Assembly: GCA_963760675.1 (NCBI GenBank)
Contig: CAVXEG010000017.1
Span: 200,515 to 264,514 of the forward strand
Reading direction: 5' to 3'
Length of the DNA: 64,000 bases
From: an uncultured Verrucomicrobiae bacterium
GTDB lineage: Bacteria; Verrucomicrobiota; Verrucomicrobiia; Limisphaerales; BOG-1460
Each line of letters begins with the position of its first letter. Position 1 is the stretch's first letter. The translations under genes were made by a program, and so were the position numbers. This document shows, piece after piece, positions 1 to 64,000 of the stretch. The notes under the pieces are model-generated. The model did no database searches. It was not told where the DNA came from and worked only from the letters and a program-made list of their open reading frames with translations.

Positions 1-3000
1 GATTCGACCTCGAAGCCAGGCGGCATAATGAAGCTCAGTCGAAAAATTCCCGCGCGCGTGATATCTACGGAGACGTTCGCCGCCAGCACGGTGCGATCCT
101 CCCCGATTGAAAGTGTGTTCTGCGTCTCAACACGCACGTCCGGCTCGACAGCGGAGGCCTTCAAGGAAAAGGTCTTCGACACAGCCCGGCCCGAGCCGGA
201 GAACGTTCCGCTGCCGAATCCACTTCCATCGAGAGTCATCGGCGTTGAGTAACGGAATGCACGGCGCACGGTCAGGCCGGGGAACTGCGCCGCCATCACT
301 TGCACCGCGTTAGCCGGAAAATCTTCAAGGTTGATCGGCGAGAACTGCTCCGCGCTGACGTCGTCCAACTGCACCTCATTACCCGTGGCGATGCCGAGCA
401 AACCGATTTGACTCGCCGCGCCTTCTACCGAAAGCAATCCGAGGTTTTGTCCGAACGGCAACGTTCCGGTCGCAACCTGCGAAAGCACGAGCAACGTGAA
501 TGGTTTCGATTGCGCGCGGCTCAAGGTCACCCGCAGCTTCCGTGCATCAGGATCAAACCGCCACAACGAGACAAGTGAATTTGGGTTTCGAATTTCAGAT
601 TTTGGATTTGCAGACGCGCCATCGGTCACATCCGTCACCGTTGCGCCGCTCGGCACGTCGAAAGTAATTTCGCTCAATTCACCTTGGGCTGGGCGAATCG
701 CCACGAGATGCGCACCCTCAATCACTCCAGCCGACGGAACGTAGAGCTGGGAAATTTCCGCGTAGAATACCGGCTTCTCGCTTTTCACGTCGCGGCTGCG
801 CGGCCGCCAGGCCACGCGAGCGCCGTCGGCTGGCGAGAGCACCACCGTTGCGACAGTGTTACTGCCGGCCATTTCACGGCGGACAGACACCGCCTGCGGC
901 GACAGCACGTCGACGTCAGCATTCGCCAGGGTGATGGTCAGTTGGTTGATGAGACCGCTGCGCACCGGCAACGTGAAACTCCCTTCGGCGGCTCCCGCAG
1001 CGATTTGGATCTGGTACTGAAGCTCGATATCGAACACGCCTGTTTGTTCGGCCCGCAACTGCTGGTTTCTGTCCGTTGCGGACAGTTGCATCAAGGTGAA
1101 CGCGCGCGGCGGGAACGTCGCACGCGTCAGCACCGCTGGTTCCTGCAACAGCGGCAACACGTCACCGCGTGTCACACGCCAGCGAATCCTTGCTGTCGCC
1201 AGCGCGAATTTGTCCTCGACCCGGATGTCCTGCACAACCGATTCCGGCGCGGGTGCATTGGGAATGGAGTGAGAAACAGGTTCAGCGGCCATGGTCGTAG
1301 TTCCGCAACTCAACGCGAGTAACGCGCCGATACACCAGCCTGTGACCACGGGCGAAATTGCCGGAGCAGGGCCCTGCGGCGCCTCGGTGTCACGCGGCAG
1401 TTGCCACAGCCGGCGCAGTGCCGGAACGGCAACGTGCACGGCGAGAAACGTCGCGAACAACCATACGAAAGCGGGCGCGCTGTTCGGGAAGCGCAAGACC
1501 GCCCAGATCAGGCATGTCCATCCGGCTGCCAGCGCCAGTGTTTTGCGGAGTCCTGTGTCCGCCGTTGCCCCGTACACCCAAACAGCCAGCGCGAGCAGCG
1601 CGGGCCAGGCGGTGACGATGCGCCCGAACGTTGACATGCGGTCGGCGACGTTCGCGACTTCCACAGTGAGTGCGCTGTTCGCCGCCTGTACCGGCGCGAC
1701 CAGCGCCACGCCAGCAGGGATGGCAGCCCTTTGCTGTTCCGCCAGCACCGCCAGCCGCATCAGGAACGGGATCGCCGCCCCTATCGCGATCAAGCCGATC
1801 AAGGCGCCGCCCAGGTGGCGCGCGCTGTATCGGCGCGGGTTCGTCCGCGCGGTCCAACGCCACACCACCAGGGCTGCCCCAACCAGAACCCACGTAACGA
1901 GCAATGACATTAGCGCCTCGCCCGCCTCCCTGGCTGTGAAGATTCGCATCACCCCCGCAAAACCAGAAACGTCCGTCGCACCGCCGGCAGGCGTCAGGGT
2001 TCCGCGACGAAAGATCAACCGCTGTCCGGCATCGGGCGTGAGTGTCCATTCCGCGAGCATCACCGGCGCGGCGAGGATCGGGGCCGTCACGCTTACGCGC
2101 TTCGCATCGTTCGTCTGCGCGAGCTTCAATTGCACACGGAGAATCGCGTCAGGTGCGGCGTGCTGTGGCAGGGGAATCAACAGTGATCTGTCCACGCTCG
2201 CACCAGTATCTCCGGCGGACGCGCGGGTCGAGTCGATATTGGTCCGGACATCGAGAACCGGCACGACCGTCGCATCATTGACGACGGCGGACCACAACCG
2301 CGTTCCCGCTGGCAAAGTAACGCGGAGATTCGGGTTGCCGCGACTCTTGACGAAATAACGGGCATCGGTGAGCACCTGACCTTCCTGCGACACGCGCGTT
2401 TCGAGCGCGGCGCGGTCGATGACCTGGTTGAGCGAATCTCCCTGTTCGAGTGGGTGCAACGCGAGCCGGAGATCGAACGGTCGCGCGGTGTAGCGATACG
2501 CGGCGAGGATCGGCGCGTCAAAAAACAGCCTGTATTCCGCAGGCACTTCGCCGGGTTCGAGGACCATTAAGCCAGACGAAACATCCGCTGGTGTCACCTG
2601 AAACTGATACGAGCTGATAACGATTGTATGGCCTTGCTCGCTTTGCACGCCAAGCGGCTGTGCGCCGGTGAACGCGAGCGTTTCGCCCGCTGACTTGAAT
2701 GGCCGCTCATAAGTCGCGAGCAGTGTGTATGCGCCGGATACCGGCGAGTGCAATTGCACAACGTAACCGTTCGTGGTTTTCTGCCAGTTCCGCACATCCT
2801 TGCCGGTGAACTCGACATTGAAATATTCGTCGGACAATTCGACTCGCAACAGGGACAACGGCGCGCCGGAAATCTGATAGTTAATCACGCTGCTGCCGTA
2901 AGCGACGCCTTCGCCAATGGAGAACAAATGCAGCGCGTCGGCTTGCACGGTTTGAGGCAGACGTTCGACTCGCATCGTGGCTTCCCACGCTGGATCGCTG

Positions 3001-4597
3001 ATACGGAATGCGGTTTGAAGGTTCGCAACTTTGCGCGGAAAAAATGCCGTCGCGATTTCTGTCAACGACTGCGAGCGTTCGGCGCTCAAACGAAAACCGG
3101 CATCCGCCGAAATGCCGATGTTGCCGCGAACGGACTTCGCTTTGGCAACTTCGACGCGCGGCAAGTTCCAACTGGTTTCGTCAAGAGGTTTGTTGCGTTC
3201 GAGTCGAAGCTGGATCACCTGGCGGCCAGAGACGGGCTGGCCGTAGATAATGCGGAGGTCGTTTTGATCCGATGAACCCTTGGCCCCGTCCGAGGGGGAG
3301 AGACTGTCCGAAGGACGGGAGAGGGGGTCGCTCAGAAAATAGTCGCTCATGCCTGAAGCGTTGATGCGTGCAATGGCGTAGCCCTTCGGAACGCGGAGAA
3401 GGAGTTCACGCAGCGGGGCTTCGCGCACGTCCAGTTCGATCTCTGCGTCAATCGCGAGTTCGTTCTGGCCGTGATTATACGCGAGGATTTCGGAGACGCT
3501 GAGTTCGGGTTGGATTTGGTCCGCTTGCACGCGCAACCCGTAGTCGGCGCTGGAGAAACGATACGCGAACCGCTGGCTGCCACCGACACGCAGAGCCGCG
3601 CGCGTGACGTCGCTCTCCGGAAATTGCTCCGGCGAAATTTGCGAGAGACCGCTGGCTTGCGCAACTTCGAGCCGAACCGCGCCTTCATTCACCACGCGAA
3701 AATATCCGGCGAAACGCGTCGCGCCCTCAGGTTGCAAACGCATGGCTTCGGCAGTTTGCGGAAAAGCGCCCAGGGACGTTTGAAGCTGGACTTGCAGCGA
3801 GAAAGAATCTTTCTGCGGTTGGTTCAACTGAATCACAAGACGGCGATCAGCGGAACCGCTCACAGGTTCCAAATTCCACGCCAACACCTGATCTCCGCTG
3901 ACGCGTGTGACTTCGCCATCACCGTGCAGGAACAGCGACACGCGATTCAACTCACCCTGCATCACTTTGAAATCGAGCAGCGCAGTTTGCTGCATGAGTC
4001 CGGGACTCACGCTGACTTGCGCCAGCATCTCCGCGGCATAAAACAATTTTCCTTCCCCAGCTTTGCGCGCCTCTTTCCATGACAACTTCACCATACCGTC
4101 CGATGGAAGATAGCTCGTGAACTCGTTGCCTTTGCGCTCAGGCCGGGAAGCGCCGGGGAATTGAAACTGCGTGTCGGCAGCGAGGCCTTGCAAGACGAAC
4201 GGCTGCGGCGCGCCCGGCGCCACCTGGAAATCGACGGAGTTCCAATCGTTGCTCGCGCGGACAGCGGCGGTGAATTTGACCTGAACGGGATATTCCCCTC
4301 TGCGATCAAACACGGCAACGTAACGGTTCGACTCAGCGCGCATCCGCCATTTCGCGCGCGGATCCAATTCGGTGAGCGCGACAGTGCCGGCGAGCAGGTC
4401 GAGAGAGCCGCCATTTCGATCACCACCTTCGCAATCGCGGTGAGAGTGAACGTAGCGCGATTGCTGGAGAGATCCCCGACAAGTTGGAAATTGCGCAGCA
4501 CCGGGCCAGGTGCTGAGACGGGGCCTGCGAGGGACGATGTCGCCGCCCAACTGAACATGATTCCGCCGGCGAAGACGAGGGTGAGTGGAGTTTTCAT
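1..4597 (-). CDS. Very large secreted/surface protein. N-terminal signal peptide MKTPLTLVFAGGIMFSWAATSSLAGP at 4597, internal multi-TM hydrophobic block, C-terminus beyond window start. At least 3 frame changes between 4597 and 3950.
   Basis: Manual minus-strand translation shows a continuous frame with GC-rich third positions from ~3960 to position 1. Not in the ORF track because no stop falls inside the window. Plus-strand ORFs here are Ala/Ser/Arg-rich antisense artefacts. Confidence 0.5.
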
Positions 4598-4613
4598 AAA
4601 TCGAATGGCGCTT

Positions 4614-5561
4614 TCACCGCGACTGAACCGGCTGGAGGATCACGAGGATGTTCGTGTCGCCGCTCTGCGTCCGGAACCTGCCGGTCAACTCCGGTCGGCC
4701 CCAGTTGCTGGAACTGACGCTGGCAAATCCGCTGACCGCTCCTTCAACGACCGCGTCGAACCGAAAATGTCCTTCGGCATCGGTCCGCACTGATCCGCCG
4801 GGTTGTCCACCGACGGCGGACAGGCTGACCATGACGCCGGCCACTGGCTGATTGTCGAGTCCGACCACCGTGCCGGCGATTTGGGATGTGGCGGGCAGGA
4901 GTTCAATCGGCGGCAACTCAATCCGATTATCTTTTGCGCGGGTGTCCGAAAGTTGGATTCGTTCGCGGCTGTAGCCACGTGCGGTTGCCTCCACCGCAAA
5001 ATCTCCGGCTGGCGGCATGGCCGTGAAGGAGAAAGTCCCATTGGTTTCCGACTGTGTTCTGGTGAGTTCGGCGCCGGCTCTGTTGATCCACATGTGCAAG
5101 GCCACGTCGGCGTTGGGCAATGGCCGTCCGTCGACATCCTGCACCAACCCGGCGATCGTGAGTCCTGTCTGCAACTGCACGTTCACAGTCGCATCCGCTT
5201 CTTCGAGGTCCCGCGTGGCGACCAGATTGCGCGCAGCGTCGCGAACAATCAGCGCGGAATTGATTTTGGGAGCGCGGCTCGTGGGCGGTTGCGGCTGGGA
5301 CTTCCAGTGAACGATATACGTTCCATCGTCGGCGCTCGTGAATTCCTGGAACGGGTTGGCCGAGCGCCACACCCTGAGGACGGCGCCCGAGGCGGGCGTT
5401 CCGTCCGGGCCATAGATGACGCCGCTGGTCGTCCACTGGGGTTTGGCATCGGCCGCTGGATTGCCCGGCGTGAGGAGGTTCGTGTCGCCCGCCTGCACGT
5501 GCGCGTGACCGGCGATTGCAACGGTGACAAGGACGAGCCATGGAGCTCGTGGGATTTTCAT
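4614..5561 (-). CDS. Secreted protein with two carboxypeptidase-regulatory-like (CarboxypepD_reg-type) beta-sandwich domains
   Basis: 315-aa ORF. Signal peptide MKIPRAPWLVLVTVAIAGHAHVQA. Motifs GTVVGLDNQPVAGVMVSLS..TDAEGHFRF typical of CarboxypepD_reg-like domains. Confidence 0.65.
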   Translation of the reverse strand: MKIPRAPWLVLVTVAIAGHAHVQAGDTNLLTPGNPAADAKPQWTTSGVIYGPDGTPASGAVLRVWRSANPFQEFTSADDGTYIVHWKSQPQPPTSRAPKINSALIVRDAARNLVATRDLEEADATVNVQLQTGLTIAGLVQDVDGRPLPNADVALHMWINRAGAELTRTQSETNGTFSFTAMPPAGDFAVEATARGYSRERIQLSDTRAKDNRIELPPIELLPATSQIAGTVVGLDNQPVAGVMVSLSAVGGQPGGSVRTDAEGHFRFDAVVEGAVSGFASVSSSNWGRPELTGRFRTQSGDTNILVILQPVQSR

Positions 5562-5816
5562 ATGAAGGAGGAAGGTTGCGCCGCGTGCAATTGGGTTGAG
5601 TGGTTCCAGGTCGAACGGCGCTTCATGCCTTTCACAATCTTAATTCGCATTCCGGTTCCTTTTGTCATGCCTATGTAAAAAATTCGTTTACTGTTTGTCT
5701 GACGCCGGAATTTCCAACGGCACGCAGATTGAAAATCTGCGATACGGCAGAGCGCAACTCGGCGCTACGACTGTGGACCAGTCGCACACGTGCACTCTTC
5801 GCATAGCCGGGCATTT

Positions 5817-6299
5817 TCATTTCGCCCCGACAACTTCAACATTTTTCGGAACGGCTACCTGGTCCAAGGCGATTTTTCCGCCAGTCCAGAAATGCACTTC
5901 CAAAATGTAGTTGGTGCAAATTCCGTTTTTCCATCCGTTTCCCTGGCCGTATAATTCCCAGTCGCAAGGCCCGCGACCTGCCCACGGCGATTTCGCCTCG
6001 CCAACTCCGTCATGGAGAATCAAGCGATGCCGATCCACCGTGCCGCCAATTTTTGAGTAATCCTCCAGGAACGACGAAAAATTTGTCGCGGTCCCGGCAA
6101 AGAAGAAAACGTCGGTGATGTTGACGAAGAATCCGTAAATCCGGTTTGTTCCATTCACCAGGTTCGTCATCCCTTCCGGCCAGGAACCTGGATTGGTCAC
6201 AGGTTGGCCGTTCGGATGGTCCATGCCGAGGCCGAAAACGTGCCAGCCGGCAAGGGTAATCGCACCGGTAAGAACGGCAGCAATGCAGAGCTTTTTCAT
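5817..6299 (-). CDS. Secreted hypothetical protein (start at MKKLCIAAVLTGAITLAG)
   Basis: ORF 5817..6353 with an internal Met followed by a signal-peptide-like segment. Protein-like composition. Confidence 0.5.
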   Translation of the reverse strand: MKKLCIAAVLTGAITLAGWHVFGLGMDHPNGQPVTNPGSWPEGMTNLVNGTNRIYGFFVNITDVFFFAGTATNFSSFLEDYSKIGGTVDRHRLILHDGVGEAKSPWAGRGPCDWELYGQGNGWKNGICTNYILEVHFWTGGKIALDQVAVPKNVEVVGAK

Positions 6300-6301
6300 A
6301 A

Positions 6302-6951
6302 TCATTTCTTCGCCGAAATTTTCACTGGCGGCAGTGTGAGCGTTCCTTTGCATACGTACGGAACCACACCGGTTTCTGTTGAAATGATGCCATCAGCTCT
6401 TGTATAGCGGGGAAGAGGCAGCGTTTCGCCTTTTGGAATTGTCAGATTCAAAGCGCCGGACAGGTAATAGTCATTTCTGTCACCTCGGTGGATCTTCCAC
6501 AGATTCCAACCGGCTCCGATCAGCAACTCTCCGTCTTTCGCTTTCCAGTTGGCAGGGGGATTGGGGTGGACGCGCAAGGTTGAATCGAACGGCAATGCCA
6601 GCCACGTGAGTTCTGGGATCAAGCCATTGTAAGACCACATTGAAGGCGCGATTATTTTGCCGTCCGAATTCCGCAGTTCGCATTTCAAATCAAAATAGGA
6701 GTGGACGTAAATCGTATTCACCGAGTTGTTGGTATTTTGGAACTCAACAAAGATGATTGCCGTCCGGGAACCGAATGCATCGGCGGTTTCAAATTCACCA
6801 GTCGCGCTCTGAGACTCAAACCCTGAATTGGATTGTTGGTCAAAACCGCCCAGTCTCCAGTTAAAATATTTTCGCTCTCTGTTTGTGCCATCGTAATGGA
6901 GGCGGCCAAAGTCACACACGCGACAATGAGTATTTGTTTCAAGAATTTCAT
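6302..6951 (-). CDS. Secreted hypothetical protein. Signal peptide MKFLKQILIVACVTLAASITMA. Frame change near 6870 at an A/T homopolymer.
   Basis: Signal peptide found in frame of ORF 6718..7575 tail. The rest (NWRLGGFDQQSN...VKISAKK) is in frame of ORF 6302..6976. Confidence 0.5.
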
Positions 6952-6962
6952 GTGATTTGATT

Positions 6963-8927
6963 TCATTTCCCCGCAATGCTCTTCGCCTGCCGGATCATCC
7001 ATTCCAGTTTCTTCGGGCGCGCGTCCGCGCCATAGACTTCCGGCACGCCGCTCAGGTAATTCGAGCAACCGATCCGGCGTGACTTCGCCGGCGAACGGAC
7101 TCGACACCAGCCATTCGGAAAACGCGCTCGCCGTCGCCGCCAGGCGCATCGCCGGACTGGCCTGCTCCAGCGCAACGGCGTTGCCGGTGTAAGGCACGGC
7201 CCACTCCTGCTCGCGATAATCCGCTGTGCCGGGAATCTTGATAGCGCACGCGCACCGTGCGCAAGCGGCCCGTCGCCGCGCGGGATTCACCTCCACCGTG
7301 TAAAGCGCGTTGCCGGCTTCCTGCGCGGCGATCTCGGCGGCGTCCACCGTGTTGTCGCGGAACTGTTCCTTGGTGAGCTGATGCTTCGCGTAGCCGATCT
7401 GGCGATACGCCGTCACGCGCTGCGGATTGAACTCGACCTGCACCTTCACGTCCGACGCGGCGACCTGCAGCGCGCCGGCAAGCTGGCCGGCAAATTCCGT
7501 CGCCGGCTTCCTCGGGCGTATTGATGAAGCCGTAACGGCCATCGCCGTTGCGCGAGAGCACTTCGAGCAGATCATCGTTGTAACCTTCCCAGCCGATGCC
7601 GAAGCAATCGAGCGCGATGCCTTGCTTGCGATGCGCCTCGACCTTCTGCTTGAGCGCGTCGGGCTCGACGTCGCCGAGGTTCGCCGCGCCGTCGGTGAGC
7701 AGCACGACGCGGTTGATGCCGTTGGCGAGGTAATGCCGCAGCGCGGTCTGGTAGGCGAGGTTCATCGCGTCTTCGAGATTCGTGCCGCCCTGCGGCGTGA
7801 GATCGCTCGACCTGCTTCGGCGACTTCGCCGGCCTGGTCGCCGGGCACGCCGTCCACCCACAGCCGCGCCGTGCGCGCGAAGGTGACGACGCTGAGCTTG
7901 TCCTGCGGCTGCAACTGCGCCGCCAGCACGCGCAACGCCTCGCGGATGATGCTGCACGCGGTCGGCGCGCTCCATCGAACCGGAATTGTCGAGCAGCAGG
8001 ACGAGGTTCAGCGGCCGGCCCGGCTGGCGGCCCGCGCGCCGCGGTCTTGACCGAGAAGCGCAGCAGGTCGCGATTGTGCGCGAACGGATACCGCGCGCGC
8101 TCCCACGCAAAGGCAATCGGCGCGCCCGGCGGCGGCTCCGGATCGCGATAATCGAACGCGTTGATGAACTCCTCGCTGCGCATCGAAGCCGGGTCGGGCA
8201 TCTGGCCCTTCTCCAGGCTCGCCGCGGCGAGCTTGAAGGACACGTCGCTGACGTTGAGCGAGAAGGTGGAGAACGCATTATCGCGCGTCTGAATTTCCGG
8301 CTGCGGAACCGGCGGCGGCGTTGCGGGTTTAGGCGCAGGCGCGTCAGTTTGGGAAATCGCGGAAGGAGTTGCGCTCGGCATCGTGCTCATCGGATCCGTG
8401 TCCACGAGCTTGTTGCGCTGAACCGGATTGACGCCCGAATCGGAGACCTCGACCAACTTTTTCTCGGGCGTGACGCTAAGATTGATTCCCTCGCGGTCGA
8501 TCCTCGCGTCCAGTTTGTATTTTGCTTCCGACTCCGACTCAATGAGTCGCTGGCGCGACGGAGTGTCCAGCCTCGCTACGGTTTGACGGATCTGGTCAAT
8601 GGTCGCCTCGTCGCCCATGACTACCAGGTTGCCCGCATTGTCCACGCTGACAGTCGAGCTAGAGGTGTTCGTGGAGGGAACATAGATGGGCGAGCGCTTT
8701 GACAACTCCGCTTGCTTGTCCGAGCGATTGTTCGCGCCATATTGTTTCTGAAACGTCTGGACGCGAGTCGCCATGGAATCGTTCTGCGTATTGCGCGTGT
8801 TGCGCGCCGTATTCGCGCCAACGGTGTCCTGAAGAGCTTTCGCGATATCGTAGGGATCGGCGTAGCGGACGGGAATTTCCGACACTGCCACTTGATTGCT
8901 GGGCGGTGGAGTCGACACATAGCCCAC
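6963..8927 (-). CDS. von Willebrand factor type A domain protein (YfbK/DUF3520-like), at least 4 frame changes in this sequence
   Basis: Pieces spread over ORFs 7572..8927, 7052..8278, 6718..7575 and 6963..7175. Contains DYRDPEPPPGAPIAFAWE, a MIDAS-like LLLDNSGSME, LLTDGAANLG, and a C-terminal VEVNP...GNAVALEQAS region. Confidence 0.6.
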
Positions 8928-9275
8928 GATATTGACCCCGAAAACATTCGTCGTAGAACCGTCCGGCGGCCGGAAGCCGGCTAATGCGCCAGTAGGTAGC
9001 TGCAGCGGTCAACGTGTTGCGATGCCCCTGTCGGAGCTGCCTCCAGCGCTTTCGATACCTTGCGCATAGAATTGCCCGGGATCGTCGTAGCCGAGGAATT
9101 TCAGCCCGCTTTCATCTCCAGCTTGCTATTGCCGAGATACCATTCAAAAGCGCCTTATTGCATGCTGGTCGGTGCCGGCAACTGCGAGTCCGGAAGTCGG
9201 GTTGGTTGGCGATGACTCACCTCTAAAAAGTCTTCCCATGGAAAGGTATATCACCCAAAACCGGCACTCGACTTG

Positions 9276-10706
9276 TCAGCTCCCGTCGCGAAGGAATCTG
9301 AATTCCGAGAATAGAAATCCTTGCGTTGCTGGTTGCGCGCCTTCAGCAAATGCGCGTCCACCCAATCCACCACGACCGCCACCGCCAAATCCTCCACCAC
9401 CAAATCCGCCGCCACCACCGAAGCCACCACCACCAGAACCGCGGCGTCCGCCTCGGCCTGCGCCCCCGGCTGTGTTGAGAGAAGAGTTCGCGCTCGGCCG
9501 CAGCACCGTTGTTCGCGAAGTAGTTCGTTGATGTACCTTGTTGTTGATAAAGCGACCCGCCGAAAGATCTGAGCACGTCGAGACAATTGCTCCTGCTGTT
9601 GTCTTCTCTCGTAAGTAATATCTACCGCCTGATTCGGTGTCTGGCGCCCGCTCATCGTAGTCACCTGGTTATCACTCAGCTTGTCCTCCGCCAGTGCAAG
9701 CTCGTCGGAAACCGGCTTGCTCGCCGCAATTCCGGCAACGCGATTGCCCCGCGTGTTGTCCTCGAATTCCATCTTGTATCCCAAAGCCGGAGCGCCTGCA
9801 GATTCGTTGAACGAGTAACGATGGAGCAAGTCACTCGTGCCGGACGAAGCAGCCGGACTGGAATCCAGCGACTTGTTTCCCAAAGCAATTTCGCCTGCCG
9901 CTTCGGCGGTTTGCTGTGCCGGAGCAAAAGTTGCTGGAGGCAAAGCCGAAGGCGGCGGAGCAGACTCAACAACATTGAGTTCAAGCTTTCCTTCACCTCT
10001 CAGTCCGGGGAGCGGAGTTGTGGAAGCGGTCTCGGTGCCGGACGGCAGAACGATCGTTGTCCGGCTGCGTGACGACCGGCGGCGCAGCCAGAGAAATTTT
10101 GAGTGTTTCCGCTGTCGTGCTTTGTTCCTTCAGTTGCGTTTCGCCTAGGCCCTTGGCAGGCGAGACGGTGATCGTGCCTTCACCCCGCAGCCTCTCCAAA
10201 TCAGCAGATCGTCTCCTTGCAAGACTTCGTTTGCGCCGAGCGGCGGCGCTAATGACGGGTGCATATCTTGGTAGACGTCGAAACACTCGGCTAATCTCGA
10301 TTCGGTTCTGCTGGCGAGACGAGGGAGAACAGAGTATCGCAATCGCGCCGATCAGGACGAACACAGCCGCAACTGCCACGGCGACCCTCGCGAGAGAGAA
10401 ACGCTTTGCTGGCGGCGCAAATTCCTTCGGCTGGACCGTCTTGAATTTCGCCAGCAGTTTCTCGCGTCGTTCGGCGGAGAGTTTTAACGCGGGCGCAGCC
10501 TGTGACGTTTCCGCCGTGCTGGTCGCCGTTTCACGAACAAGTTCAACCGTGAGCTTCAACTGCTCGTGCAGTTTCGTCAGCTCCGGATCGTGCGCGATCA
10601 ATTTGCGCAGCAACTCCGCGTCGTCGCCGCTCAATTCGCCGAGCAACAGCGAAGTCAGCCGGGCTTCCAGCTCGGCGCGGAGGTTTTGGGGTGCGTCCGG
10701 GTTCAT
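9276..10706 (-). CDS. Anti-sigma factor: cytoplasmic N-domain, one TM helix, long extracytoplasmic tail ending in a Gly-rich (GGGF)n segment. Frame changes present.
   Basis: ORF 9993..10706 (MNPDAPQNLRAELEARL...TM VAVAVAAVFVLIGAIAIL) directly downstream of an ECF sigma. Continues in ORFs 9251..9943 and 9276..9506. Confidence 0.45.
9360..9470 (-). repeat. Low-complexity coding repeat encoding GGGGFGGGGGFGGGGFGGGGRGG (reads as a Pro-rich PPPNPPPP tract on the plus strand)
   Basis: Direct reading of ccaccgccaccgccaaatcctccaccacc... The minus-strand Gly-rich frame sits in the anti-sigma gene context. Confidence 0.5.
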
Positions 10707-10905
10707 AACGGGCTTTCTTCCAGCTCCGTCAGGAGCGGAATCTCTGTAGATTCATTGAGAAAAAGAGATAGAAGCTCCATAGGAGCGGAATATAAGATGT
10801 CGCTCCCACGGAGCTTCTGTCGGAATGCGGTAACGCCAACTACAAATATGGCGCCCCTGACGGGGCTTCCCGGCCATTGGTGCTTCGCACGTTGCGCTTC
10901 AATTC

Positions 10906-11502
10906 TCATTGCGTGATTCCGTTTCGGGCGAGTTCCTCGGCGATGGCTTTGAGCGCGTGGTGCAGGATGTAACCTACGTTGCCGATTCCCAGCCCGGTGC
11001 GCGCGCTGATTTCTTTGTAGGAAAGGTCTTCGTTGAACTTCAGCCGCACCAGTTCGCGGCTGCGTTCATCGAGCGTTTCGAGGCTCAGACGCACCAGCCC
11101 AATGCCTTCCCAGCGCGTGATTTGTTCGTCGGGCAACGGCTGCGGATCGCTCGGGTCGTTTTCGGCGGATGCGTTTTCGTCGTTCTCGGCGTTGAGCGGC
11201 ACGATCTTTTTCGCGTCGCGCAGATGGTTGAGCGCGAGGTTGTGCACGGTCCGATACAGCCAGCGGCGCGGCTCGCGGACTTCGACAAATTGCTCGTGCA
11301 ACTTCATGAACGCTTCCTGGACGATGTCCTCGGCGACACTGATTTCGCGAGCGAGGCGCAGCGCGTAGTTCAGCAACGGCGATTCCAGAGCTGCGAACAG
11401 CTCTTCGATCGTTTCCGGTTCGCGGGCTTTCACGCCGGCGTGGTCTGTTTGCGTCACCGCCATGGTTGCGGATTGCGCCGTCGGTTCATTCCGCGATCCC
11501 AC
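10906..11502 (-). CDS. RNA polymerase sigma-70 ECF-subfamily factor
   Basis: 198 aa. Region 2 and region 4 signatures (LLNYALRLAREISVAEDIVQEAFMKL ... LSYKEISARTGLGIGNVGYILHHALKAI). Confidence 0.8.
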   Translation of the reverse strand: MGSRNEPTAQSATMAVTQTDHAGVKAREPETIEELFAALESPLLNYALRLAREISVAEDIVQEAFMKLHEQFVEVREPRRWLYRTVHNLALNHLRDAKKIVPLNAENDENASAENDPSDPQPLPDEQITRWEGIGLVRLSLETLDERSRELVRLKFNEDLSYKEISARTGLGIGNVGYILHHALKAIAEELARNGITQ

Positions 11503-11851
11503 CGTTCTGGTGCGGGCAGGACATCGCCTTCACCTGTTATGACACGAGCGGCCATGATTTCTTAGACGAAAATTGTAACTCCTTTGCTCCGCATGAAACC
11601 GCTTAATGCCGCCGGAGCCCCGTGAAGTCGAGGAAATTGATTGGGCAGTTCTAGGGAAGTCCTCAGTTCCAGTTTCTGGATACCGAAATCCAAGAACTGC
11701 CTGAAGAAATCCTCTTACCTGTTGTTACCAGCCAAGCCAATGTGCCAACCCCGCAGGGCTGAGGAGACTGGCCCGTGTCTCACAAGCGCTTACACAAGGT
11801 AAGGCGACCCAGTGCGCTGTACATTCGTTTGATCCATCCGAGGCATCCAAG

Positions 11852-12235
11852 TTGCTAACCTTCGGCAGCATGACAATTGAGCTTGTTAGCAGAGCCACCG
11901 GTAGAGTTTTACGCCTGAGCGCCAATGCGTTCGGCAGGTTGCTGCACCTCGCCAAACAAAATGGTTGGGAGCCAGAACGGGCGCCACAGGACTGGCCCGA
12001 AGCCAATTGGGACACGCAGACTTTTCTTCCGTATGTGGGCTGTTACATGCCTGGGCTGATCTCGGCGACCGAAGCCCGAAGCTTGAAAGGCGCATTGATT
12101 AAAGCATCTGCCACCGGAGAGTTTGCATTTGACGGGAGTTTGAAACTTGCGTCAGAGGTTTTGCTTCAAGTAGCGCGTGAAGGGGCCTTCCTGGTGCGTC
12201 GCACAGCAGATGAGCCACTTGTTCAAGCTGTATAG
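11852..12235 (+). CDS. Hypothetical protein
   Basis: 127-aa ORF with protein-like composition. No recognisable domain. Confidence 0.3.
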   Translation: MLTFGSMTIELVSRATGRVLRLSANAFGRLLHLAKQNGWEPERAPQDWPEANWDTQTFLPYVGCYMPGLISATEARSLKGALIKASATGEFAFDGSLKLASEVLLQVAREGAFLVRRTADEPLVQAV

Positions 12236-12328
12236 CAACGACAAAGGACAGCACACGCACGACTGGTGCACGACTCCAAAAACGCACCTGATACTGCTCA
12301 GCCGATTCTGCAAATTTGGGAAATCACA

Positions 12329-12390
12329 AAACCCTTGTAAATATTGGCGCATCCGGCAGGACTTGAACCTGCAACCTTCTGATCCGAAGT
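12329..12390. repeat. attL-type direct repeat. Partial copy of tRNA-Arg(TCG) 3' portion (46 nt from CCA end to anticodon loop) plus 16 nt of flank. Identical to 50718-50779.
   Basis: 62/62 identity by eye to the sequence at the intact tRNA-Arg. Confidence 0.8.
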
Positions 12391-12720
12391 TTCAATAATG
12401 GCCTGTCCAAGCGTGATTTAGGGCGTTCCACTGCATAGTGAGAGAAATCATTGATTTCATTGGTCAAAGTCCAGATTTCCGAGCAAAACAAGACACTTAC
12501 CAGGGAAACCCGCGGACCATCACAATCCGCAGCACAAAAACAACTTGACTCGCCGGTCCGAATCCGTCCAAGATTCTCAGGCCAGCATCGGGAACTCACC
12601 GCCCGTAGAAATGGCGGTCTACCAACCAGCCTGTGGAAGAGGCAACGGTGGTTCAGACAACACCTGAGTGGGTGAAAGTGTCGATGTAGAAGAAAAGAGT
12701 ATCTCCATACGGCAGATTGA

Positions 12721-12756
12721 AAACCGTCCCGATGTTTGCGGACGGTTTATTTTTTG
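12721..12756 (+). terminator. Rho-independent terminator-like hairpin (aaaccgtccc..ggacggttt + TTTTTT)
   Basis: 9-bp GC-rich stem, then a T6 run on the plus strand. Confidence 0.5.
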
Positions 12757-13350
12757 CCGGCTTTCCCGATGTGTTTGAAAGAACACATCAACGATGAACA
12801 GTAGCACCTCGGGTCAGCGCCGAAATCATCGGCGCTGCCGTTTCTGAAAAGTCCTCAACCAACCCCTCCCGACATAGCAATTTCGTGCCACGGAAGCATC
12901 GTGCTTTTCCATCCGCTGACTGAGGCGGCGCGCAACTGGATGCGCGAACACTGTCCGAAAGGCGTGCGACCACACATACTTTGGCGGCGCTCTCGTAGTC
13001 GAGCCCCGCTATGTCGAAATCATTTTATTCCTTGCCGGCGAAGATGGGCTACTCGTTTGAGGACGGAACCAACACCACTCAAAGAGAGGCATACGCATGT
13101 GGTCCCTACCTCGAGATTATCCGATCAACGCCCGCGCCGCGAAGAATGCGGCGAGCTGAAACGCGAGGCCAAGTCGCAAACGCAAACCGAAGTGTGAACA
13201 TCACGACTGTACTGCAGGGCTGACGTTCGTTCCTGGTTTACGACATCTTCAGTGACGACCCAAAAGGCATTCGAACCTGTGTGAAGCCACAACGGATACT
13301 CGCGGCGACCCGGCTGAGGGCTATCTTCACTTGCTGCACTGCGGCGCGTC

Positions 13351-13611
13351 ATGGTCGAGAATTACACGTGGGAGATTTACCGCGTGGAGCGCGAGGGTGA
13401 GACCGTTTGTTTGAAATGCGCAGCTGAGGCGCATTTCAGCGACCCGGAGAATTGGATTGACCCGTGCGAAGTAAAGTACGTCGTGCTCGAACCGGACGTG
13501 GCAATCGCCTTTCGATTCGGAAAGTGGGGTGCTCAACGTGGCTCGCTGCCCGCATGTCCTCGGTGTGAAACAGCCGCTCCCGACTGGCATAGCGTTTCAC
13601 GAAAACGCTGA
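13351..13611 (+). CDS. Small hypothetical protein with paired CxxC motifs (zinc-ribbon-like)
   Basis: 86-aa ORF, VCLKCAAE...CPRCE. Confidence 0.3.
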   Translation: MVENYTWEIYRVEREGETVCLKCAAEAHFSDPENWIDPCEVKYVVLEPDVAIAFRFGKWGAQRGSLPACPRCETAAPDWHSVSRKR

Positions 13612-13899
13612 ATTCGACAGCATGGACGGTCACCAAATCGTCCGGGCGTCGTTTGCTCGACATGATTCAGGACCTCGACAGACCATTCGTGCCCGGTGCT
13701 CGACGCCGCATATCAGTTCGCCGTGAGCATTGGGCTTTATGTGCGCGCAACGGATTCCAAAATGCGACAGGAGGCAGCATGAACTCTCATGCGGCCTCCA
13801 TAGTCGGCTTCCACACAGAGTTTCAGTCGGACCAATCGGGCGCCAGGCTCGCGGTGGTTCCGAAATTCAAATTCATCAAGGCCGAAGGACGGCCGCGGT

Positions 13900-15007
13900 C
13901 GCGACATTGACGGGCTATGGATTCGCAACGGCCGTTTCTATTACCAACAATCGGTTCCGGGAAAAGGCTGCAGCCAAGCGCCCGCTGAAGGATACGCAAA
14001 ATCAGCCGGTCAGAGCATTCAACAGGCGAAGGACGCAATCGAGGCATTGCGTTTGAAAAGCGCGAAGGAGAAGTGCCTTGTTCGGGACGGGCTCCTCGGT
14101 TCAATGAATACGTAGAATATTACCTTACATGGATGAACCAGACGCAGGCGAAGAAGCCCAAAACACTGGTGCGGTGAGCGAAGTATTTTAAGGGCTGGGT
14201 CAAGTTTTTCGAGGCGTCCGTCTGAACCAAATCACTCAGCGAGACATCAACGGATACGCGCTAAAGCGGAAAAGCAGCACAGTAAGCAATCGAACCGTGA
14301 ATATGGCCGTGCTCGTGTTGGGAAATCTATTCCGCTTCGCCAGGAAGGACGGGGTATTTTCGGGCAAACTGCCGACTGACGGTTGGGAGAAGCTCGAATA
14401 TCACGCAGAGAAACAAAAGTTGTTTACCAAGGAGGAGATTGACCATTTCTGCGCCGTTGCAATTTCACAGAATGCGGACGGCACACCGCGATTCAAGAAC
14501 GGGGAGATGCTACGAGATGCTGTCCGGCTAATGAGTCTGTCAGGAGCCAGGTTGGCCTCTGCTCTGGCGCTTTGCTGGTCGGACATGAACTGGGAAAGAC
14601 GCCAGGTCACCTTTTGGCGGGATACGAAGTATTCAAAGACCATCATCGTCGATTTCAATCCTGAACTTGAGGCACTGCTGAAAGACTTACATTCGCGATG
14701 CCCCCCGGACACCGATGCACTGTTCCCAAGTAATCGGTCAGATGGCAGCGAAAGCATTGCTTCGTTGCGGAAATCTTTCGAACTCGTGCGCGAGGCCGCA
14801 AACCTGCCCGACTTCAAATTCCACTCGCTCAGGCACTATTTCGTCTCCAGGTGTGTGATGGCCGGAATCGACCTCCTGACCATCGCCGCGTGGGCGGGTC
14901 ATGCGGATACTGTCTTACATCTTAACCAAGACACGACGAATACTGAGCTTCATTCACCAGAAACCCGAAATGCCAACCTAAAGAGATGCCGTCCGACGCC
15001 AACATGA
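13900..15007 (+). CDS. int: Tyrosine recombinase / phage-type integrase. Catalytic C-terminal domain intact (14297..15007). N-terminal SAM-like domain split over 3 frames.
   Basis: HSLRHYFVSRCVMAGIDLLTIAAWAGHAD (HxxR...Y region) and LMSLSGARLASALALCWSDM. Upstream frames read IRNGRFYYQQ...AKDAIEALRLKS, typical of an integrase N-terminus. Confidence 0.7.
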
Positions 15008-15056
15008 TGACTAGACCCGAAGCGGCCTACATCCTCGACACCTTCCCCACCGCGAC

Positions 15057-15865
15057 ATGAATACCATTGGTCAGTTAATGAGGAACGCAAAGTCCGCATT
15101 GGCGCATCGAATGTTGAAGCAAACCGATCCGCGAGGATACGCGGCTTGCCCACAGGACAATCTGATTCAAGGTGTCGAGATGGGATTGTTTGAAACTGAG
15201 TTGCGGAGCGGGGACGGAGACGAACTGCGAATGAAATTCTGCGCCGCACACTCGTCGTCGGCGCTCGCCGCAAATAGTTTCGCGCCATTCAAACTCACAC
15301 CCAGTTCACGCTTGTCCTGTTGGGGCAGCACGGCTTCGACCGCGTTTGTTTTGAAAAGAAGCTGGATACCGGATTTCAGCGGAAGCCGAATCTCGATGTG
15401 TGGTTGGAGCATCCTAGTGGCGTGGTCGGCATCGAATCAAGACTTCTCGAATACATCATGCCCAAATTCGGCGCTTTCGGGGAACGGTATCAGCCTAAAG
15501 CTATGCCTTGGGTGGAAGACTGCTGGTGGAAGGTATGGAACGACGCGAAACAGGCGGGGAAGCAGCATCTGGATGTTGCGCAGTTGGCCAAGCATTACTT
15601 CGGCCTGAACCGGCTGTTGAAAAATGAGAAGCCTCCGGCCTCCGCGACGCTGCTGTATCTTTTTTGGGAACCGGGCAACGCCTCAGATTTCCCTGCGTTT
15701 CGCGAGCACCGTCGAGAAATCGAAGCTCTGTCCGTCGCCGTCAAGAGTTCTGTGGTCTCGTTTGAATGGCGGAGCTATCTTCAACTTTGGGCTGAATGGG
15801 AGCAGCAGCCTCTCCTTGTCCCGCATGTAGAAAATCTACGAAGCCGATATTTTTTGAGCTTATGA
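15057..15865 (+). CDS. Hypothetical protein (~265 aa), frame change near 15300
   Basis: ORFs 15057..15608 (N-terminus) and 15320..15865 (C-terminus) both protein-like. No confident domain call. Confidence 0.4.
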
Positions 15866-16094
15866 ATTCTTGGTATGACACCGTGAAGCGCAAGGACGGG
15901 GTACAGTTCAACGGCGACTTCCGAAGGCACGAAGCCAGAACAGCAACTTCTCTTTGATCCGCGCTTCTTAGAACAATACACGGGCGGACTGCCTCGAAGG
16001 CATCGTCACCCAGTGGGATGCTGCAAGGTATCAAGGCTGAACGCGATGCTGGCGTTGTCCTCGCCTTTGTGAATGACGGTCTTGCCAAGCTTGC

Positions 16095-16964
16095 TCAAAC
16101 AGGCATCGTGAACCGGCATTTCGGATACGCCGAGCATCCCCAGAATTGAGGGCCAGCGCTGTCCCCCTTCGTCGCCGTCCGCAACACCATTTCCTGTTCG
16201 CATTTCGGGCAAAACTTCCGTGTGTCGTTCAGGATCGTCAGCGTCTCAGGATCGAACCGACAATCGGTGTCCTCGATCATCTTTGCCAACCCGGCCTCGT
16301 TGACGATCTCGATGCCGTGCTTCTCGGCCAGTTGCTTTGCGTCTCCGGTGTAACCGCAAAGCGTGATGAAGACGCCCTTCGAGATTCCCGCGTCGGTCAA
16401 AGCGCCGAGAAATTCTCGTACGGCCTTTACGCCCACATTCCAAGTCCGCCATTGCTTGCATTGTACGGCCGAGCGTTGGCCGTCTTTCTCAATCACGAGA
16501 TCAATTCCGCCATCTGGATTCGCACCGCCTCGGCGAGTGACGGTGAAACCGAGCTTGCGATAAACCAGGGCGACCAACTTCTCGAATTGAAACCAATCAA
16601 TCGCCCGGAGTTGCTCCATTAAATCGGCGGTGGTCACCGGACTTTCCTCGCTGGCCGCAGGTACGATGATGATGTCTTCGCTCGCAGGTGTGGAAACCAG
16701 GGTGTCGAGCCTGGTCGTTGAAATCGGGAACGACGGCTTTCTCTCCGTTCGCCGGATCAAAAACACAACGAACGCCACGGCACCGAGGAAGATGATCGCT
16801 CCGATAAGAATGACGCCGAAACCGAGGAGCATCTGCCGGACTTGGGGCAGAAACATGCCAGCGAATACGAGAAAGGCGATCAACTGGGCCACGCCCAGCG
16901 CAATGTCCAATTCTCGATTTCGTCTGCGTCTTGCCACAACTTTGTCCCTCCATGCGCAGCGCAA
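16095..16964 (-). CDS. Membrane-anchored Mrr-like restriction endonuclease (PD-(D/E)xK, Mrr_cat) with C-terminal topoisomerase-type C4 zinc ribbon
   Basis: Two N-terminal TM helices. GGIDLVIEKDGQRSAVQCKQW core motif. C-terminal FCPKCEQEM...FWGCSAYPKCRF. Confidence 0.7.
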   Translation of the reverse strand: MRCAWRDKVVARRRRNRELDIALGVAQLIAFLVFAGMFLPQVRQMLLGFGVILIGAIIFLGAVAFVVFLIRRTERKPSFPISTTRLDTLVSTPASEDIIIVPAASEESPVTTADLMEQLRAIDWFQFEKLVALVYRKLGFTVTRRGGANPDGGIDLVIEKDGQRSAVQCKQWRTWNVGVKAVREFLGALTDAGISKGVFITLCGYTGDAKQLAEKHGIEIVNEAGLAKMIEDTDCRFDPETLTILNDTRKFCPKCEQEMVLRTATKGDSAGPQFWGCSAYPKCRFTMPV

Positions 16965-17168
16965 AAAGTGCCGCTACTGCGCCTCCTCACCAGCCTGGAA
17001 CATTTTTATTACGATCATGAATCGCAATCGACTTCACTGTCCGACGACAGTATGGCGAATGGTTTCGATTTCGGCGAAGCCATTTTTGAGGCGGTGGTGC
17101 CGTTCCCGACGATTGTGGAACTGCGCCCGTAGTTTAACTTCGTTGCTGTTTCACGTCGCGTGTGATAT

Positions 17169-17450
17169 TTGAAATCCGTGCTTCAGAAACAACTTGGACG
17201 GCGCATCGCTGAATTGCGCAAGAATCGAGGGCTGACGCAAATGCAACTTGCGAAGTCCTTGGGTTGCTCCGTGGAGTTTATCAGCCTGGTCGAGCGTGGT
17301 GTGAACGCCCCGTCCGTTGCCCGGCTGGAAGATTTTGCCAGGGTGTTGAAGGTGGAGGTCGTCGATCTGTTTAAGTTCGCTGGCCGGAAGCCAACTCGCA
17401 TCAGGAAAGTTCGGATCAGCAAGAGAGGGGGATCATGGATTCCCAACTGA
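17169..17450 (+). CDS. XRE-family helix-turn-helix transcriptional regulator
   Basis: LTQMQLAKSLGCSVEFISLVERG HTH signature. Confidence 0.75.
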   Translation: MKSVLQKQLGRRIAELRKNRGLTQMQLAKSLGCSVEFISLVERGVNAPSVARLEDFARVLKVEVVDLFKFAGRKPTRIRKVRISKRGGSWIPN

Positions 17451-17758
17451 CCTTTTACCAGTTTAGCCGCTCGAAAGTGGAATCAGGAGATTTCAGTCAT
17501 TTCCTCGCCCTATATGGGCCAAATCCATGACCGAACAAGAGTTTCAAAGCGTCTATCCGTGGTCGCCGCCTGGATTCAACAGACGCTGGCACACCACGCC
17601 TCGGCATCACAATCCGTGACCTCGTTCGGCTTCAGACGTCTGCCGCATTATTACAGCCACGACATTCTGAACTGAGCAAAGGTCGTTGTCGTGCCGACGG
17701 GTGCCGATACCGCCACTGTCAGCGATGGGCCTCGACCGGTTCAGGGATTTCGAGCAAC

Positions 17759-18067
17759 ATGGAGGCTGGAGGCATCACGTACCTCGACACGTATTTCGTT
17801 CGCGCTGACGAAGCTCAGTCGGAATCGCTCCACTTTCACGAACTCGTTCACGTCATCCAGTGGCGGTTGCTCGGCCCGGAAAAGTTTCTGGCGCTGTACG
17901 CCGATGGCTTGGAACGCTTCGGCTACCGGAACAGCCCGCTGGAAGTCATGGCCTACGAATTACAGGAGAGGTTTGAGCGCGAACAGCAACCGTTCGACGT
18001 TGAGGCCGCATGTCAGAAAGCTACTCTGGAATGTAACCAGCCACGGAGCAAGAGGCGCATCCCTTGA
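17759..18067 (+). CDS. HExxH metallopeptidase-like protein (ImmA/IrrE, DUF955-like), partner of the XRE regulator
   Basis: HFHELVHVIQW motif. Immediately downstream of the XRE gene. True start may lie upstream in another frame. Confidence 0.45.
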   Translation: MEAGGITYLDTYFVRADEAQSESLHFHELVHVIQWRLLGPEKFLALYADGLERFGYRNSPLEVMAYELQERFEREQQPFDVEAACQKATLECNQPRSKRRIP

Positions 18068-18073
18068 CCGCAC

Positions 18074-18421
18074 ATGAGCGCGATTCGCACATACAACGTC
18101 GAGGCCGGGCTGCCCGTTCTCGACGAGGCGCGGCGGCTGGTCATCGGAGAAATCAAGCGGGCCAAGCGCGACGGAGTGAAGGTGCTAAAGGTGATTCACG
18201 GTTACGGCTCATCGGGCAAGGGCGGAGCACTCTGTGTCGGGCTGCGCAAATCGTTCGGGCTTGCGGAAAAAGGAAGGGGTCATCAAGGATTTCGTTGCGG
18301 GCGAGGATTTTTCAATTTTCAACCAACGGTGCTGGCCCTGCTGGAAGCCGTACCGGAGTTGCGCGGCGATCCTGATTTGGGCGCAACCAATGAAGGCGTC
18401 ACCATCCTCTGGCTGAAGTGA
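18074..18421 (+). CDS. Smr domain protein
   Basis: LPVLDEARRLVIGEIKRAKRDGVKVLKVIHGYGSSGKGGAL resembles the Smr nuclease domain. Tail possibly frameshifted. Confidence 0.55.
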   Translation: MSAIRTYNVEAGLPVLDEARRLVIGEIKRAKRDGVKVLKVIHGYGSSGKGGALCVGLRKSFGLAEKGRGHQGFRCGRGFFNFQPTVLALLEAVPELRGDPDLGATNEGVTILWLK

Positions 18422-18479
18422 GCACCCGGTCGAGGTTCCGAATGAAACGACGAACGCTTCAAGCAGCTTCGCCCGAAAC

Positions 18480-18809
18480 GACAGCCACACGACCACCACA
18501 ATGTTTACGTCGTGCTGCTCGATCCCGCCGTCGGCAAAATCCGAAAGGTGCGTGCCGAAAACCCGAAGCGCGATCCGCAAGAAGCCGTGCGTTTACGTGG
18601 GCATGACGGGACTGACGCCGGAGGAACGCTTCGCCAATCACAAGGCCGGGATCAAGGACGCTTCGCTGGTGAAGCGCTACGGCATCCGCCTCCTGCCGGA
18701 ATTGTACGAGCACTTGAACCCCATGCCGTTCGAGGCGGCGGCGCAGATGGAGAAGGATTTGGCGGAGGATTTGCGCCGCGCCGGTTACACGGTCACAGGC
18801 GGGCATTGA
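18480..18809 (+). CDS. GIY-YIG-like nuclease domain protein (frameshifted N-terminus)
   Basis: NVYVVLLD...KKPCVYVGMTGLTPEERFANHK resembles GIY..YIG..R..H spacing. Confidence 0.4.
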   Translation, partial: DSHTTTTMFTSCCSIPPSAKSERCVPKTRSAIRKKPCVYVGMTGLTPEERFANHKAGIKDASLVKRYGIRLLPELYEHLNPMPFEAAAQMEKDLAEDLRRAGYTVTGGH

Positions 18810-18853
18810 GAAAATCCGTGCGAGGTATTCGGCTACACAGCTTTGCTACGAGA

Positions 18854-19540
18854 TCAGCTTCGCCAGCGCATAAGCCACACCGGCTGCGCCCCTCCGACCA
18901 GCACCGTTTGCAGGGCGCTCTTGATCTTGGAGACGCCCGTGAACTTTCCCTTCACGAAGCCGAACACCGCCAACGCCGTCAGCGTGAACACGACCGAGAA
19001 GTAGAACGCCGTCTTGATGTCGTGGAAGGCGATGTACGGGGCGAGCGGGATGATCCCGCCGACAATGTAGGACACCGCAATCGTCACGGCGCTTTGCAGT
19101 GCCCGCTTCGGATCGGGTTCCTCAAGGCCCAACTCGAAGCGCATCATGAAATCCCGCCAAGCCTTCGGTTTGGTGCGCAGGCCCGCGACGACCGGCCCGT
19201 ATTCCTGATCCGTCAGCCCATACTGCCGGAAGAACTCGGCCACTTCCTCCGCCTCGACCTCCGGCTTCTCTCGGATTTCGGCTTCCTCCCGCGCCAGTTC
19301 GCTCTGGTAGTGCTCCACTTCGCTCCGGGCGGCCAGATAACCGCCCAGGCCCATCGCTATCGAGCCAGCGGCGATCTCGGCGAAGCCAGCCGTGACGACA
19401 ATGTGGGCTGCGCTGATGGCTCCCGAAATCCCTGCCGCCAGGGCGAACGGCACCGTCAGCCCGTCCGACATGCCGATCACGATGTCTTTTACCGTGTCGC
19501 CGCCTCGAAAGTGTTCTTCCCGATGATAGAGGGTATCCAT
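18854..19540 (-). CDS. VIT1/CCC1-family iron/manganese transporter
   Basis: DGLTVPFALAAG motif with 3-4 TM helices in the C-terminal half. Start taken at MDTLYHREEHF. Confidence 0.7.
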   Translation of the reverse strand: MDTLYHREEHFRGGDTVKDIVIGMSDGLTVPFALAAGISGAISAAHIVVTAGFAEIAAGSIAMGLGGYLAARSEVEHYQSELAREEAEIREKPEVEAEEVAEFFRQYGLTDQEYGPVVAGLRTKPKAWRDFMMRFELGLEEPDPKRALQSAVTIAVSYIVGGIIPLAPYIAFHDIKTAFYFSVVFTLTALAVFGFVKGKFTGVSKIKSALQTVLVGGAQPVWLMRWRS

Positions 19541-20095
19541 ACCGGGCAGGGTAGTTGCGAGAGTGCGGTTCAACAAGCGATCTGCGACTCTGCTGCGTTG
19601 GGATGAACGGAGGTCAGCTAACCGCCGACAGTCTTGTCAACAACCCAGAAGACCGCTGTTCCGTTTTGTTGTTCCTCACTGCTATTCCCAACGCTTTCTG
19701 CTGGCCAACGAGAACGACGAGCTTCTTGCCCCGCGTCGCCCCCCACGAGACAGATTGACGGAGTGATGGAATTTAAACACGAATACCGAGGCACGAAACA
19801 TCACGGGATCGACTTCGTCACGATGAGCGGTTTTCGCATCAACCGATTCGGATATTTGAATTCAAGATATTTGCACCCCCACAAAGTATAAGTGGACTGT
19901 AACCATGATCTCGTGATACACGTCTTGCACGTTCGATGAGAAACTGCATCAACATATCAGCCACGAGTTGGCCGACGATGACGGTCGCGAAAGCGACACG
20001 TCATAGCCGGTATAACCCGGGTTGTGCGTTTAGCCAGAGGCTATCCCTCGCATCCATCGGGCAACGGCCCGAAGGTAATTTGGATAGTCCCGGAG

Positions 20096-20170
20096 GTAAG
20101 CAGGTTTAAAGAATCGAACGAAAGATTTCTCTCACCCTGCTTACCGCAATGTAAGCAGGGTTTTTTGTTT
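20096..20170 (+). promoter_or_regulatory. Attenuator-like element: gtaagcagg (20096-20104) and gtaagcaggg (20151-20160) can each pair with ccctgcttac (20135-20144). The downstream pairing is followed by T6, giving antiterminator/terminator alternatives.
   Basis: Direct sequence inspection. Upstream ~230 nt is structured and GC-rich. Lies ~500 bp upstream of ECF sigma 20664. Confidence 0.4.
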
Positions 20171-20473
20171 CCCTGAAACTGACGGTGAAATGGCAGCAAC
20201 GAAAGGTGAACAGTCTGTGAACGATAACAAAGTGACGTCTTGATGATGTCTGACAGTGCCAAACGAATTGAGGCGCAGGAACGCCGAGGCGTTCCACCGA
20301 TGTGGTGTGCCCACGCGGAGCGAATACGCGCGCCGAGACGATTTGAAACGCTTTTACATTTTAAGGGCTTCGGAGGAGGTGTGCCCCTAAACACCGAAAC
20401 AGCCGCCGTGAATCCGCGGGTTGGGATCGCAAGTAGATCACAAGAGGTGTTTGTTCTTTATTGAAATGGCATG

Positions 20474-20508
20474 GGCCGGGACTGAAACAAGTCCCGGCCT
20501 TTCAATTT
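20474..20508 (+). terminator. Hairpin gggccgggac..gtcccggcc followed by TTTCAATTT
   Basis: 9-bp GC stem with interrupted T tract. Same hairpin+TTTCAATTT architecture recurs at 22995, 31180 and 32833. Confidence 0.45.
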
Positions 20509-20663
20509 ACTCCCTGCGCCAAGCCAATTCGCGTTCACCTTTCGACAACTGGCGCGTAGCAACACCGGCTCAGTTATACCCACGATAAAGTCAGCGAAGA
20601 TGTCATGTTATCTATGCTTATACCGTTTAGTTCGCCGCCGCAAACGCGCTGCCGCCATCACTA

Positions 20664-21266
20664 TTGAGTGACGATATGAATTCATCAGAGCTGGACACCA
20701 GCGCGGATTGGACCGACGGAGATTACGTCGAGAGCAGCCGCAACGGCTGCCCTGAGCACTTCCGGTTGCTGGTGCAACGGTATCAGAAACCGCTGTTCGC
20801 GTATCTGTCGAGCCGCATTGGCGACCGATCTGAAGTTGAAGAAGCCGCGCAGGAATCATTCGTGCGGGCTTTTCTGTCTTTAAAAAAGCTGCGGAAACCG
20901 GAGTCGTTTTACTCCTGGCTGATCGGCATCGCAGGTCGGGTCGCCAAGGAACAATTCCGTTCAGCCGCGCACCGCGAGAGAGATCGTGGAGCAGCCGAAA
21001 CCATGCTGATGGATGCGGGAGATGGCCGGGAGGAATATCCGTTGGAGGAAGTCATCGCCGTTCTGCCTGAAAACTATCGTCGGGTGATTCTGCTGCGGTA
21101 TTACGAAGGGCTTTCCTGTCAGGAAGTGGCCACACGCCTCGAACTGCCGCTGGGCACGATCACCAAAACGCTCTCGCGAGCTTACGCCCTGCTTCGGCAG
21201 GAACTCCAAGCGCGCGAAAGCGGCAACGAAACATTCAAACAAACTGAACCACATGAACTGCGCTGA
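20664..21266 (+). CDS. RNA polymerase sigma-70 ECF-subfamily factor
   Basis: 200 aa. FRLLVQRYQKPLFAYLSSRIGDRSEVEEAAQESFVRAF and LSCQEVATRLELPLGTITKTLSRA. Confidence 0.8.
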   Translation: MSDDMNSSELDTSADWTDGDYVESSRNGCPEHFRLLVQRYQKPLFAYLSSRIGDRSEVEEAAQESFVRAFLSLKKLRKPESFYSWLIGIAGRVAKEQFRSAAHRERDRGAAETMLMDAGDGREEYPLEEVIAVLPENYRRVILLRYYEGLSCQEVATRLELPLGTITKTLSRAYALLRQELQARESGNETFKQTEPHELR

Positions 21267-22963
21267 ATGTCGGGACAATTTAGTTGCTTGCGCGGAAGGG
21301 TTGCTTGACCGCGAGGCGTCGCTGGAATGCCAGGCACATTTGGAGACGTGTGCGTCGTGTTGCGCCGAATTTGAGGCGATCACGAAATTGCAGCAGCGAC
21401 TGATTAATCGAGGTGAAACGGCATCCGAACTGGCAATTGTCGAACCGGTCATGCAGCGAATCCGAAAGGAACAGTTCATACCGGAAAGAGAGACAATCAT
21501 GAGCAGGATGTTGAAACATAGTTGGGCATGGGGCTTTGGAGCGGCCGCGGCGGCGCTTTTGATCGCAGTTATCGTTGGGAGCGCACCGAATGTACAGGCG
21601 AAAGCAGCGGAGGTTTTGACAAAAGGCGCGCAGGCGATTGCGAAACTCACGACCATTCACTTGCGTGGACAGTTGCGCACGTTGCCGGCGGATAACTTCA
21701 GTTACATCGATTACCGCTGCGACTTCGCTCCCATTGAACTCTGGAAAGAGTTTGATCCGGAACTCAAATGGCGCGTGGACAAACCCGGTCGCAAAGCAGT
21801 CATGAATGGAAAGACCACGGTGCTTTACATCAACGCGAACAATAGCGGTTACAAAATTAATTCGCCGACACAAAGCGCGTTCGACACAGCATGGCTCCAT
21901 ATGATTGCGAACCTGAGCAGCACGATTACGAATGAACTCTTCAACGCGCAAAAGAGAGGTTGGAAGCTGGAACTTGAGGAGAAAAGCGGCAGCGATGGCA
22001 GGATAAAATCCATCGTGACGGTTCATGCGATGACAGGTTTGCCGGACACGGATCATCTGAAGAACGCTTTCTTCGACATCGCCGACACGCGGCGCGTGTA
22101 TCACTTCGACACCGGGTCCGAATTGCTTGAAGCCGTGCAGGTGTATCTCGTCCGGCCCGAAGGCGAGGTGCTGATCTTCGACCTGAATCAAATCGAATAC
22201 AACCAGCCGCTCACTGCCGAAACCTGGCAACTCAGCATTCCCGCGGATGTGACCTGGGAGCGCGATCCACAAGTGTTGCCGGATAATCAGAAGTACGCCG
22301 CGATGACCGCCGAACAAGCTGCCCGCGCGTTTTTCGAAGCGTGTGGTCGCGAGGATTGGACTGAGGTGGAGAAATTCGTTTCAACTCTGACTCCGTCGTT
22401 CAAACAATATCTCGGCGGCATCCAGATCATCAGCCTCGGTGAATCCTTTTCGTCGCAGGTGCAGAACACGAATCTCCAGCGTTTTGTTCCTTACGAAATC
22501 AAATTGCGCCCGCAGGATATGTATTTACGGCTCTCGAATTCCAATCAGGCGAAGCGCTTCGTCCTGACCGCGCAACTCGACAGCAACATGAAAGTTGAAG
22601 AAGACTTCAAGTGGACAACCGAGCCACCGGTGCTCGCTGCCGATGACGTCTGCGCGAAGATGTCACCTGCTGAAGTTGCGAAGGCGTTGTTCGACGCCTC
22701 TCGGAAATTGGATTGGGACACAATCGCTAAAATTGTTCCTGAGAGCACCGTCACCAGACTCAAACAACAAGTCACCGAAGCGCAGAAAGCGGGAATCGAT
22801 GTGCGTAAACTTGATTCCCGAAATGGAAATCATTGATGCATCCTGGTCAGAATCGCAATCGGCGTGGCTCGTCAAAGCGCGTGTCGCTCACGTGAAGAAA
22901 TGGAATCTCGCTCTGAGGAGGGACAATCCGACTGGGCGGTGGCAATTCGATGGCGGACTGTAA
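21253..22963 (+). CDS. Anti-sigma factor with N-terminal zf-HC2 (CAECRDNL...C..H..C..CC), one TM helix and a large extracytoplasmic domain with repeated NTF2-like modules. Last ~50 aa in a shifted frame.
   Basis: ORF 21253..22836 overlaps the sigma stop. C-terminal module continues in frame of ORF 22595..22963. Confidence 0.65.
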
Positions 22964-22994
22964 GTGACGGAACTTTGTCCTTTAATGACACAAC

Positions 22995-23036
22995 GCGGGC
23001 CGGAAGTGCAATGACGCTTCCGGCCCTTTCAATTTC
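22995..23036 (+). terminator. Hairpin gcgggccggaag..cttccggccc followed by TTTCAATTTC
   Basis: Sits after the anti-sigma stop. Leads directly into the first tRNA of block D. Confidence 0.5.
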
Positions 23037-23111
23037 GCGGTTGTGATTTAACAGCCAGAATGGCTCCTCGCCAGGGAGCATGTCCGGGCGCAACTCCCGG
23101 CGACCGCACCA
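23037..23111 (+). tRNA. tRNA-like. Anticodon region ambiguous (loop tcgccag, GCC-like). T-loop CGCAACT.
   Basis: Acceptor gcggttg/cgaccgc. Encoded CCA 23109-23111 followed by ATTT. Confidence 0.45.
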
Positions 23112-23120
23112 ATTTATAAT

Positions 23121-23194
23121 ACGCCGAGCGCCAGCTTGCGCAGCAGAGTCTCCAAAACTCCGTTTGCCTGGGGCAGCACCAGGGCGGCGTGCCA
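23121..23194 (+). tRNA. tRNA-Trp(CCA)-like, T-loop GGCAGCA
   Basis: Acceptor acgccga/gcggcgt. Anticodon loop ctCCAaa. CCA 23192-23194. Confidence 0.5.
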
Positions 23195-23204
23195 ATCATT
23201 TCAT

Positions 23205-23280
23205 GGGGCCGTGGCTGAAAAGTGAAGCGCCTGCCTTGCAAGCAGTGTCAAGCGGGAGCGTTACCCGCCGGACTCCACCA
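23205..23280 (+). tRNA. tRNA-Ala(TGC)-like, T-loop AGCGTTA
   Basis: Anticodon arm ctgc-ctTGCaa-gcag. Encoded CCA. Confidence 0.5.
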
Positions 23281-23286
23281 TTTCAT

Positions 23287-23364
23287 TGCGGGGAACTCGA
23301 CTAAAGCACAGAGCGAAGCCTCATAAACTTCGTCAGGCAGGTGTGATTCCTGCCCCCGCTACCA
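23287..23364 (+). tRNA. tRNA-like, possible CAT anticodon in an enlarged loop. T-loop TGTGATT.
   Basis: Acceptor tgcgggg/ccccgct. CCA 23362-23364 then TTTCC. Confidence 0.4.
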
Positions 23365-23369
23365 TTTCC

Positions 23370-23459
23370 GGGAAGTGATCCAGCCCGCGGCCTGTAAATC
23401 CGCAGTCACAAAACAGCGCTGGAAGATGACGACTGGAGCGTTACCAGCACTTCCCACCA
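23370..23459 (+). tRNA. tRNA-Tyr(GTA)-like, class II (long variable arm), T-loop AGCGTTA
   Basis: Acceptor gggaagt/acttccc. Loop ctGTAaa. 90 nt. CCA 23457-23459. Confidence 0.5.
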
Positions 23460-23571
23460 ACCTTCGCTCGAAGCTTCAGCAAGAGCGAGGTTGCCGCGCC
23501 ATGGCGAAGCGAAGGCGGGCGCAGCTCGTCAAAATGCAAAAACTTCGAGCTTCGTCTCGGCGGCCATTTCT

Positions 23572-23647
23572 GGATCCGTAGCTCAATCAGCAGAGCGCCC
23601 CGTTGTCTGCGGGAGGGTTAAGGGTGCAATTCCCTTCGGGTCCGCCA
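23572..23647 (+). tRNA. tRNA-Asp(GTC)-like, D-loop AATCAGCA, T-loop TGCAATT
   Basis: Clean cloverleaf: ggatccg ta gctc..gagc, anticodon loop ttGTCtg, aaggg-tgcaatt-ccctt, cgggtcc g CCA. Confidence 0.6.
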
Positions 23648-23648
23648 T

Positions 23649-23723
23649 CAGCGCGTAGTGTAGAAGCAACATGCTCGGCTTGGGACCGAGCGATCGCAGG
23701 TGCAAATCCTGCCGCGCTGACCA
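23649..23723 (+). tRNA. tRNA-Pro(TGG)-like, T-loop TGCAAAT
   Basis: cagcgcg ta gtgt..acat g ctcgg cTTGGga ccgag .. gcagg tgcaaat cctgc cgcgctg a CCA. Confidence 0.6.
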
Positions 23724-23798
23724 ATTCAATTGGTTCTTTCTCCGGTGCAGCAGGCCCGCCAGTTCTGCGGTGCCTCGCATCGTTGCAGACGGGAGTTG

Positions 23799-26295
23799 CT
23801 ACTGCAATTTCCATTCGAGAATACCCCCGGAGAAGCGAGGCCTGAGTTGGACTTCGAGCCGCAGAGCCGTCGTTTCAATCGCATCAAACTCGACACGATT
23901 GAAACAATTCAAGAGCACACCGAATTCGCCACGCGGACTGACAGGTCTCCATTCGTCGCCGTCTCTGTAAAGCAGCCGCCACGAGTCGGGCACACGGCAA
24001 CTGCCGATGCCAGTATCGTCAAACCAATAAACGCTGACGGCTGCGACGCGTTTCGGAGAGTCGAAATCATATTGTGCCCATTCGGCAGTGCCGCGATGAT
24101 CCCACCAGGTGAGGCGAGGAATGTCTTGGTCGTTGGAACTGGCGGGGTCGAGCCCGTCGCACATGGCATTCACCGTATCATTCTCAAAACAATGCGAAGC
24201 GGTGGGCTTGTACGCGGCTGGCCTCGGCTGAGGCGTGACGACCCACTCGTGCGCTTCGGCAGTGGTGCTGACTGTGGGGAAGCACGAAATGCGGAGACGC
24301 GCCGCGCCCATCGGAATGAGCGTGATGTGCTCGACCGGCTCGTCGGATTTCGCCGGACTTGGCTGAAGTTTGCCGACCGCGTGCTGAGGCGGTCCAGCCT
24401 GCCATTGCGGGATCTTGCGCGCTTTGCGCCTTGATGCGATCGGTGCGGTGTCCGGCGTGAACGGTTGCGGCGGCAGGGGGCCGCTCCGGCGGCTGACGCT
24501 AAAGGATTTCGCCGGGTCACGCGCGTCGAGCACAAGACCGTAGTTCCAGGGCGAGTCAGGAAAAACTTCCCACTCAGGCCAGTTGGCGATTCGGTCGCCG
24601 TATTTCTGCCAGCGTTCCTTGATCGCCAGCGAGAAGCTCAGCGGGCCATAGTCCACGGACACGGCGTCTTTATTCTTTGCCCAGACGCGGACGGAGAACT
24701 TCATCGGCAATTGCAGTTCAATAGTATCATCGTTTTTCCAATCGCGGTTGACCACGATGAATGAGAGCGGCTTTGGTTTTCACTTCGCTGCTCTGGCCGT
24801 TGATCTTGACGATGCGGCATCTCGCACCAGCGCGGCACGCGCAGGTAGAGCGGGAAGGTCGACCGCTTTGGGCATGGCGAGCTTGAACGCGATCGTGTCG
24901 CTGAACGGATAATCGGTTTCTTCGGTGATCTTCACCGGCGTGCCGTCGCCGACCTTCGCGCTGACTTCGCTGGCGGCGTAGAGCGAGGCGCACAGGCCGT
25001 TGTCGGCCGTGGCCAGCCAGAGTTCCTCGGCGTAGTACGGCCAGCCGTGCGAGACGTTGTGCTGGCAGCAGCGATAGACCTCGAACGGGCTGTAGGAGAA
25101 CATCGTGCCGCCGTTCTGCGACTGCCGGGCGCTTTGTTGTCTCGGTCGAGTTGGACCTGGTTGGCGCAGGTCAGGTAGTGCAGGCCCTTCTGGTCCGGCG
25201 TCATGCGCGGCGGGGAAAGTGTTGAACGCGATCTCCTCGCAGCGGTCGGCCCAGAGCGGGTTGCCGGAGATCTTCGTCAGCATCTCGAAGCTGTGCATGA
25301 ACTCGACGATGCCGCAGGTCTCGAATGCCGCCGCGCGGGTCGGCGTAAGCCGGGCCGGCAATTCTCGTCGCCGGCGAAGCCGCCGCCGGGGAACTGGCCG
25401 TAGAGGTCCATGACCTGTCTGGTAATTGCTGCTCCGCGGAATCGAGGTCTCCGGCTTCGTGCGACTGCAGCCAATAGACCGCGCCGGTCGCGGAAGCCCT
25501 GGGCGATGTTCACGTTGTGCCAGTTGATGCACGCCCGTGGTCCCAGCGCTGCCATGTTCTCGTGGATCTTCTGCGCCAGCTCGAGCAGCCATGCTTCGCC
25601 GGTGCGGTTGTAGAGCCAGTAGACGCTTTCGATGTTGTCGCCGGCGCGAATCTTCGGCCAGTAGCCCTCGCCGAATGCGCTCGGCCGGGAGCTGCGTTCT
25701 CCCACTTGAAGTATCGCGTCATCAGGTCGAGCACGCGCGGGTCGCCGCTGAATTCGTAATAGGACTGCAGCACGTTCAGCATGACCATGTGCGGCCAGAG
25801 GTCGGGCTTGCCGTTGCAAGCGAAGTCAGCAGGTCGCGCGGGCCGAACCAGCCGTCCGCGCGCTGGGTGGCGAGCATCGGCTTCGATCCATTCTTCGCTT
25901 CGGCGATGATCGCCTCGTCCTTGCAGCACGTAGCCGAGGTCGCCGTAGCCTTTGAGCCAGTAAGGCAGTTCCTCCCAGCCGCGTTCGCCCTTGCCTTGCT
26001 TGTTGGCCCAGGCGCTGCCCTCGAAATTGAGCCAGGGCGAAATCTCCTTCAGCCGGCCGGTCATGCCGTCGCGCTCCAGCTCGAGCTGATGCCGCAGCCA
26101 GCCGCGCGGCGTGATGCTGCCGATGGGCAGTTTCACGAACGGACTGGGTTCGAGCGGCGCGCGGTTGCTGACGTAGAAAGCGTTTGACGCGTTCACAGGC
26201 GGTCCGTCCACAACGCTCAGTTGCATTTGCGCGGTCGTGTATTGCGCGTTGCAGGCCAAAACCAAAATTCCGTAAAGCAGGGGAAGCCTGTTCAT
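23799..26295 (-). CDS. Glycoside hydrolase family 127 (DUF1680, beta-L-arabinofuranosidase-like), multiple frame changes
   Basis: Signal peptide MNRLPLLYGILVLACNA at 26295. Fragments in ORFs 25510..26304, 25277..25819, 24780..25592, 23799..24755 (YRCCQHNVSHGWPYY, VSVYWFDDTGIGSCRVP). Confidence 0.6.
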
Positions 26296-26329
26296 GGCCT
26301 TCAAATTCTTCTATTTCGCAGGCATGTAC

Positions 26330-28605
26330 GTTGACGATGCCGACGTCAATGTATTGCCCGCCAGTCGTTTGGTGGCAGTGAACGGCGAGGACGTTATTCG
26401 TCGGCTGAAGCGCGGCGCTGGCTTCTGGGCTCATCGGCACCTCTTCGTATTCCGTGCTGTAACCGCCTACTTGAGCGGCGAGCGCACCGTTCACGTAGAT
26501 TTCCGCGTCTTCGTCATGGTGCAAACGCAACTGGAGTTGTCCATCGGCGGGCCGTGCGGCGTTGCAGATGCGGCGCAGCCAAATGTCGGACGTGTTCCAG
26601 ATCGTCCCGACATGCGCGCCGGGCGTGCCGCGGCTGCCGAAGCCAGCCGGACTATCGTGCCAGCCGCTGTCATCGAAGCCGGGCTTGAACCAGTCGTCAC
26701 CTGGTTTGATCGTTGTGTAGCGCCAGATGAAGGTTTCGTTCTCGGAGGTGGGCACGACGGATCTAATCACGGGTGCCGGAGGTGGCGCGGTGTAGAGACG
26801 CTTTGCCGCCGTGATGGCGAGCGGGTCCATTTTCACAAGCGCGCGGTCGTAAGTCATGAGGCCATTGACCTCGACTTCGACGTCCGTGGTTGGGTGTAAA
26901 CGGCGGCGGCCAGTCCGCGCGTGCCGGTCAACGGATGGAGCTTGCCGAGCAAATCGACGTAAGCGTCGGTGAGATCGGCGTTGTTGGTGAAGCTGCGATA
27001 ACCCCAGTTCTTCTCGTCCTGCCAGGTGTGCCCGCGAACGGGCAGGCCGAGCCCGCCGAATTCGCCCAGCACACCAGCGCGATTCCTTCCGGCGCGGGGG
27101 CGCCGGGACCGGGATAATTGTGGATGTCCATCACGTCGCCGGAACCGCGATCGGTCCAGCCGCTGGCGTCATCCACCAGCCGCGTGGGATCGAGTTGCTT
27201 GATGAGCTCGGCTAGCGCGGCGTTTCGTACTGGCCCCAGCCTTCGTTGAACGGCACCCACATGACGATGCATGGGTGATTGCAGCGTCCATTGATGAGCG
27301 CCTTGAGTTCCTGCTCATACTCCGCGGACGCGTCGTCGAGCGGCGGCGGTCAGTGCGGTTTCGCCGAAATTACCGCTGGGCATGTCCTGCCAGACGAGCA
27401 GGCCGAGCTTGTCGCACCAGTAATACCAGCGATCCGGCTCAACCTTCACGTGCTTGCGCGCCATGTTGAAGCCGAGCTTCTTCGTCATCTCGATGTCGTA
27501 GCGCAGGGCTTCGTCCGTGGGCGCCGTGTAAAGGCCGTCCGGCCAGAAGCCCTGATCGAGCGGGCCGAATTGGAAGAGGGCTTGTTATTCAGACACAGGC
27601 GGTGAAGCCCTCCTCGTCTTTGCCCAGGGAGATTTTGCGCATGCCGAAGTAGCTCGACTTCGTCGCGCAGCCTCCTTTGTCGTCAAAGACTTGACCAAGA
27701 GGTCATAGAGAAATGGCGAGTCCGGCGACCAGAGCTTTGCTGTGCCAACTCGAGTGTGACCTCGCCAGGAAATTTCGTGCCAGCGGCGGAAGCACGGTCG
27801 TATCGTACGCAAAATGACCTAGAACTCTTCTTGGATTTACCTTCGAGGATCGACACTTTTGCCTCAAACAGATTGTTGTCTTTGCCGGTTACGAGCGTGA
27901 AAGCCACCTTCACGGTGAATTCTCCAAGTCTGGTGTAATTCTGATATTCTCGACGTGCGCGTCGTCACCGGCTCCAACCACACCGTCTGCCAAATCCCGC
28001 TGGTGGGCGTGTACCAAATGCCGTCGGGCTTCCGCACCGCTTGCCGCGCGGTTGAGGGCCGGCGTCGCTCGGATCGAACACCGCCACGACGATTTCCTGT
28101 TCGCCCGAGGGCTTGAGCGCGTCGGTGATGTCGAAGCTGAAGCCATCGTAGCCGCCCTGATGCGAGCCGAGCTCCTTGCCGTTCACCCAGACCGTCGTTT
28201 CCCAATCCACGGCGCCGAAGTTCAGCAACACGCCTGGTTGCGCCAGCCACGCGCAATCGTGAACGTGCGCCGATACCAGAGCCGGTTCGTTTCGTACACC
28301 CGCTTCATCACGCCGGACAACGCGGACTCGATCGGGAACGGCACCAGGATTTGTCCATCCCAAGTCGCCGGTTGCGGGGCGTCTTTGCCGGTGATGGCGT
28401 ACTCCCACAGCCCGTTCAGATTCTGCCAATCCTCGCGGACCATTTGCGGCCGCGGGTATTCGGGATGGGCGTTTTTAGGTGAAACGTCCTTGGCCCAGCG
28501 CGTCATCAGCGGTCCTTTGGCGGGCTGCCAGTCTGCCGCAATAGACACCAAGGTGATGCTTGCTAATGCAATGGCAGCCAGGCACAGCCTTGAGCATTTG
28601 ACCAT
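26330..28605 (-). CDS. Glycoside hydrolase family 2 (beta-galactosidase/glucuronidase-like) with extra C-terminal sugar-binding-like domain, multiple frame changes
   Basis: Signal peptide [91 protein letters not shown] and DIHNYPGP, scattered over ORFs 28222..28701, 27965..28429, 26928..27272 and 25826..26857. Confidence 0.55.
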
Positions 28606-28733
28606 AGAGTCTTCATTGTCTATGCGTCCGTATCCGGCCTGCAAGCACTGATTCCATGTGAACCGTCTCAACTTACTCTGCTTCCTTGGTGCCACGGCCA
28701 AAGCGAAAACACAGGTCTATGATCATATCAAAT

Positions 28734-28810
28734 TGCTGCCGTGGTCGAATACATCAGGCATCCGCCTTCTAAGCGGAACGATGCAGGTGAAAATCCTGCC
28801 GGCAGGCGCC
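28734..28810 (+). tRNA. tRNA-like unit (T-arm gcagg-tgaaaat-cctgc, ends cgCCA), cloverleaf not fully resolved
   Basis: Abuts tRNA-Asn-like unit. Acceptor pairing imperfect. Confidence 0.3.
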
Positions 28811-28812
28811 AT

Positions 28813-28887
28813 TGCCAGGTAGTGTCAAAGTAGCACGGCGGCCTGTTAAGCCGTTCGGTGTTGGTGCGAGTCCAACCCTGGCAGCCA
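28813..28887 (+). tRNA. tRNA-Asn(GTT)-like, D-loop CAAAGTA, T-loop TGCGAGT
   Basis: tgccagg ta gtgt..gcac g gcggc ctGTTaa gccgt tcggt gttgg tgcgagt ccaac cctggca g CCA. Confidence 0.6.
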
Positions 28888-28891
28888 ATTT

Positions 28892-28967
28892 CAGGGTGTA
28901 ATGTCAGCAGCAGACGGCCTTGTTCGGAACGAGGAGGTCGCAGGTGCAACTCCTGCCACCCTGACCA
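28892..28967 (+). tRNA. tRNA-Pro(CGG)-like, T-loop TGCAACT
   Basis: Acceptor cagggtg/caccctg. Anticodon arm ccttg-ttCGGaa-cgagg. CCA 28965-28967. Confidence 0.55.
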
Positions 28968-28971
28968 TTTC

Positions 28972-29058
28972 GGATGGTTGGCAGAGCAGTAATGCCCCGG
29001 TCCCGAAAACCGAGTGAGCCTCCGGGCTGCGTGGGTGCAATCCCTACACCATCCGCCA
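28972..29058 (+). tRNA. tRNA-Ser(CGA)-like, class II with long variable arm (gagcc..gggctg), T-loop TGCAATC
   Basis: 87 nt. Acceptor ggatggt/accatcc. Loop ccCGAaa. Discriminator G, CCA. Confidence 0.55.
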
Positions 29059-29223
29059 CTTTTAAACCCTTAACGAAAGGAAATCCCATGAAGCCCATTC
29101 TCCGTTATCAAAGCCAATTGCTCTTTCGCCGGAGCTACAAACCAAATCGGTGATGCGAATCCGACCGTGACGTCGAACCTCGTGTTCCGCCCGGCCGATT
29201 CGGCGCGAAGCCGCAATTCAAAC

Positions 29224-29297
29224 TGTCTCGTAGCTCAAAAGCAGAGCATCCGGCTGATAACCGGAAGACCGCGGAGCGTTACCGCGCGGGACAACCA
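29224..29297 (+). tRNA. tRNA-Ile(GAT)-like, D-loop AAAAGCA, T-loop AGCGTTA
   Basis: tgtctcg ta gctc aaaagca gagc a tccgg ctGATaa ccgga agac cgcgg agcgtta ccgcg cgggaca a CCA. Confidence 0.6.
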
Positions 29298-29299
29298 AT

Positions 29300-29374
29300 C
29301 CCCGAGTAGCTGAGACAGATTAGCGCCTCCCTGAAGCCGAGGAGACGTTGGCGCGATACCAACCTCGGGGACCA
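29300..29374 (+). tRNA. tRNA-Phe(GAA)-like, T-loop CGCGATA
   Basis: Acceptor ccccgag/ctcgggg. Loop ctGAAgc. T-arm gttgg-cgcgata-ccaac. Confidence 0.5.
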
Positions 29375-29412
29375 CTCAAAACCCATCCCGCTTGGCGGGC
29401 ACAAAAGGAAAC

Positions 29413-30564
29413 ATGAACACCTTGACTGAAACTCAGGTGCGCCTTTTCGCCTCGGCCCAAAGCTGGATCGAAGGCGAAGCGGTGCGCCAACTCTATGCCA
29501 CCGCGAAACTCGACGGCGTCCGCCGCGCGGTCGGCTTCCCGGATTTGCATCCGGGCAAAGGCTCGCCCGTCGGTGCGGCGTTCGTGACCGAAGGCGTGAT
29601 CTACCCGCACCTCATCGGCGGCGACATCGGTTGCGGCATGGCGTTGTTCAAGACGGACCTCGTCCGTCGCGACGCCAAGCTCGATCGCTGGGCCAAGCTG
29701 CAGTTCAACCTCGAACACCCGTGGGATCAGTTCGTCAGCGACTTCCTCGCTGAACACGATCTCGAATCCACGGAGTTCGATTCGGCGCTCGGCACGATCG
29801 GCGGTGGCAATCACTTCGCCGAATTGCAGACGGTCGAGAAGGTGCTCGACGCCGACGAGTTCAAGAAACTTGGACCTCGGCAAGCAGCAACTCGTCGTGC
29901 TCGTTCACAGCGGCTCGCGTGGATTGGGTGAATCCATCCTGCGGGCTCATGTGGATCAGCACTTCGGCAACGGAGTCGAAGCGGATTCGTTCGCGGCGGA
30001 GGAATATCTCCGCGGTCACGACTTCGCAGTCCGCTGGGCCAAGGCAAATCGCGAACTCATCGCGCGTCGCTTCGTTGCGACGCTCGGTGCGGAAGCCGAA
30101 TGCCTCTGGGACGGCTGCCACAACAGCATCACCCGCCATGGAAGCTGGTTGGATTCACCGCAAAGGTGCAGTTGCTGCCGACGGTGACTTCGTCGTGATC
30201 CCGGGTTCACGCGGCTCGTTGAGCTATCTCGTGAAGCCGATCGGCGATGGCGAAAGTCACGCCTGGTCGCTGGCCCACGGTGCGGGTCGCAAGTGGGCGC
30301 GCAGCGATGCTCGTCAGCGCATGCGCGAACGCTTCGGCATGCACCAATTGGTGCAGACGCCGCTCGGCGGCCGCGTGATCTGCGAAGAGCGCGACTTGCT
30401 CTACGAAGAAGCACCCGCCGCCTACAAAAACATTGAGGCAGTGATCGCAGGACCTCGTTGCTGCCGGACTCGTGTCCGTCATCGCGACGTTGCGACCACT
30501 CCTCACTTACAAGACGCGCAAAGCTTCGCCGCTAACGCGTCCATCATCGCCACGGAGGAACTGA
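29413..30564 (+). CDS. rtcB: RtcB-family RNA 3'-phosphate/5'-OH ligase (short form, ~380 aa), spread over 3-4 frames
   Basis: PDLHPGKGSPVGA, GGDIGCGM, GTIGGGNHF, LVHSGSRGLG, HRKGA, IPGSRG, HGAGR. C-terminus QDLVAAGLVSVIATLRPLLTYKTR in a shifted frame. RBS aaaaggaaac before the ATG. Confidence 0.7.
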
Positions 30565-30633
30565 GTCCACAGAGTTAAGGTCTGCCCGCGAGCAGCGACT
30601 CTGGGTTCTCATCCTCTGCGGCAACCATTTTCT

Positions 30634-30711
30634 GTCCGTGAATGCAAAGCAGCTCGAGCAGCCGGTCTTTCAAGCCGGGCCTAGTCGGTGCGAGTCCGAT
30701 CACGGATGCCA
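30634..30711 (+). tRNA. tRNA-Glu(TTC)-like, T-loop TGCGAGT
   Basis: Acceptor gtccgtg/cacggat. Anticodon arm ccggt-ctTTCaa-gccgg. CCA 30709-30711. Confidence 0.5.
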
Positions 30712-30715
30712 TTTT

Positions 30716-30793
30716 GCTCTCAAGGTGTAATTAGTTCTGCACGCCGCTCTGCGAAGGCGGAGGTTCGTGGTGCAAATCCACGTGAGAGCGCCA
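30716..30793 (+). tRNA. tRNA-like unit, anticodon unresolved. T-loop TGCAAAT.
   Basis: Acceptor gctctca/tgagagc. D-arm gtgt..gcac. CCA 30791-30793 then GTTTC. Confidence 0.4.
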
Positions 30794-30801
30794 GTTTCAA
30801 A

Positions 30802-30877
30802 GCCCCCGTGCCTCAGCAGCTACAGGGCGAGTTTCGTAAACTCGTATTCGTCGGTGCGAGTCCGACCAGGGGCTCCA
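30802..30877 (+). tRNA. tRNA-Thr(CGT)-like, T-loop TGCGAGT
   Basis: Anticodon arm cgagt-ttCGTaa-actcg. T-arm gtcgg-tgcgagt-ccgac. CCA 30875-30877. Confidence 0.5.
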
Positions 30878-31246
30878 GTTTCAAATGGTGATCATGATGT
30901 AACAGCAGCATCACGCCCCGTGAAGGCGTTTGTGCCGGTGCGAATCCGGTTGGTCCTGCCCAATTTCAGAATTTGAATCAGCCAGCAGCCACTCCGGCAG
31001 TTCGCCGGAACGGTTCTGCGCATGAGCTGGTTCAATCGCGGTTCGAATCCGCACGTTGGCTGATAACCAACTCCATTGGCTGGAGACGGGAGAAATCCCA
31101 CCACGGTTCGGGGCAGCGAGACCGGCGCGCAAGCGCAGCCCGAAGGCGGCTTTGTGAGAATTGCGCTGAGCGATTCTCCCGCCGCCGGACGGTGGTCTGC
31201 TGCTCTCGGGCTTTCAATTTTCAACCAGCAAGAAAGGAGAACACTA

Positions 31247-32030
31247 TGAACTACGAAATCATCATCATCGCAATCGGCATCGCCATCTATCGGCATCGTC
31301 ATCGGTCTGCCGCAGTCTGCTTCAGAATTCCGCCGCGCGTTCCTCGTGCCGGAAGGTTACGCCGGCCTGCTCTACCACAAGGGCAAGTTCGTCGGAAGTC
31401 CTCCGCGCTGGCCGACACATCCGCTGGGGTCGCCACTTCACGCTCGACGTGCAGGACCTCCGCAAGACGTCGCTGCTCGTGGCCGGTCAGGAAGTCCTCA
31501 CGGCTGACAACGTCGGCCTCAAGATCAGCCTGCTCGTCACCTACCAGGTGACCGACCCGGTCAAGGCTGCGCACGAAACGCAGAACTGGCAGGGCGACCT
31601 CTACAACGCCGCCCAGCTCGCGCTGCGCGCGGTCGTGGGCGGGGTCGCCGTCGAAGCGCTGCTCGGTCAGCGACTCGAAATCGGCGCGCAACTGCTGGCC
31701 CGCGTGCAGCCGGAAGCCGCCAAGATCGGCATCAACGTCCTCGCGGTCGAAGTGAAGGACGTGATGTTCCCGGCCGACCTCAAGCGCGCCTTCGCCGACG
31801 TGCTGAAGGCGAAGCAGGAAGGCCAGGCCGCGCTCGAACGCGCCCGCGGCGAAAGCGCCTCGCTGCGCAATCTCGCCAACGCGGCTCGTGTGCTGGAAGG
31901 CAATCCGGCGTTGATGAACCTGCGTCTGATGCAGTCGCTCTCGGCTGCGCAGAACGCGGGCAACACGCTCGTGCTCGGCATGCCCGGCGGCTTCGTGCCG
32001 TTGAAGAACGGCAAGCCAAGTTCGCCTGAA
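31247..32030 (+). CDS. SPFH/Band-7 (stomatin/prohibitin/HflC-like) membrane protein, N-terminal region in 3 frames
   Basis: TM N-terminus MNYEIIIIAIGIAIY. EFRRAFLVPEGYAGLLYHKGKFV. SPFH core in ORF 31449.. (LVAGQEVLTADNVGLKISLLVTYQV ... LAVEVKDVMFPADLKRAFADVLKAKQEGQAALERARGE). RBS aaaggaga. Confidence 0.6.
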
Positions 32031-32062
32031 CACAGGCCGAGGACGGAGCAAGTTAAACAACG

Positions 32063-32090
32063 CGGGCGGAGGCGAAAGCTTCCGCCCGCA
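32063..32090 (+). terminator. Hairpin gcgggcggaggcgaaagcttccgcccgc. Identical second copy at 32833-32863.
   Basis: Perfect 10-bp GC stem. The apparent in-frame read-through of the Band7 ORF across it has low GC3 and is treated as non-coding. Confidence 0.45.
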
Positions 32091-32147
32091 CTTTACAACG
32101 AATATTCAAACAACAAGAAACATGAAACCAATTACTTGAGAACAGTT

Positions 32148-32772
32148 ATGAAAAAAAATCAAGGCAAGGCCTCCGCCGATTTCCGTGTGGAGGTCCGGTC
32201 TTGGGGAAACTACGTCGAGCGAATCGCCGAGCTTGAAGCGAGCGCTCGCGAAGAAACCCACGAACGCTTCAAATCGAAATCGTCGGTGACGGGTGAAATC
32301 CCGGCGGACAGCGGCGTTGCGATTCCGCTCGGCATTGATGGAACGCTCACCGAGGACGCGGATTGTCACCAACGCGCGTTCCAGCCTGCAAGGCGGCTCG
32401 GTGCTGCTCTGGTTGCTGGGCGACACCGGACATTCGCGACGACGCGCGGCTCTATTTCCGTCGCACCACGTTGTCCGAGGACGACGAGGTGCCGGAGAAT
32501 GGAGCTGGGAGGACGACGAACCGAAGTATCGGGATTCGTATTCCGCGATTGATCCGGACGAAGGCGATTACGCGCGAGTGCTGCAACTCATCAATGAGTT
32601 CCTGCCGGTCAAGGAAATGGCCGGGCGACTCATCGGTGTGCCGGTGCTGCGGCAATTCGGTCTCATCGAAAACGAGAAGGTGGACAGTTTCCTGGCCACT
32701 GTGCTTTCGAAAAGCTCAGAGCCGAGCGAACGCCGTGAACGCAACGAATCAACAGCGTGTTGCGACGCGTGA
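32148..32772 (+). CDS. Hypothetical protein (~205 aa), frame change near 32400
   Basis: MKKNQGKASADFRVEVRSWGNYVERIAELEASAREE... continues in ORF 32293..32772 (EDDEPKYRDSYSAIDPDEGDYARVLQLINEFLPVKEMAGRLIGVPVLRQFGLIEN). Flanked by identical hairpins. Confidence 0.4.
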
Positions 32773-32832
32773 AAGCCCGCGCACGACAGATCGCAGATAA
32801 TCAGTTCAAGGACGCCAAGAGGCAGACAACAG

Positions 32833-32863
32833 TGCGGGCGGAGGCGAAAGCTTCCGCCCGCAC
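32833..32863 (+). terminator. Second copy of hairpin gtgcgggcggaggcgaaagcttccgcccgcac, followed by TTCAATTTC
   Basis: Identical to 32063-32090. Confidence 0.45.
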
Positions 32864-32874
32864 TTCAATTTCAT

Positions 32875-32949
32875 ATCCCGTTGGCCGAGCAGCTCAGGCG
32901 GCGGCCTGCAAAGCCGCAGAGGCTGGTGCGATTCCAGCACGGGATTCCA
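32875..32949 (+). tRNA. tRNA-Cys(GCA)-like, T-loop TGCGATT
   Basis: atcccgt tg .. gcggc ctGCAaa gccgc agag gctgg tgcgatt ccagc acgggat t CCA. Confidence 0.6.
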
Positions 32950-32955
32950 TTTCTT

Positions 32956-33030
32956 CGGGCATAGGTGTTGAGAGACACACGCCGGTCTTCCAAACCGGAG
33001 TACAGGGCGCGCTACCCTCATGCCCGTCCA
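32956..33030 (+). tRNA. tRNA-Gly(TCC)-like, T-loop CGCGCTA
   Basis: Acceptor cgggcat/atgcccg. D-stem gtgt/acac. Anticodon arm ccggt-ctTCCaa-accgg. Confidence 0.55.
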
Positions 33031-33032
33031 TT

Positions 33033-33117
33033 TCCCAAGTGAATCGGGTGCGTCGGCAGAGACCCCGCACGGTCGAAGTAATGGCCGGACACCCGATTCG
33101 GTGCGCTTGGGATTCCA
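33033..33117 (+). tRNA. tRNA-like unit, unresolved (85 nt)
   Basis: Ends ttgggat t CCA tttt. Internal pairing ambiguous. Confidence 0.3.
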
Positions 33118-33126
33118 TTTTCCGCG

Positions 33127-33199
33127 ACGCGAAATCCCGGTGTCGATCAGAACTTCACAGATCTGGCCGCGGTGGTTCAACTCCGCCTTCGTGTCGCGC
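33127..33199 (+). tRNA. tRNA-like unit with a canonical T-arm (ggtgg-TTCAACT-ccgcc) and no encoded CCA. The exception in the array.
   Basis: Acceptor acgcgaa/ttcgtgt. Anticodon arm unresolved. Confidence 0.3.
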
Positions 33200-33201
33200 T
33201 T

Positions 33202-33276
33202 GGGTTGCAAACTTTGACAGTGAAGTCCCGGCTCTTAACCGGCGAGAACTCGGTGCGAATCCGAGGCAACCCACCA
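33202..33276 (+). tRNA. tRNA-Lys(CTT)-like, T-loop TGCGAAT
   Basis: Acceptor gggttgc/gcaaccc. D-stem actt/aagt. Loop ctCTTaa. T-arm ctcgg-tgcgaat-ccgag. Confidence 0.55.
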
Positions 33277-33281
33277 TTTCC

Positions 33282-33357
33282 GCATCCGTGGTGAAATTAT
33301 TATCATCCTCCGCTTCGAACGGAGAGTTTGCAGGTGGGAGTCCTGCCGGATGCACCA
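33282..33357 (+). tRNA. tRNA-Arg(TCG)-like, T-loop TGGGAGT. Same anticodon as the host tRNA at the island boundary.
   Basis: gcatccg tg gtga..tcat c ctccg ctTCGaa cggag agttt gcagg tgggagt cctgc cggatgc a CCA. Confidence 0.55.
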
Positions 33358-33363
33358 ATTTAC

Positions 33364-33445
33364 GGGCATGTGGTTAACCCAATAGCAGAGGGTCCAGACT
33401 CAGAATCTGGCAGCCTTGGGGGTGCAAGTCCCTTCACGCCCACCA
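33364..33445 (+). tRNA. tRNA-like, anticodon loop ctCAGaa (Leu CAG-like), 82 nt
   Basis: Anticodon arm ccaga-ctcagaa-tctgg. T-loop TGCAAGT. Acceptor with one mismatch. Confidence 0.4.
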
Positions 33446-33449
33446 TTTC

Positions 33450-33532
33450 GCCCACGTGGCTCCAACGGAACAGCAGACCCGGCGCACTTAAAACGCGCAC
33501 AGTTCGGGTGCAAGTCCGACCGTGGGCACCGA
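33450..33532 (+). tRNA. tRNA-like, anticodon unresolved (possible TAA). Ends in CCG rather than CCA.
   Basis: Acceptor gcccacg/cgtgggc. T-loop TGCAAGT. Confidence 0.3.
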
Positions 33533-33615
33533 CCGGCGTGTAGCCCAATCGGAACAGCAGACCGGTTCCGCTCAAACCGGAAAGGTTGCAGGTGCAAGTC
33601 CTGCCACGCGGACCA
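33533..33615 (+). tRNA. tRNA-like, anticodon loop ctCAAac (Leu CAA-like)
   Basis: Anticodon arm ttccg-ctcaaac-cggaa. T-arm gcagg-tgcaagt-cctgc. CCA 33613-33615. Confidence 0.4.
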
Positions 33616-33619
33616 ATTT

Positions 33620-33707
33620 GGAATGTCCACCGGTCAAGCGCGCCGGGCCTCGGTGCTAACGAGTGCGTGCCTTCGGGCAAGTGGTGCAAGTCCACGGCAT
33701 TCCGCCA
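33620..33707 (+). tRNA. tRNA-Ser(GCT)-like, class II (88 nt, long variable arm), T-loop TGCAAGT
   Basis: Acceptor ggaatgt/gcattcc. Loop gtGCTaa. Variable arm tgcc..ggca. Discriminator G, CCA. Confidence 0.5.
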
Positions 33708-33712
33708 TTCAT

Positions 33713-33804
33713 GCGCGCGTAGCTCAAAGAGAGCCGGCGGCTTTATACCCCGCATCGCACTAGATCAGTGCCGGGATCCGGAGCGTTACCGGACGCGCGT
33801 ACCA
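33713..33804 (+). tRNA. tRNA-like, 92 nt. Anticodon loop region gctttatacc reads as TAT (Ile AUA) or TTA (ochre suppressor) depending on register. T-loop AGCGTTA.
   Basis: Acceptor gcgcgcg/cgcgcgt. ta gctc..gagc D-arm. Anticodon stem imperfect. Confidence 0.35.
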
Positions 33805-33808
33805 TTTT

Positions 33809-33884
33809 GTCCCCATAGCTCAAAACACAGAGCGGGCGCGTCCTAAGCGTCAGGTTGTCGGTGAGAGTCCGGCTGGGGACACCA
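33809..33884 (+). tRNA. tRNA-Arg(CCT)-like, T-loop TGAGAGT
   Basis: gtcccca ta gctc aaaacaca gagc g ggcgc gtCCTaa gcgtc aggtt gtcgg tgagagt ccggc tggggac a CCA. Confidence 0.6.
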
Positions 33885-33890
33885 ATTTCT

Positions 33891-33964
33891 GCGGGTGTGG
33901 TTCAACAGCAGAATGCGGCCGTGCCAAGGCCGAGACGACGGTGCGACTCCGTTCACCCGCTCCA
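33891..33964 (+). tRNA. tRNA-Gly(GCC)-like, T-loop TGCGACT
   Basis: Anticodon arm cggcc-gtGCCaa-ggccg. T-arm gacgg-tgcgact-ccgtt. Acceptor gcgggtg/cacccgc. Confidence 0.6.
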
Positions 33965-33969
33965 ATTTC

Positions 33970-34044
33970 GGGGGCGTAGCTCATCAGCAGAGCGCTCGTT
34001 TGACATGCGAGAGGCAAAGAGGGCAGCACTCTTCGCTCCCACCA
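33970..34044 (+). tRNA. tRNA-Val(GAC)-like, D-loop ATCAGCA, T-loop GGCAGCA
   Basis: gggggcg ta gctc atcagca gagc g ctcgt ttGACat gcgag aggca aagag ggcagca ctctt cgctccc a CCA. Confidence 0.6.
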
Positions 34045-34050
34045 TTTTCC

Positions 34051-34127
34051 GAGGGCATAGCTCAGCCAGTCAGAGCGGATGCTTCACATGCATCAGGTCG
34101 AAGGCGCGAATCCTTCTGCCCTCACCA
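34051..34127 (+). tRNA. tRNA-Val(CAC)-like, T-loop CGCGAAT
   Basis: gagggca ta gctc agccagtca gagc g gatgc ttCACat gcatc aggtc gaagg cgcgaat ccttc tgccctc a CCA. Confidence 0.65.
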
Positions 34128-34132
34128 TTTCT

Positions 34133-34210
34133 GTCCCTGTGGTGTAGTCCAGTCAACATGCCTGCCTCTCATGCAGGAGATCACCGGAGCGAAGCCGGTC
34201 AGGGACGCCA
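34133..34210 (+). tRNA. tRNA-Glu(CTC)-like, T-loop AGCGAAG
   Basis: Acceptor gtccctg/cagggac. Anticodon arm cctgc-ctCTCat-gcagg. T-arm accgg-agcgaag-ccggt. Confidence 0.6.
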
Positions 34211-34219
34211 ATTTCAATT

Positions 34220-34294
34220 GCCCTCAAAGCATTGTCAGCGATGCATTCGCTCGGTAAGCGAATCAGCTCGGTGCAATTCCGAGTGAGGGCTCCA
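34220..34294 (+). tRNA. tRNA-Thr(GGT)-like (anticodon loop tcGGTaa with C33), T-loop TGCAATT
   Basis: gccctca aa gcat tgtcagcg atgc a ttcgc tcggtaa gcgaa .. ctcgg tgcaatt ccgag tgagggc t CCA. Confidence 0.5.
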
Positions 34295-34297
34295 TTT

Positions 34298-34369
34298 CGC
34301 AGTCGAGCCAGCGCTCAAGTGGGTTTCATAAGCCCGCTGTGTCCGGGGCAGCACCGGAGACTGCGACCA
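34298..34369 (+). tRNA. tRNA-like with apparent 9-nt anticodon loop (tttCATaag), T-loop GGCAGCA
   Basis: Acceptor cgcagtc/gactgcg. T-arm tccgg-ggcagca-ccgga. Confidence 0.35.
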
Positions 34370-34374
34370 TTTCC

Positions 34375-34446
34375 GCCTCCATGCAGCAGCCTGCGGATTT
34401 CTTTTGTAAAGAATTCCTGCCGGAGCATCACCGGCTGGAGGCTCCA
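34375..34446 (+). tRNA. tRNA-like (72 nt), anticodon unresolved. T-loop AGCATCA.
   Basis: Acceptor gcctcca/tggaggc. T-arm gccgg-agcatca-ccggc. Confidence 0.35.
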
Positions 34447-34454
34447 TTCCATTT

Positions 34455-34529
34455 GCTCGCGTAGCCCAATGCAGAGGCACGACGTCGAGAACGTCGCCAG
34501 TGCAGGTGCAAGTCCTGCCGCGAGCACCA
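34455..34529 (+). tRNA. tRNA-like, anticodon loop tcGAGaa (GAG, Leu-type anticodon but short variable arm), T-loop TGCAAGT
   Basis: Acceptor gctcgcg/cgcgagc. Anticodon stem cgacg/cgtcg. Confidence 0.4.
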
Positions 34530-34536
34530 ATTTCAA

Positions 34537-34617
34537 GGAGTCGAAGCACAAAGCAGACCGGCACCGGACTTTTAATCCGTGAACATGGTGAGGTTGCAAC
34601 TACCTCCGGCTCCACCA
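34537..34617 (+). tRNA. tRNA-like (81 nt), anticodon region imperfect (possible TTT). T-loop TGCAACT.
   Basis: Acceptor ggagtcg/cggctcc. T-arm gaggt-tgcaact-acctc. Confidence 0.35.
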
Positions 34618-34623
34618 ATTCAT

Positions 34624-34698
34624 TGCCGGGTCGTCTAATCAGTAGGACACCGCCCTTTGAAGGCGACGGTGATGGTGCGAATCCATCCCCGGCAGCCA
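34624..34698 (+). tRNA. tRNA-Gln(TTG)-like, D-loop AATCAGTA, T-loop TGCGAAT
   Basis: tgccggg tc gtct aatcagta ggac a ccgcc ctTTGaa ggcga cggt gatgg tgcgaat ccatc cccggca g CCA. Confidence 0.55.
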
Positions 34699-34716
34699 AT
34701 TCAGTCGAGCTTCGAC

Positions 34717-34790
34717 CGCTCGGTGGTGAAATAGCATCACGTCTGGCCTACACCCAGAAATCGAGGGGGCAGAACCTTCCCGGGCGACCA
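34717..34790 (+). tRNA. tRNA-Val(TAC)-like (loop ccTACac, C33), T-loop GGCAGAA
   Basis: Acceptor cgctcgg/ccgggcg. D-arm gtga-aatagca-tcac. Anticodon stem tctgg/ccaga. Confidence 0.45.
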
Positions 34791-34797
34791 ATTCCAT

Positions 34798-34873
34798 TGC
34801 CTCGTGTGCATAATCAGCAGTGCGCCGGTCTCTGACACCGGAGAGTCTGGAGCAAAACCAGGCGAGGCAGCCA
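34798..34873 (+). tRNA. tRNA-Gln(CTG)-like, T-loop AGCAAAA
   Basis: Acceptor tgcctcg/cgaggca. Anticodon arm ccggt-ctCTGac-accgg. T-arm tctgg-agcaaaa-ccagg. Confidence 0.5.
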
Positions 34874-34944
34874 ATTTCGCCATTTCAACAAAGAACAAAC
34901 ACCTCAACGCGCGGAGCAGTCAGTGGCGGTGTGCAAACACTTTT

Positions 34945-35529
34945 ATGAGCGACATACTGAACAAGACGATTGTGCTGGTGCTCAACCGCAACTGGCAGGC
35001 GATCAACATTCGCACGCCGCAGGACGCGTTCTGCCAGATGGCCACGAACGTGGCCACCGCGCTGGAGATCGAAGGCGAGAACCACATCCGTCCCGTCACG
35101 TGGGACGAGTGGATCACGCTGCCGATTCGCGAGGGCGACAACGCCGTGCGCACCGCGCGCGGCGCGATCCGCGTGCCGACGGTGATTGTGGCGGTGAACT
35201 TCGCCAAGGTGCCGAAGAAGCGCCCGAAGCTCTGCGCCAAGACGATTCGCGAGCGCGACGGCAACCGCTGCCAATACACGGGCAAGTTGCTGAAGCCGGA
35301 CGAAGGCAGCCTCGACCACGTCCTGCCCCGCTCGCGCGGCGGCGCGGACACGTGGGAAAACCTCGTGTGGTCGAGCAAGGACGTGAACACCCGCAAGGGC
35401 AACCGCCTGCCGCACGAAGCCGGCCTGAAGCTGCTCAGCGTCCCGCGCGCGCCGAAGGAACTGCCGGTGACGGCGCTCATCCGCAACGCCCACGGCGTCG
35501 CCGAGTGGAAACTGTTCCTGAATGAATGA
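34945..35529 (+). CDS. HNH endonuclease
   Basis: CQYTGKLLKPDEGSLDHVLPRSRGGADTWENLVWSSKDVNTRKGNR (HNH core with Zn-binding Cys/His). Starts at MSDILNKTIVLVLNRNW. Directly 3' of the tRNA array. Confidence 0.75.
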   Translation: MSDILNKTIVLVLNRNWQAINIRTPQDAFCQMATNVATALEIEGENHIRPVTWDEWITLPIREGDNAVRTARGAIRVPTVIVAVNFAKVPKKRPKLCAKTIRERDGNRCQYTGKLLKPDEGSLDHVLPRSRGGADTWENLVWSSKDVNTRKGNRLPHEAGLKLLSVPRAPKELPVTALIRNAHGVAEWKLFLNE

Positions 35530-35609
35530 AACAACGGGAGAGCGGGCGTCAAAGCTCGCTCTCCTAGCTTAAACTCAACAAACGAATCAAAATCTGCAAG
35601 CATCATCCC

Positions 35610-36345
35610 ATGTTGTGCCGGCTATGTCATAAGAAAGCAGTGCTAAGGAATTCACACATCATTCCAGAATTCTTCTACAAGCCGGCGTATGACCCTTTGC
35701 ATCGTTTTCAAGTGATCACTTCCAATCCAGAAACTCCTGAGAGTTATGCTCAGAAGGGCCTGCGAGAAAAGCTTCTCTGCCACGAATGCGAACAAATTTT
35801 GCGCGGTGGGAACACTACGCGAATGAAACTCTTGTTCATAGCAACGGACTTGTGTCCGTTAACGTTCCGGAAGGAGTAGTGCTAAAGGGTTTGGATTACA
35901 CGAAATTCAAACTTTTTTTGCTGTCAATCCTTTGGCGCATGGGCGTGAGTTCGCTAGACGCATTTGTGGAAGTCAAACGAGGCAGTCATCATGAAGAAGC
36001 ACTTCGCGTTGCTCTCTTGAACGGCGATCCTTAAGCGGAAGACCGCTACGGTTGCATGATGATTGCACTCACTTTGAAAGGTAAGATTTACACTGAATTG
36101 GATTATCCCTCCGACATTGGTCAATTTCTGCAACCAGCATTGCTACCGGGTTCTCATTAATGAATCCTCTACTGCTTTTTAGTTTCGAAACAGCCAACTC
36201 CAAAACAGTTAAAACCGCTGATGCAACTCGTCAGAATCAAATGCTCGTGCTCACGGGGGATGTCGTGGATGTGCCTTTTCTATATAAAGCGGTGACTGAA
36301 TTCTCGAAGGCCATTAACAAACGCAAATCCAAACGCTTAAAATGA
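35610..36345 (+). CDS. Hypothetical Cys-rich protein (CRLCHKK...CHECEQ), lower GC than surroundings, 2 frame changes. Stop overlaps the rtcB start (taaaATGa).
   Basis: ORFs 35610..35879, 35786..36034 and 36160..36345 form one reading-through protein of ~240 aa. AT-richer codon usage suggests separate origin. Confidence 0.4.
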
Positions 36346-37746
36346 ACACCAAAGATTTTCTCCGTCTCGGCGTGCCGCTCGGTGAAGCCACGCGGCGCGC
36401 GACGGATTTTGTTGCGCAATTCATCTTGCGCGGCGGCGACACGGCGAAGTTGGAAGAGGAAGTCAAAGCCATCGTCGCCAATCCCGGCGTTGTTCGCCGA
36501 AGATCCGTTGCGCAAGGAATTCGCAAAAGCCGTTGCCAATTCGCCTCCGCCACCGCGCGCCGAACCGGTGAAGTATCGGCAATGGGGCGAAGGGCTCGAA
36601 CACGACGCGGTGATGCAGATGGAGAAGGCGTGCCTGTTGCCGGTGTCGGTGGCGGGCGCGCTGATGCCGGACGCGCACGTGGGCTACGGCCTGCCCATCG
36701 GCGGCGTGCTGGCCACGGAGAACGCGGTCATTCCTTACGCCGTCGGCGTGGACATCGCGTGCCGCATGAAGATGACGGTGCTGGATATTCCGGTGCGCGA
36801 CCTGGAGCAAAAGCAGGATCGGCTCACGCGCGCCATCGAAGCGGAGACGCGCTTCGGCATCGGCGCCAACTTCAAGCAACGCCGCGAGCATGAGGTGATG
36901 GACGCGGATTGGTCGGTCAGCGCCGTGACGCAGCAGAACAAGGACCGGGCGTGGTCGCAACTCGGCACGAGCGGCAGCGGAAATCATTTCGTCGAGTTCG
37001 GTTTGTTCACGGCGCAAGCAAGAGATCAACGGATCTTGCCAGCCGGGAACTTACGTGGCGTTGCTGTCGCACAGCGGCAGTCGCGGCACGGGCGCGGCGG
37101 TGTGCGATCATTACAGCAAGCTGGCGTTTGGCCAGCGTCGCGGATCTTGCCGAACGAATTGCTCCGGCTCGCGTGGCTGTCGCTCGATTCGCAGGAAGGC
37201 CAGGAATACTGGAACGCGATGGAGTTGATGGGCCAATACGCGGCGGCGAACCACGCGTGCATTCACCAGCACATCGCGGAGAATCTCGGCGCGCAGGTGC
37301 TGCTCGATTTGGAGAACCATCACAACTTCGCGTGGAAGGAGAAGCACGTCATTGACGGCGTGGAACGCGAAGTGGTCGTTCATCGCAAAGGCGCGACGCC
37401 GGCGGGCAAGGGCGTGCTCGGAATCATTCCCGGCTCGATGGCATCGCCGGGATTTGTCGTGAGCGGCAAAGGAAATCCGGAATCGCTCGAACTCGGCGTC
37501 GCACGGCGCGGGCCGCGCGATGAGCCGCAAAGCCGCGAACGAGAAATTCAATTGGAAGGACGTGAACCGTTTTCTCAAGCGAGCGAGGCGTGACGCTCAT
37601 CAGCGCCGGCCTCGACGAAGTGCCGATGGCTTACAAAAACATCCGCGAAGTGATGGCCGCGCAGAGCGACCTGGTCGACGGTGCTCGGCGAGTTCGATCC
37701 CAAGCTCGTGAAGATGGCGCCGAGCGGCGAGCGGCCGGAGGATTGA
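36342..37746 (+). CDS. rtcB: RtcB-family RNA ligase (long form, ~465 aa, N-terminal extension), frame changes near 36480 and 37500
   Basis: MPDAHVGYGLPIGGV, GVDIACRMKM, GTSGSGNHF, HRKGATPA, IIPGSMASPGFVV. C-terminal VTLISAGLDEVPMAYKNIREVMAAQSDLV in a shifted frame. Confidence 0.7.
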
Positions 37747-38246
37747 AATAAGATAGCGCGCTGAGGGGCCTCTGGTAATCTTGAAAACGCACTGCCCGAA
37801 CGCTAACGACACAAGATAGCTTTGGCCGACGAAGGAGCGCCGGAGCTATCAGGGGTTGAACGAGCCCGTGGAAGGAGAGTTAAGTTCGCAACAATTTCCA
37901 AAAGTTAGAAAAACCGCTCAACAATGCCAGTGTTCCAAAAGCGCCCCCCTTAAACCCCCCGTAAAAAGATTGCCTTTTCCTTCTATCGCATTTGACCTCG
38001 CCCTGGCCAAGGTTTTCTGCGAAAACAAATGGCCAAGGATCACTGACATGAACCGCTTCTTAGCCCACAGGCTCTCCTGGGTCAAGTCGCTCGGCCCTTT
38101 CTGCCGCGCAGCGGCTCAGTTCAACCCGACGGTGCAGCGAAAGGAAGCCAGCCGATTCGCTCAGAGACAAATCGAACGTCATCGACGGCTGGCTCCCGTC
38201 ACTGAACTTTGCGTTGGGTTCCACTCAAGCGCGTGAAACGGCGAGA

Positions 38247-38734
38247 ATGAAGGCGACCATCTATTACCTTCTCCTGTTGGGGATCGCCCTGGGATTACCT
38301 GCGGGTTGCAGCAGCACGGAGAGTGAGCGCGGAAGCGCAGATCGGCTGAAGACGAGCAGGACTTCCCTGGGAGCTTCGGCGTCCTCTCAAGTGAACGGCG
38401 AAGCTGGTCGTCATCCTGCTGAGACATCACCGGAACAGAGCCAGAAGATCGAATCACTATTCGCCTGGTGCTGGACGCCCATCGTTTTGTGCCGCCCATT
38501 TTCCTCGAAGGGCAAGACGGAGTGAGGTGGGCAGTGAGCACCCGGCCAGGCTCGGAGCGTCAGTTGGTTTTAGCGTTGGTGAAAATTGGTCTGACGAACC
38601 AGGTTTCCGTTGAATTGTTGCCCTACGTGCACATCGGCGTCACCTGGGCTTTGCCGGGTCATGAGTTTCGGGGGTTCACCGATCAGGAGGCACGCGAGAT
38701 GAACGATCAAATTCGGGAGAGACTCGTCAAGTGA
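38247..38734 (+). CDS. Lipoprotein (lipobox LPAGC), frame change near 38480
   Basis: MKATIYYLLLLGIALGLPAGCSS signal. C-terminal part in ORF 38468..38734. Confidence 0.45.
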
Positions 38735-38924
38735 TTCCGAGCGCATTATGCCAGGACCTCCCCTTTCAGATCAATCTTTGAAGCCCAACAATCGGATGCA
38801 CACGAGCCGCCGCCTCGCGCTTCGATTCCGAGTCTCTGGATTATTTGGACGCTGGATTCGCTGCCAGCGCCCGCTTCCGGCGGCAGTCGGTGAGTTTGAT
38901 CGTTGGTATCATTCACGTTTTATG

Positions 38925-39275
38925 AATTATCACACATCGCTTTTTGTTGCCGCTTTAGTGGCTTCAACATTGGTTGGTTGTTCCAAGCATTCAACCACAA
39001 CGGCGGTTCCGAAAGCTACGGATTGGGGAATCATTGAGGTGTCGGATGGCGTCTCTAGTCGTCATACTTTGGCTGACGGTCGAGTTTGCACCCTGACACC
39101 GACTATTTTGCCTGGAGGTCATCAAGTTCAGTTGGCCACGAGTATCACCAATATGGAAGCCGGCGGAGCCAGATATGTTTTTTCTCTCACTACTTTCTTT
39201 ACGCCTGACACGCAGACCACTTTTGCATTTGACCCAAGCAATGTCATCAGTTTGACATTGCACATAACAAAATGA
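38925..39275 (+). CDS. Lipoprotein (MNYHTSLFVAALVASTLVGC), lower-GC gene
   Basis: Internal start within ORF 38748..39275 with lipobox. Confidence 0.45.
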   Translation, partial: NYHTSLFVAALVASTLVGCSKHSTTTAVPKATDWGIIEVSDGVSSRHTLADGRVCTLTPTILPGGHQVQLATSITNMEAGGARYVFSLTTFFTPDTQTTFAFDPSNVISLTLHITK

Positions 39276-39498
39276 CGCCTAACCAGTCGCGAGCCTGTGT
39301 GAAAATTGGCGGAGTGATTGAGGGCTGAATGGGGAAGAGGAAAGGATTTTTCTGCGGCTCAAAGTTTTTGGGCGGTTAACGGATTGGGCAAGGGTCGGTG
39401 TGGGTGGCGTTCCGGGGAGTTATCGCAACCGAAAATCTGCCATATGATTTCTGTTGATGGCTACTAGCAACGTCTGACGACCGGACGTTTGGCCACCA

Positions 39499-40467
39499 CT
39501 ATTGCGACATCAGCAGGCGAAAGAACTGTTGATTTACGCCGGGCATAAAAGCGTTCGTCACATAAAATGGACTGCCATTGCCCGGCAGAATGCCAAAGAG
39601 ATTGGTCCAGTTGCCGCTGACGAGATCCGTGCGCGATTGCAACTGGTAAGTGTGGTTTGTCTGTGTGGGGCCGGACAATTTTACAGCACCGGAAATCGCG
39701 GTGATGGCTGTCGTTACGTTGGTGTATGGAGCGCCAACAAATTGCGAAGGTTGCAGCGCCGTGCTGCTGAACCTCAATTCATCAATCTGCCCGTCGAAAT
39801 TTCGGCGATATGGCCCGTTGTCCTGTCCGCCCGGGAAGTTGCCCGCGCCGACGTAAACGGGATAATTTGCCCAGGCAATCGGGGGGAATGAGTTGCTGGC
39901 CGAAGCAACAAGGCTGTAATCCGCGAAGAGTGAAAATAGAGTGTTGGTCTGGCCGATTTTGCACGTGAGCGCAAAGTGATGCCAGTTGCCGTCGGCGAAG
40001 TTCAATGACGCGGGAGAAACCAGATCAATGCCGTAGCTCTCCGAAAAGCAGATATGGCCGACCACTTGTCCCAGGTCAGTTAAAAGACAGACATAGGAAC
40101 TCAAAAAATCTCCCGGATTAGAGGTAAAAAGCTTGTTAACCATTGCTGGCGCGTAACCGTAAATGTGAATGGGCTGGTTGGCCTTGAAGAAAAACTCAAC
40201 GGTCCAGTCATTCGTCAGAATCAAATTTGCCGAATTGGGGATCTGGCCGTAATTCAAGTCGCCCGATAGATCGAGACAATTGCCGAGAACCCCGGGTGCA
40301 AACACTGCCGAACCCTGCACGGATCCGGTCAAATTGGATGGGCCGGAGTCAATCAGCGCCGAGGCGCTCAGGCCAGCCGTCCCGTCGAAATGATAGAAAG
40401 CAATTGTTTGGGCGGTTGCAGTGCCGCAGATGAATACCAGCGCAAAAACGCCCGAGTATAATTTCAT
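39499..40467 (-). CDS. Secreted protein with concanavalin-A-like/LamG-type lectin fold
   Basis: Signal peptide MKLYSGVFALVFICGTATAQ. LDLSGDLNYGQIP...WTVEFFFKAN pattern typical of LamG-like domains. Confidence 0.55.
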   Translation of the reverse strand: MKLYSGVFALVFICGTATAQTIAFYHFDGTAGLSASALIDSGPSNLTGSVQGSAVFAPGVLGNCLDLSGDLNYGQIPNSANLILTNDWTVEFFFKANQPIHIYGYAPAMVNKLFTSNPGDFLSSYVCLLTDLGQVVGHICFSESYGIDLVSPASLNFADGNWHHFALTCKIGQTNTLFSLFADYSLVASASNSFPPIAWANYPVYVGAGNFPGGQDNGPYRRNFDGQIDELRFSSTALQPSQFVGAPYTNVTTAITAISGAVKLSGPTQTNHTYQLQSRTDLVSGNWTNLFGILPGNGSPFYVTNAFMPGVNQQFFRLLMSQ

Positions 40468-40840
40468 AATTAGGGGTTGCAGCCGTCCCCGCTGGGATGG
40501 TGTCTGCTGTCATGATTGGCGTCAACAGATACCTATTTAAACTTTGGCGAAATGAAGTGATTCGTCCGCAAGCCTATGAAAACCATTCGAGGTTACCAAC
40601 TCATCACGCCAGATGATTTGCATTGGCGGCCCTCCAACCTGATGAAGATCCCGAACGCGGATTATCTGGAGCGCACCGGGAGCCTTCCTGTGCAAAACGC
40701 ACCATCGGATGCGTTGCGGAGCGCTCTTCCGCAATCGTCAATCGCAAGTCAAGGCCGGAGGCTCTGGGGCCATTTAGGAAATACTGGTCAGGGCAGACAC
40801 CCGCTCTACCTTCCCGTTAAGCCATAAGTTCTAGGCGGCA

Positions 40841-41554
40841 TTGAGACTGTCCCAAAGCGAGGTATGGAAAAGATATCGCGCAAGGAATGAGGATTCTGCG
40901 AGAATGATTCGCATGTCGCATCCAGACCCGAAGGGCCCGCCGGATCACACACTGATAAAAGCCGGCGAGATCTGGGAGAACCCGGTCAACCGGGAACGGC
41001 TCACGATCCTGGAGCGTCCCTGGGACAACCCGGAGGGGCGGGCGACCTTCGAGATGACTGCGCTCGTGGGGGCGCGAGTCGTGGGTGAACACCGCCATCC
41101 TGCCATCGTCGAGCGATTTACCGTGATCGAGGGGGAGCTGACCGTGAAGCGAAACGGGCAGACCGGCATCCTTCGTCAAGGCGAGACGGCCGTCGCCGAG
41201 GCCGGCGTCTGGCACGACTGGTGGAATGCGGGCGAGCGCGATGCGCGCGTGCGTGTGGAAATCACGCCGGGCGAGCGGTTCTTGCACATGATCGAGACCT
41301 TCTTCGGCCTCGCGCGGCTCGGGCACACTGACAGCAAGGGCATGCCGCGTCTCTTGCAGCTCGTTCCGATCGCACGCGAGTTCAGCGACGTGGTCGAGTT
41401 CCGTTCACCGCCAGCGGCTGTGCAGCGCATTGTCTTTGGGGCGCTCGCGCCCGTCGCGCGGTGGCGCGGCTATCAGCGGGACCTACCCGCAATTCTCACG
41501 CAGTGTGCTGGCGCCCCGGACTTAATACCGGGGTGGCGTTCCGGGGAGTTATAG
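40841..41554 (+). CDS. Cupin-domain protein
   Basis: GEHRHPAIVERFTVIEGELTV two-motif cupin signature. Confidence 0.55.
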   Translation: MRLSQSEVWKRYRARNEDSARMIRMSHPDPKGPPDHTLIKAGEIWENPVNRERLTILERPWDNPEGRATFEMTALVGARVVGEHRHPAIVERFTVIEGELTVKRNGQTGILRQGETAVAEAGVWHDWWNAGERDARVRVEITPGERFLHMIETFFGLARLGHTDSKGMPRLLQLVPIAREFSDVVEFRSPPAAVQRIVFGALAPVARWRGYQRDLPAILTQCAGAPDLIPGWRSGEL

Positions 41555-41844
41555 GAACCCACGGAGGATGGGACAAATGCGGTCCAAGGATTGTAATGAG
41601 CTTCAGATATACGAACCGCTGGTTCGTATATCCGAGGGAGCTCGGAGTGATTGGCAATGACTTACAATTTAGAAATCCCGGGGCAGTTCTCCATGAATCC
41701 ACTGAAGCGCCGGCAGCGTATTTTCATTGACGTTTTATTGATTTCCAAGTAGTTACATATGTCAGGAGACATGAAGAATCCGCAGTTGAATAAACGACTG
41801 CCAGTCGTATAAAAAAAGTTAGGCGTCTGCGAGCGCGGCTGCTG

Positions 41845-42150
41845 ATGAGCACACCACAAGAGAGCAGCGAGTCACCCGAAATCGGCATGTGTCCGAAGTG
41901 CCGGACCACACGGACCATTCCCCACAACGGCGGGCAGTGGTGTTCGTTGTGCGGTTCGTTTGCCATTCCGCCAGACCCGCACCAGACAGCCCACATTCCG
42001 GATTCGCCACCACGTCAGCACGCACCAGTTGCACATGCTGGCTCGCCCCGTTGCGGATCATGCGGGCAGCTCGTTGACATTGGTGCTGGAGTTTACGATG
42101 ACGGCGAGTGGCTTTGCGGGCACTGTATCGCCCGCTACACAGACAGATGA
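41845..42150 (+). CDS. Cys-rich (double zinc-ribbon-like) hypothetical protein
   Basis: CPKCRTTR...CSLCG and CGSCGQ...CGHC motifs. Confidence 0.4.
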   Translation: MSTPQESSESPEIGMCPKCRTTRTIPHNGGQWCSLCGSFAIPPDPHQTAHIPDSPPRQHAPVAHAGSPRCGSCGQLVDIGAGVYDDGEWLCGHCIARYTDR

Positions 42151-42237
42151 ATCGAACCAGAACGCCTAACCAGAGCGCTGCAGCGAACCGCCGCCCCGCT
42201 GGGCAGTCGGACGGTTCGGATAATTTGTCAGCGACTG

Positions 42238-42842
42238 TTGCAGCCGACCGGGCGTTTCCGGCGGCGGTCGCTGAGCTTGGTCGTTCGACGACATGCTATG
42301 CCCGGGGTCTTTGAGTTAAAATACCGTGACGGCCGTGTTGAGGAACTATGGGGCCATCGCGGGTATTACTATGTGCTGGGCCCTGACACATTATTGTGTT
42401 TCTTGCCGATTCCCGCGTGGTGCCATCAATGCGGGGCTGTTCGGTTGTGCGAGGATTTGAAGACGGTGGGCGAGATTCGCGAAGAGTTGAAGCAGATCGA
42501 GAATCCAGAATCGGATTGGTATCGTCGGCAGAAACGCCCTCCGTCCGCACAGGACATAGGAATCGAAAAGGAGTCGCGTCAGAATCAGCTAAGGCTCTGG
42601 GGGCTCCGAACCTCCTCGGCTCGATGTATGAGTTGCGGCAAAAGTTCAGTGAGCTTTTTCGCAGAGGACAAATGGTCGCCTCACCCGGAACTGGCGAAGA
42701 GGTCTTGTTCTTATGGGTCGGCATGGGCAGCACCAATTACGCGATGCGTTTCTTTGATCCAGATGGAGCGGAGCTCACATTAAGTGACGCACAGCGTCAG
42801 CATTACTTGTCGCTTGTCAGAACCGGCCAACACTTATGGTGA
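42238..42842 (+). CDS. Hypothetical protein, probable frame change
   Basis: ORFs 42238..42783 and 42396..42842 both protein-like. Confidence 0.3.
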
Positions 42843-42958
42843 AGTCGAACCCCAGCGTGCAGCGGACCAGAGCCAGCCGTTCGGATCACCATGCTTTCCC
42901 AAGCCAGTGGCGGCTGGCACCAGCCGCTGACGCTTGCCGTTCGGCGACTTGAAACACC

Positions 42959-43291
42959 ATGACACAGAAGGCGACATTACGATCGTTGACGGTTGTTCAA
43001 GTCGTCGCGGTAATTCTGATGTTTCCGGTTTTCTTCTGCTGGGCTCCTTGGGAATCTGCAATACCGCGCGAAGAGGCTCTTGCACGCTTTCCTGGCCAGG
43101 TCGGTGCCGATTGGAGGGCAGTGACAGTGAATCACGGTAAGGTTCACGAGTGGAAACTTGGCACTGTTAGCCAGAATCCAGCGGGGTTCGCCTTGTGCAC
43201 GCTTTTACTGGTTGCGATCCTCGGGGTGCTGTTTTGGAGCATCTGGTTTGCAGCTCGGACCAAGAGATTCAAGAGAGGACAGAATTATTGA
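42959..43291 (+). CDS. Small membrane protein (2 TM)
   Basis: Hydrophobic segments VVQVVAVILMFPVFFCW and ALCTLLLVAILGVLFWSIWF. Confidence 0.4.
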   Translation: MTQKATLRSLTVVQVVAVILMFPVFFCWAPWESAIPREEALARFPGQVGADWRAVTVNHGKVHEWKLGTVSQNPAGFALCTLLLVAILGVLFWSIWFAARTKRFKRGQNY

Positions 43292-43799
43292 GATGAGTGG
43301 GTCGCCGAACCAGTTCACTGGAGCCAACAGCCGCTGTGCCGGGCAGTTGGACAGTTGTCGGAGTCACAACGGTGTGGTTCCAGTCGCGAGCGCGCGGCCA
43401 GCGGCTGTGGCTCAGTTCTGGCGTTGATATGGCTCAATAAGTGTCAAGCGGGCAGTTGGATTTGGTTGCCGGTTTTTCACGGATTTTCTTTCCGACATGG
43501 CGCAATGGACTGAGGGGTTGGCAGAGGCCGCCATCAACGACGGTTGATCCTGCTGATATGCGTGAGTTCGTCCGGTGCAAAGCACGGACTTATCGACCTG
43601 ACCACGGTGCGAGTCGCGGCGCTTCCTCTCTCTAGGCTCGAGGGTCCCTCAAGGGGCCTCTTAACGACAACGAGGGTTCGCCTTAACCGAGCTGCTCTCT
43701 GCCAACGCATCAATCCATTCCAAAGTTGAACAGGCTTCTTTATCTTTGTTCTGATTCCTGCCCGAGGCTGCTCCGGGCGAGCGCAGCGGATGCGCAGCG

Positions 43800-45200
43800 A
43801 GAGCCGGCGCGTCAGCGGTGGGATTCCGTGACGACCGTTGGTGCTGTTTTGCTCTGGCGTTGGCATCGGCTTGCTTTCTCAAAAGCTATTGGGTTTTCTG
43901 GAACTGCTTTTCCGGGTTGAGCCGGTAGACCTTGCCGCGGCAGGTGCGAATGATCTCCGGGGCAGCCGGCTGCGGCGCGGCCTGGACCTGGCAGGCAATG
44001 GCCCAGACAAAGCCGGTGAGTTCGCGGGCGATGGCCGTGGCGGCCACCACACTCTTCTTGCGGATGGAAAGTTGTTTGAAGCGTTTATGGAGCCGCGGTT
44101 GGGCCTTCCAGGCTATCAGGCGCACGGCCTTGCTCTGCTGTTGTTGCCGTTTCTGCATCGCCTCGCTGACCTTGGGTGGCAGCCGATAATGCCAGGCGGC
44201 TTCGGTCAGCACGCGCCGGCAATGGGCGTTGCCGCATTTGGTGATGCCGCCCTGCACCCGTTTGTCGGCACTGGTATGTTCGCTGGGAGTCAGCCCGAAA
44301 AAGTGCATCAAGGATCGCGGGTCCTCAAAGCGGCTGAGGTCACCGACTTCAGCCACCAGGGTCATCGCCGTCAGAACCTGGACCCCGCGCAAGCTCATGA
44401 GCGCGCGCACGACCGGTTCCCACTTCCAGCCCGGCAGGGCAGCTTCCACCGCCTGGGTGAGGCGTTGGAGACGATCACTGGCCTCATCGATGGCATGGAT
44501 GTATTCCTGAAAGGCGATTTGCTGGGGGGCTTGCGGCATCAACAGGCCGGAGAGATACCGCTTGTGGGCATCGGTCCAACTGCTCTTGCCGGTGTAACGA
44601 AACCCCAGGCGCAATAGAAAGCCCTTCAGCCGGTGGCGCGCCTGGCGCTGATCGTGGACGGCGGCCGTGCGGGCGCGGATGAGGTCGCGGATGGCTTCAT
44701 CCTCCTGATCGGGCACATGGATGGCCGTGAGTTCACCGGCCCGATAGAGGCGGGCGAGCTGATCGGCGTCGCGCCGGTCGGTCTTGACGCGGTCGGAAGC
44801 TTTTTTGGGAATGAGCGAGGGGCTGACGACCTCGCAAGGAATGCCTTTGCTGCGGAGGTGACGGCAAATGACAAAACCGCAGGGACCGGCTTCATAGACC
44901 ACGCGCAGCTCAACGTTGTTCTGTGCGATGCGTTTGATGAGTTGGTCGATGGCCTCCAGAGTGCCGCCGATGATGCCGTAACGGCGGACTTCCGTGGAGT
45001 GCTGCGGGGCGATAGCCACCGCGATGGTTTCTTTGTGGACGTCCAAACCGAGGTAATGCACGATTTTGTTCATGGGTGTTTGGTTTCGCTATTCGGTGAT
45101 CAATGACCCAGCTTCGGGCCGGGTCTTTAACAGGGTGGATAGGTCCGCACTCGCGGATAACCCACGTTTCCAACCGGAATCAAACACCCGCTCCGGCTTT
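43800..45200 (-). mobile_element. IS110-family insertion sequence (boundaries approximate)
   Basis: Contains an intact IS110 transposase gene. IS110 elements lack clear terminal inverted repeats, so ends are not defined here. Confidence 0.55.
43886..45073 (-). CDS. IS110-family transposase (DEDD), intact 395 aa
   Basis: N-terminus MNKIVHYLGLDVHKETIAVAI and C-terminal helix-hairpin-helix region. Confidence 0.8.
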   Translation of the reverse strand: MNKIVHYLGLDVHKETIAVAIAPQHSTEVRRYGIIGGTLEAIDQLIKRIAQNNVELRVVYEAGPCGFVICRHLRSKGIPCEVVSPSLIPKKASDRVKTDRRDADQLARLYRAGELTAIHVPDQEDEAIRDLIRARTAAVHDQRQARHRLKGFLLRLGFRYTGKSSWTDAHKRYLSGLLMPQAPQQIAFQEYIHAIDEASDRLQRLTQAVEAALPGWKWEPVVRALMSLRGVQVLTAMTLVAEVGDLSRFEDPRSLMHFFGLTPSEHTSADKRVQGGITKCGNAHCRRVLTEAAWHYRLPPKVSEAMQKRQQQQSKAVRLIAWKAQPRLHKRFKQLSIRKKSVVAATAIARELTGFVWAIACQVQAAPQPAAPEIIRTCRGKVYRLNPEKQFQKTQ

Positions 45201-45236
45201 CTGGTAAGCCATATGGTCTAGGCCACTCGACGAGTC

Positions 45237-45455
45237 ATGCCGAAGTTTCAGCTCTATGACGAGGTTCGAGTAGTCCGCGTGCCTGCGGGACAGCGAGCCA
45301 GTGCTGCATCTCGGTTGGCGAGAGTCGGAGACATTGGAGTGGTTGTGATGGTTTACGATTCACCGCGAGAAGGCTATGGGGTTGAGGGCGTCGAAGACGA
45401 TGGACGCGTTGAGTGGTATTTCGATTTTGCACCAGAGGATTTAGAGAGAGTTTGA
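45237..45455 (+). CDS. Small protein, DUF4926-like
   Basis: 72 aa, FQLYDEVRVV..GDIGVVVMVY...GYGVE pattern. Confidence 0.4.
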   Translation: MPKFQLYDEVRVVRVPAGQRASAASRLARVGDIGVVVMVYDSPREGYGVEGVEDDGRVEWYFDFAPEDLERV

Positions 45456-46087
45456 GTTAGGCCGCAAGACGCGCATTGATTTTATGAAGACAAACACCTT
45501 TCAGAATATTGAGACGTTCAAGATCAGCTCGCTGATTCCGATATTGTCACCCGTCGTCATTTTGCTGCTGTTTTACAGCCTGCGATGGTCGGGAGTTTTA
45601 GGGGCGGTTCTTTTCACAGCGATGCTCTGTTCATCGCCAGCCAGCTATCGCACTCGCGGCGGTTCGCTTGTTCCGGCTATTTGTTTGGTGGCTGTTCCTG
45701 TGGTTTTCCGCTGCCGTGGTTTTTGTGCTTTCATTTTTCGGAGCACATTGAGTTATGACAATTTTGCGGCATAACCAAACCGGCTGCAGGCAACGCCGGA
45801 GGCGGGTCTCAATTGACAATCGAATGCCATTGGCCAGGCGTCCCTGAGCCGGAACGTTGGCCAGCAGACACGGCCGCAAAACTTATGATAAATAAAAAAC
45901 ACCAACCGTTTGTCCGGGCGCTCACCACGGCGTTCGTCCTCGTGTTTGGGACTCTGCGGATGCAAGAGTTCACGGCGCGGGCTCAACGAACCGGGTCGAC
46001 TGCCACGGTCAGCCCCGCAGCACATCCACTCGAGAATGGCGCATACGCCTGTCCTTCGCGAAGCGCCCACGCCGCAAGAGGCCCGAG

Positions 46088-46456
46088 TTGAGGGTGGCTC
46101 CCAAGGTTGTGCTTGCTTATGACCGCAGAAAATACAGCGGCGCCCCGCCCAATGAGCCTCTCACCTACGTTGCCATTGATCCGAAAGATTACGTTCCGCT
46201 GATTATCGAAGGCACGCCGGAGATGAAAAGCGATGGGCAGGGCAAGAGCGTTCTCACGGTGTCACTGGCGCGCAAGAACGTGGAACGGGCGGAAGCATTC
46301 ACCCGGGCGCACCTCGGCGGCCGCATAGCGATGGTCGTGGACGGGGAGATTGTGACATTGCACAAGATCCGGAGCGTCATCACAGGCGGGAAGGTGCAGA
46401 TCACTCGCTGCACCGACAACGCGTGTGAGGTGATTCGCTCAAAGCTTGTCAAATAG
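46088..46456 (+). CDS. Hypothetical protein
   Basis: 122-aa ORF with protein-like composition. Confidence 0.35.
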   Translation: MRVAPKVVLAYDRRKYSGAPPNEPLTYVAIDPKDYVPLIIEGTPEMKSDGQGKSVLTVSLARKNVERAEAFTRAHLGGRIAMVVDGEIVTLHKIRSVITGGKVQITRCTDNACEVIRSKLVK

Positions 46457-46623
46457 ATAGGCCATGCCATGACGACGTGGTAACAAGATCACTGGAGCGA
46501 AAGTGGCGGGCGCATGCAGTTTCATGCGCTTGGTTCTTTCGCGTTTCCCGAGCAGTTGGAGCGGCGCTTACCGCCACTTCGCTCAGTTCTGTCGTTAGGC
46601 TGCAGCGTTTCAGTGACGAATTT

Positions 46624-46872
46624 ATGAAAAGGAACCTGAAGCAGTTATTCGTAATCGGAGCTGCCAGCTTTTTGCTGGCTGGCTGTCGCATGACACACCA
46701 CGTCACACGTTGGGAGTATAAGGTTGCGGACGTGAACAGAATCGGGCTTACCCGCGCGGAGATTCTGAAGAAGCAGGAAGCGTTGATGAACGACTTGGGC
46801 AAAGATGGATGGGTATTTGTGAGCCAATTCGCAGTCGACGGGAATCTATGTTTCAAGCGTCCCCTGAAATAG
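46624..46872 (+). CDS. DUF4177-like lipoprotein
   Basis: MKRNLKQLFVIGAASFLLAGC...WEYKVADV...DLGKDGWVFVSQ. Confidence 0.45.
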   Translation: MKRNLKQLFVIGAASFLLAGCRMTHHVTRWEYKVADVNRIGLTRAEILKKQEALMNDLGKDGWVFVSQFAVDGNLCFKRPLK

Positions 46873-47241
46873 CGGTCGCAGCCTAACAATGAAGGGTGTG
46901 TTGCTGCGGGGCGCAGCGGAGCCAGCAAACACGCCATTGGTTGAAACCAGAGCATTGCACACAACGCCGGTTGGCGCTCTCAGTTCGACCGGAAAACTAG
47001 GGACGCTGATTTGGAAAGGGTGGTCAGCCTCACGAAAGCCAAAGCGCGGCGCATTTTGCCGTTCGATACACCAGATCAAAGTCGCGAGGATAAGAGAGTG
47101 AATCTCGATGTCATGCTGCCCTTTCTGAATGACAATTGGACCCAGCCATGAACGATGCTGCTTCAAAGCGAATCCACACAGTCTCAGTGCGCGAATTGAT
47201 CGAGTTTGTCTTGCAACGGGGAGACTCGGAGAAACGGCGGT

Positions 47242-48204
47242 TCATTCCTGCGACTTACATTTCGCGCTGACGACCCTCAAGGTCATGTAGGTTTCATTGT
47301 CGCCGATTCTTTCGGCAATGAGTCCCACAACGCCGCCGCAAATCAGGCGCGGAGGATTTGGCGCGGTGACAACAAGGGTTATTTTGAGGACGCTTTGATT
47401 ATTCATTCGAAGGAAACAAGGAAGATAATAAATGGGCGTGTCGGGAGGCAGATCCCAATCTGTCGGGTTGGCCGGCACAGCGGTTCGCATAATCTCGAGC
47501 GCAGTCTTTACCCCCAAGTGAGTGACGACTGACCACACGGATGGCGGTTTTAGGAGTTGGAAAAGAAGGTCCTCCAATCCGTCCGTATGCTGAACAATTT
47601 CGAGATAAGACGTGATCGCCGGCAATGCACCGGCAAGGGCTTGCTGCTCGTCGGGGGTCAGCTTGCTGGCAGGGGCGGCATTTGTCATCAGCCTCTGACG
47701 ACGAACAATGGCTGCGGCGCGCTCCAGTCCGATGCCAAGAAAGCTTTCATTCAGCATGAAATGGGCGGTTTGCTCGCTGGGTTTCAATTGCATCTTGTCA
47801 CTGGAAGCGTTGAATGGCCCGAGCATTCGCAAACTGGCCGGGACCGGCTTTGATGGGAATGAAAATCTCCGTTTGAACATGTTGACGACCATCGGCGGTT
47901 GATTGGAGGTGATTTTTTCCTGAGACTCTGCTCGAACGTATAAGAGCCACTGCGCTTCCTTTTTTTTGTGGAACATTGTGCCTAAAATCGTCACCGAATC
48001 TCCCGAATGCAGGATGTTCGTGGTGAGTGGAGGGTCTATGCCCGTGAGCGGAATATGGTTTGTGGCGGCTGCGGTGACGATGGCAGCACAGATCGGGACG
48101 GTTTTGAATTTGGGAGGAAGATCCTGCGCGATTGCGCGACAGTTCGCGTCAATGACCGCCAGCACCATTAAGAGGCATGCAATGAGTGGAAACACCCTCG
48201 GCAC
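47242..48204 (-). CDS. Secreted hypothetical protein (lower GC)
   Basis: Signal peptide MPRVFPLIACLLMVLAVIDANCRAIAQ. 320 aa. Confidence 0.45.
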   Translation of the reverse strand: MPRVFPLIACLLMVLAVIDANCRAIAQDLPPKFKTVPICAAIVTAAATNHIPLTGIDPPLTTNILHSGDSVTILGTMFHKKKEAQWLLYVRAESQEKITSNQPPMVVNMFKRRFSFPSKPVPASLRMLGPFNASSDKMQLKPSEQTAHFMLNESFLGIGLERAAAIVRRQRLMTNAAPASKLTPDEQQALAGALPAITSYLEIVQHTDGLEDLLFQLLKPPSVWSVVTHLGVKTALEIMRTAVPANPTDWDLPPDTPIYYLPCFLRMNNQSVLKITLVVTAPNPPRLICGGVVGLIAERIGDNETYMTLRVVSAKCKSQE

Positions 48205-48790
48205 CTTGGTTCGACCGCGTTCGGGGCCGTTTTGTTCAGCGGCTATCAGGGTGGTTACCCAGTCCGTCTCTTATCCGTCGGTCACTTTCGGGTGAAGTGG
48301 CGATGGTTTGCCTGACCGATGCGCCGGTGGCGGTGTCGATGAGATGGAGATCGGCTTTGCGGTCGGAGCGATCCAGGCCGATGACCAGGTCGAAGGGAGG
48401 GTTGGAGTTCATGTTCATGTTTTTGGGTTTTGGATTAAGGCCTCTCCGCAGGCTTGACCCGGCGACGGCAATATAGAAGAGTCGTTCAGCAATGTGAGGC
48501 GGCCTCTTGAGTAGTCGTTAGAGGGTCAAGCCCGCCCGGCGGGCCGGTCGATAAAGCTCAAAGTCGTTGCGACGACTGGTCGTTAGCAGACCTGGCCCGC
48601 CGGGGCGAAAAACCGAGGAAGCGGATAACCGAAATGAAACCCAAGGCCATCCGCTCATGCTCTGCCGACCGGCGGCGGCGAAGTTATTCACGGCCGCTGC
48701 GCGAGTCCTCCAACCCACTCGCCCGCATCCCATGAATAACTTCGGATGACCTATATTGGCGTTCGGCGACAACAACGGAGAGTCAATGAT

Positions 48791-48991
48791 ATGAAAAAGT
48801 GGGAATATAAGGTTATCGACACGAAGGACGTCCCAGGGGGTGGGATACTCAAGGGCAAAAGTTGCGATGCGATCGAGGCTCACCTGAACGAGCTCGGCGG
48901 ACAAGGTTGGGAGATTGTGAACCTTGACGCCCTCGAATGGCAAGGTCACCGCCTGACGTTCTTGGGTGTTGCTAAGCGCGAGAAGTCATGA
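48791..48991 (+). CDS. DUF4177-like small protein (paralog of 46624..46872)
   Basis: MKKWEYKVIDTKD...LNELGGQGWEIVNL. Confidence 0.45.
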   Translation: MKKWEYKVIDTKDVPGGGILKGKSCDAIEAHLNELGGQGWEIVNLDALEWQGHRLTFLGVAKREKS

Positions 48992-49160
48992 CCGACCTCA
49001 AAGGCGAGGTGGGGCGCATTAAACTCAACGCGCATGAATTGCCGAACCGGTCGCTCGACCGAATGACGAGGAGCGCGGGCACGTCACTGTCCGGATTCGA
49101 GCGTCACTGGCGCGCTCCTCGTCATCGGTCGGCTTTGCGTTAACCAGAATGCCTCGTGCT

Positions 49161-49548
49161 ATGAAAACCATCGCAATAGTGCTCCTGCTTGTTGCTAGTT
49201 GCTCGATTGGCTGCAGAGGCGTGTCGTCGGAGCATCAGTCTGCAGAGGCAAAGGCCAGTGCCGTTTCTGAAGCCCCATTGTCATCGACGCCGCCCATTCA
49301 GCATCTGACGGCCGAGCAAGCTATTGCACTGGCCAAGCCGTCCCTATGGCTGCCACCGGGAGATCAATACCGCGCGCGTTTCATCCCTGAGCCGTCAACG
49401 GTATATGCGCCCGGCAGCGGTCCGGTCCGGCAACGGGGCAATATGGTGGGTTTTTACTGATCAGGATGGTGCTCACTACCGCGCTTACACCGTCGTTGTG
49501 ATTCGAGACTCGGATGGAAAGATCCTCGGTTCCGAAAATCACTTCTGA
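49161..49548 (+). CDS. Lipoprotein, frame change near 49440
   Basis: MKTIAIVLLLVASCSIGC lipobox. Tail in ORF 49324..49548. Confidence 0.4.
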
Positions 49549-49669
49549 AGAATGTATGGGCTTTCTGGTTAACCAATCGCGCCAGCCAACGCCGGGAGTT
49601 CGCCTTGCGGCGCACCGGACATCAATGGCCCGGCGTGGCTGCGCTCAGCGTTAGGCCACGAGACACGCT

Positions 49670-50058
49670 ATGGCATCTGATGAACGAGAAATCCGCACGA
49701 TGCATTCAATTTGGATTGATGCCGTCAATGCCGGTGACCTGGCTCGTCTGCTCACCTTAGTCGCGGAGGATGTCGTTTTTCTCACGCCCGGCCAAGCGCC
49801 GTTCGGCCGGGAGGGATTTCGTCCAACTTCATGGTCGCTCACCAGCAGATGCGGATCTGTTGCACCAGCGAGTTGGAAGAGGTCGTTGTTGTCAGCGAGG
49901 TCGCCTACACGCGGAGCCGAGACGCACTGTCAGTGACCCCGCGCGCAGGCGGGAAGGCGGCACAGTTCGCCGGACATCGCATGACGGTATATCGCAAGCA
50001 GCGCGACGGTCGCTGGCTTCTGTCCCGCGATGTCCACACTTTGTCCGCCGTGGCCTAA
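49670..50058 (+). CDS. SnoaL-like / NTF2-fold (DUF4440-like) protein, frame change near 49830
   Basis: IRTMHSIWIDAVNAGDLARLLTLVAEDVVFLTPG then ...VYRKQRDGRWLLSRDVHTL. Confidence 0.45.
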
Positions 50059-50717
50059 CCTAACCTCTGCGCCAGGCGCGACATTGAAAGCCTAGGACAA
50101 CGAAAAGACCGGAGAGCAACAAGGTGCCAGTCATGGCTGAAAACAACTCAGTCTCGGTGAAGTCCAACTGAGCGAGCCTTCGAATGCCAAACACCATCAC
50201 TACACCGGCAACTATAGAGCAAAGAATCTGACAAAAATGTGCCACGTTCTTATCAGAAACCACCGCGCGTCTGAGAGTCTGAATAATCATAAATCGCCTT
50301 TCTATCTTGATAATACATCACACTGAATCTGACAGCCGAACGGGGAAAACATCACGGACACTCCAGCGGCCTAACGACAGAACTCACACACGCCGGACCA
50401 AAAGACGCTGCCCGCGAAGCGGAACTGAGACCGCCATCCGGCGTTGTGTGCAGTGATCTGGTTCGGCCTCATAGTTCCTGCTCAATCTTCTTCTCTGCGC
50501 AATCCATCGGCGGAGTTACTCCGAAAAAATGTTCCCGATAACTTTGCTCCGCGAAAGAGCTTTGTCGTCGAACAGCACCTCCTTGATGCGTTGAAAGAAA
50601 CGCAGCACAAATACAAAGCCCGAAACCACGATTCCTCGAAAGCTGACACGGCCAATAAGGGGGGGGACCAGCACAATCGCAGCACAATCGTGAATCCGAC
50701 TGAGACGGATTCTTCAT

Positions 50718-50779
50718 AAACCCTTGTAAATATTGGCGCATCCGGCAGGACTTGAACCTGCAACCTTCTGATCCGAAGT
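50718..50779. repeat. attR-type direct repeat, identical to 12329-12390. Overlaps the 3' 46 nt of the intact tRNA-Arg.
   Basis: 62/62 identity by eye. Confidence 0.8.
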
Positions 50780-50810
50780 CAGAAGCTCTATCCAATTGAG
50801 CTACGGATGC
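50734..50810 (-). tRNA. tRNA-Arg(TCG), canonical (D-loop AATTGGATA with GG, T-loop TTCAAGT), encoded CCA
   Basis: GCATCCG TA GCTC AATTGGATA GAGC T TCTGA CTTCGGA TCAGA AGGTT GCAGG TTCAAGT CCTGC CGGATGC G CCA. Confidence 0.85.
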
Positions 50811-50984
50811 ATCGCGAAGGGATGCTAAGTCAATTGGCAGTTGCCGTCAACGCGTGCCGGTTTGATATCCACATGTTGCGTTTCTTTGCGCATGCCATTC
50901 GACGCGCCCACCGCTCAACTCAGAAAGAGTTCGTATCTTTGCCACATTCCGTGGTTAATAACAGGAACGCAGGTTCAGTTTAGC

Positions 50985-51917
50985 ATGAAGACTATTTTAA
51001 GATCCAAAATCCCCTGCTCAGCCTTGTTCCTTCTTCTCGTCTCGATGACGCTCGACGCCGCGAATCTTCCGAAAGAAATTCTCCTCTGGCCCAACGGAGC
51101 GCCGGGTTCGGAAGGCAAAACCGGCGCGGAAAAAGTCCGCATCGCCAATACCAACGAACACGTCATCTCAAACATCCACAAACCCAGCATCACGCCGTTC
51201 CTGCCGTCCAAACGCAAAGCCACGGGTTGCGCCGTAATCATCGCGCCGGGTGGCGGACATCGCGAACTCTGGATTGATCACGAAGGCTACAACGTCGCCC
51301 GATGGTTAAGCGAACGCGGCATTGCAGCGTTCGTGCTCAAGTATCGCCTCGCGCGAGAGACCAACTCCACCTACACAGTTGACGGCCACGCGCTCGCCGA
51401 CGCGCAACGCGCCATTCGCCTCGTCCGCAGTCGCGCGCAGGAATGGCAGATTGATCCCGCGTGCATCGGCATCATGGGATTTTCCGCCGGTGGCGAAGTC
51501 GCCTTTCTCACCGCGCAACGCTTCGATTCCGGCACTTCCCTCAACCGTCCTGCGGACACCTTGTCCCCCAGCGGGGGAGAAGGCGGAGATGAGGGGGCCG
51601 ACGCAATCAACCGCCAGAGTTCTCATCCGGATTTTCAAGCTCTGATTTATCCGGGCAACACGCGCCGCATCGAACCGACAACAAATTCGCCGCCCGTGTT
51701 TCTCGTCTGCGGCGCCAACGACCGGGCCAACATCTCAGAAGGCTTGGCCAACGTCTATCTCAAATTCAAACAAGTCAAAGCCCCCGCCGAGCTGCACATC
51801 TACGCTGGGACGGGCCACGGCTTCGGCTTGCGACCGAACGACACGAAGCCGTCGGGCAAATGGATTGAACGGTTTGAGGAATGGCTGGGGGAAAGCGGAT
51901 TTCTGAAAAAGCCGTGA
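50985..51917 (+). CDS. Secreted alpha/beta-hydrolase (esterase/lipase-type, GxSxG = GFSAGG)
   Basis: Signal peptide MKTILRSKIPCSALFLLLVSMTLDA. Nucleophile elbow IMGFSAGGEVA. Confidence 0.6.
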   Translation: MKTILRSKIPCSALFLLLVSMTLDAANLPKEILLWPNGAPGSEGKTGAEKVRIANTNEHVISNIHKPSITPFLPSKRKATGCAVIIAPGGGHRELWIDHEGYNVARWLSERGIAAFVLKYRLARETNSTYTVDGHALADAQRAIRLVRSRAQEWQIDPACIGIMGFSAGGEVAFLTAQRFDSGTSLNRPADTLSPSGGEGGDEGADAINRQSSHPDFQALIYPGNTRRIEPTTNSPPVFLVCGANDRANISEGLANVYLKFKQVKAPAELHIYAGTGHGFGLRPNDTKPSGKWIERFEEWLGESGFLKKP

Positions 51918-52822
51918 ACCGCATTCGGTTTGAAATACTTTTGGTTGCGGCGGCTGTTTCCTCTGGTCGTCTCCTGCCGGTCGCCTATGCCGCTGATTCA
52001 AGCAACAACATTGCTGCTGCGAGCAGCGCCACGATCACCGAACACTTGTCGCAGTTGAAACAAAAAGCTCCCGAAGGTTTTACCATCGTCGTCCAACCAC
52101 CGTTCGTGGTGATTGGCGATGAGTCGCCGGCGCAAGTCCGGCAGCGCACGGAGAAAACCGTGAGGTGGGCGGTGGACAAGTTGAAGCAGGATTTTTTCAC
52201 GCGCGACCCGGTGGAGACGATCGACATCTGGCTGTTCCGCGACCGCGAGAGTTACACAAACCATGCGCGGCTGCTGTTCAACGATTCGCCGACGACGCCG
52301 TTCGGTTATTACTCGGCGCGGCATCACGCACTCGTGATGAACATCGCCACGGGCGGCGGCACCCTTGTGCATGAGATTGTGCATCCATTCATGCGCGCGA
52401 ATTTTCCTGAGTGCCCGGCATGGTTCAACGAGGGCCTGGCGTCGCTTTACGAACAATCTACTGAACGGAACGGACACATTCACGGCGAAATCAACTGGCG
52501 ATTCAAAGCTCTCGAACAAACGATTAAGGAAGGAAGAACTGTTTCGTTCGAGAAGCTCACGGCGATGAGCGACACAGAATTTTATGGCGGCGTGGATAGT
52601 CCAAACTACAGCGAGCATTACGGGCAGGCGCGGTATCTTTGCTATTATCTCCAGGAGAAAGCATTATTGTTGAGGTTTTATCATGAGTTCGTAGCGAACG
52701 CGAAAAATGATCCGACCGGATCCACCACGTTAAAACGAGTACTCGGCGAGGATGACATGGCGGCGTTTCAGAAGAAATGGGAGAAATTTATTTTGGGCCT
52801 GCGAACGGGAGACAGCGAGTAA
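51881..52822 (+). CDS. Secreted protein with HExxH motif (HEIVHPF), putative zinc metallopeptidase (DUF1570-like)
   Basis: 313 aa, signal-like N-terminus, LVHEIVHPFMRANFPECPAWFNEG. Confidence 0.45.
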   Translation: MAGGKRISEKAVNRIRFEILLVAAAVSSGRLLPVAYAADSSNNIAAASSATITEHLSQLKQKAPEGFTIVVQPPFVVIGDESPAQVRQRTEKTVRWAVDKLKQDFFTRDPVETIDIWLFRDRESYTNHARLLFNDSPTTPFGYYSARHHALVMNIATGGGTLVHEIVHPFMRANFPECPAWFNEGLASLYEQSTERNGHIHGEINWRFKALEQTIKEGRTVSFEKLTAMSDTEFYGGVDSPNYSEHYGQARYLCYYLQEKALLLRFYHEFVANAKNDPTGSTTLKRVLGEDDMAAFQKKWEKFILGLRTGDSE

Positions 52823-53046
52823 GACTGCAACAGCGTGACAACTCTTTGGCCGCCGCTCGATCAAGTGCCTGCCTCAAACACGAAAAGCAGCGCGGGCGGG
52901 AAGACGGTGTGGCAAATCATTTTCACGGATGCACGATTCGATCGTCATGGTATGCAGAACTGACAGAAGGTCGTTGGGCTCACAAATAGCGAAGGGAGTA
53001 TCGTTGCCGCATTGGGCATCTTTTGAGACGCTTGGTGATCGAAAGC

Positions 53047-53721
53047 ATGAAGCAGTTTTTTTCTACCCTGTTCCGCAATTTCATCGGCTGCTTCAAAGGC
53101 CAGATGCTTGTTTGGCACGTTGTTGCCATCGCGCTTACCATCGTTCTCGTCACTTCCGGTTTCGATTGGCTTTATTTCAGCGCCACGCGCGCTCGAATCT
53201 TTCGGTTATGGGCATGGCCTGCAATCCGCATTGGCGGAGAGTTGCCCATTCTGTTGCCGTTCGCGTTGCTTGTCATTGGACTGGTCTTCCGAAACGTCAG
53301 ATGGAACTTGTGTGGCGCTGCCGTGGCCCAGGCCGTAATTCTCGGTTCGCTGATTTCCTCTACCTACAAAGCGTTCACCGGCCGTGTCCATCCATTGCGT
53401 GAGATTGGCGCCGACATCAGCCGCGATTTCAGATTCGGCTTCTGGCGCGGCGGGGTGTTCTGGGGCTGGCCGTCATCGCACACGACCATCGCGTTCGCCA
53501 TGGCGGTGACCATCTACATGCTTTTTCCAAAACAGCGGTGGATGGGATGGACTGCGATTGCCTACGCGCTGTATGTCGGGCTCAGTGTGTCCGTGACGAT
53601 TCACTGGTTCTCGGATTTCGTCGCCGGCGCAATCATCGGGAGCGCCATCGGCGTGGTCGCAGGCAGGAGTTTTTGTGCAAGCATGGCACAACAGGAGCAA
53701 CGAAAGAAAACCGGGGAATGA
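53047..53721 (+). CDS. PAP2-superfamily membrane phosphatase
   Basis: Multiple TM helices. WPSSHTTIAFAMAV (PSGH-type) and SR..H motifs. Confidence 0.6.
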   Translation: MKQFFSTLFRNFIGCFKGQMLVWHVVAIALTIVLVTSGFDWLYFSATRARIFRLWAWPAIRIGGELPILLPFALLVIGLVFRNVRWNLCGAAVAQAVILGSLISSTYKAFTGRVHPLREIGADISRDFRFGFWRGGVFWGWPSSHTTIAFAMAVTIYMLFPKQRWMGWTAIAYALYVGLSVSVTIHWFSDFVAGAIIGSAIGVVAGRSFCASMAQQEQRKKTGE

Positions 53722-53775
53722 AGTTCAAATTCTCGGGAGCCTCTGCTTCGTCCTGTTCCAGCCGTGTGTTCGCGA

Positions 53776-55666
53776 TTATTCCTCCACCGGCACGACCAGG
53801 TTCTCCATGATGTAATCTTTGCGCTCGGGCGTGTTCTTGCCCATGTAGAAGCTGAGGATGCCGGCGGCGTCGGGCTTGGGCGCGTATTCGACTTGGCTCA
53901 GGCGCATTTCTTTGCCGATGAATTGCTTGAACTCGTTCGGGCTGATTTCGCCCAGGCCTTTGAACCGCGTGATCTCGCGGCTTTGCCGCCAAGTTCTTTC
54001 GCGGCGTCGTCGCGCTCGGCTTCGCTGTAGCAGTAAATCGTTTTCTCCTTGTTGCGCACGCGGAACAGCGGCGTCTCCAGCACGTAGAGGTGGCCGTCGT
54101 GCACGAGTTGCTCGAAGAACCGGAAGAAATAGGTGATCAGCAGATTGCGGATGTGCAGGCCGTCCACGTCGGCGTCGGTGGCGAGGATGACCTTGTCGTA
54201 GCGCAGGCCTTCGAGGTTGTCCTCGATGTCGAGGCTGCGCATGAGGTTGTACATCTCGTCGTTCTTGTAAACGATGTCGCGCTTGAGGTCCCAGACGTTG
54301 AGCGGCTTGCCTTTGAGCACGAAGATCGGCCTGGGTGTTCACGTCGCGGCAGCTCACGATCGAGCCGGCGGCGGACTGGCCTTCGCGTGATGAAGACCAT
54401 CGTGCCCTTGCCCTTGTCCTTGCTTCTTGTCGAAATGATTCTTGCAGTCCTTGAGCTGCGGGATGCGGAGCGTGATCGCCTTGGCCCGTTCGCGCGCCAG
54501 CTTCTTCACCTCCTGCAATTCCTTGCGAAGCTGCTGGGTGTCCTCGACCTTGGCCATGATCTTCTCGGCGATCTCCTTGTTGCGATTGAAGAAGTGCAGC
54601 AGTTCCTCGCGCACGCTGTTGACCAGCTCGGTGCGGATTTCCGTGTTGCCGAGCTTGTTCTTGGTCTGCGACTCGAACACCGGGTCCTTCAGCCGGATCG
54701 CCACCGCGCCGACCATGCCTTCGCGCACGTCGTCGCCTTCGTAACTTGCCGTTGCGCGATATTCGTTGACCGCCTTGAGCAAGCCTTCGCGGAACGCGCT
54801 CAGGTGCGTGCCGCCGTCGCTGGTGTATTGGCCGTTGACGAACGAATAAAACGTCTCGCCGTAGCGGCTGTTGCTGTGCGTGAAACAGAACTCCAGCGTC
54901 TTGCTCGCGTAATGCAGCGGCGGATAGATCGGCTCGCTGCCGTCGGCTTGCAAGATCTTCCATCACCAGGTCCAGCAGGCCGTTGCGCGACTGGAAACGT
55001 CTTGCCGTTGATTCAGATCAGCTTCAGCCCCGTGTTCAGGTAGCTGTAATGCCGCAGCCGCCGCTCGATGTGCTCCGGCGCGAAATTCGCTGTCCTTGAA
55101 AATCTCCGGGTCCGGCTCGAACTCGATGAACGTGCCGTCCGGTTCCTTGCGTCTTGCCCTTCTTCTCGTTCTTGAGCTTGCCCTGCTTGAACGACGCCTC
55201 GACGAATTCGCCTTCGCGATGGCTGCGCACGAGGAACTCCTTCGAGAGCGCATTGACCGCCTTGGTGCCGACGCCGTTCAGGCCGACGCTGAACTGGAAC
55301 ACGTCGTCGTTGTATTTCGCGCCGGTGTTGATCTTGGAAACGCAATCCACGACTTTGCCCAGCGGAATGCCGCGGCCGAAATCGCGCACGCGCGACGCGC
55401 TTGCCTTCGATGTCGATCTGGACCTCCTTGCCGTGGCCCATGATGAATTCGTCGATGGCGTTATCGATGACCTCCTTGAGCAGGATGTAGCAGCCGTCGT
55501 CGTAATGCGAGCCATCGCCGATGCGGCCGATGTACATGCCCGTGCGCAGCCGGATGTGCTCCAGCGAGGAGAGCGTCTTGATCTTGCTCTCGTCGTAATT
55601 GTGTTTCGTGTTTTCAGCCATAAACAGTCTACAGACAAACAAGATGCGGCAAATCTCCGCGGATGA
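53776..55666 (-). CDS. Type IIA topoisomerase B subunit (GyrB/ParE homolog, ~630 aa), split over at least 4 frames
   Basis: N-terminus [24 protein letters not shown]...[27 protein letters not shown]. Toprim [22 protein letters not shown]-terminal RKDYIMENL. Confidence 0.65.
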
Positions 55667-55807
55667 AAATGGGAAAGTGAGATTGCAGCCACCTCCGTTT
55701 CGTTTTGGGAATTTTTGTGAAATAGAAGCGTGCGTTTTGGGCACAGGCCGGGTAATAAGGTTCCGTTCAAATCAGTTGAAGCTTTGGTAAGGCCGCGCGG
55801 CCCCGTT

Positions 55808-58404
55808 ATGAAAGAAAACTTCATGTCCTCCATTGTTCGGAAGCACGGAACTGACCCGCACAGAAAATTGAATGGAATTGCGCTCGCCGTCTTCGGTGCA
55901 GTCTTTGCGTGGCCGCTCATGGTTTGCGGCGCGGATCAATCAGCACCGGTCGGAGCCATTGGTCCAACCGCGAGTGACTCAGCAATGGTGGAGCAATTGA
56001 ATCCGCAACAGCGGCGCGGGGGACCCGGTGCTCAGGTGCGAGGCGTTTATAAATCGCAGATTACGCCGCATTGGATCGCTGACGGCGATCGATTCTGGTA
56101 CCGCAACGATCTGAAGGGTGGCACGAAGGAATTCATTCTGGTGGACACAGAGAAGCGCACGCGGCAGGCCGCATTCGACCACGAGAAGCTCGCCGCGTCA
56201 TTGTCGAAAGCTGCGAATCAGGAGTTCAAGGCGGACAAATTGCCCTTTTCGAATATCGAGTTCGTTGACGACGACAAAGCCATCAAATTCGATGCCGCAG
56301 ACAAAACCTGGCATTGTGATCTCACCTCGTACGAGTGCACCGCCGTCACGAGTTCAGAATCAAAACCGGCGGCCGGAGTCGTTCCGAACGGAGCAGTTGA
56401 CGCAACGCAATCAGCCTCGTTGGATCCGGCGGCGAATGATGAAGGAACACTCTCTTCGCCTCAGACCCAGGGCGAGCAGAATCAGGCTCAGGGTCAACGG
56501 CGCGGCGGACGTGGGCGCGGCGCGGGCATTGGCGGAAGATTCGGCCCCGGCCCACGGAATTCGCCCGATACCAAATGGTCCGCGTTTGTGCGGGACTCGA
56601 ACGTCTTCATTCGTTCGCAGGAGGACAGCAAGGAATACCAACTTACTCAGGACGGCGCGACGAACGATGCTTACGGTCGCATCGAATGGTCAGCGGACTC
56701 CAAAACACTTGTCGCATGGCGGATTGATCCCGGAAACATTGGCGATGTTTATCTGATTCAATCGTCGCCGACAGGTGGCGGGCGTGCAAAGCTCCAAACG
56801 CGCCGGTACGCGCAAGCAGCTGATCGATTCCCTCGTTACGAACTAAGCTTGTTCAATATCGCGGAACGCAAACAAATCAAACCCGAGGTGGATCGTTTCG
56901 AGCACGAGTGGCTCACTCCAAACCTCCGTTGGAACAAGGACCACGTTCATTTCACATACGAACAGGAGGACCGCGGGCATCAACGCTTCCGCATCATCGA
57001 CGTTGACGCGAGCAACGGTGCTGTTCGCAATATCGTTGACGAGAAGACGAAGACCTTCATCTGGACAGCGCACGCGGAAGATTTGGAGAATCGTGGCCTG
57101 CGGCACGTTACTTATCTGGACGATACCGGCGAGATCATCTACTCGTCCGAGATGGACGGCTGGAGGCACCTTTACCTGATCGATGCAGCGACTGGAAAAA
57201 TGAAGAACCAAATCACCAAGGGTGAGTGGGTCGTGCGCGGCGTGGACAAAATTGACGAGGAGAACCGGCAAATTTGGTTTCAGGCCAGCGGCTTGAATCT
57301 GGATCAGGATCCGTACTTCATTCATTACTGCCGCGTTAATTTCGATGGCACAGGATTCGTGACGCTGACAGATGGCAATGGCAATCACACGATTCAATAT
57401 TCACCCGACCGGAAATACCTGATCGACACTTACAGCCGTCCGGATATGCCGCCTAAGCACGAGTTGCGGCGCGTTTCTGATGGGAAGCTCGTTTGCAGGT
57501 TGGAAGAGGCAGACATTTCGGAATTGGAAGCCACCGGTTGGAAAGCGCCGGAAGTGTTCGTGGCAAAAGGCCGCGACGGCAAGACGGACATCTGGGGCAA
57601 TATTTATTTCCCGCATAACGTGGACCCGAACAAGAAATATCCGATCCTCGAGGACATTTACGGCGGCCCGCAGGATTCCTACACACCGAAATCTTTCAGT
57701 GGTGGGAATCGCTACGAACGATACAATCAACTCGGTTTCATCGTGGTGAAGCTCGACGGGATGGGCACGGCGAACCGCTCCAAAGCATTTCACGACGTGT
57801 GCTGGCACAATCTCAAAGACGGGGGCTTCCCCGACCGTATTCTTTGGATCAAAGCCGCTGCGGCAAAGCATCCGTTCATGGATATTGATCATGTCGGCAT
57901 TTTCGGCACGTCGGCTGGAGGACAGAACGCCGCTGCGGCTGTGCTCTTTCACCCCGAGTTCTACAAGGTTGCTGTCGCGAATTCGGGCTGCCACGACAAT
58001 CGGATCGACAAGGCCTCCTGGAACGAACAATGGATGGGTTACATGTCGCCCGATAAAATCTGGGAAAAGAGTGATGACAACCGGTATTCGCAGTGTTCGA
58101 ACATAGACAACGCCGCGAAGCTCCGCGGCAAGCTCCTGCTCATCGTTGGCGAAATGGATACCAACGTGCCACCGGAATCAACGATGCGCTTCGTGGATGC
58201 ACTGATCAAAGCCGGCAAGGATTTCGATTTGATCTGGTCGTGCCAGACGCCAATCACGGCGCTGCGAGTCCCGAGAACCGTGGCTATGCTGAACAACGCA
58301 CTGAGGATTTCTTCATCAAAAACCTGCTCCATCAGGAACCGCCAGATCGAAATGCACCCGTACAGGAGACTGTGGCAGGCAACGCCGGAAATGCTGTACC
58401 CTGA
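55808..58404 (+). CDS. S9-family dipeptidyl-peptidase IV-like serine peptidase (beta-propeller + alpha/beta hydrolase), frame change near 58240
   Basis: Signal peptide. [11 protein letters not shown], catalytic [10 protein letters not shown] and H in tail [15 protein letters not shown]. Confidence 0.65.
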
Positions 58405-58478
58405 CCGAAGACCGGCTGGTGTGCGGCGCAACAGAAAGAAATACTGTGACACTGAACTTGCTCTCACGAGTTAGCGGG

Positions 58479-60518
58479 ATGTTTCTCTTCGGTTGTGCTT
58501 GTGCTGTGCTGTTGTTCGCCGCAACTGAATTCGAACTGGCGGCTCAACCCGGAGTATCCGGTGGCGCAGCGAGCACCTTGCCGCCGATTGATCCACAGCA
58601 GGTGCAGGATCAGCAGGACATGACGTGGGACGATTTTCATCCCATTCCTGATCACAACTGGTCCGACCCAGCGCTCAAACCTGAGCGCGGTTTTAATCTG
58701 GCTTTGCTCACCATGGATTTTCCTGACGAGCCGTTCGTCATCACCTTGCCGAAACACTCCGACCCGTTCGGGAATCCGCAGATTGATCCCGTGCCGCGCG
58801 AAAAAGTCTCCCAGTTCTATGCGGATTTCTGGATGAAGCCGAGTGCTCTGAATCATTACCAGACGATTAACGGCTATTGGATGGAGCAATCGCGCGGCAA
58901 GTTCGGCATCACGAACGTGGACGTGTTCGGTCCATACAGAATGCCGAAACCGTTCTGGTATTACGGGCTGAACGAGCACCGACAGAATGATTCGACTCCG
59001 GACGGCTCACGAGCGAACGGTCGCATGGAGCCGGATGTGGATGCGCTCTGGCGCGCGGACAAAGGTGACGACATCGCGAACAAGTATCGCCGTCCGAATG
59101 GCGCGGTGCTGCGCATTTACGCCGGATACGATGAAACCGGCGTGTGGCAGGAGTTCGGTGAAATGAAATTTCAGTCGAAGGACGACATTCCGCCCGAGTG
59201 GGGCAATCCCAATCCCGAAAAACCGCGTTGGGTTCCGACGCGATACGTGCCGTGGACAAGCTGGCTTGCGGGCGCGCAACAGTGGGGTGTGGCCTCGATT
59301 CGGCAGGGCGAAAACTCCGGCACGATCATGCACGAGCTTGGTCATTACGCCTTCAGCATCGGCGATTTGAACAATAACCCTTACGTTCAGCCGTATCGCA
59401 GGGTGGCTGTCGGCCCGTGGGATATGATGGATCGCGGTTCGTTCAATGGTCCCGAAGGTCCCCACAGCCGCTGGAAAATCCCATCGCTTTCGGGCGCAAG
59501 GATGCCCGCGGGCTTGATGCTCCGGAACCGGCTTCTGAATGGGTTCATAACGAGGTCGCAAATCCTGATGCTTAATCGAGACGGCCTCGCGAAGTCCGGC
59601 CTCGCCGTCGCTACGATCACGGCGCGCGAAGTGGACCCTCTGCCAAACACTTTCGCCGGCATCACCGTCAGACTGGACGGGGCGGAGCCGCGCGACCGCA
59701 CACCGCCAGATGATCCGAGCACCAATGCGCTTTCCGCCGGCATTCCAAATTTCGATTTCTATTCGATGGAAGTTGTGCAGCGAATCGGTTACGACTCGTT
59801 TTGTCCGGACAACGGCGTGTTGATTGCGAAGAACAAGGATCGCGAAGGCCGCAACGGCGGGACGAATGGCTTTAACGGATTCATCTGGGTGATTGACGCG
59901 CATCCGGAAGACATCAATCAATCGGACTATATTCAACCCGGAACGCGCAGGCCCATCATGCGGACAATTGCCGATTACCGGCAGTTGAATGACGCGCTGT
60001 TTCACGCCGGCGTGGATTCAGGGAGCCAATTCGAGCATGAGGATATACCGAATCGACTGCACTTTTATGTAATCGATTTGCAGAAGGACTCGAACGGAAT
60101 TCGCTCCTACACGCTCGGCGTGCGCTCACTCGACGGTTCGGGGCCGCAGCAGCACGGCGTCGCCCTCACGGCATCCTCTGATGCGGCGGTCCGCGAACCG
60201 AACACGCGATGCACCTTTCAACTTAAGAACACCGGGCAAGCCACGCATACCGACCCTGCATTGCACCAGAGCGACTTCAACGACTACCTGACTTCCGATA
60301 TTTATCGACTGTCTGTTTCCGCGGACGGCAACGGTTGGTCTGCGGACCTTCAGAACACGTTGGCTGCGGTGAAATTCGGCGGTGAGCAATCGGTGCCCGT
60401 GTTCGTGTCCCGAAGATCCGGGGGGGCTTCATCTGGAACGGTTACGCTAAAAGCAGTTTCAGAAAGCGATCCGTCAAAAGCGGCCACCGCAATCCTTAAG
60501 GTGTCCGCTGTCAATTGA
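58479..60518 (+). CDS. Secreted zinc metalloprotease (HExxH: IMHELGHYAF), M6/InhA-like
   Basis: Signal peptide MFLFGCACAVLLFAATEFELAAQP. 680 aa. Confidence 0.5.
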   Translation: MFLFGCACAVLLFAATEFELAAQPGVSGGAASTLPPIDPQQVQDQQDMTWDDFHPIPDHNWSDPALKPERGFNLALLTMDFPDEPFVITLPKHSDPFGNPQIDPVPREKVSQFYADFWMKPSALNHYQTINGYWMEQSRGKFGITNVDVFGPYRMPKPFWYYGLNEHRQNDSTPDGSRANGRMEPDVDALWRADKGDDIANKYRRPNGAVLRIYAGYDETGVWQEFGEMKFQSKDDIPPEWGNPNPEKPRWVPTRYVPWTSWLAGAQQWGVASIRQGENSGTIMHELGHYAFSIGDLNNNPYVQPYRRVAVGPWDMMDRGSFNGPEGPHSRWKIPSLSGARMPAGLMLRNRLLNGFITRSQILMLNRDGLAKSGLAVATITAREVDPLPNTFAGITVRLDGAEPRDRTPPDDPSTNALSAGIPNFDFYSMEVVQRIGYDSFCPDNGVLIAKNKDREGRNGGTNGFNGFIWVIDAHPEDINQSDYIQPGTRRPIMRTIADYRQLNDALFHAGVDSGSQFEHEDIPNRLHFYVIDLQKDSNGIRSYTLGVRSLDGSGPQQHGVALTASSDAAVREPNTRCTFQLKNTGQATHTDPALHQSDFNDYLTSDIYRLSVSADGNGWSADLQNTLAAVKFGGEQSVPVFVSRRSGGASSGTVTLKAVSESDPSKAATAILKVSAVN

Positions 60519-60526
60519 GAATTGAG

Positions 60527-62848
60527 ATGACTCGAACGAACATCACTGGCTTTTATGACGCGCAGCGCATTGCCTGCCATACTCGCCGCATCAGCTTGAA
60601 AATCCTCCTGAGCTTCGCTCTTGCGTTCAACTGCCTGCTCACCGACGCGCAGGAAAGACCTGATAATGCGCGCATACGATTCGGCGACACCGCGGCTGAA
60701 TTGACCGTCGGCGAGGTGAGCGACCAGACGGTTCGCATCGCGTTTTCTCCGTTGGATGAACACGGGCGGGGGAACAATTCGCTGCCGTCTGCCATGCTCA
60801 CGCCGTTTCCCTCACAAGAGCGACTCAAAATTCGCGAGCTGACGAAGCCAAGGGAAGTTCGCGCCGGGAACTTGCGCCTTTTACTCAAACCGCAGCCGCT
60901 GACGATCACTATTACCCGGCGGGACGGCTCCCTCGTGCAGGAATTGGTGTTCGGCGACAACGAGGAAACGAGTTCAATATCGTTCCGCACGGCTGCCCCG
61001 GTGCTCGGTTTGGGTGAAGGCGGCGACCAATTTGACCGGCGTGGCTACAATTTTCCGCTTATCAACGGGCAGCGCTACAAACTCGCCGAACTCGGCACGC
61101 GGATTTTTTCGCCCTTCCTCATTGGAACGGAAGGCTGGGCAATGTTCTTCAGCGCGCCTTACGGCAGCGTGGATTTGCGCGGCGAGCACGGGGTATTTCG
61201 TCCGCAACGCGATTCAGAACCGGGCAGCGCAGAGATCTTTGTAATCGACGCGCGCGAACCGGCGGACGCCATGCGCGAGTTCATCCGGCTGACCGGCGCG
61301 CCGGTGATGCCGCCGAAATGGGCCTTGGGCTACATGCAGTCGCACCGGACGCTTTCGACCGAAGCGGACATCCTGGCTGAAGCGCGAACATTCCGGGAAA
61401 AGAATCTTCCTTGCGACACGTTCATTCTTCTGGGCACGGGTTTCTGTCCCGCCGGCTGGAATTTTTCTCACGACTCCTTTGCATTCAACACAAACGTCTT
61501 CGTTCGCAGCCCGGCCGAAGTAATTCGCGACCTGCACGCGCTGAATATCCATGTCGCGCTGCACGTTGTGCCCCAGGACCCGCGCTCGCGAGATTCGCGG
61601 TCGCTGTATCCCTCGCTCCATGGAAGCATCCCGCCCGCGCCGGGCGACACACTCGACGCGCTCCACATCCAGACCTATTGGAAAAGGCATGGCGAACTGT
61701 TCGCCGACGGCGTGGATGGCTGGTGGCCGGATGAAGGCGACTGGTTTGACGTGCCGAGCCGGCTTGCGCGTCATCGGATGTATTATGAAGGGCCGCTCAG
61801 CGAGCGACCAAACGTCCGTCCCTGGAATCTCCAGCGCAACGGTGCTCCGGGAATTGCGCGTTACGGCGGCTGGGTGTGGTCTGGCGACATCAGTTCAAGC
61901 TGGCGCACGCTGGCGGCGCAGGTGAAAGTCGGACAAAATTCCTCGTTGAGCGTCTCGCCTTTTTGGGGAACGGACATTGGCGGGTTTTTCCCAAGCACGA
62001 ACCGCGAATTCACCGGCGAATTGTACGCGCGTTGGTTCGAGTTTGCCGCGTTCACTCCGTCGTTTCGCTCGCATGGCCGGAACTGGTGGTTGCATCGCCC
62101 CTGGGGTTGGGACACCGGCGAAGTCGGGCCAATTGAATCACGCCCCGCGCCTGATCCATCCGAACTCCACAATGCCGCTGTCGAGCCGGTCTGCCGTCAG
62201 TATCTCAATCTTCGCTACGAGTTGATGCCATACACATACACTGCCACGCGCGAATCACACGACACTGGCCTGCCGCTCATGCGCGCGCTCTGGATGCATT
62301 ATCCGAAGGACGCGGACGCGGTGAAACCTGGCGATGAATTTCTCTGGGGCCGCGATCTGCTCATCGCGCCGGTCACCGAAAAAGCCGCGGCCTCGCGCCG
62401 CGTCTATTTGCCAGCGGGCGAATGGTTCGACTGGTGGATAGACAAGAAGGTTTCCGGCGCGCAATGGATCGAACGTCCGGTGGACCTGGCAACTATGCCC
62501 ATTTATGTTCGCGCCGGAGCAATCATCCCGCTCGACCCGATCCGCCAGTACGTGACGCAACCTGTGACCGAACCGACGACGTTGAAGATTTATCCCGGCG
62601 CGGATGGAGAATTCACGCTTTACGATGACGACGGCCAAAGCCTCGGCTATTTGAACGGTTCCGATGCGAAAACGATTTGGATTCGATTCCATTGGGACGA
62701 TTCGAATAAGCGCCTGACAATTGAGCCGGACGCGCGCATGAAAAAATGGCCGGGTGGCGTGCGGGCGTTTGCGGTGGAAATCGCGGGTGGCGGCGTGAAA
62801 GGAAAGCGGGTTGAGTTCAATGGCAACAGGATTTCCGTCGCCTTATGA
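60527..62848 (+). CDS. Glycoside hydrolase family 31 (alpha-glucosidase/alpha-xylosidase-like)
   Basis: KWALGYMQSHRT, GVDGWWPDEGDW, GWVWSGD, FRSHGRN motifs. Confidence 0.7.
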   Translation: MTRTNITGFYDAQRIACHTRRISLKILLSFALAFNCLLTDAQERPDNARIRFGDTAAELTVGEVSDQTVRIAFSPLDEHGRGNNSLPSAMLTPFPSQERLKIRELTKPREVRAGNLRLLLKPQPLTITITRRDGSLVQELVFGDNEETSSISFRTAAPVLGLGEGGDQFDRRGYNFPLINGQRYKLAELGTRIFSPFLIGTEGWAMFFSAPYGSVDLRGEHGVFRPQRDSEPGSAEIFVIDAREPADAMREFIRLTGAPVMPPKWALGYMQSHRTLSTEADILAEARTFREKNLPCDTFILLGTGFCPAGWNFSHDSFAFNTNVFVRSPAEVIRDLHALNIHVALHVVPQDPRSRDSRSLYPSLHGSIPPAPGDTLDALHIQTYWKRHGELFADGVDGWWPDEGDWFDVPSRLARHRMYYEGPLSERPNVRPWNLQRNGAPGIARYGGWVWSGDISSSWRTLAAQVKVGQNSSLSVSPFWGTDIGGFFPSTNREFTGELYARWFEFAAFTPSFRSHGRNWWLHRPWGWDTGEVGPIESRPAPDPSELHNAAVEPVCRQYLNLRYELMPYTYTATRESHDTGLPLMRALWMHYPKDADAVKPGDEFLWGRDLLIAPVTEKAAASRRVYLPAGEWFDWWIDKKVSGAQWIERPVDLATMPIYVRAGAIIPLDPIRQYVTQPVTEPTTLKIYPGADGEFTLYDDDGQSLGYLNGSDAKTIWIRFHWDDSNKRLTIEPDARMKKWPGGVRAFAVEIAGGGVKGKRVEFNGNRISVAL

Positions 62849-63933
62849 GTGTCATTTTGAAACGGACCGGCGCTGCATCAGCCGCCGCGGTACTGTGGCT
62901 CTTGGTGATTGCTTCCGATGCGGCCGAATCTTCGCCACCAAGGGAAGGTGATTTCGTCATCCGCGACTTTCATTTTCGCAACGGACAATCACTTCCGGAA
63001 TTGCGGATGCATTATCTCACGTTCGGTCAGCCGGAGCGGGATGCGAGCGGCAAAGTCCGCAATGCGGTGCTGATTCTTCACGGGACGACCGGGAGCAGCG
63101 CACAATTTCTTCGCAGCGAATTTGCGGATGAGCTTTACGGCAAAGGGCAGCCACTCGACGTCTCGCGCTATTACCTCATCATTCCAGACAACGTCGGCCA
63201 CGGAAAATCGAGCAAGCCGAGCGATGGCTTGCGCGCGAAATTTCCGAATTACGGCTATCGAGACATGATTGAAGCGCAGTATCGCCTGCTCACCGAAGGC
63301 TTGAGCGTGGATCATCTGCGACTCGTCATGGGCACTTCGATGGGCGGGATGCACACCTGGCTTTGGGGCGAGATGCATCCGGACTTCATGGACTCGCTGA
63401 TGCCGCTGGCGAGTTTGCCAACGCAAATCTCCGGCCGCAATCGGATGTGGCGACGCATCATTATTGACGCGATTCGCGGCGCGCCGGATTGGCGTGGCGG
63501 AAACTACGAGCAGCAGCCGTTCGGTTTGAAGCTTGCCGCGGAAACCATGGATTTCATGGGCAGCAATCCAGCGATTCAAAGTCGCCTGCATCCGACACTC
63601 GCATCGGCGGACGCCGCGCTCGATGCCTACGTCGCGAGTTTTCCGACGAACCACGACGCGAATGACGTGCTTTACGCGTTTGAGGCATCGCGCGATTACG
63701 ATCCCGGCCCTGACCTGGAAAAGATCAAGGCGCCACTGCTCGCAATCAATTCCGCGGATGATCTGATCAATCCGCCGGACCAGAACATTTTAGAACGCGA
63801 AATCAAACGCGTGAAACACGGCAGAGCCATCGTTCTTCCCGAAACCGATCGAACCGTGGGCCACGGCAGCCACACGAAAGCCGTGCTGTGGAAGAAATAT
63901 TTGGGCAGATTGCTCCGAGAAACCAAGCGGTAG
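62845..63933 (+). CDS. Secreted alpha/beta-hydrolase of the MetX/homoserine-acetyltransferase-like fold
   Basis: Signal peptide. LILHGTTGSS and nucleophile elbow GTSMGGM. Confidence 0.55.
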   Translation: MSVILKRTGAASAAAVLWLLVIASDAAESSPPREGDFVIRDFHFRNGQSLPELRMHYLTFGQPERDASGKVRNAVLILHGTTGSSAQFLRSEFADELYGKGQPLDVSRYYLIIPDNVGHGKSSKPSDGLRAKFPNYGYRDMIEAQYRLLTEGLSVDHLRLVMGTSMGGMHTWLWGEMHPDFMDSLMPLASLPTQISGRNRMWRRIIIDAIRGAPDWRGGNYEQQPFGLKLAAETMDFMGSNPAIQSRLHPTLASADAALDAYVASFPTNHDANDVLYAFEASRDYDPGPDLEKIKAPLLAINSADDLINPPDQNILEREIKRVKHGRAIVLPETDRTVGHGSHTKAVLWKKYLGRLLRETKR

Positions 63934-64000
63934 CGTTCGTCAGCTAATGCGTTCGTCCGCGCACAATGATTACTCCCGACCGGCTCACGCGCTGGCTTAC

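Follow-up and report, generated by a model that had tools for sequence, protein, structure and literature searches.

A 64,000-nucleotide stretch of the genome of an uncultured Verrucomicrobiae bacterium (the window) contains a single copy of a modular genomic island that is common in Verrucomicrobiota of the Limisphaerales/Pedosphaerales type and that probably acts as a back-up kit for cells whose translation apparatus is damaged. The island spans ~18 kb in the window, or ~10.5 kb once two inserts private to the window are subtracted. From 5' to 3' it consists of a leader RNA, blocks of tRNA genes in which a short RtcB RNA ligase gene (RtcB1) is embedded, an SPFH gene followed by a conserved gene of no known family, an HNH endonuclease gene, a cargo slot for one gene and a long RtcB gene (RtcB2). 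This anatomy is syntenic across dozens of loci, and we arrived at the same architecture from three independent starting points, namely RtcB1, RtcB2 and the leader motif.

The leader RNA and the tRNA array

The 5' edge of the island is a conserved non-coding leader of ~650 nt (19837–20510, plus strand); it bears two terminator-like hairpins and is a candidate structured RNA. It is 68–88% identical in 40 of 64 loci and lies upstream of the array on the same strand every time; no consistent ORF was found in it, and neither the window copy nor five clean homologs matched an Rfam family. Of the cells in the leader alignment A2, 97% are paired, and we counted 16 both-side pair changes, compared with 9.5 ± 1.4 in shuffles (0 of 500 as high) and 3–8 in a control with slid partners. 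The core motif recurs in at least 120 metagenome contigs, with a same-strand tRNA downstream in 56 of 75 and upstream in 2 of 32. Hairpin 1 (20134–20161, plus strand; ACCCTGCTTACC...GTAAGCAGGGT, then TTTTTTG) is among the three strongest terminator-like sites of an 18.7-kb scan, and its stem is unchanged across 34 sequences except for a single compensatory A:U to C:G switch. Hairpin 2 (20473–20500, plus strand), also from the terminator scan, forms the 3' end of the leader and has a near-copy at 22997–23026, so that the duplicated hairpin flanks the first insert; the alignments of relatives to the two copies overlap in their coordinates. An anti-terminator pairing proposed for the leader received no covariation support when the alignment was inspected by eye, and the total counts of promoter-like and terminator-like sites were not above shuffled expectation.

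Two window-private inserts split the array. The first (20511–22973, plus strand) is matched in none of the related loci and carries two intact genes, an ECF sigma factor (20664–21266; Pfam Sigma70_r2, r4 and ECF domains) and a 527-aa ORF without a Pfam match (21253–22836), which we regard as a putative anti-sigma factor from its position and an N-terminal Cys motif recognized by eye. The second (23733–28719, minus strand), also absent from relatives, holds one or more glycoside-hydrolase family 2 (GH2) genes, spread over many frames; one fragment matches Glyco_hydro_2_N, and the ORFs overlap in different frames.

The array comprises about 27–30 same-strand, non-canonical tRNA genes with encoded CCA, arranged in blocks; within the island Rfam detects ~27 tRNA-like genes and ARAGORN 15. 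The blocks listed in the initial annotation are present, but the array is larger than given there and begins earlier, with the leader at 19837 and a first tRNA block at 23205–23723 (plus strand; ARAGORN and Rfam). This block contains Ala-like (23205–23276), Asp (23572–23647) and Pro (23649–23723) genes and is syntenic with the Gly-Ala-Asp-Pro array start of relatives. Block A (28735–29371, plus strand) has eight genes at 37–54 Rfam bits, among them Arg(tct)-like, Asn, one unassigned, Ser(cga), one more, Ile(gat) and Phe(gaa)-like, of which ARAGORN calls three. Block B (30630–30958, plus strand; ARAGORN and Rfam) consists of a tRNA-like element followed by Arg(gcg) (30716–30790), Thr(cgt) (30802–30877) and His(gtg) (30888–30958), and this Arg-Thr-His order after RtcB1 is kept in relatives. 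Block C (32875–34870, plus strand; ARAGORN and Rfam), whose order is likewise syntenic, has ~16 genes, including Cys, Arg(tcg), two long or unassigned, a class II tRNA with a UAU anticodon (33713–33804), Arg(cct), Gly, Val, Glu, Thr(ggt), Leu(gag) and Gln. The array tRNAs are 97–98% identical, compared with 73–86% for their less conserved spacers. The array includes class II tRNAs with UAU and CGU anticodons, and the array tRNAs have a rewired elbow, with G55 and a D-loop that lacks GG.

A non-coding spacer after block B (30960–31247, plus strand) is conserved in 14 loci and holds a canonical T-arm (GCGGTTCGAATCCGC). Its Rfam resemblances are all sub-threshold, RtT reaching 19 bits in the window; a sub-threshold YrlA resemblance of 33.9 bits lies near the spacer position in locus L004, where equivalence is not demonstrable. 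The SPFH/Band-7 membrane protein gene that follows (31248–32080, plus strand) is conserved in ~15 loci; it is broken near its start, with the window translation split over three frames, and the L020 homolog, which is intact, scores 110 bits against Pfam Band_7. The next gene (32178–32772, plus strand) was found by tblastn in ~20 loci and has no match in Pfam or NCBIfam. The HNH endonuclease gene (34945–35529, plus strand; Pfam HNH_4, HNH_5 and HNH) is intact and is the conserved 3' neighbor of the array, being 61–94% identical in ~22 loci; a relative lies within a 27-tRNA array of a Mycolicibacterium plasmid.

Two RtcB genes and their broken reading frames

It had been proposed that a short RtcB gene lies between blocks A and B and a long one past block C. 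The tRNA positions and the protein lengths (about 369–382 aa for RtcB1, 465 aa for RtcB2) bear out this placement, and RtcB homology is present at both sites (29413–30564 and 36342–37746, plus strand; Pfam PF01139 on collinear fragments), but in the window neither gene has an unbroken reading frame. The same applies to the Cys-rich ORF that precedes RtcB2, and the coordinates first given for all three had been mentally frame-corrected. Once corrected, RtcB1 and RtcB2 match the RtcB profile with 245 and 289 bits, respectively, and each has the complete catalytic set of P. horikoshii RtcB (D95, C98, N202/H203, H234, H329 and H404).

By its sequence, RtcB1 belongs to the PrfH-coupled subfamily, scoring above both curated cut-offs (NF007153, 510 bits versus 407; TIGR03073, 450 versus 272), whereas RtcB2 falls below them. 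The characterized E. coli PrfH-coupled RtcB repairs cleaved 30S/16S rRNA and not cleaved tRNAs, and the two E. coli RtcB subfamilies have mutually exclusive substrates (PMC9304027). The island RtcB1 shares the sequence subfamily of this enzyme but lacks PrfH as a neighbor: in none of the array loci was a GGQ/PrfH gene found within 10 kb. Because E. coli needs PrfH in vivo for ribosome repair, RtcB1 may have another substrate here.

In dozens of loci RtcB1 has a fixed location, downstream of tRNA-Phe and upstream of Arg(gcg)-Thr-His. Of 57 close loci of the Limisphaerales type, 49 have RtcB1 in this slot of a syntenic array and a same-strand tRNA within 3 kb, and 37 have at least three such tRNAs, whereas none of seven distant homologs is in an array. 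The association thus exceeds chance, and the co-inheritance of ligase and array is strongly confirmed. RtcB2 is the closing gene of the island in five genome loci (L020, L035, L036, L043 and L062), and homology to L020 and L043 stops exactly at its stop codon in the window. The order array, HNH, cargo and RtcB2 is also found on metagenome contigs L081 and L082, and in L079 and L080 RtcB2 is followed by RtcA (NF003246, 453 bits; cut-off 352). Neither ligase is obligatory, since RtcB2 was not found within 3–9 kb of HNH in ~8 loci and RtcB1 is missing from compact variants such as L093, which reads leader, array, HNH and RtcB2.

Restoring RtcB1 requires the removal of three single-base insertions (29874, 30139 and 30449), mapped as private against four relatives, and of two in its tail. 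RtcB2 has ~6 frame changes (36483, ~37020–37040, 37144, 37486, ~37585 and 37677), and the Cys-rich ORF has two and an in-frame TAA near 36032. These breaks most likely reflect errors in the assembly consensus rather than gene decay, because they are insertion-only and window-private with intact relatives, because third-position substitutions dominate, and because RtcB2, once corrected, shares 93% identity with intact proteins of 465 aa (in the case of protein P0121, across 100% of the RtcB2 length). With its three insertions removed, RtcB1 is intact and free of nonsense codons; its synonymous codon differences number 58–87 and its non-synonymous ones 20–33, and the gene is under purifying selection.

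Were the frameshifts and the stop codon real, the window would hold a decaying relic with dead ligases and an array broken by two insertions, which we consider unlikely. Such a relic would account for the number of breaks, which extend to SPFH, for the interruption by private inserts and for the failure of ARAGORN to call about half of the Rfam tRNAs, although ARAGORN under-calls such non-canonical tRNAs in clean relatives too, and the tRNA genes, block A included, align to relatives without private indels. Natural bacterial gene decay is biased towards deletions, whereas the mapped events are all insertions, with zero deletions, and mostly lie outside homopolymer runs. The codon differences of RtcB1 and the close identity of RtcB2 to intact proteins also argue against a relic, and the GH2 gene beyond the island core shows the same kind of breakage, pointing to a technical cause. 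The intact sigma and putative anti-sigma genes, over 2.2 kb, indicate that the breaks are not uniform noise; given this unevenness (8.2 kb at 55.7–63.9 kb are also clean) and the nonsense codon in the Cys-rich ORF, some real decay may exist.

Possible mobility and the cargo slot

The island is mobile-looking and widespread among verrucomicrobia. Its flanks vary from genome to genome, some MAGs have two or three diverged copies, integrases lie near some copies (L019 and L079), and housekeeping tRNA-Arg genes are found ~30–530 bp off the borders in L043 and L081. We therefore weighed whether it might be a phage- or ICE-derived anti-defense module, whose tRNAs and ligases would beat host tRNA-cleaving immunity for the element and not for the host. 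On two large phage contigs, L072 and L078, relatives of the HNH gene stand directly 3' of tRNA arrays; this and the defense-like cargo of other loci (Schlafen/AlbA_2, a restriction-modification pair and HipA) are consistent with such a module, and tRNA array units in mycobacteria have been discussed as a putative anti-defense system (PMC12803027). However, a search of 2.9 million viral contigs gave neither a close RtcB1 relative nor the leader motif, the island contains no genes for phage structure or conjugation, and it is compact and syntenic on numerous chromosomal contigs, complete chromosomes among them. We judge this origin quite improbable, and it overlaps and is compatible with the back-up kit.

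The slot before RtcB2 has different content in nearly every locus and is empty in L043; RNA-repair genes occur in it, such as RlaP (PF10127) in L062. In the window it holds the Cys-rich ORF (35610–36345, plus strand), a member of a ~240-aa family, in a cassette (35565–36341) at whose two edges homology breaks off sharply. The low GC and the Cys motif ascribed to this ORF were confirmed (0.45 versus 0.63–0.66 in the flanks and 0.63 in RtcB2; CxxC...CxxC at C3, C6, C57 and C60). The family has 352 members without a Pfam domain, with S15, H16, P19, E20 and C60 among the invariant residues and C3, C6 and C57 near-invariant; an HNH-like CxxC..SHIIPE..CxxCE motif makes a nuclease possible. Its very confident model (pLDDT 94.8) had no fold match in the PDB, and profile searches gave no match to archease, which had been a suggested check, or to any other family. 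The proposed translational coupling has a basis in the overlap of its TGA stop with the RtcB2 start (ATGA, 36342–36345), but as a designed feature it is contradicted by gaps of 14 to ~470 nt between cargo gene and RtcB2 in other loci. From its distribution the ORF appears to be a passenger in a hypervariable slot and not a conserved RtcB partner, as none of the 64 related genome loci has it, not even the five with RtcB2, and the family also occurs apart from RtcB (homologs of P0012 stand alone between unrelated genes, and no RtcB follows the member in L068 or L069). That it is a dedicated specificity or activator subunit of RtcB2, as first suggested, is thus largely refuted and highly improbable, despite the overlap, the conserved cysteines and homologs behind island-type HNH genes in L068 and L070.

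A probable back-up kit for translation

The island is what Santamaria-Gomez et al. (2021; PMC8421152) termed a long tRNA array (L-array); the cyanobacterial type has already been described, and the verrucomicrobial form is new. Both have an HNH endonuclease and rtcB linked to the array, rtcB being co-regulated in cyanobacteria, where the silent L-arrays are switched on by translational stress and help survival; the idea of tRNA supply plus repair was in essence proposed for them in 2021 (PMC8421152). With this precedent, the supply-and-repair module suggested in the initial annotation is a reasonable reading, except that both ligases would not be expected to mend tRNA, given the placement of RtcB1 in the PrfH-coupled subfamily.

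Each functional step of the back-up kit is inferred from homologs. The leader hairpins would hold the unit silent until needed, and the array would supply spare tRNAs when ribotoxins, toxin RNases or tRNA-targeting defenses poison translation. By analogy with E. coli RtcB2, the island RtcB1 may reseal 16S rRNA cut in the decoding center, and the island RtcB2, with or without RtcA, may reseal cut tRNAs as E. coli RtcB1 does. The HNH enzyme, like homing endonucleases, may promote the spread or retention of the array.

Two RtcB ligases and their broken reading frames

The three genes that the initial annotation described in this region are all present at their positions in the window, although an ORF listing and three-frame translation revealed that none of them is an intact ORF. 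The short ligase RtcB1 (29413-30564, between tRNA blocks A and B) is scattered across four frame segments with three frame changes, the long ligase RtcB2 (36342-37746, the last gene of the island) contains about six frame changes, and the Cys-rich ORF that precedes RtcB2 (35610-36345) contains two frame changes and an in-frame TAA. Alignment to the closest relatives, in which the counterpart genes are intact, showed the frame-breaking events to be exclusively window-private insertions, mostly of 1 nt and mostly outside homopolymer runs. Removing three bases leaves RtcB1 open throughout, and comparison with five relatives then gave 58-87 synonymous against 20-33 non-synonymous codon differences, with third codon positions dominating. 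The corrected RtcB2 is 93% identical, across 100% of its length, to intact proteins of 465 aa, and the window tRNA genes contain no private indels in alignments to relatives. Natural decay of bacterial genes is biased towards deletions. Insertion-only damage combined with strong purifying selection thus favours consensus error over natural decay, and we regard the frame breaks as likely to be an artefact, the source of which is probably long-read MAG consensus error. The damage is uneven, with roughly one frame-breaking single-base insertion per 250 bp in the island core and in a private glycoside-hydrolase insert, and none in the ECF sigma/anti-sigma insert (2.2 kb, 20.6-22.8 kb) or at 55.7-63.9 kb. 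Collapse of diverged island copies or strains during long-read assembly, leaving errors in the consensus, could account for this pattern. A GC3 frame plot across the window was too noisy for frameshift mapping. The lesson is that a frame-broken gene in a long-read MAG calls for frame correction before it is labelled a pseudogene.

Even before stitching, the separate RtcB1 and RtcB2 fragments gave collinear Pfam RtcB matches, and after frame correction both ligases matched PF01139 (245 and 289 bits), as had been predicted. The residues Asp-95, Cys-98, Asn-202/His-203, His-234, His-329, and His-404 of Pyrococcus horikoshii RtcB are all retained in both proteins in the alignment. The two ligases are thus genuine RtcB proteins, but they are not equivalent, since subfamily cut-offs split them: RtcB1 scored 509.8 bits against NF007153 (cut-off 407) and 450.3 bits against TIGR03073 (cut-off 271.8), whereas RtcB2 fell far under both thresholds. 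RtcB1 is therefore a member of the PrfH-coupled sequence subfamily, the E. coli RtcB2 type, and the RtcB2 of the window lies outside it. Compared with the ligase of the E. coli RtcB2-PrfH module (Tian et al. 2022, PMC9304027), RtcB1 exceeds the equivalog cut-offs across its full length and shares the short architecture (about 370-380 aa) and the catalytic residues, but it is embedded among tRNA genes without prfH instead of forming a two-gene operon. A six-frame GGQ scan of the window and 64 related loci found no prfH within 10 kb of any array-embedded RtcB1; PrfH was found only in L051, a locus in which it lies beside a distant RtcB1 homolog (47% identical) that has no array.

In E. coli, the PrfH-coupled RtcB repairs 30S subunits cut in the decoding centre of the 16S rRNA and not cleaved tRNAs, and the RtcA-coupled RtcB has the opposite substrate preference (PMC9304027). 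By analogy with these enzymes, the best reading is a division of labour in which RtcB1 would act on rRNA and RtcB2 on tRNA. RtcB2 resembles the ligase of the E. coli rtcBA operon in being a canonical RtcB with the full catalytic set, and in two further loci (L079 and L080) the gene immediately downstream of the RtcB2 homolog encodes a bona fide RNA 3'-phosphate cyclase (RtcA). In contrast to the rtcBA operon, no rtcA adjoins RtcB2 in the window, where the ORF sizes listed include no rtcA-sized ORF within about 1.5 kb downstream. RtcB2 also carries about 45 extra N-terminal residues relative to the P. horikoshii enzyme. A role for RtcB as the splicing enzyme of intron-bearing array tRNAs was rejected, because the array members of 88-92 nt belong to class II, owing their long form to the variable arm, and contain no introns.

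Architecture, cargo, and spread of the island

Scanning a genome collection with the corrected RtcB1 as query yielded 64 loci (L001-L064), mostly from Limisphaerales/Verrucomicrobiia MAGs and with 70-95% identity. A same-strand tRNA lies within 3 kb of RtcB1 in 49 of the 57 close loci, at least three such tRNAs in 37 of the 57, and at least 10 tRNAs were present in the stretch examined in 27. None of the seven distant RtcB1 homologs sits in an array, so the genomic-context statistics bear out the proposed co-inheritance of RtcB and the array. Gene order assigned by ARAGORN is syntenic in most loci, running Gly-Ala-Asp-Pro-Arg(tct)-Asn-Ser-Ile-Phe on the 5' side of RtcB1 and Arg(gcg)-Thr(cgt)-His ... 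Cys ... Arg(tcg)-Leu-Leu-Leu-class II(UAU)-Arg(cct)-Gly-Val-Glu-Thr-Leu-Lys-Gln-Gln on the 3' side. When the ORFs of all loci were clustered against one another, false ORFs running across conserved tRNA DNA or antisense to RtcB contaminated the clusters, and we replaced this approach with targeted tblastn and inspection of ORFs by hand. By tblastn, an SPFH gene (31248-32080 in the window) and a gene without assigned function recur between blocks B and C, an HNH gene follows the last tRNA block in about 22 loci, and RtcB2 lies downstream of HNH in L020, L035, L036, L043, and L062; about eight other loci have no RtcB2 within 3-9 kb of HNH. The order array, HNH, cargo, RtcB2 was found again in two loci reached from RtcB2 homologs (L081 and L082), and L079 and L080 show HNH, cargo, RtcB2, and RtcA followed by integrases.

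The window and its relatives are homologous from 19830 up to the RtcB2 stop codon itself at 37746. The genes lie where the initial annotation placed them, in an island larger than it described. Two private inserts break this homology. The first (20511-22973) carries an intact gene for an ECF sigma factor, together with one for a putative anti-sigma factor that has no family match; the insert is flanked by a duplicated hairpin, the second of the leader at the 5' edge of the island (20473-20500 and 22997-23026), as if it had inserted at this terminator hairpin. The second insert, on the minus strand (23733-28719, about 5 kb), contains glycoside-hydrolase family 2 fragments in many frames and separates the first three tRNAs from the remaining array. 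The gene conserved on the 3' side of SPFH/Band-7 (32178-32772, plus strand; L020 5173-5823) matched no family in Pfam or NCBIfam. Visual inspection suggests a ClpP/NfeD-like 'ARSSLQGGSVLVWLLG' stretch, which would fit an SPFH-NfeD pairing, a known association. Compact variants also occur: in L093 the leader at 254 is followed by 14 tRNAs, HNH at 6766, and RtcB2 at 7504, without RtcB1 or a cargo gene, and in L097 the leader, HNH, and an RtcB2-like gene are accompanied by almost no tRNAs. The island modules therefore assort independently.

The features reported for the Cys-rich ORF were reproduced, namely an ATGA stop/start overlap with RtcB2, four cysteines, and a GC content of 0.45 against 0.63-0.66 in the flanks. 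Its suggested role as a partner of RtcB2 did not hold, as the ORF is missing in all 64 loci and its adjacency to RtcB is not conserved. It is cargo, carried in a 777-bp cassette (35565-36341) of 45% GC whose borders are the ends of homology. The content of the slot between HNH and RtcB2 differs almost everywhere among L020, L035, L036, L043, L062, L079, L081, L082, and the window, where it comprises Schlafen/AlbA_2, RlaP with a restriction-modification pair, a 1341-aa RCC1/WD40 protein, or unassigned proteins of 162-609 aa, or the slot is empty. Loci without RtcB2 have other mobile or toxin-type genes after HNH, such as HipA-HTH and an integrase in L019, and the slot behaves like a defence-island hot spot. 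The family to which the Cys-rich protein belongs lacks a Pfam domain; its 352 members, about 240 aa long, share a conserved CxxC..SHIIPE..CxxCE motif and stand alone or follow an island-type HNH without a subsequent RtcB. A very confident model of the protein (pLDDT of 94.8) showed no resemblance to solved structures, and the ORF matched no family in PADLOC, Pfam, or NCBIfam. The lack of a family match and the variable adjacency to RtcB led us to reject an archease or other RtcB cofactor. Neither an HNH-family profile match nor a ββα-metal fold was obtained for the ORF, which by its HNH-like motif may nevertheless be a nuclease.

The DNA flanking the island varies between loci. Two or three diverged island copies are present in each of two MAGs (one with L044, L053, and L057, the other with L024 and L045), with RtcB1 proteins 68-84% identical to that of the window, and some copies are binned to other phyla (Bryobacterales, Limnocylindrales, 'Bifidobacterium'). 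These multi-copy MAGs and foreign-phylum bins suggest either mobility or mis-binning. A canonical tRNA-Arg(acg) gene lies about 30 bp from the left island border in L043 (5521-5597) and about 530 bp from the right border in L081 (11924-12000), and tyrosine-recombinase genes lie near the island copies in L019 (17881-18939) and L079 (6686-7951 and 12142-13275); together, the border tRNA genes and the recombinases hint at integration at tRNA-Arg. The island HNH has plasmid-borne relatives in Acaryochloris, Nostoc, Tolypothrix, mycobacteria, and Rhodococcus, of which one from Mycolicibacterium is embedded in an array of 27 tRNAs. No tRNA array was present within 9 kb of the HNH gene of Acaryochloris pREB6.

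Array tRNAs with a rewired elbow and a structured leader

ARAGORN called 15 tRNAs in the island and Rfam models about 27 tRNA-like genes, all on the plus strand between 23205 and 34870; ARAGORN alone called up to 22 array tRNAs in relatives. Several loci also contain canonical tRNAs outside the arrays, and the window encodes Arg(tcg) twice, as an array copy at 33282 and as a canonical copy at 50734-50810. An elbow with U55 and G18-G19 is a near-universal tRNA rule. In the window and L001-L064, T-loop position 55 is G in 458 of 465 array tRNAs and the D-loop GG is present in only 44 of 466, with CCA encoded in 452 of 466. Housekeeping tRNAs of the same loci have a canonical elbow, as do those of the array on the Mycolicibacterium plasmid, and the phage arrays examined mostly conform at positions 54-56, which makes the rewired elbow a peculiarity of this island family. 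Block C contains conserved class II tRNAs of 88-92 nt with a long variable arm and the anticodons UAU (Ile codon AUA) and CGU (Thr), whereas bacterial class II tRNAs are normally those for Leu, Ser, or Tyr. The UAU gene lies at 33713-33804 in the window, where neither ARAGORN nor Rfam calls it, and a 79-nt tRNA-like match at 33364-33442 is a candidate counterpart of the CGU gene. The class II genes of L036 lie at 15760-15851 and 15251-15338. A conserved non-coding spacer after tRNA-His (30960-31247, plus strand), present in 14 loci, differs from the array tRNAs in having a canonical T-arm (GCGGTTCGAATCCGC). The window spacer scored below threshold for RtT, as did a nearby position of L004 for YrlA, and both identities were rejected.

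Upstream of the array, 40 of the 64 loci contain a non-coding leader of about 650 nt (19837-20510 in the window, plus strand), with homologs in L001-L057 and in the additional contigs L083-L202. At least 120 metagenome contigs carry the core motif of the leader, and among these a same-strand tRNA lies downstream of the motif in 56 of 75 (median distance 332 nt) as against 2 of 32 upstream. Two terminator-like hairpins within the leader are the strongest that the region has. Covariation supports a structured leader, with 16 pairs changed on both sides compared with 9.5 ± 1.4 after shuffling and 3-8 with partners slid, the structure having been taken from the same alignment that was used for the test. 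A protein gene was rejected for want of a consistent ORF; in the only recurring ORF, of 63-64 aa, the 3' half shows conservation at every codon position alike and the 5' half is scrambled. A three-segment terminator/anti-terminator switch was also rejected, as covariation was seen for the terminator and not for the alternative pairing, and a likeness of the second domain to the 3' end of 16S rRNA was treated as coincidence, since the SSU model gave no match. Searches of the window and five homologous loci against Rfam returned no match at E ≤ 1, including GOLLD, ROOL, and T-box. We rejected GOLLD or ROOL as the identity of the leader, as the covariance models did not match and only the setting beside tRNA arrays and HNH is alike. 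In mycobacteria, HNH and the giant GOLLD RNA accompany tRNA arrays (PMC9569102), and by this comparison the leader may be analogous to the GOLLD or ROOL RNAs.

Comparison with known arrays and possible function

L-arrays have been defined as long, non-periodic, horizontally spread supernumerary tRNA arrays, with Verrucomicrobia among the phyla (Santamaria-Gomez et al. 2021, PMC8421152). The island matches this definition in length and order and may also do so in supernumerary status and horizontal spread. It has about 27 same-orientation tRNAs with short gaps in a non-repetitive order, the threshold being more than about 20, and a linked homing-type HNH endonuclease gene (HNH_4, 34945-35529). 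Cyanobacterial L-arrays have a conserved HNH endonuclease and an rtcB nearby or embedded, and the same study proposed that the endonuclease moves the array. The array of Anabaena PCC 7120, whose trn operon includes the HNH gene all8564 and a co-regulated rtcB, is silent until induced by translational stress and aids survival; repair by RtcB of tRNAs cut by toxin RNases is a speculation of those authors (PMC8421152). For the window array, the two terminator-like hairpins upstream of it hint that it may likewise be silent under standard conditions and induced by translational stress. The tRNA supply-and-repair function suggested for the window is thus plausible and agrees with the L-array proposal but is not new. 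Likenesses to the cyanobacterial L-arrays comprise the long same-strand non-periodic array of supernumerary-type tRNA genes, the linked HNH, the near or embedded rtcB, and a proposed role in survival of translational stress with RtcB repair of cleaved tRNAs; a patchy distribution that suggests horizontal transfer is a probable further one. In contrast to them, the island has HNH downstream rather than upstream of the array, two RtcB paralogs of different subfamilies at fixed positions, an embedded SPFH gene, and a structured leader of about 650 nt in place of a short direct-repeat operator, and its G55 tRNAs without the D-loop GG represent a feature unmentioned in PMC8421152.

The array units of mycobacteria (PMC9569102, PMC12803027, PMC5966550) likewise combine a large structured ncRNA, a tRNA array, and an HNH protein, the last homologous to that of the island (about 30-35% identity), and redundancy of the array tRNAs with chromosomal ones and carriage on mobile DNA are probable further likenesses. 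They differ in that the leader has no GOLLD or ROOL match and the Mycolicibacterium array elbows are canonical, and RtcB goes unmentioned for the mycobacterial units in PMC9569102 and PMC12803027. Phage tRNA clusters with homing endonucleases (T4 SegB, T5-like) offer a further parallel, as HNH relatives of the island adjoin tRNA arrays on the large phage contigs L072 and L078. Unlike these clusters the island is chromosomal and has no phage genes, and a viral origin of RtcB1 and of the leader was rejected, since neither close RtcB1 relatives nor a leader match were found among 2.9 million viral contigs.

These elements can be read jointly, as an unlikely proposal, as a self-contained translation-rescue cassette built around an unrecognised tRNA class and a new large regulatory or architectural RNA. 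Its roughly 30 tRNAs, with G55 and no G18-G19, would be orthogonal to, or decoys for, nucleases or modification enzymes that recognise the elbow or T-loop. A PrfH-independent ligase of the 16S-repair type would act from within the array and a tRNA-repair ligase from its end, and the structured leader would gate the whole unit, serving the function that GOLLD or ROOL has elsewhere. Recoding or mistranslation under stress could be a further effect of the class II tRNAs with UAU and CGU anticodons.

To our knowledge, bacterial RtcB ligases are abundant with natural substrates that are mostly unknown, and long tRNA arrays, an oddity met repeatedly in genomes, have been studied by experiment in one case. 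Because two RtcB subfamilies, which in E. coli act on 16S rRNA and on tRNA, are fixed in one array, the island is a natural test bed for two questions: do the array and its ligases make up a single stress-rescue unit, and does a PrfH-type ligase work without PrfH? The greater interest lies in the rRNA-type ligase without PrfH inside an array, in the leader RNA, and in the G55 tRNAs. The side findings, an array-marking leader RNA without an Rfam family and hundreds of conserved tRNA genes that break the elbow rule, may outweigh the original one.
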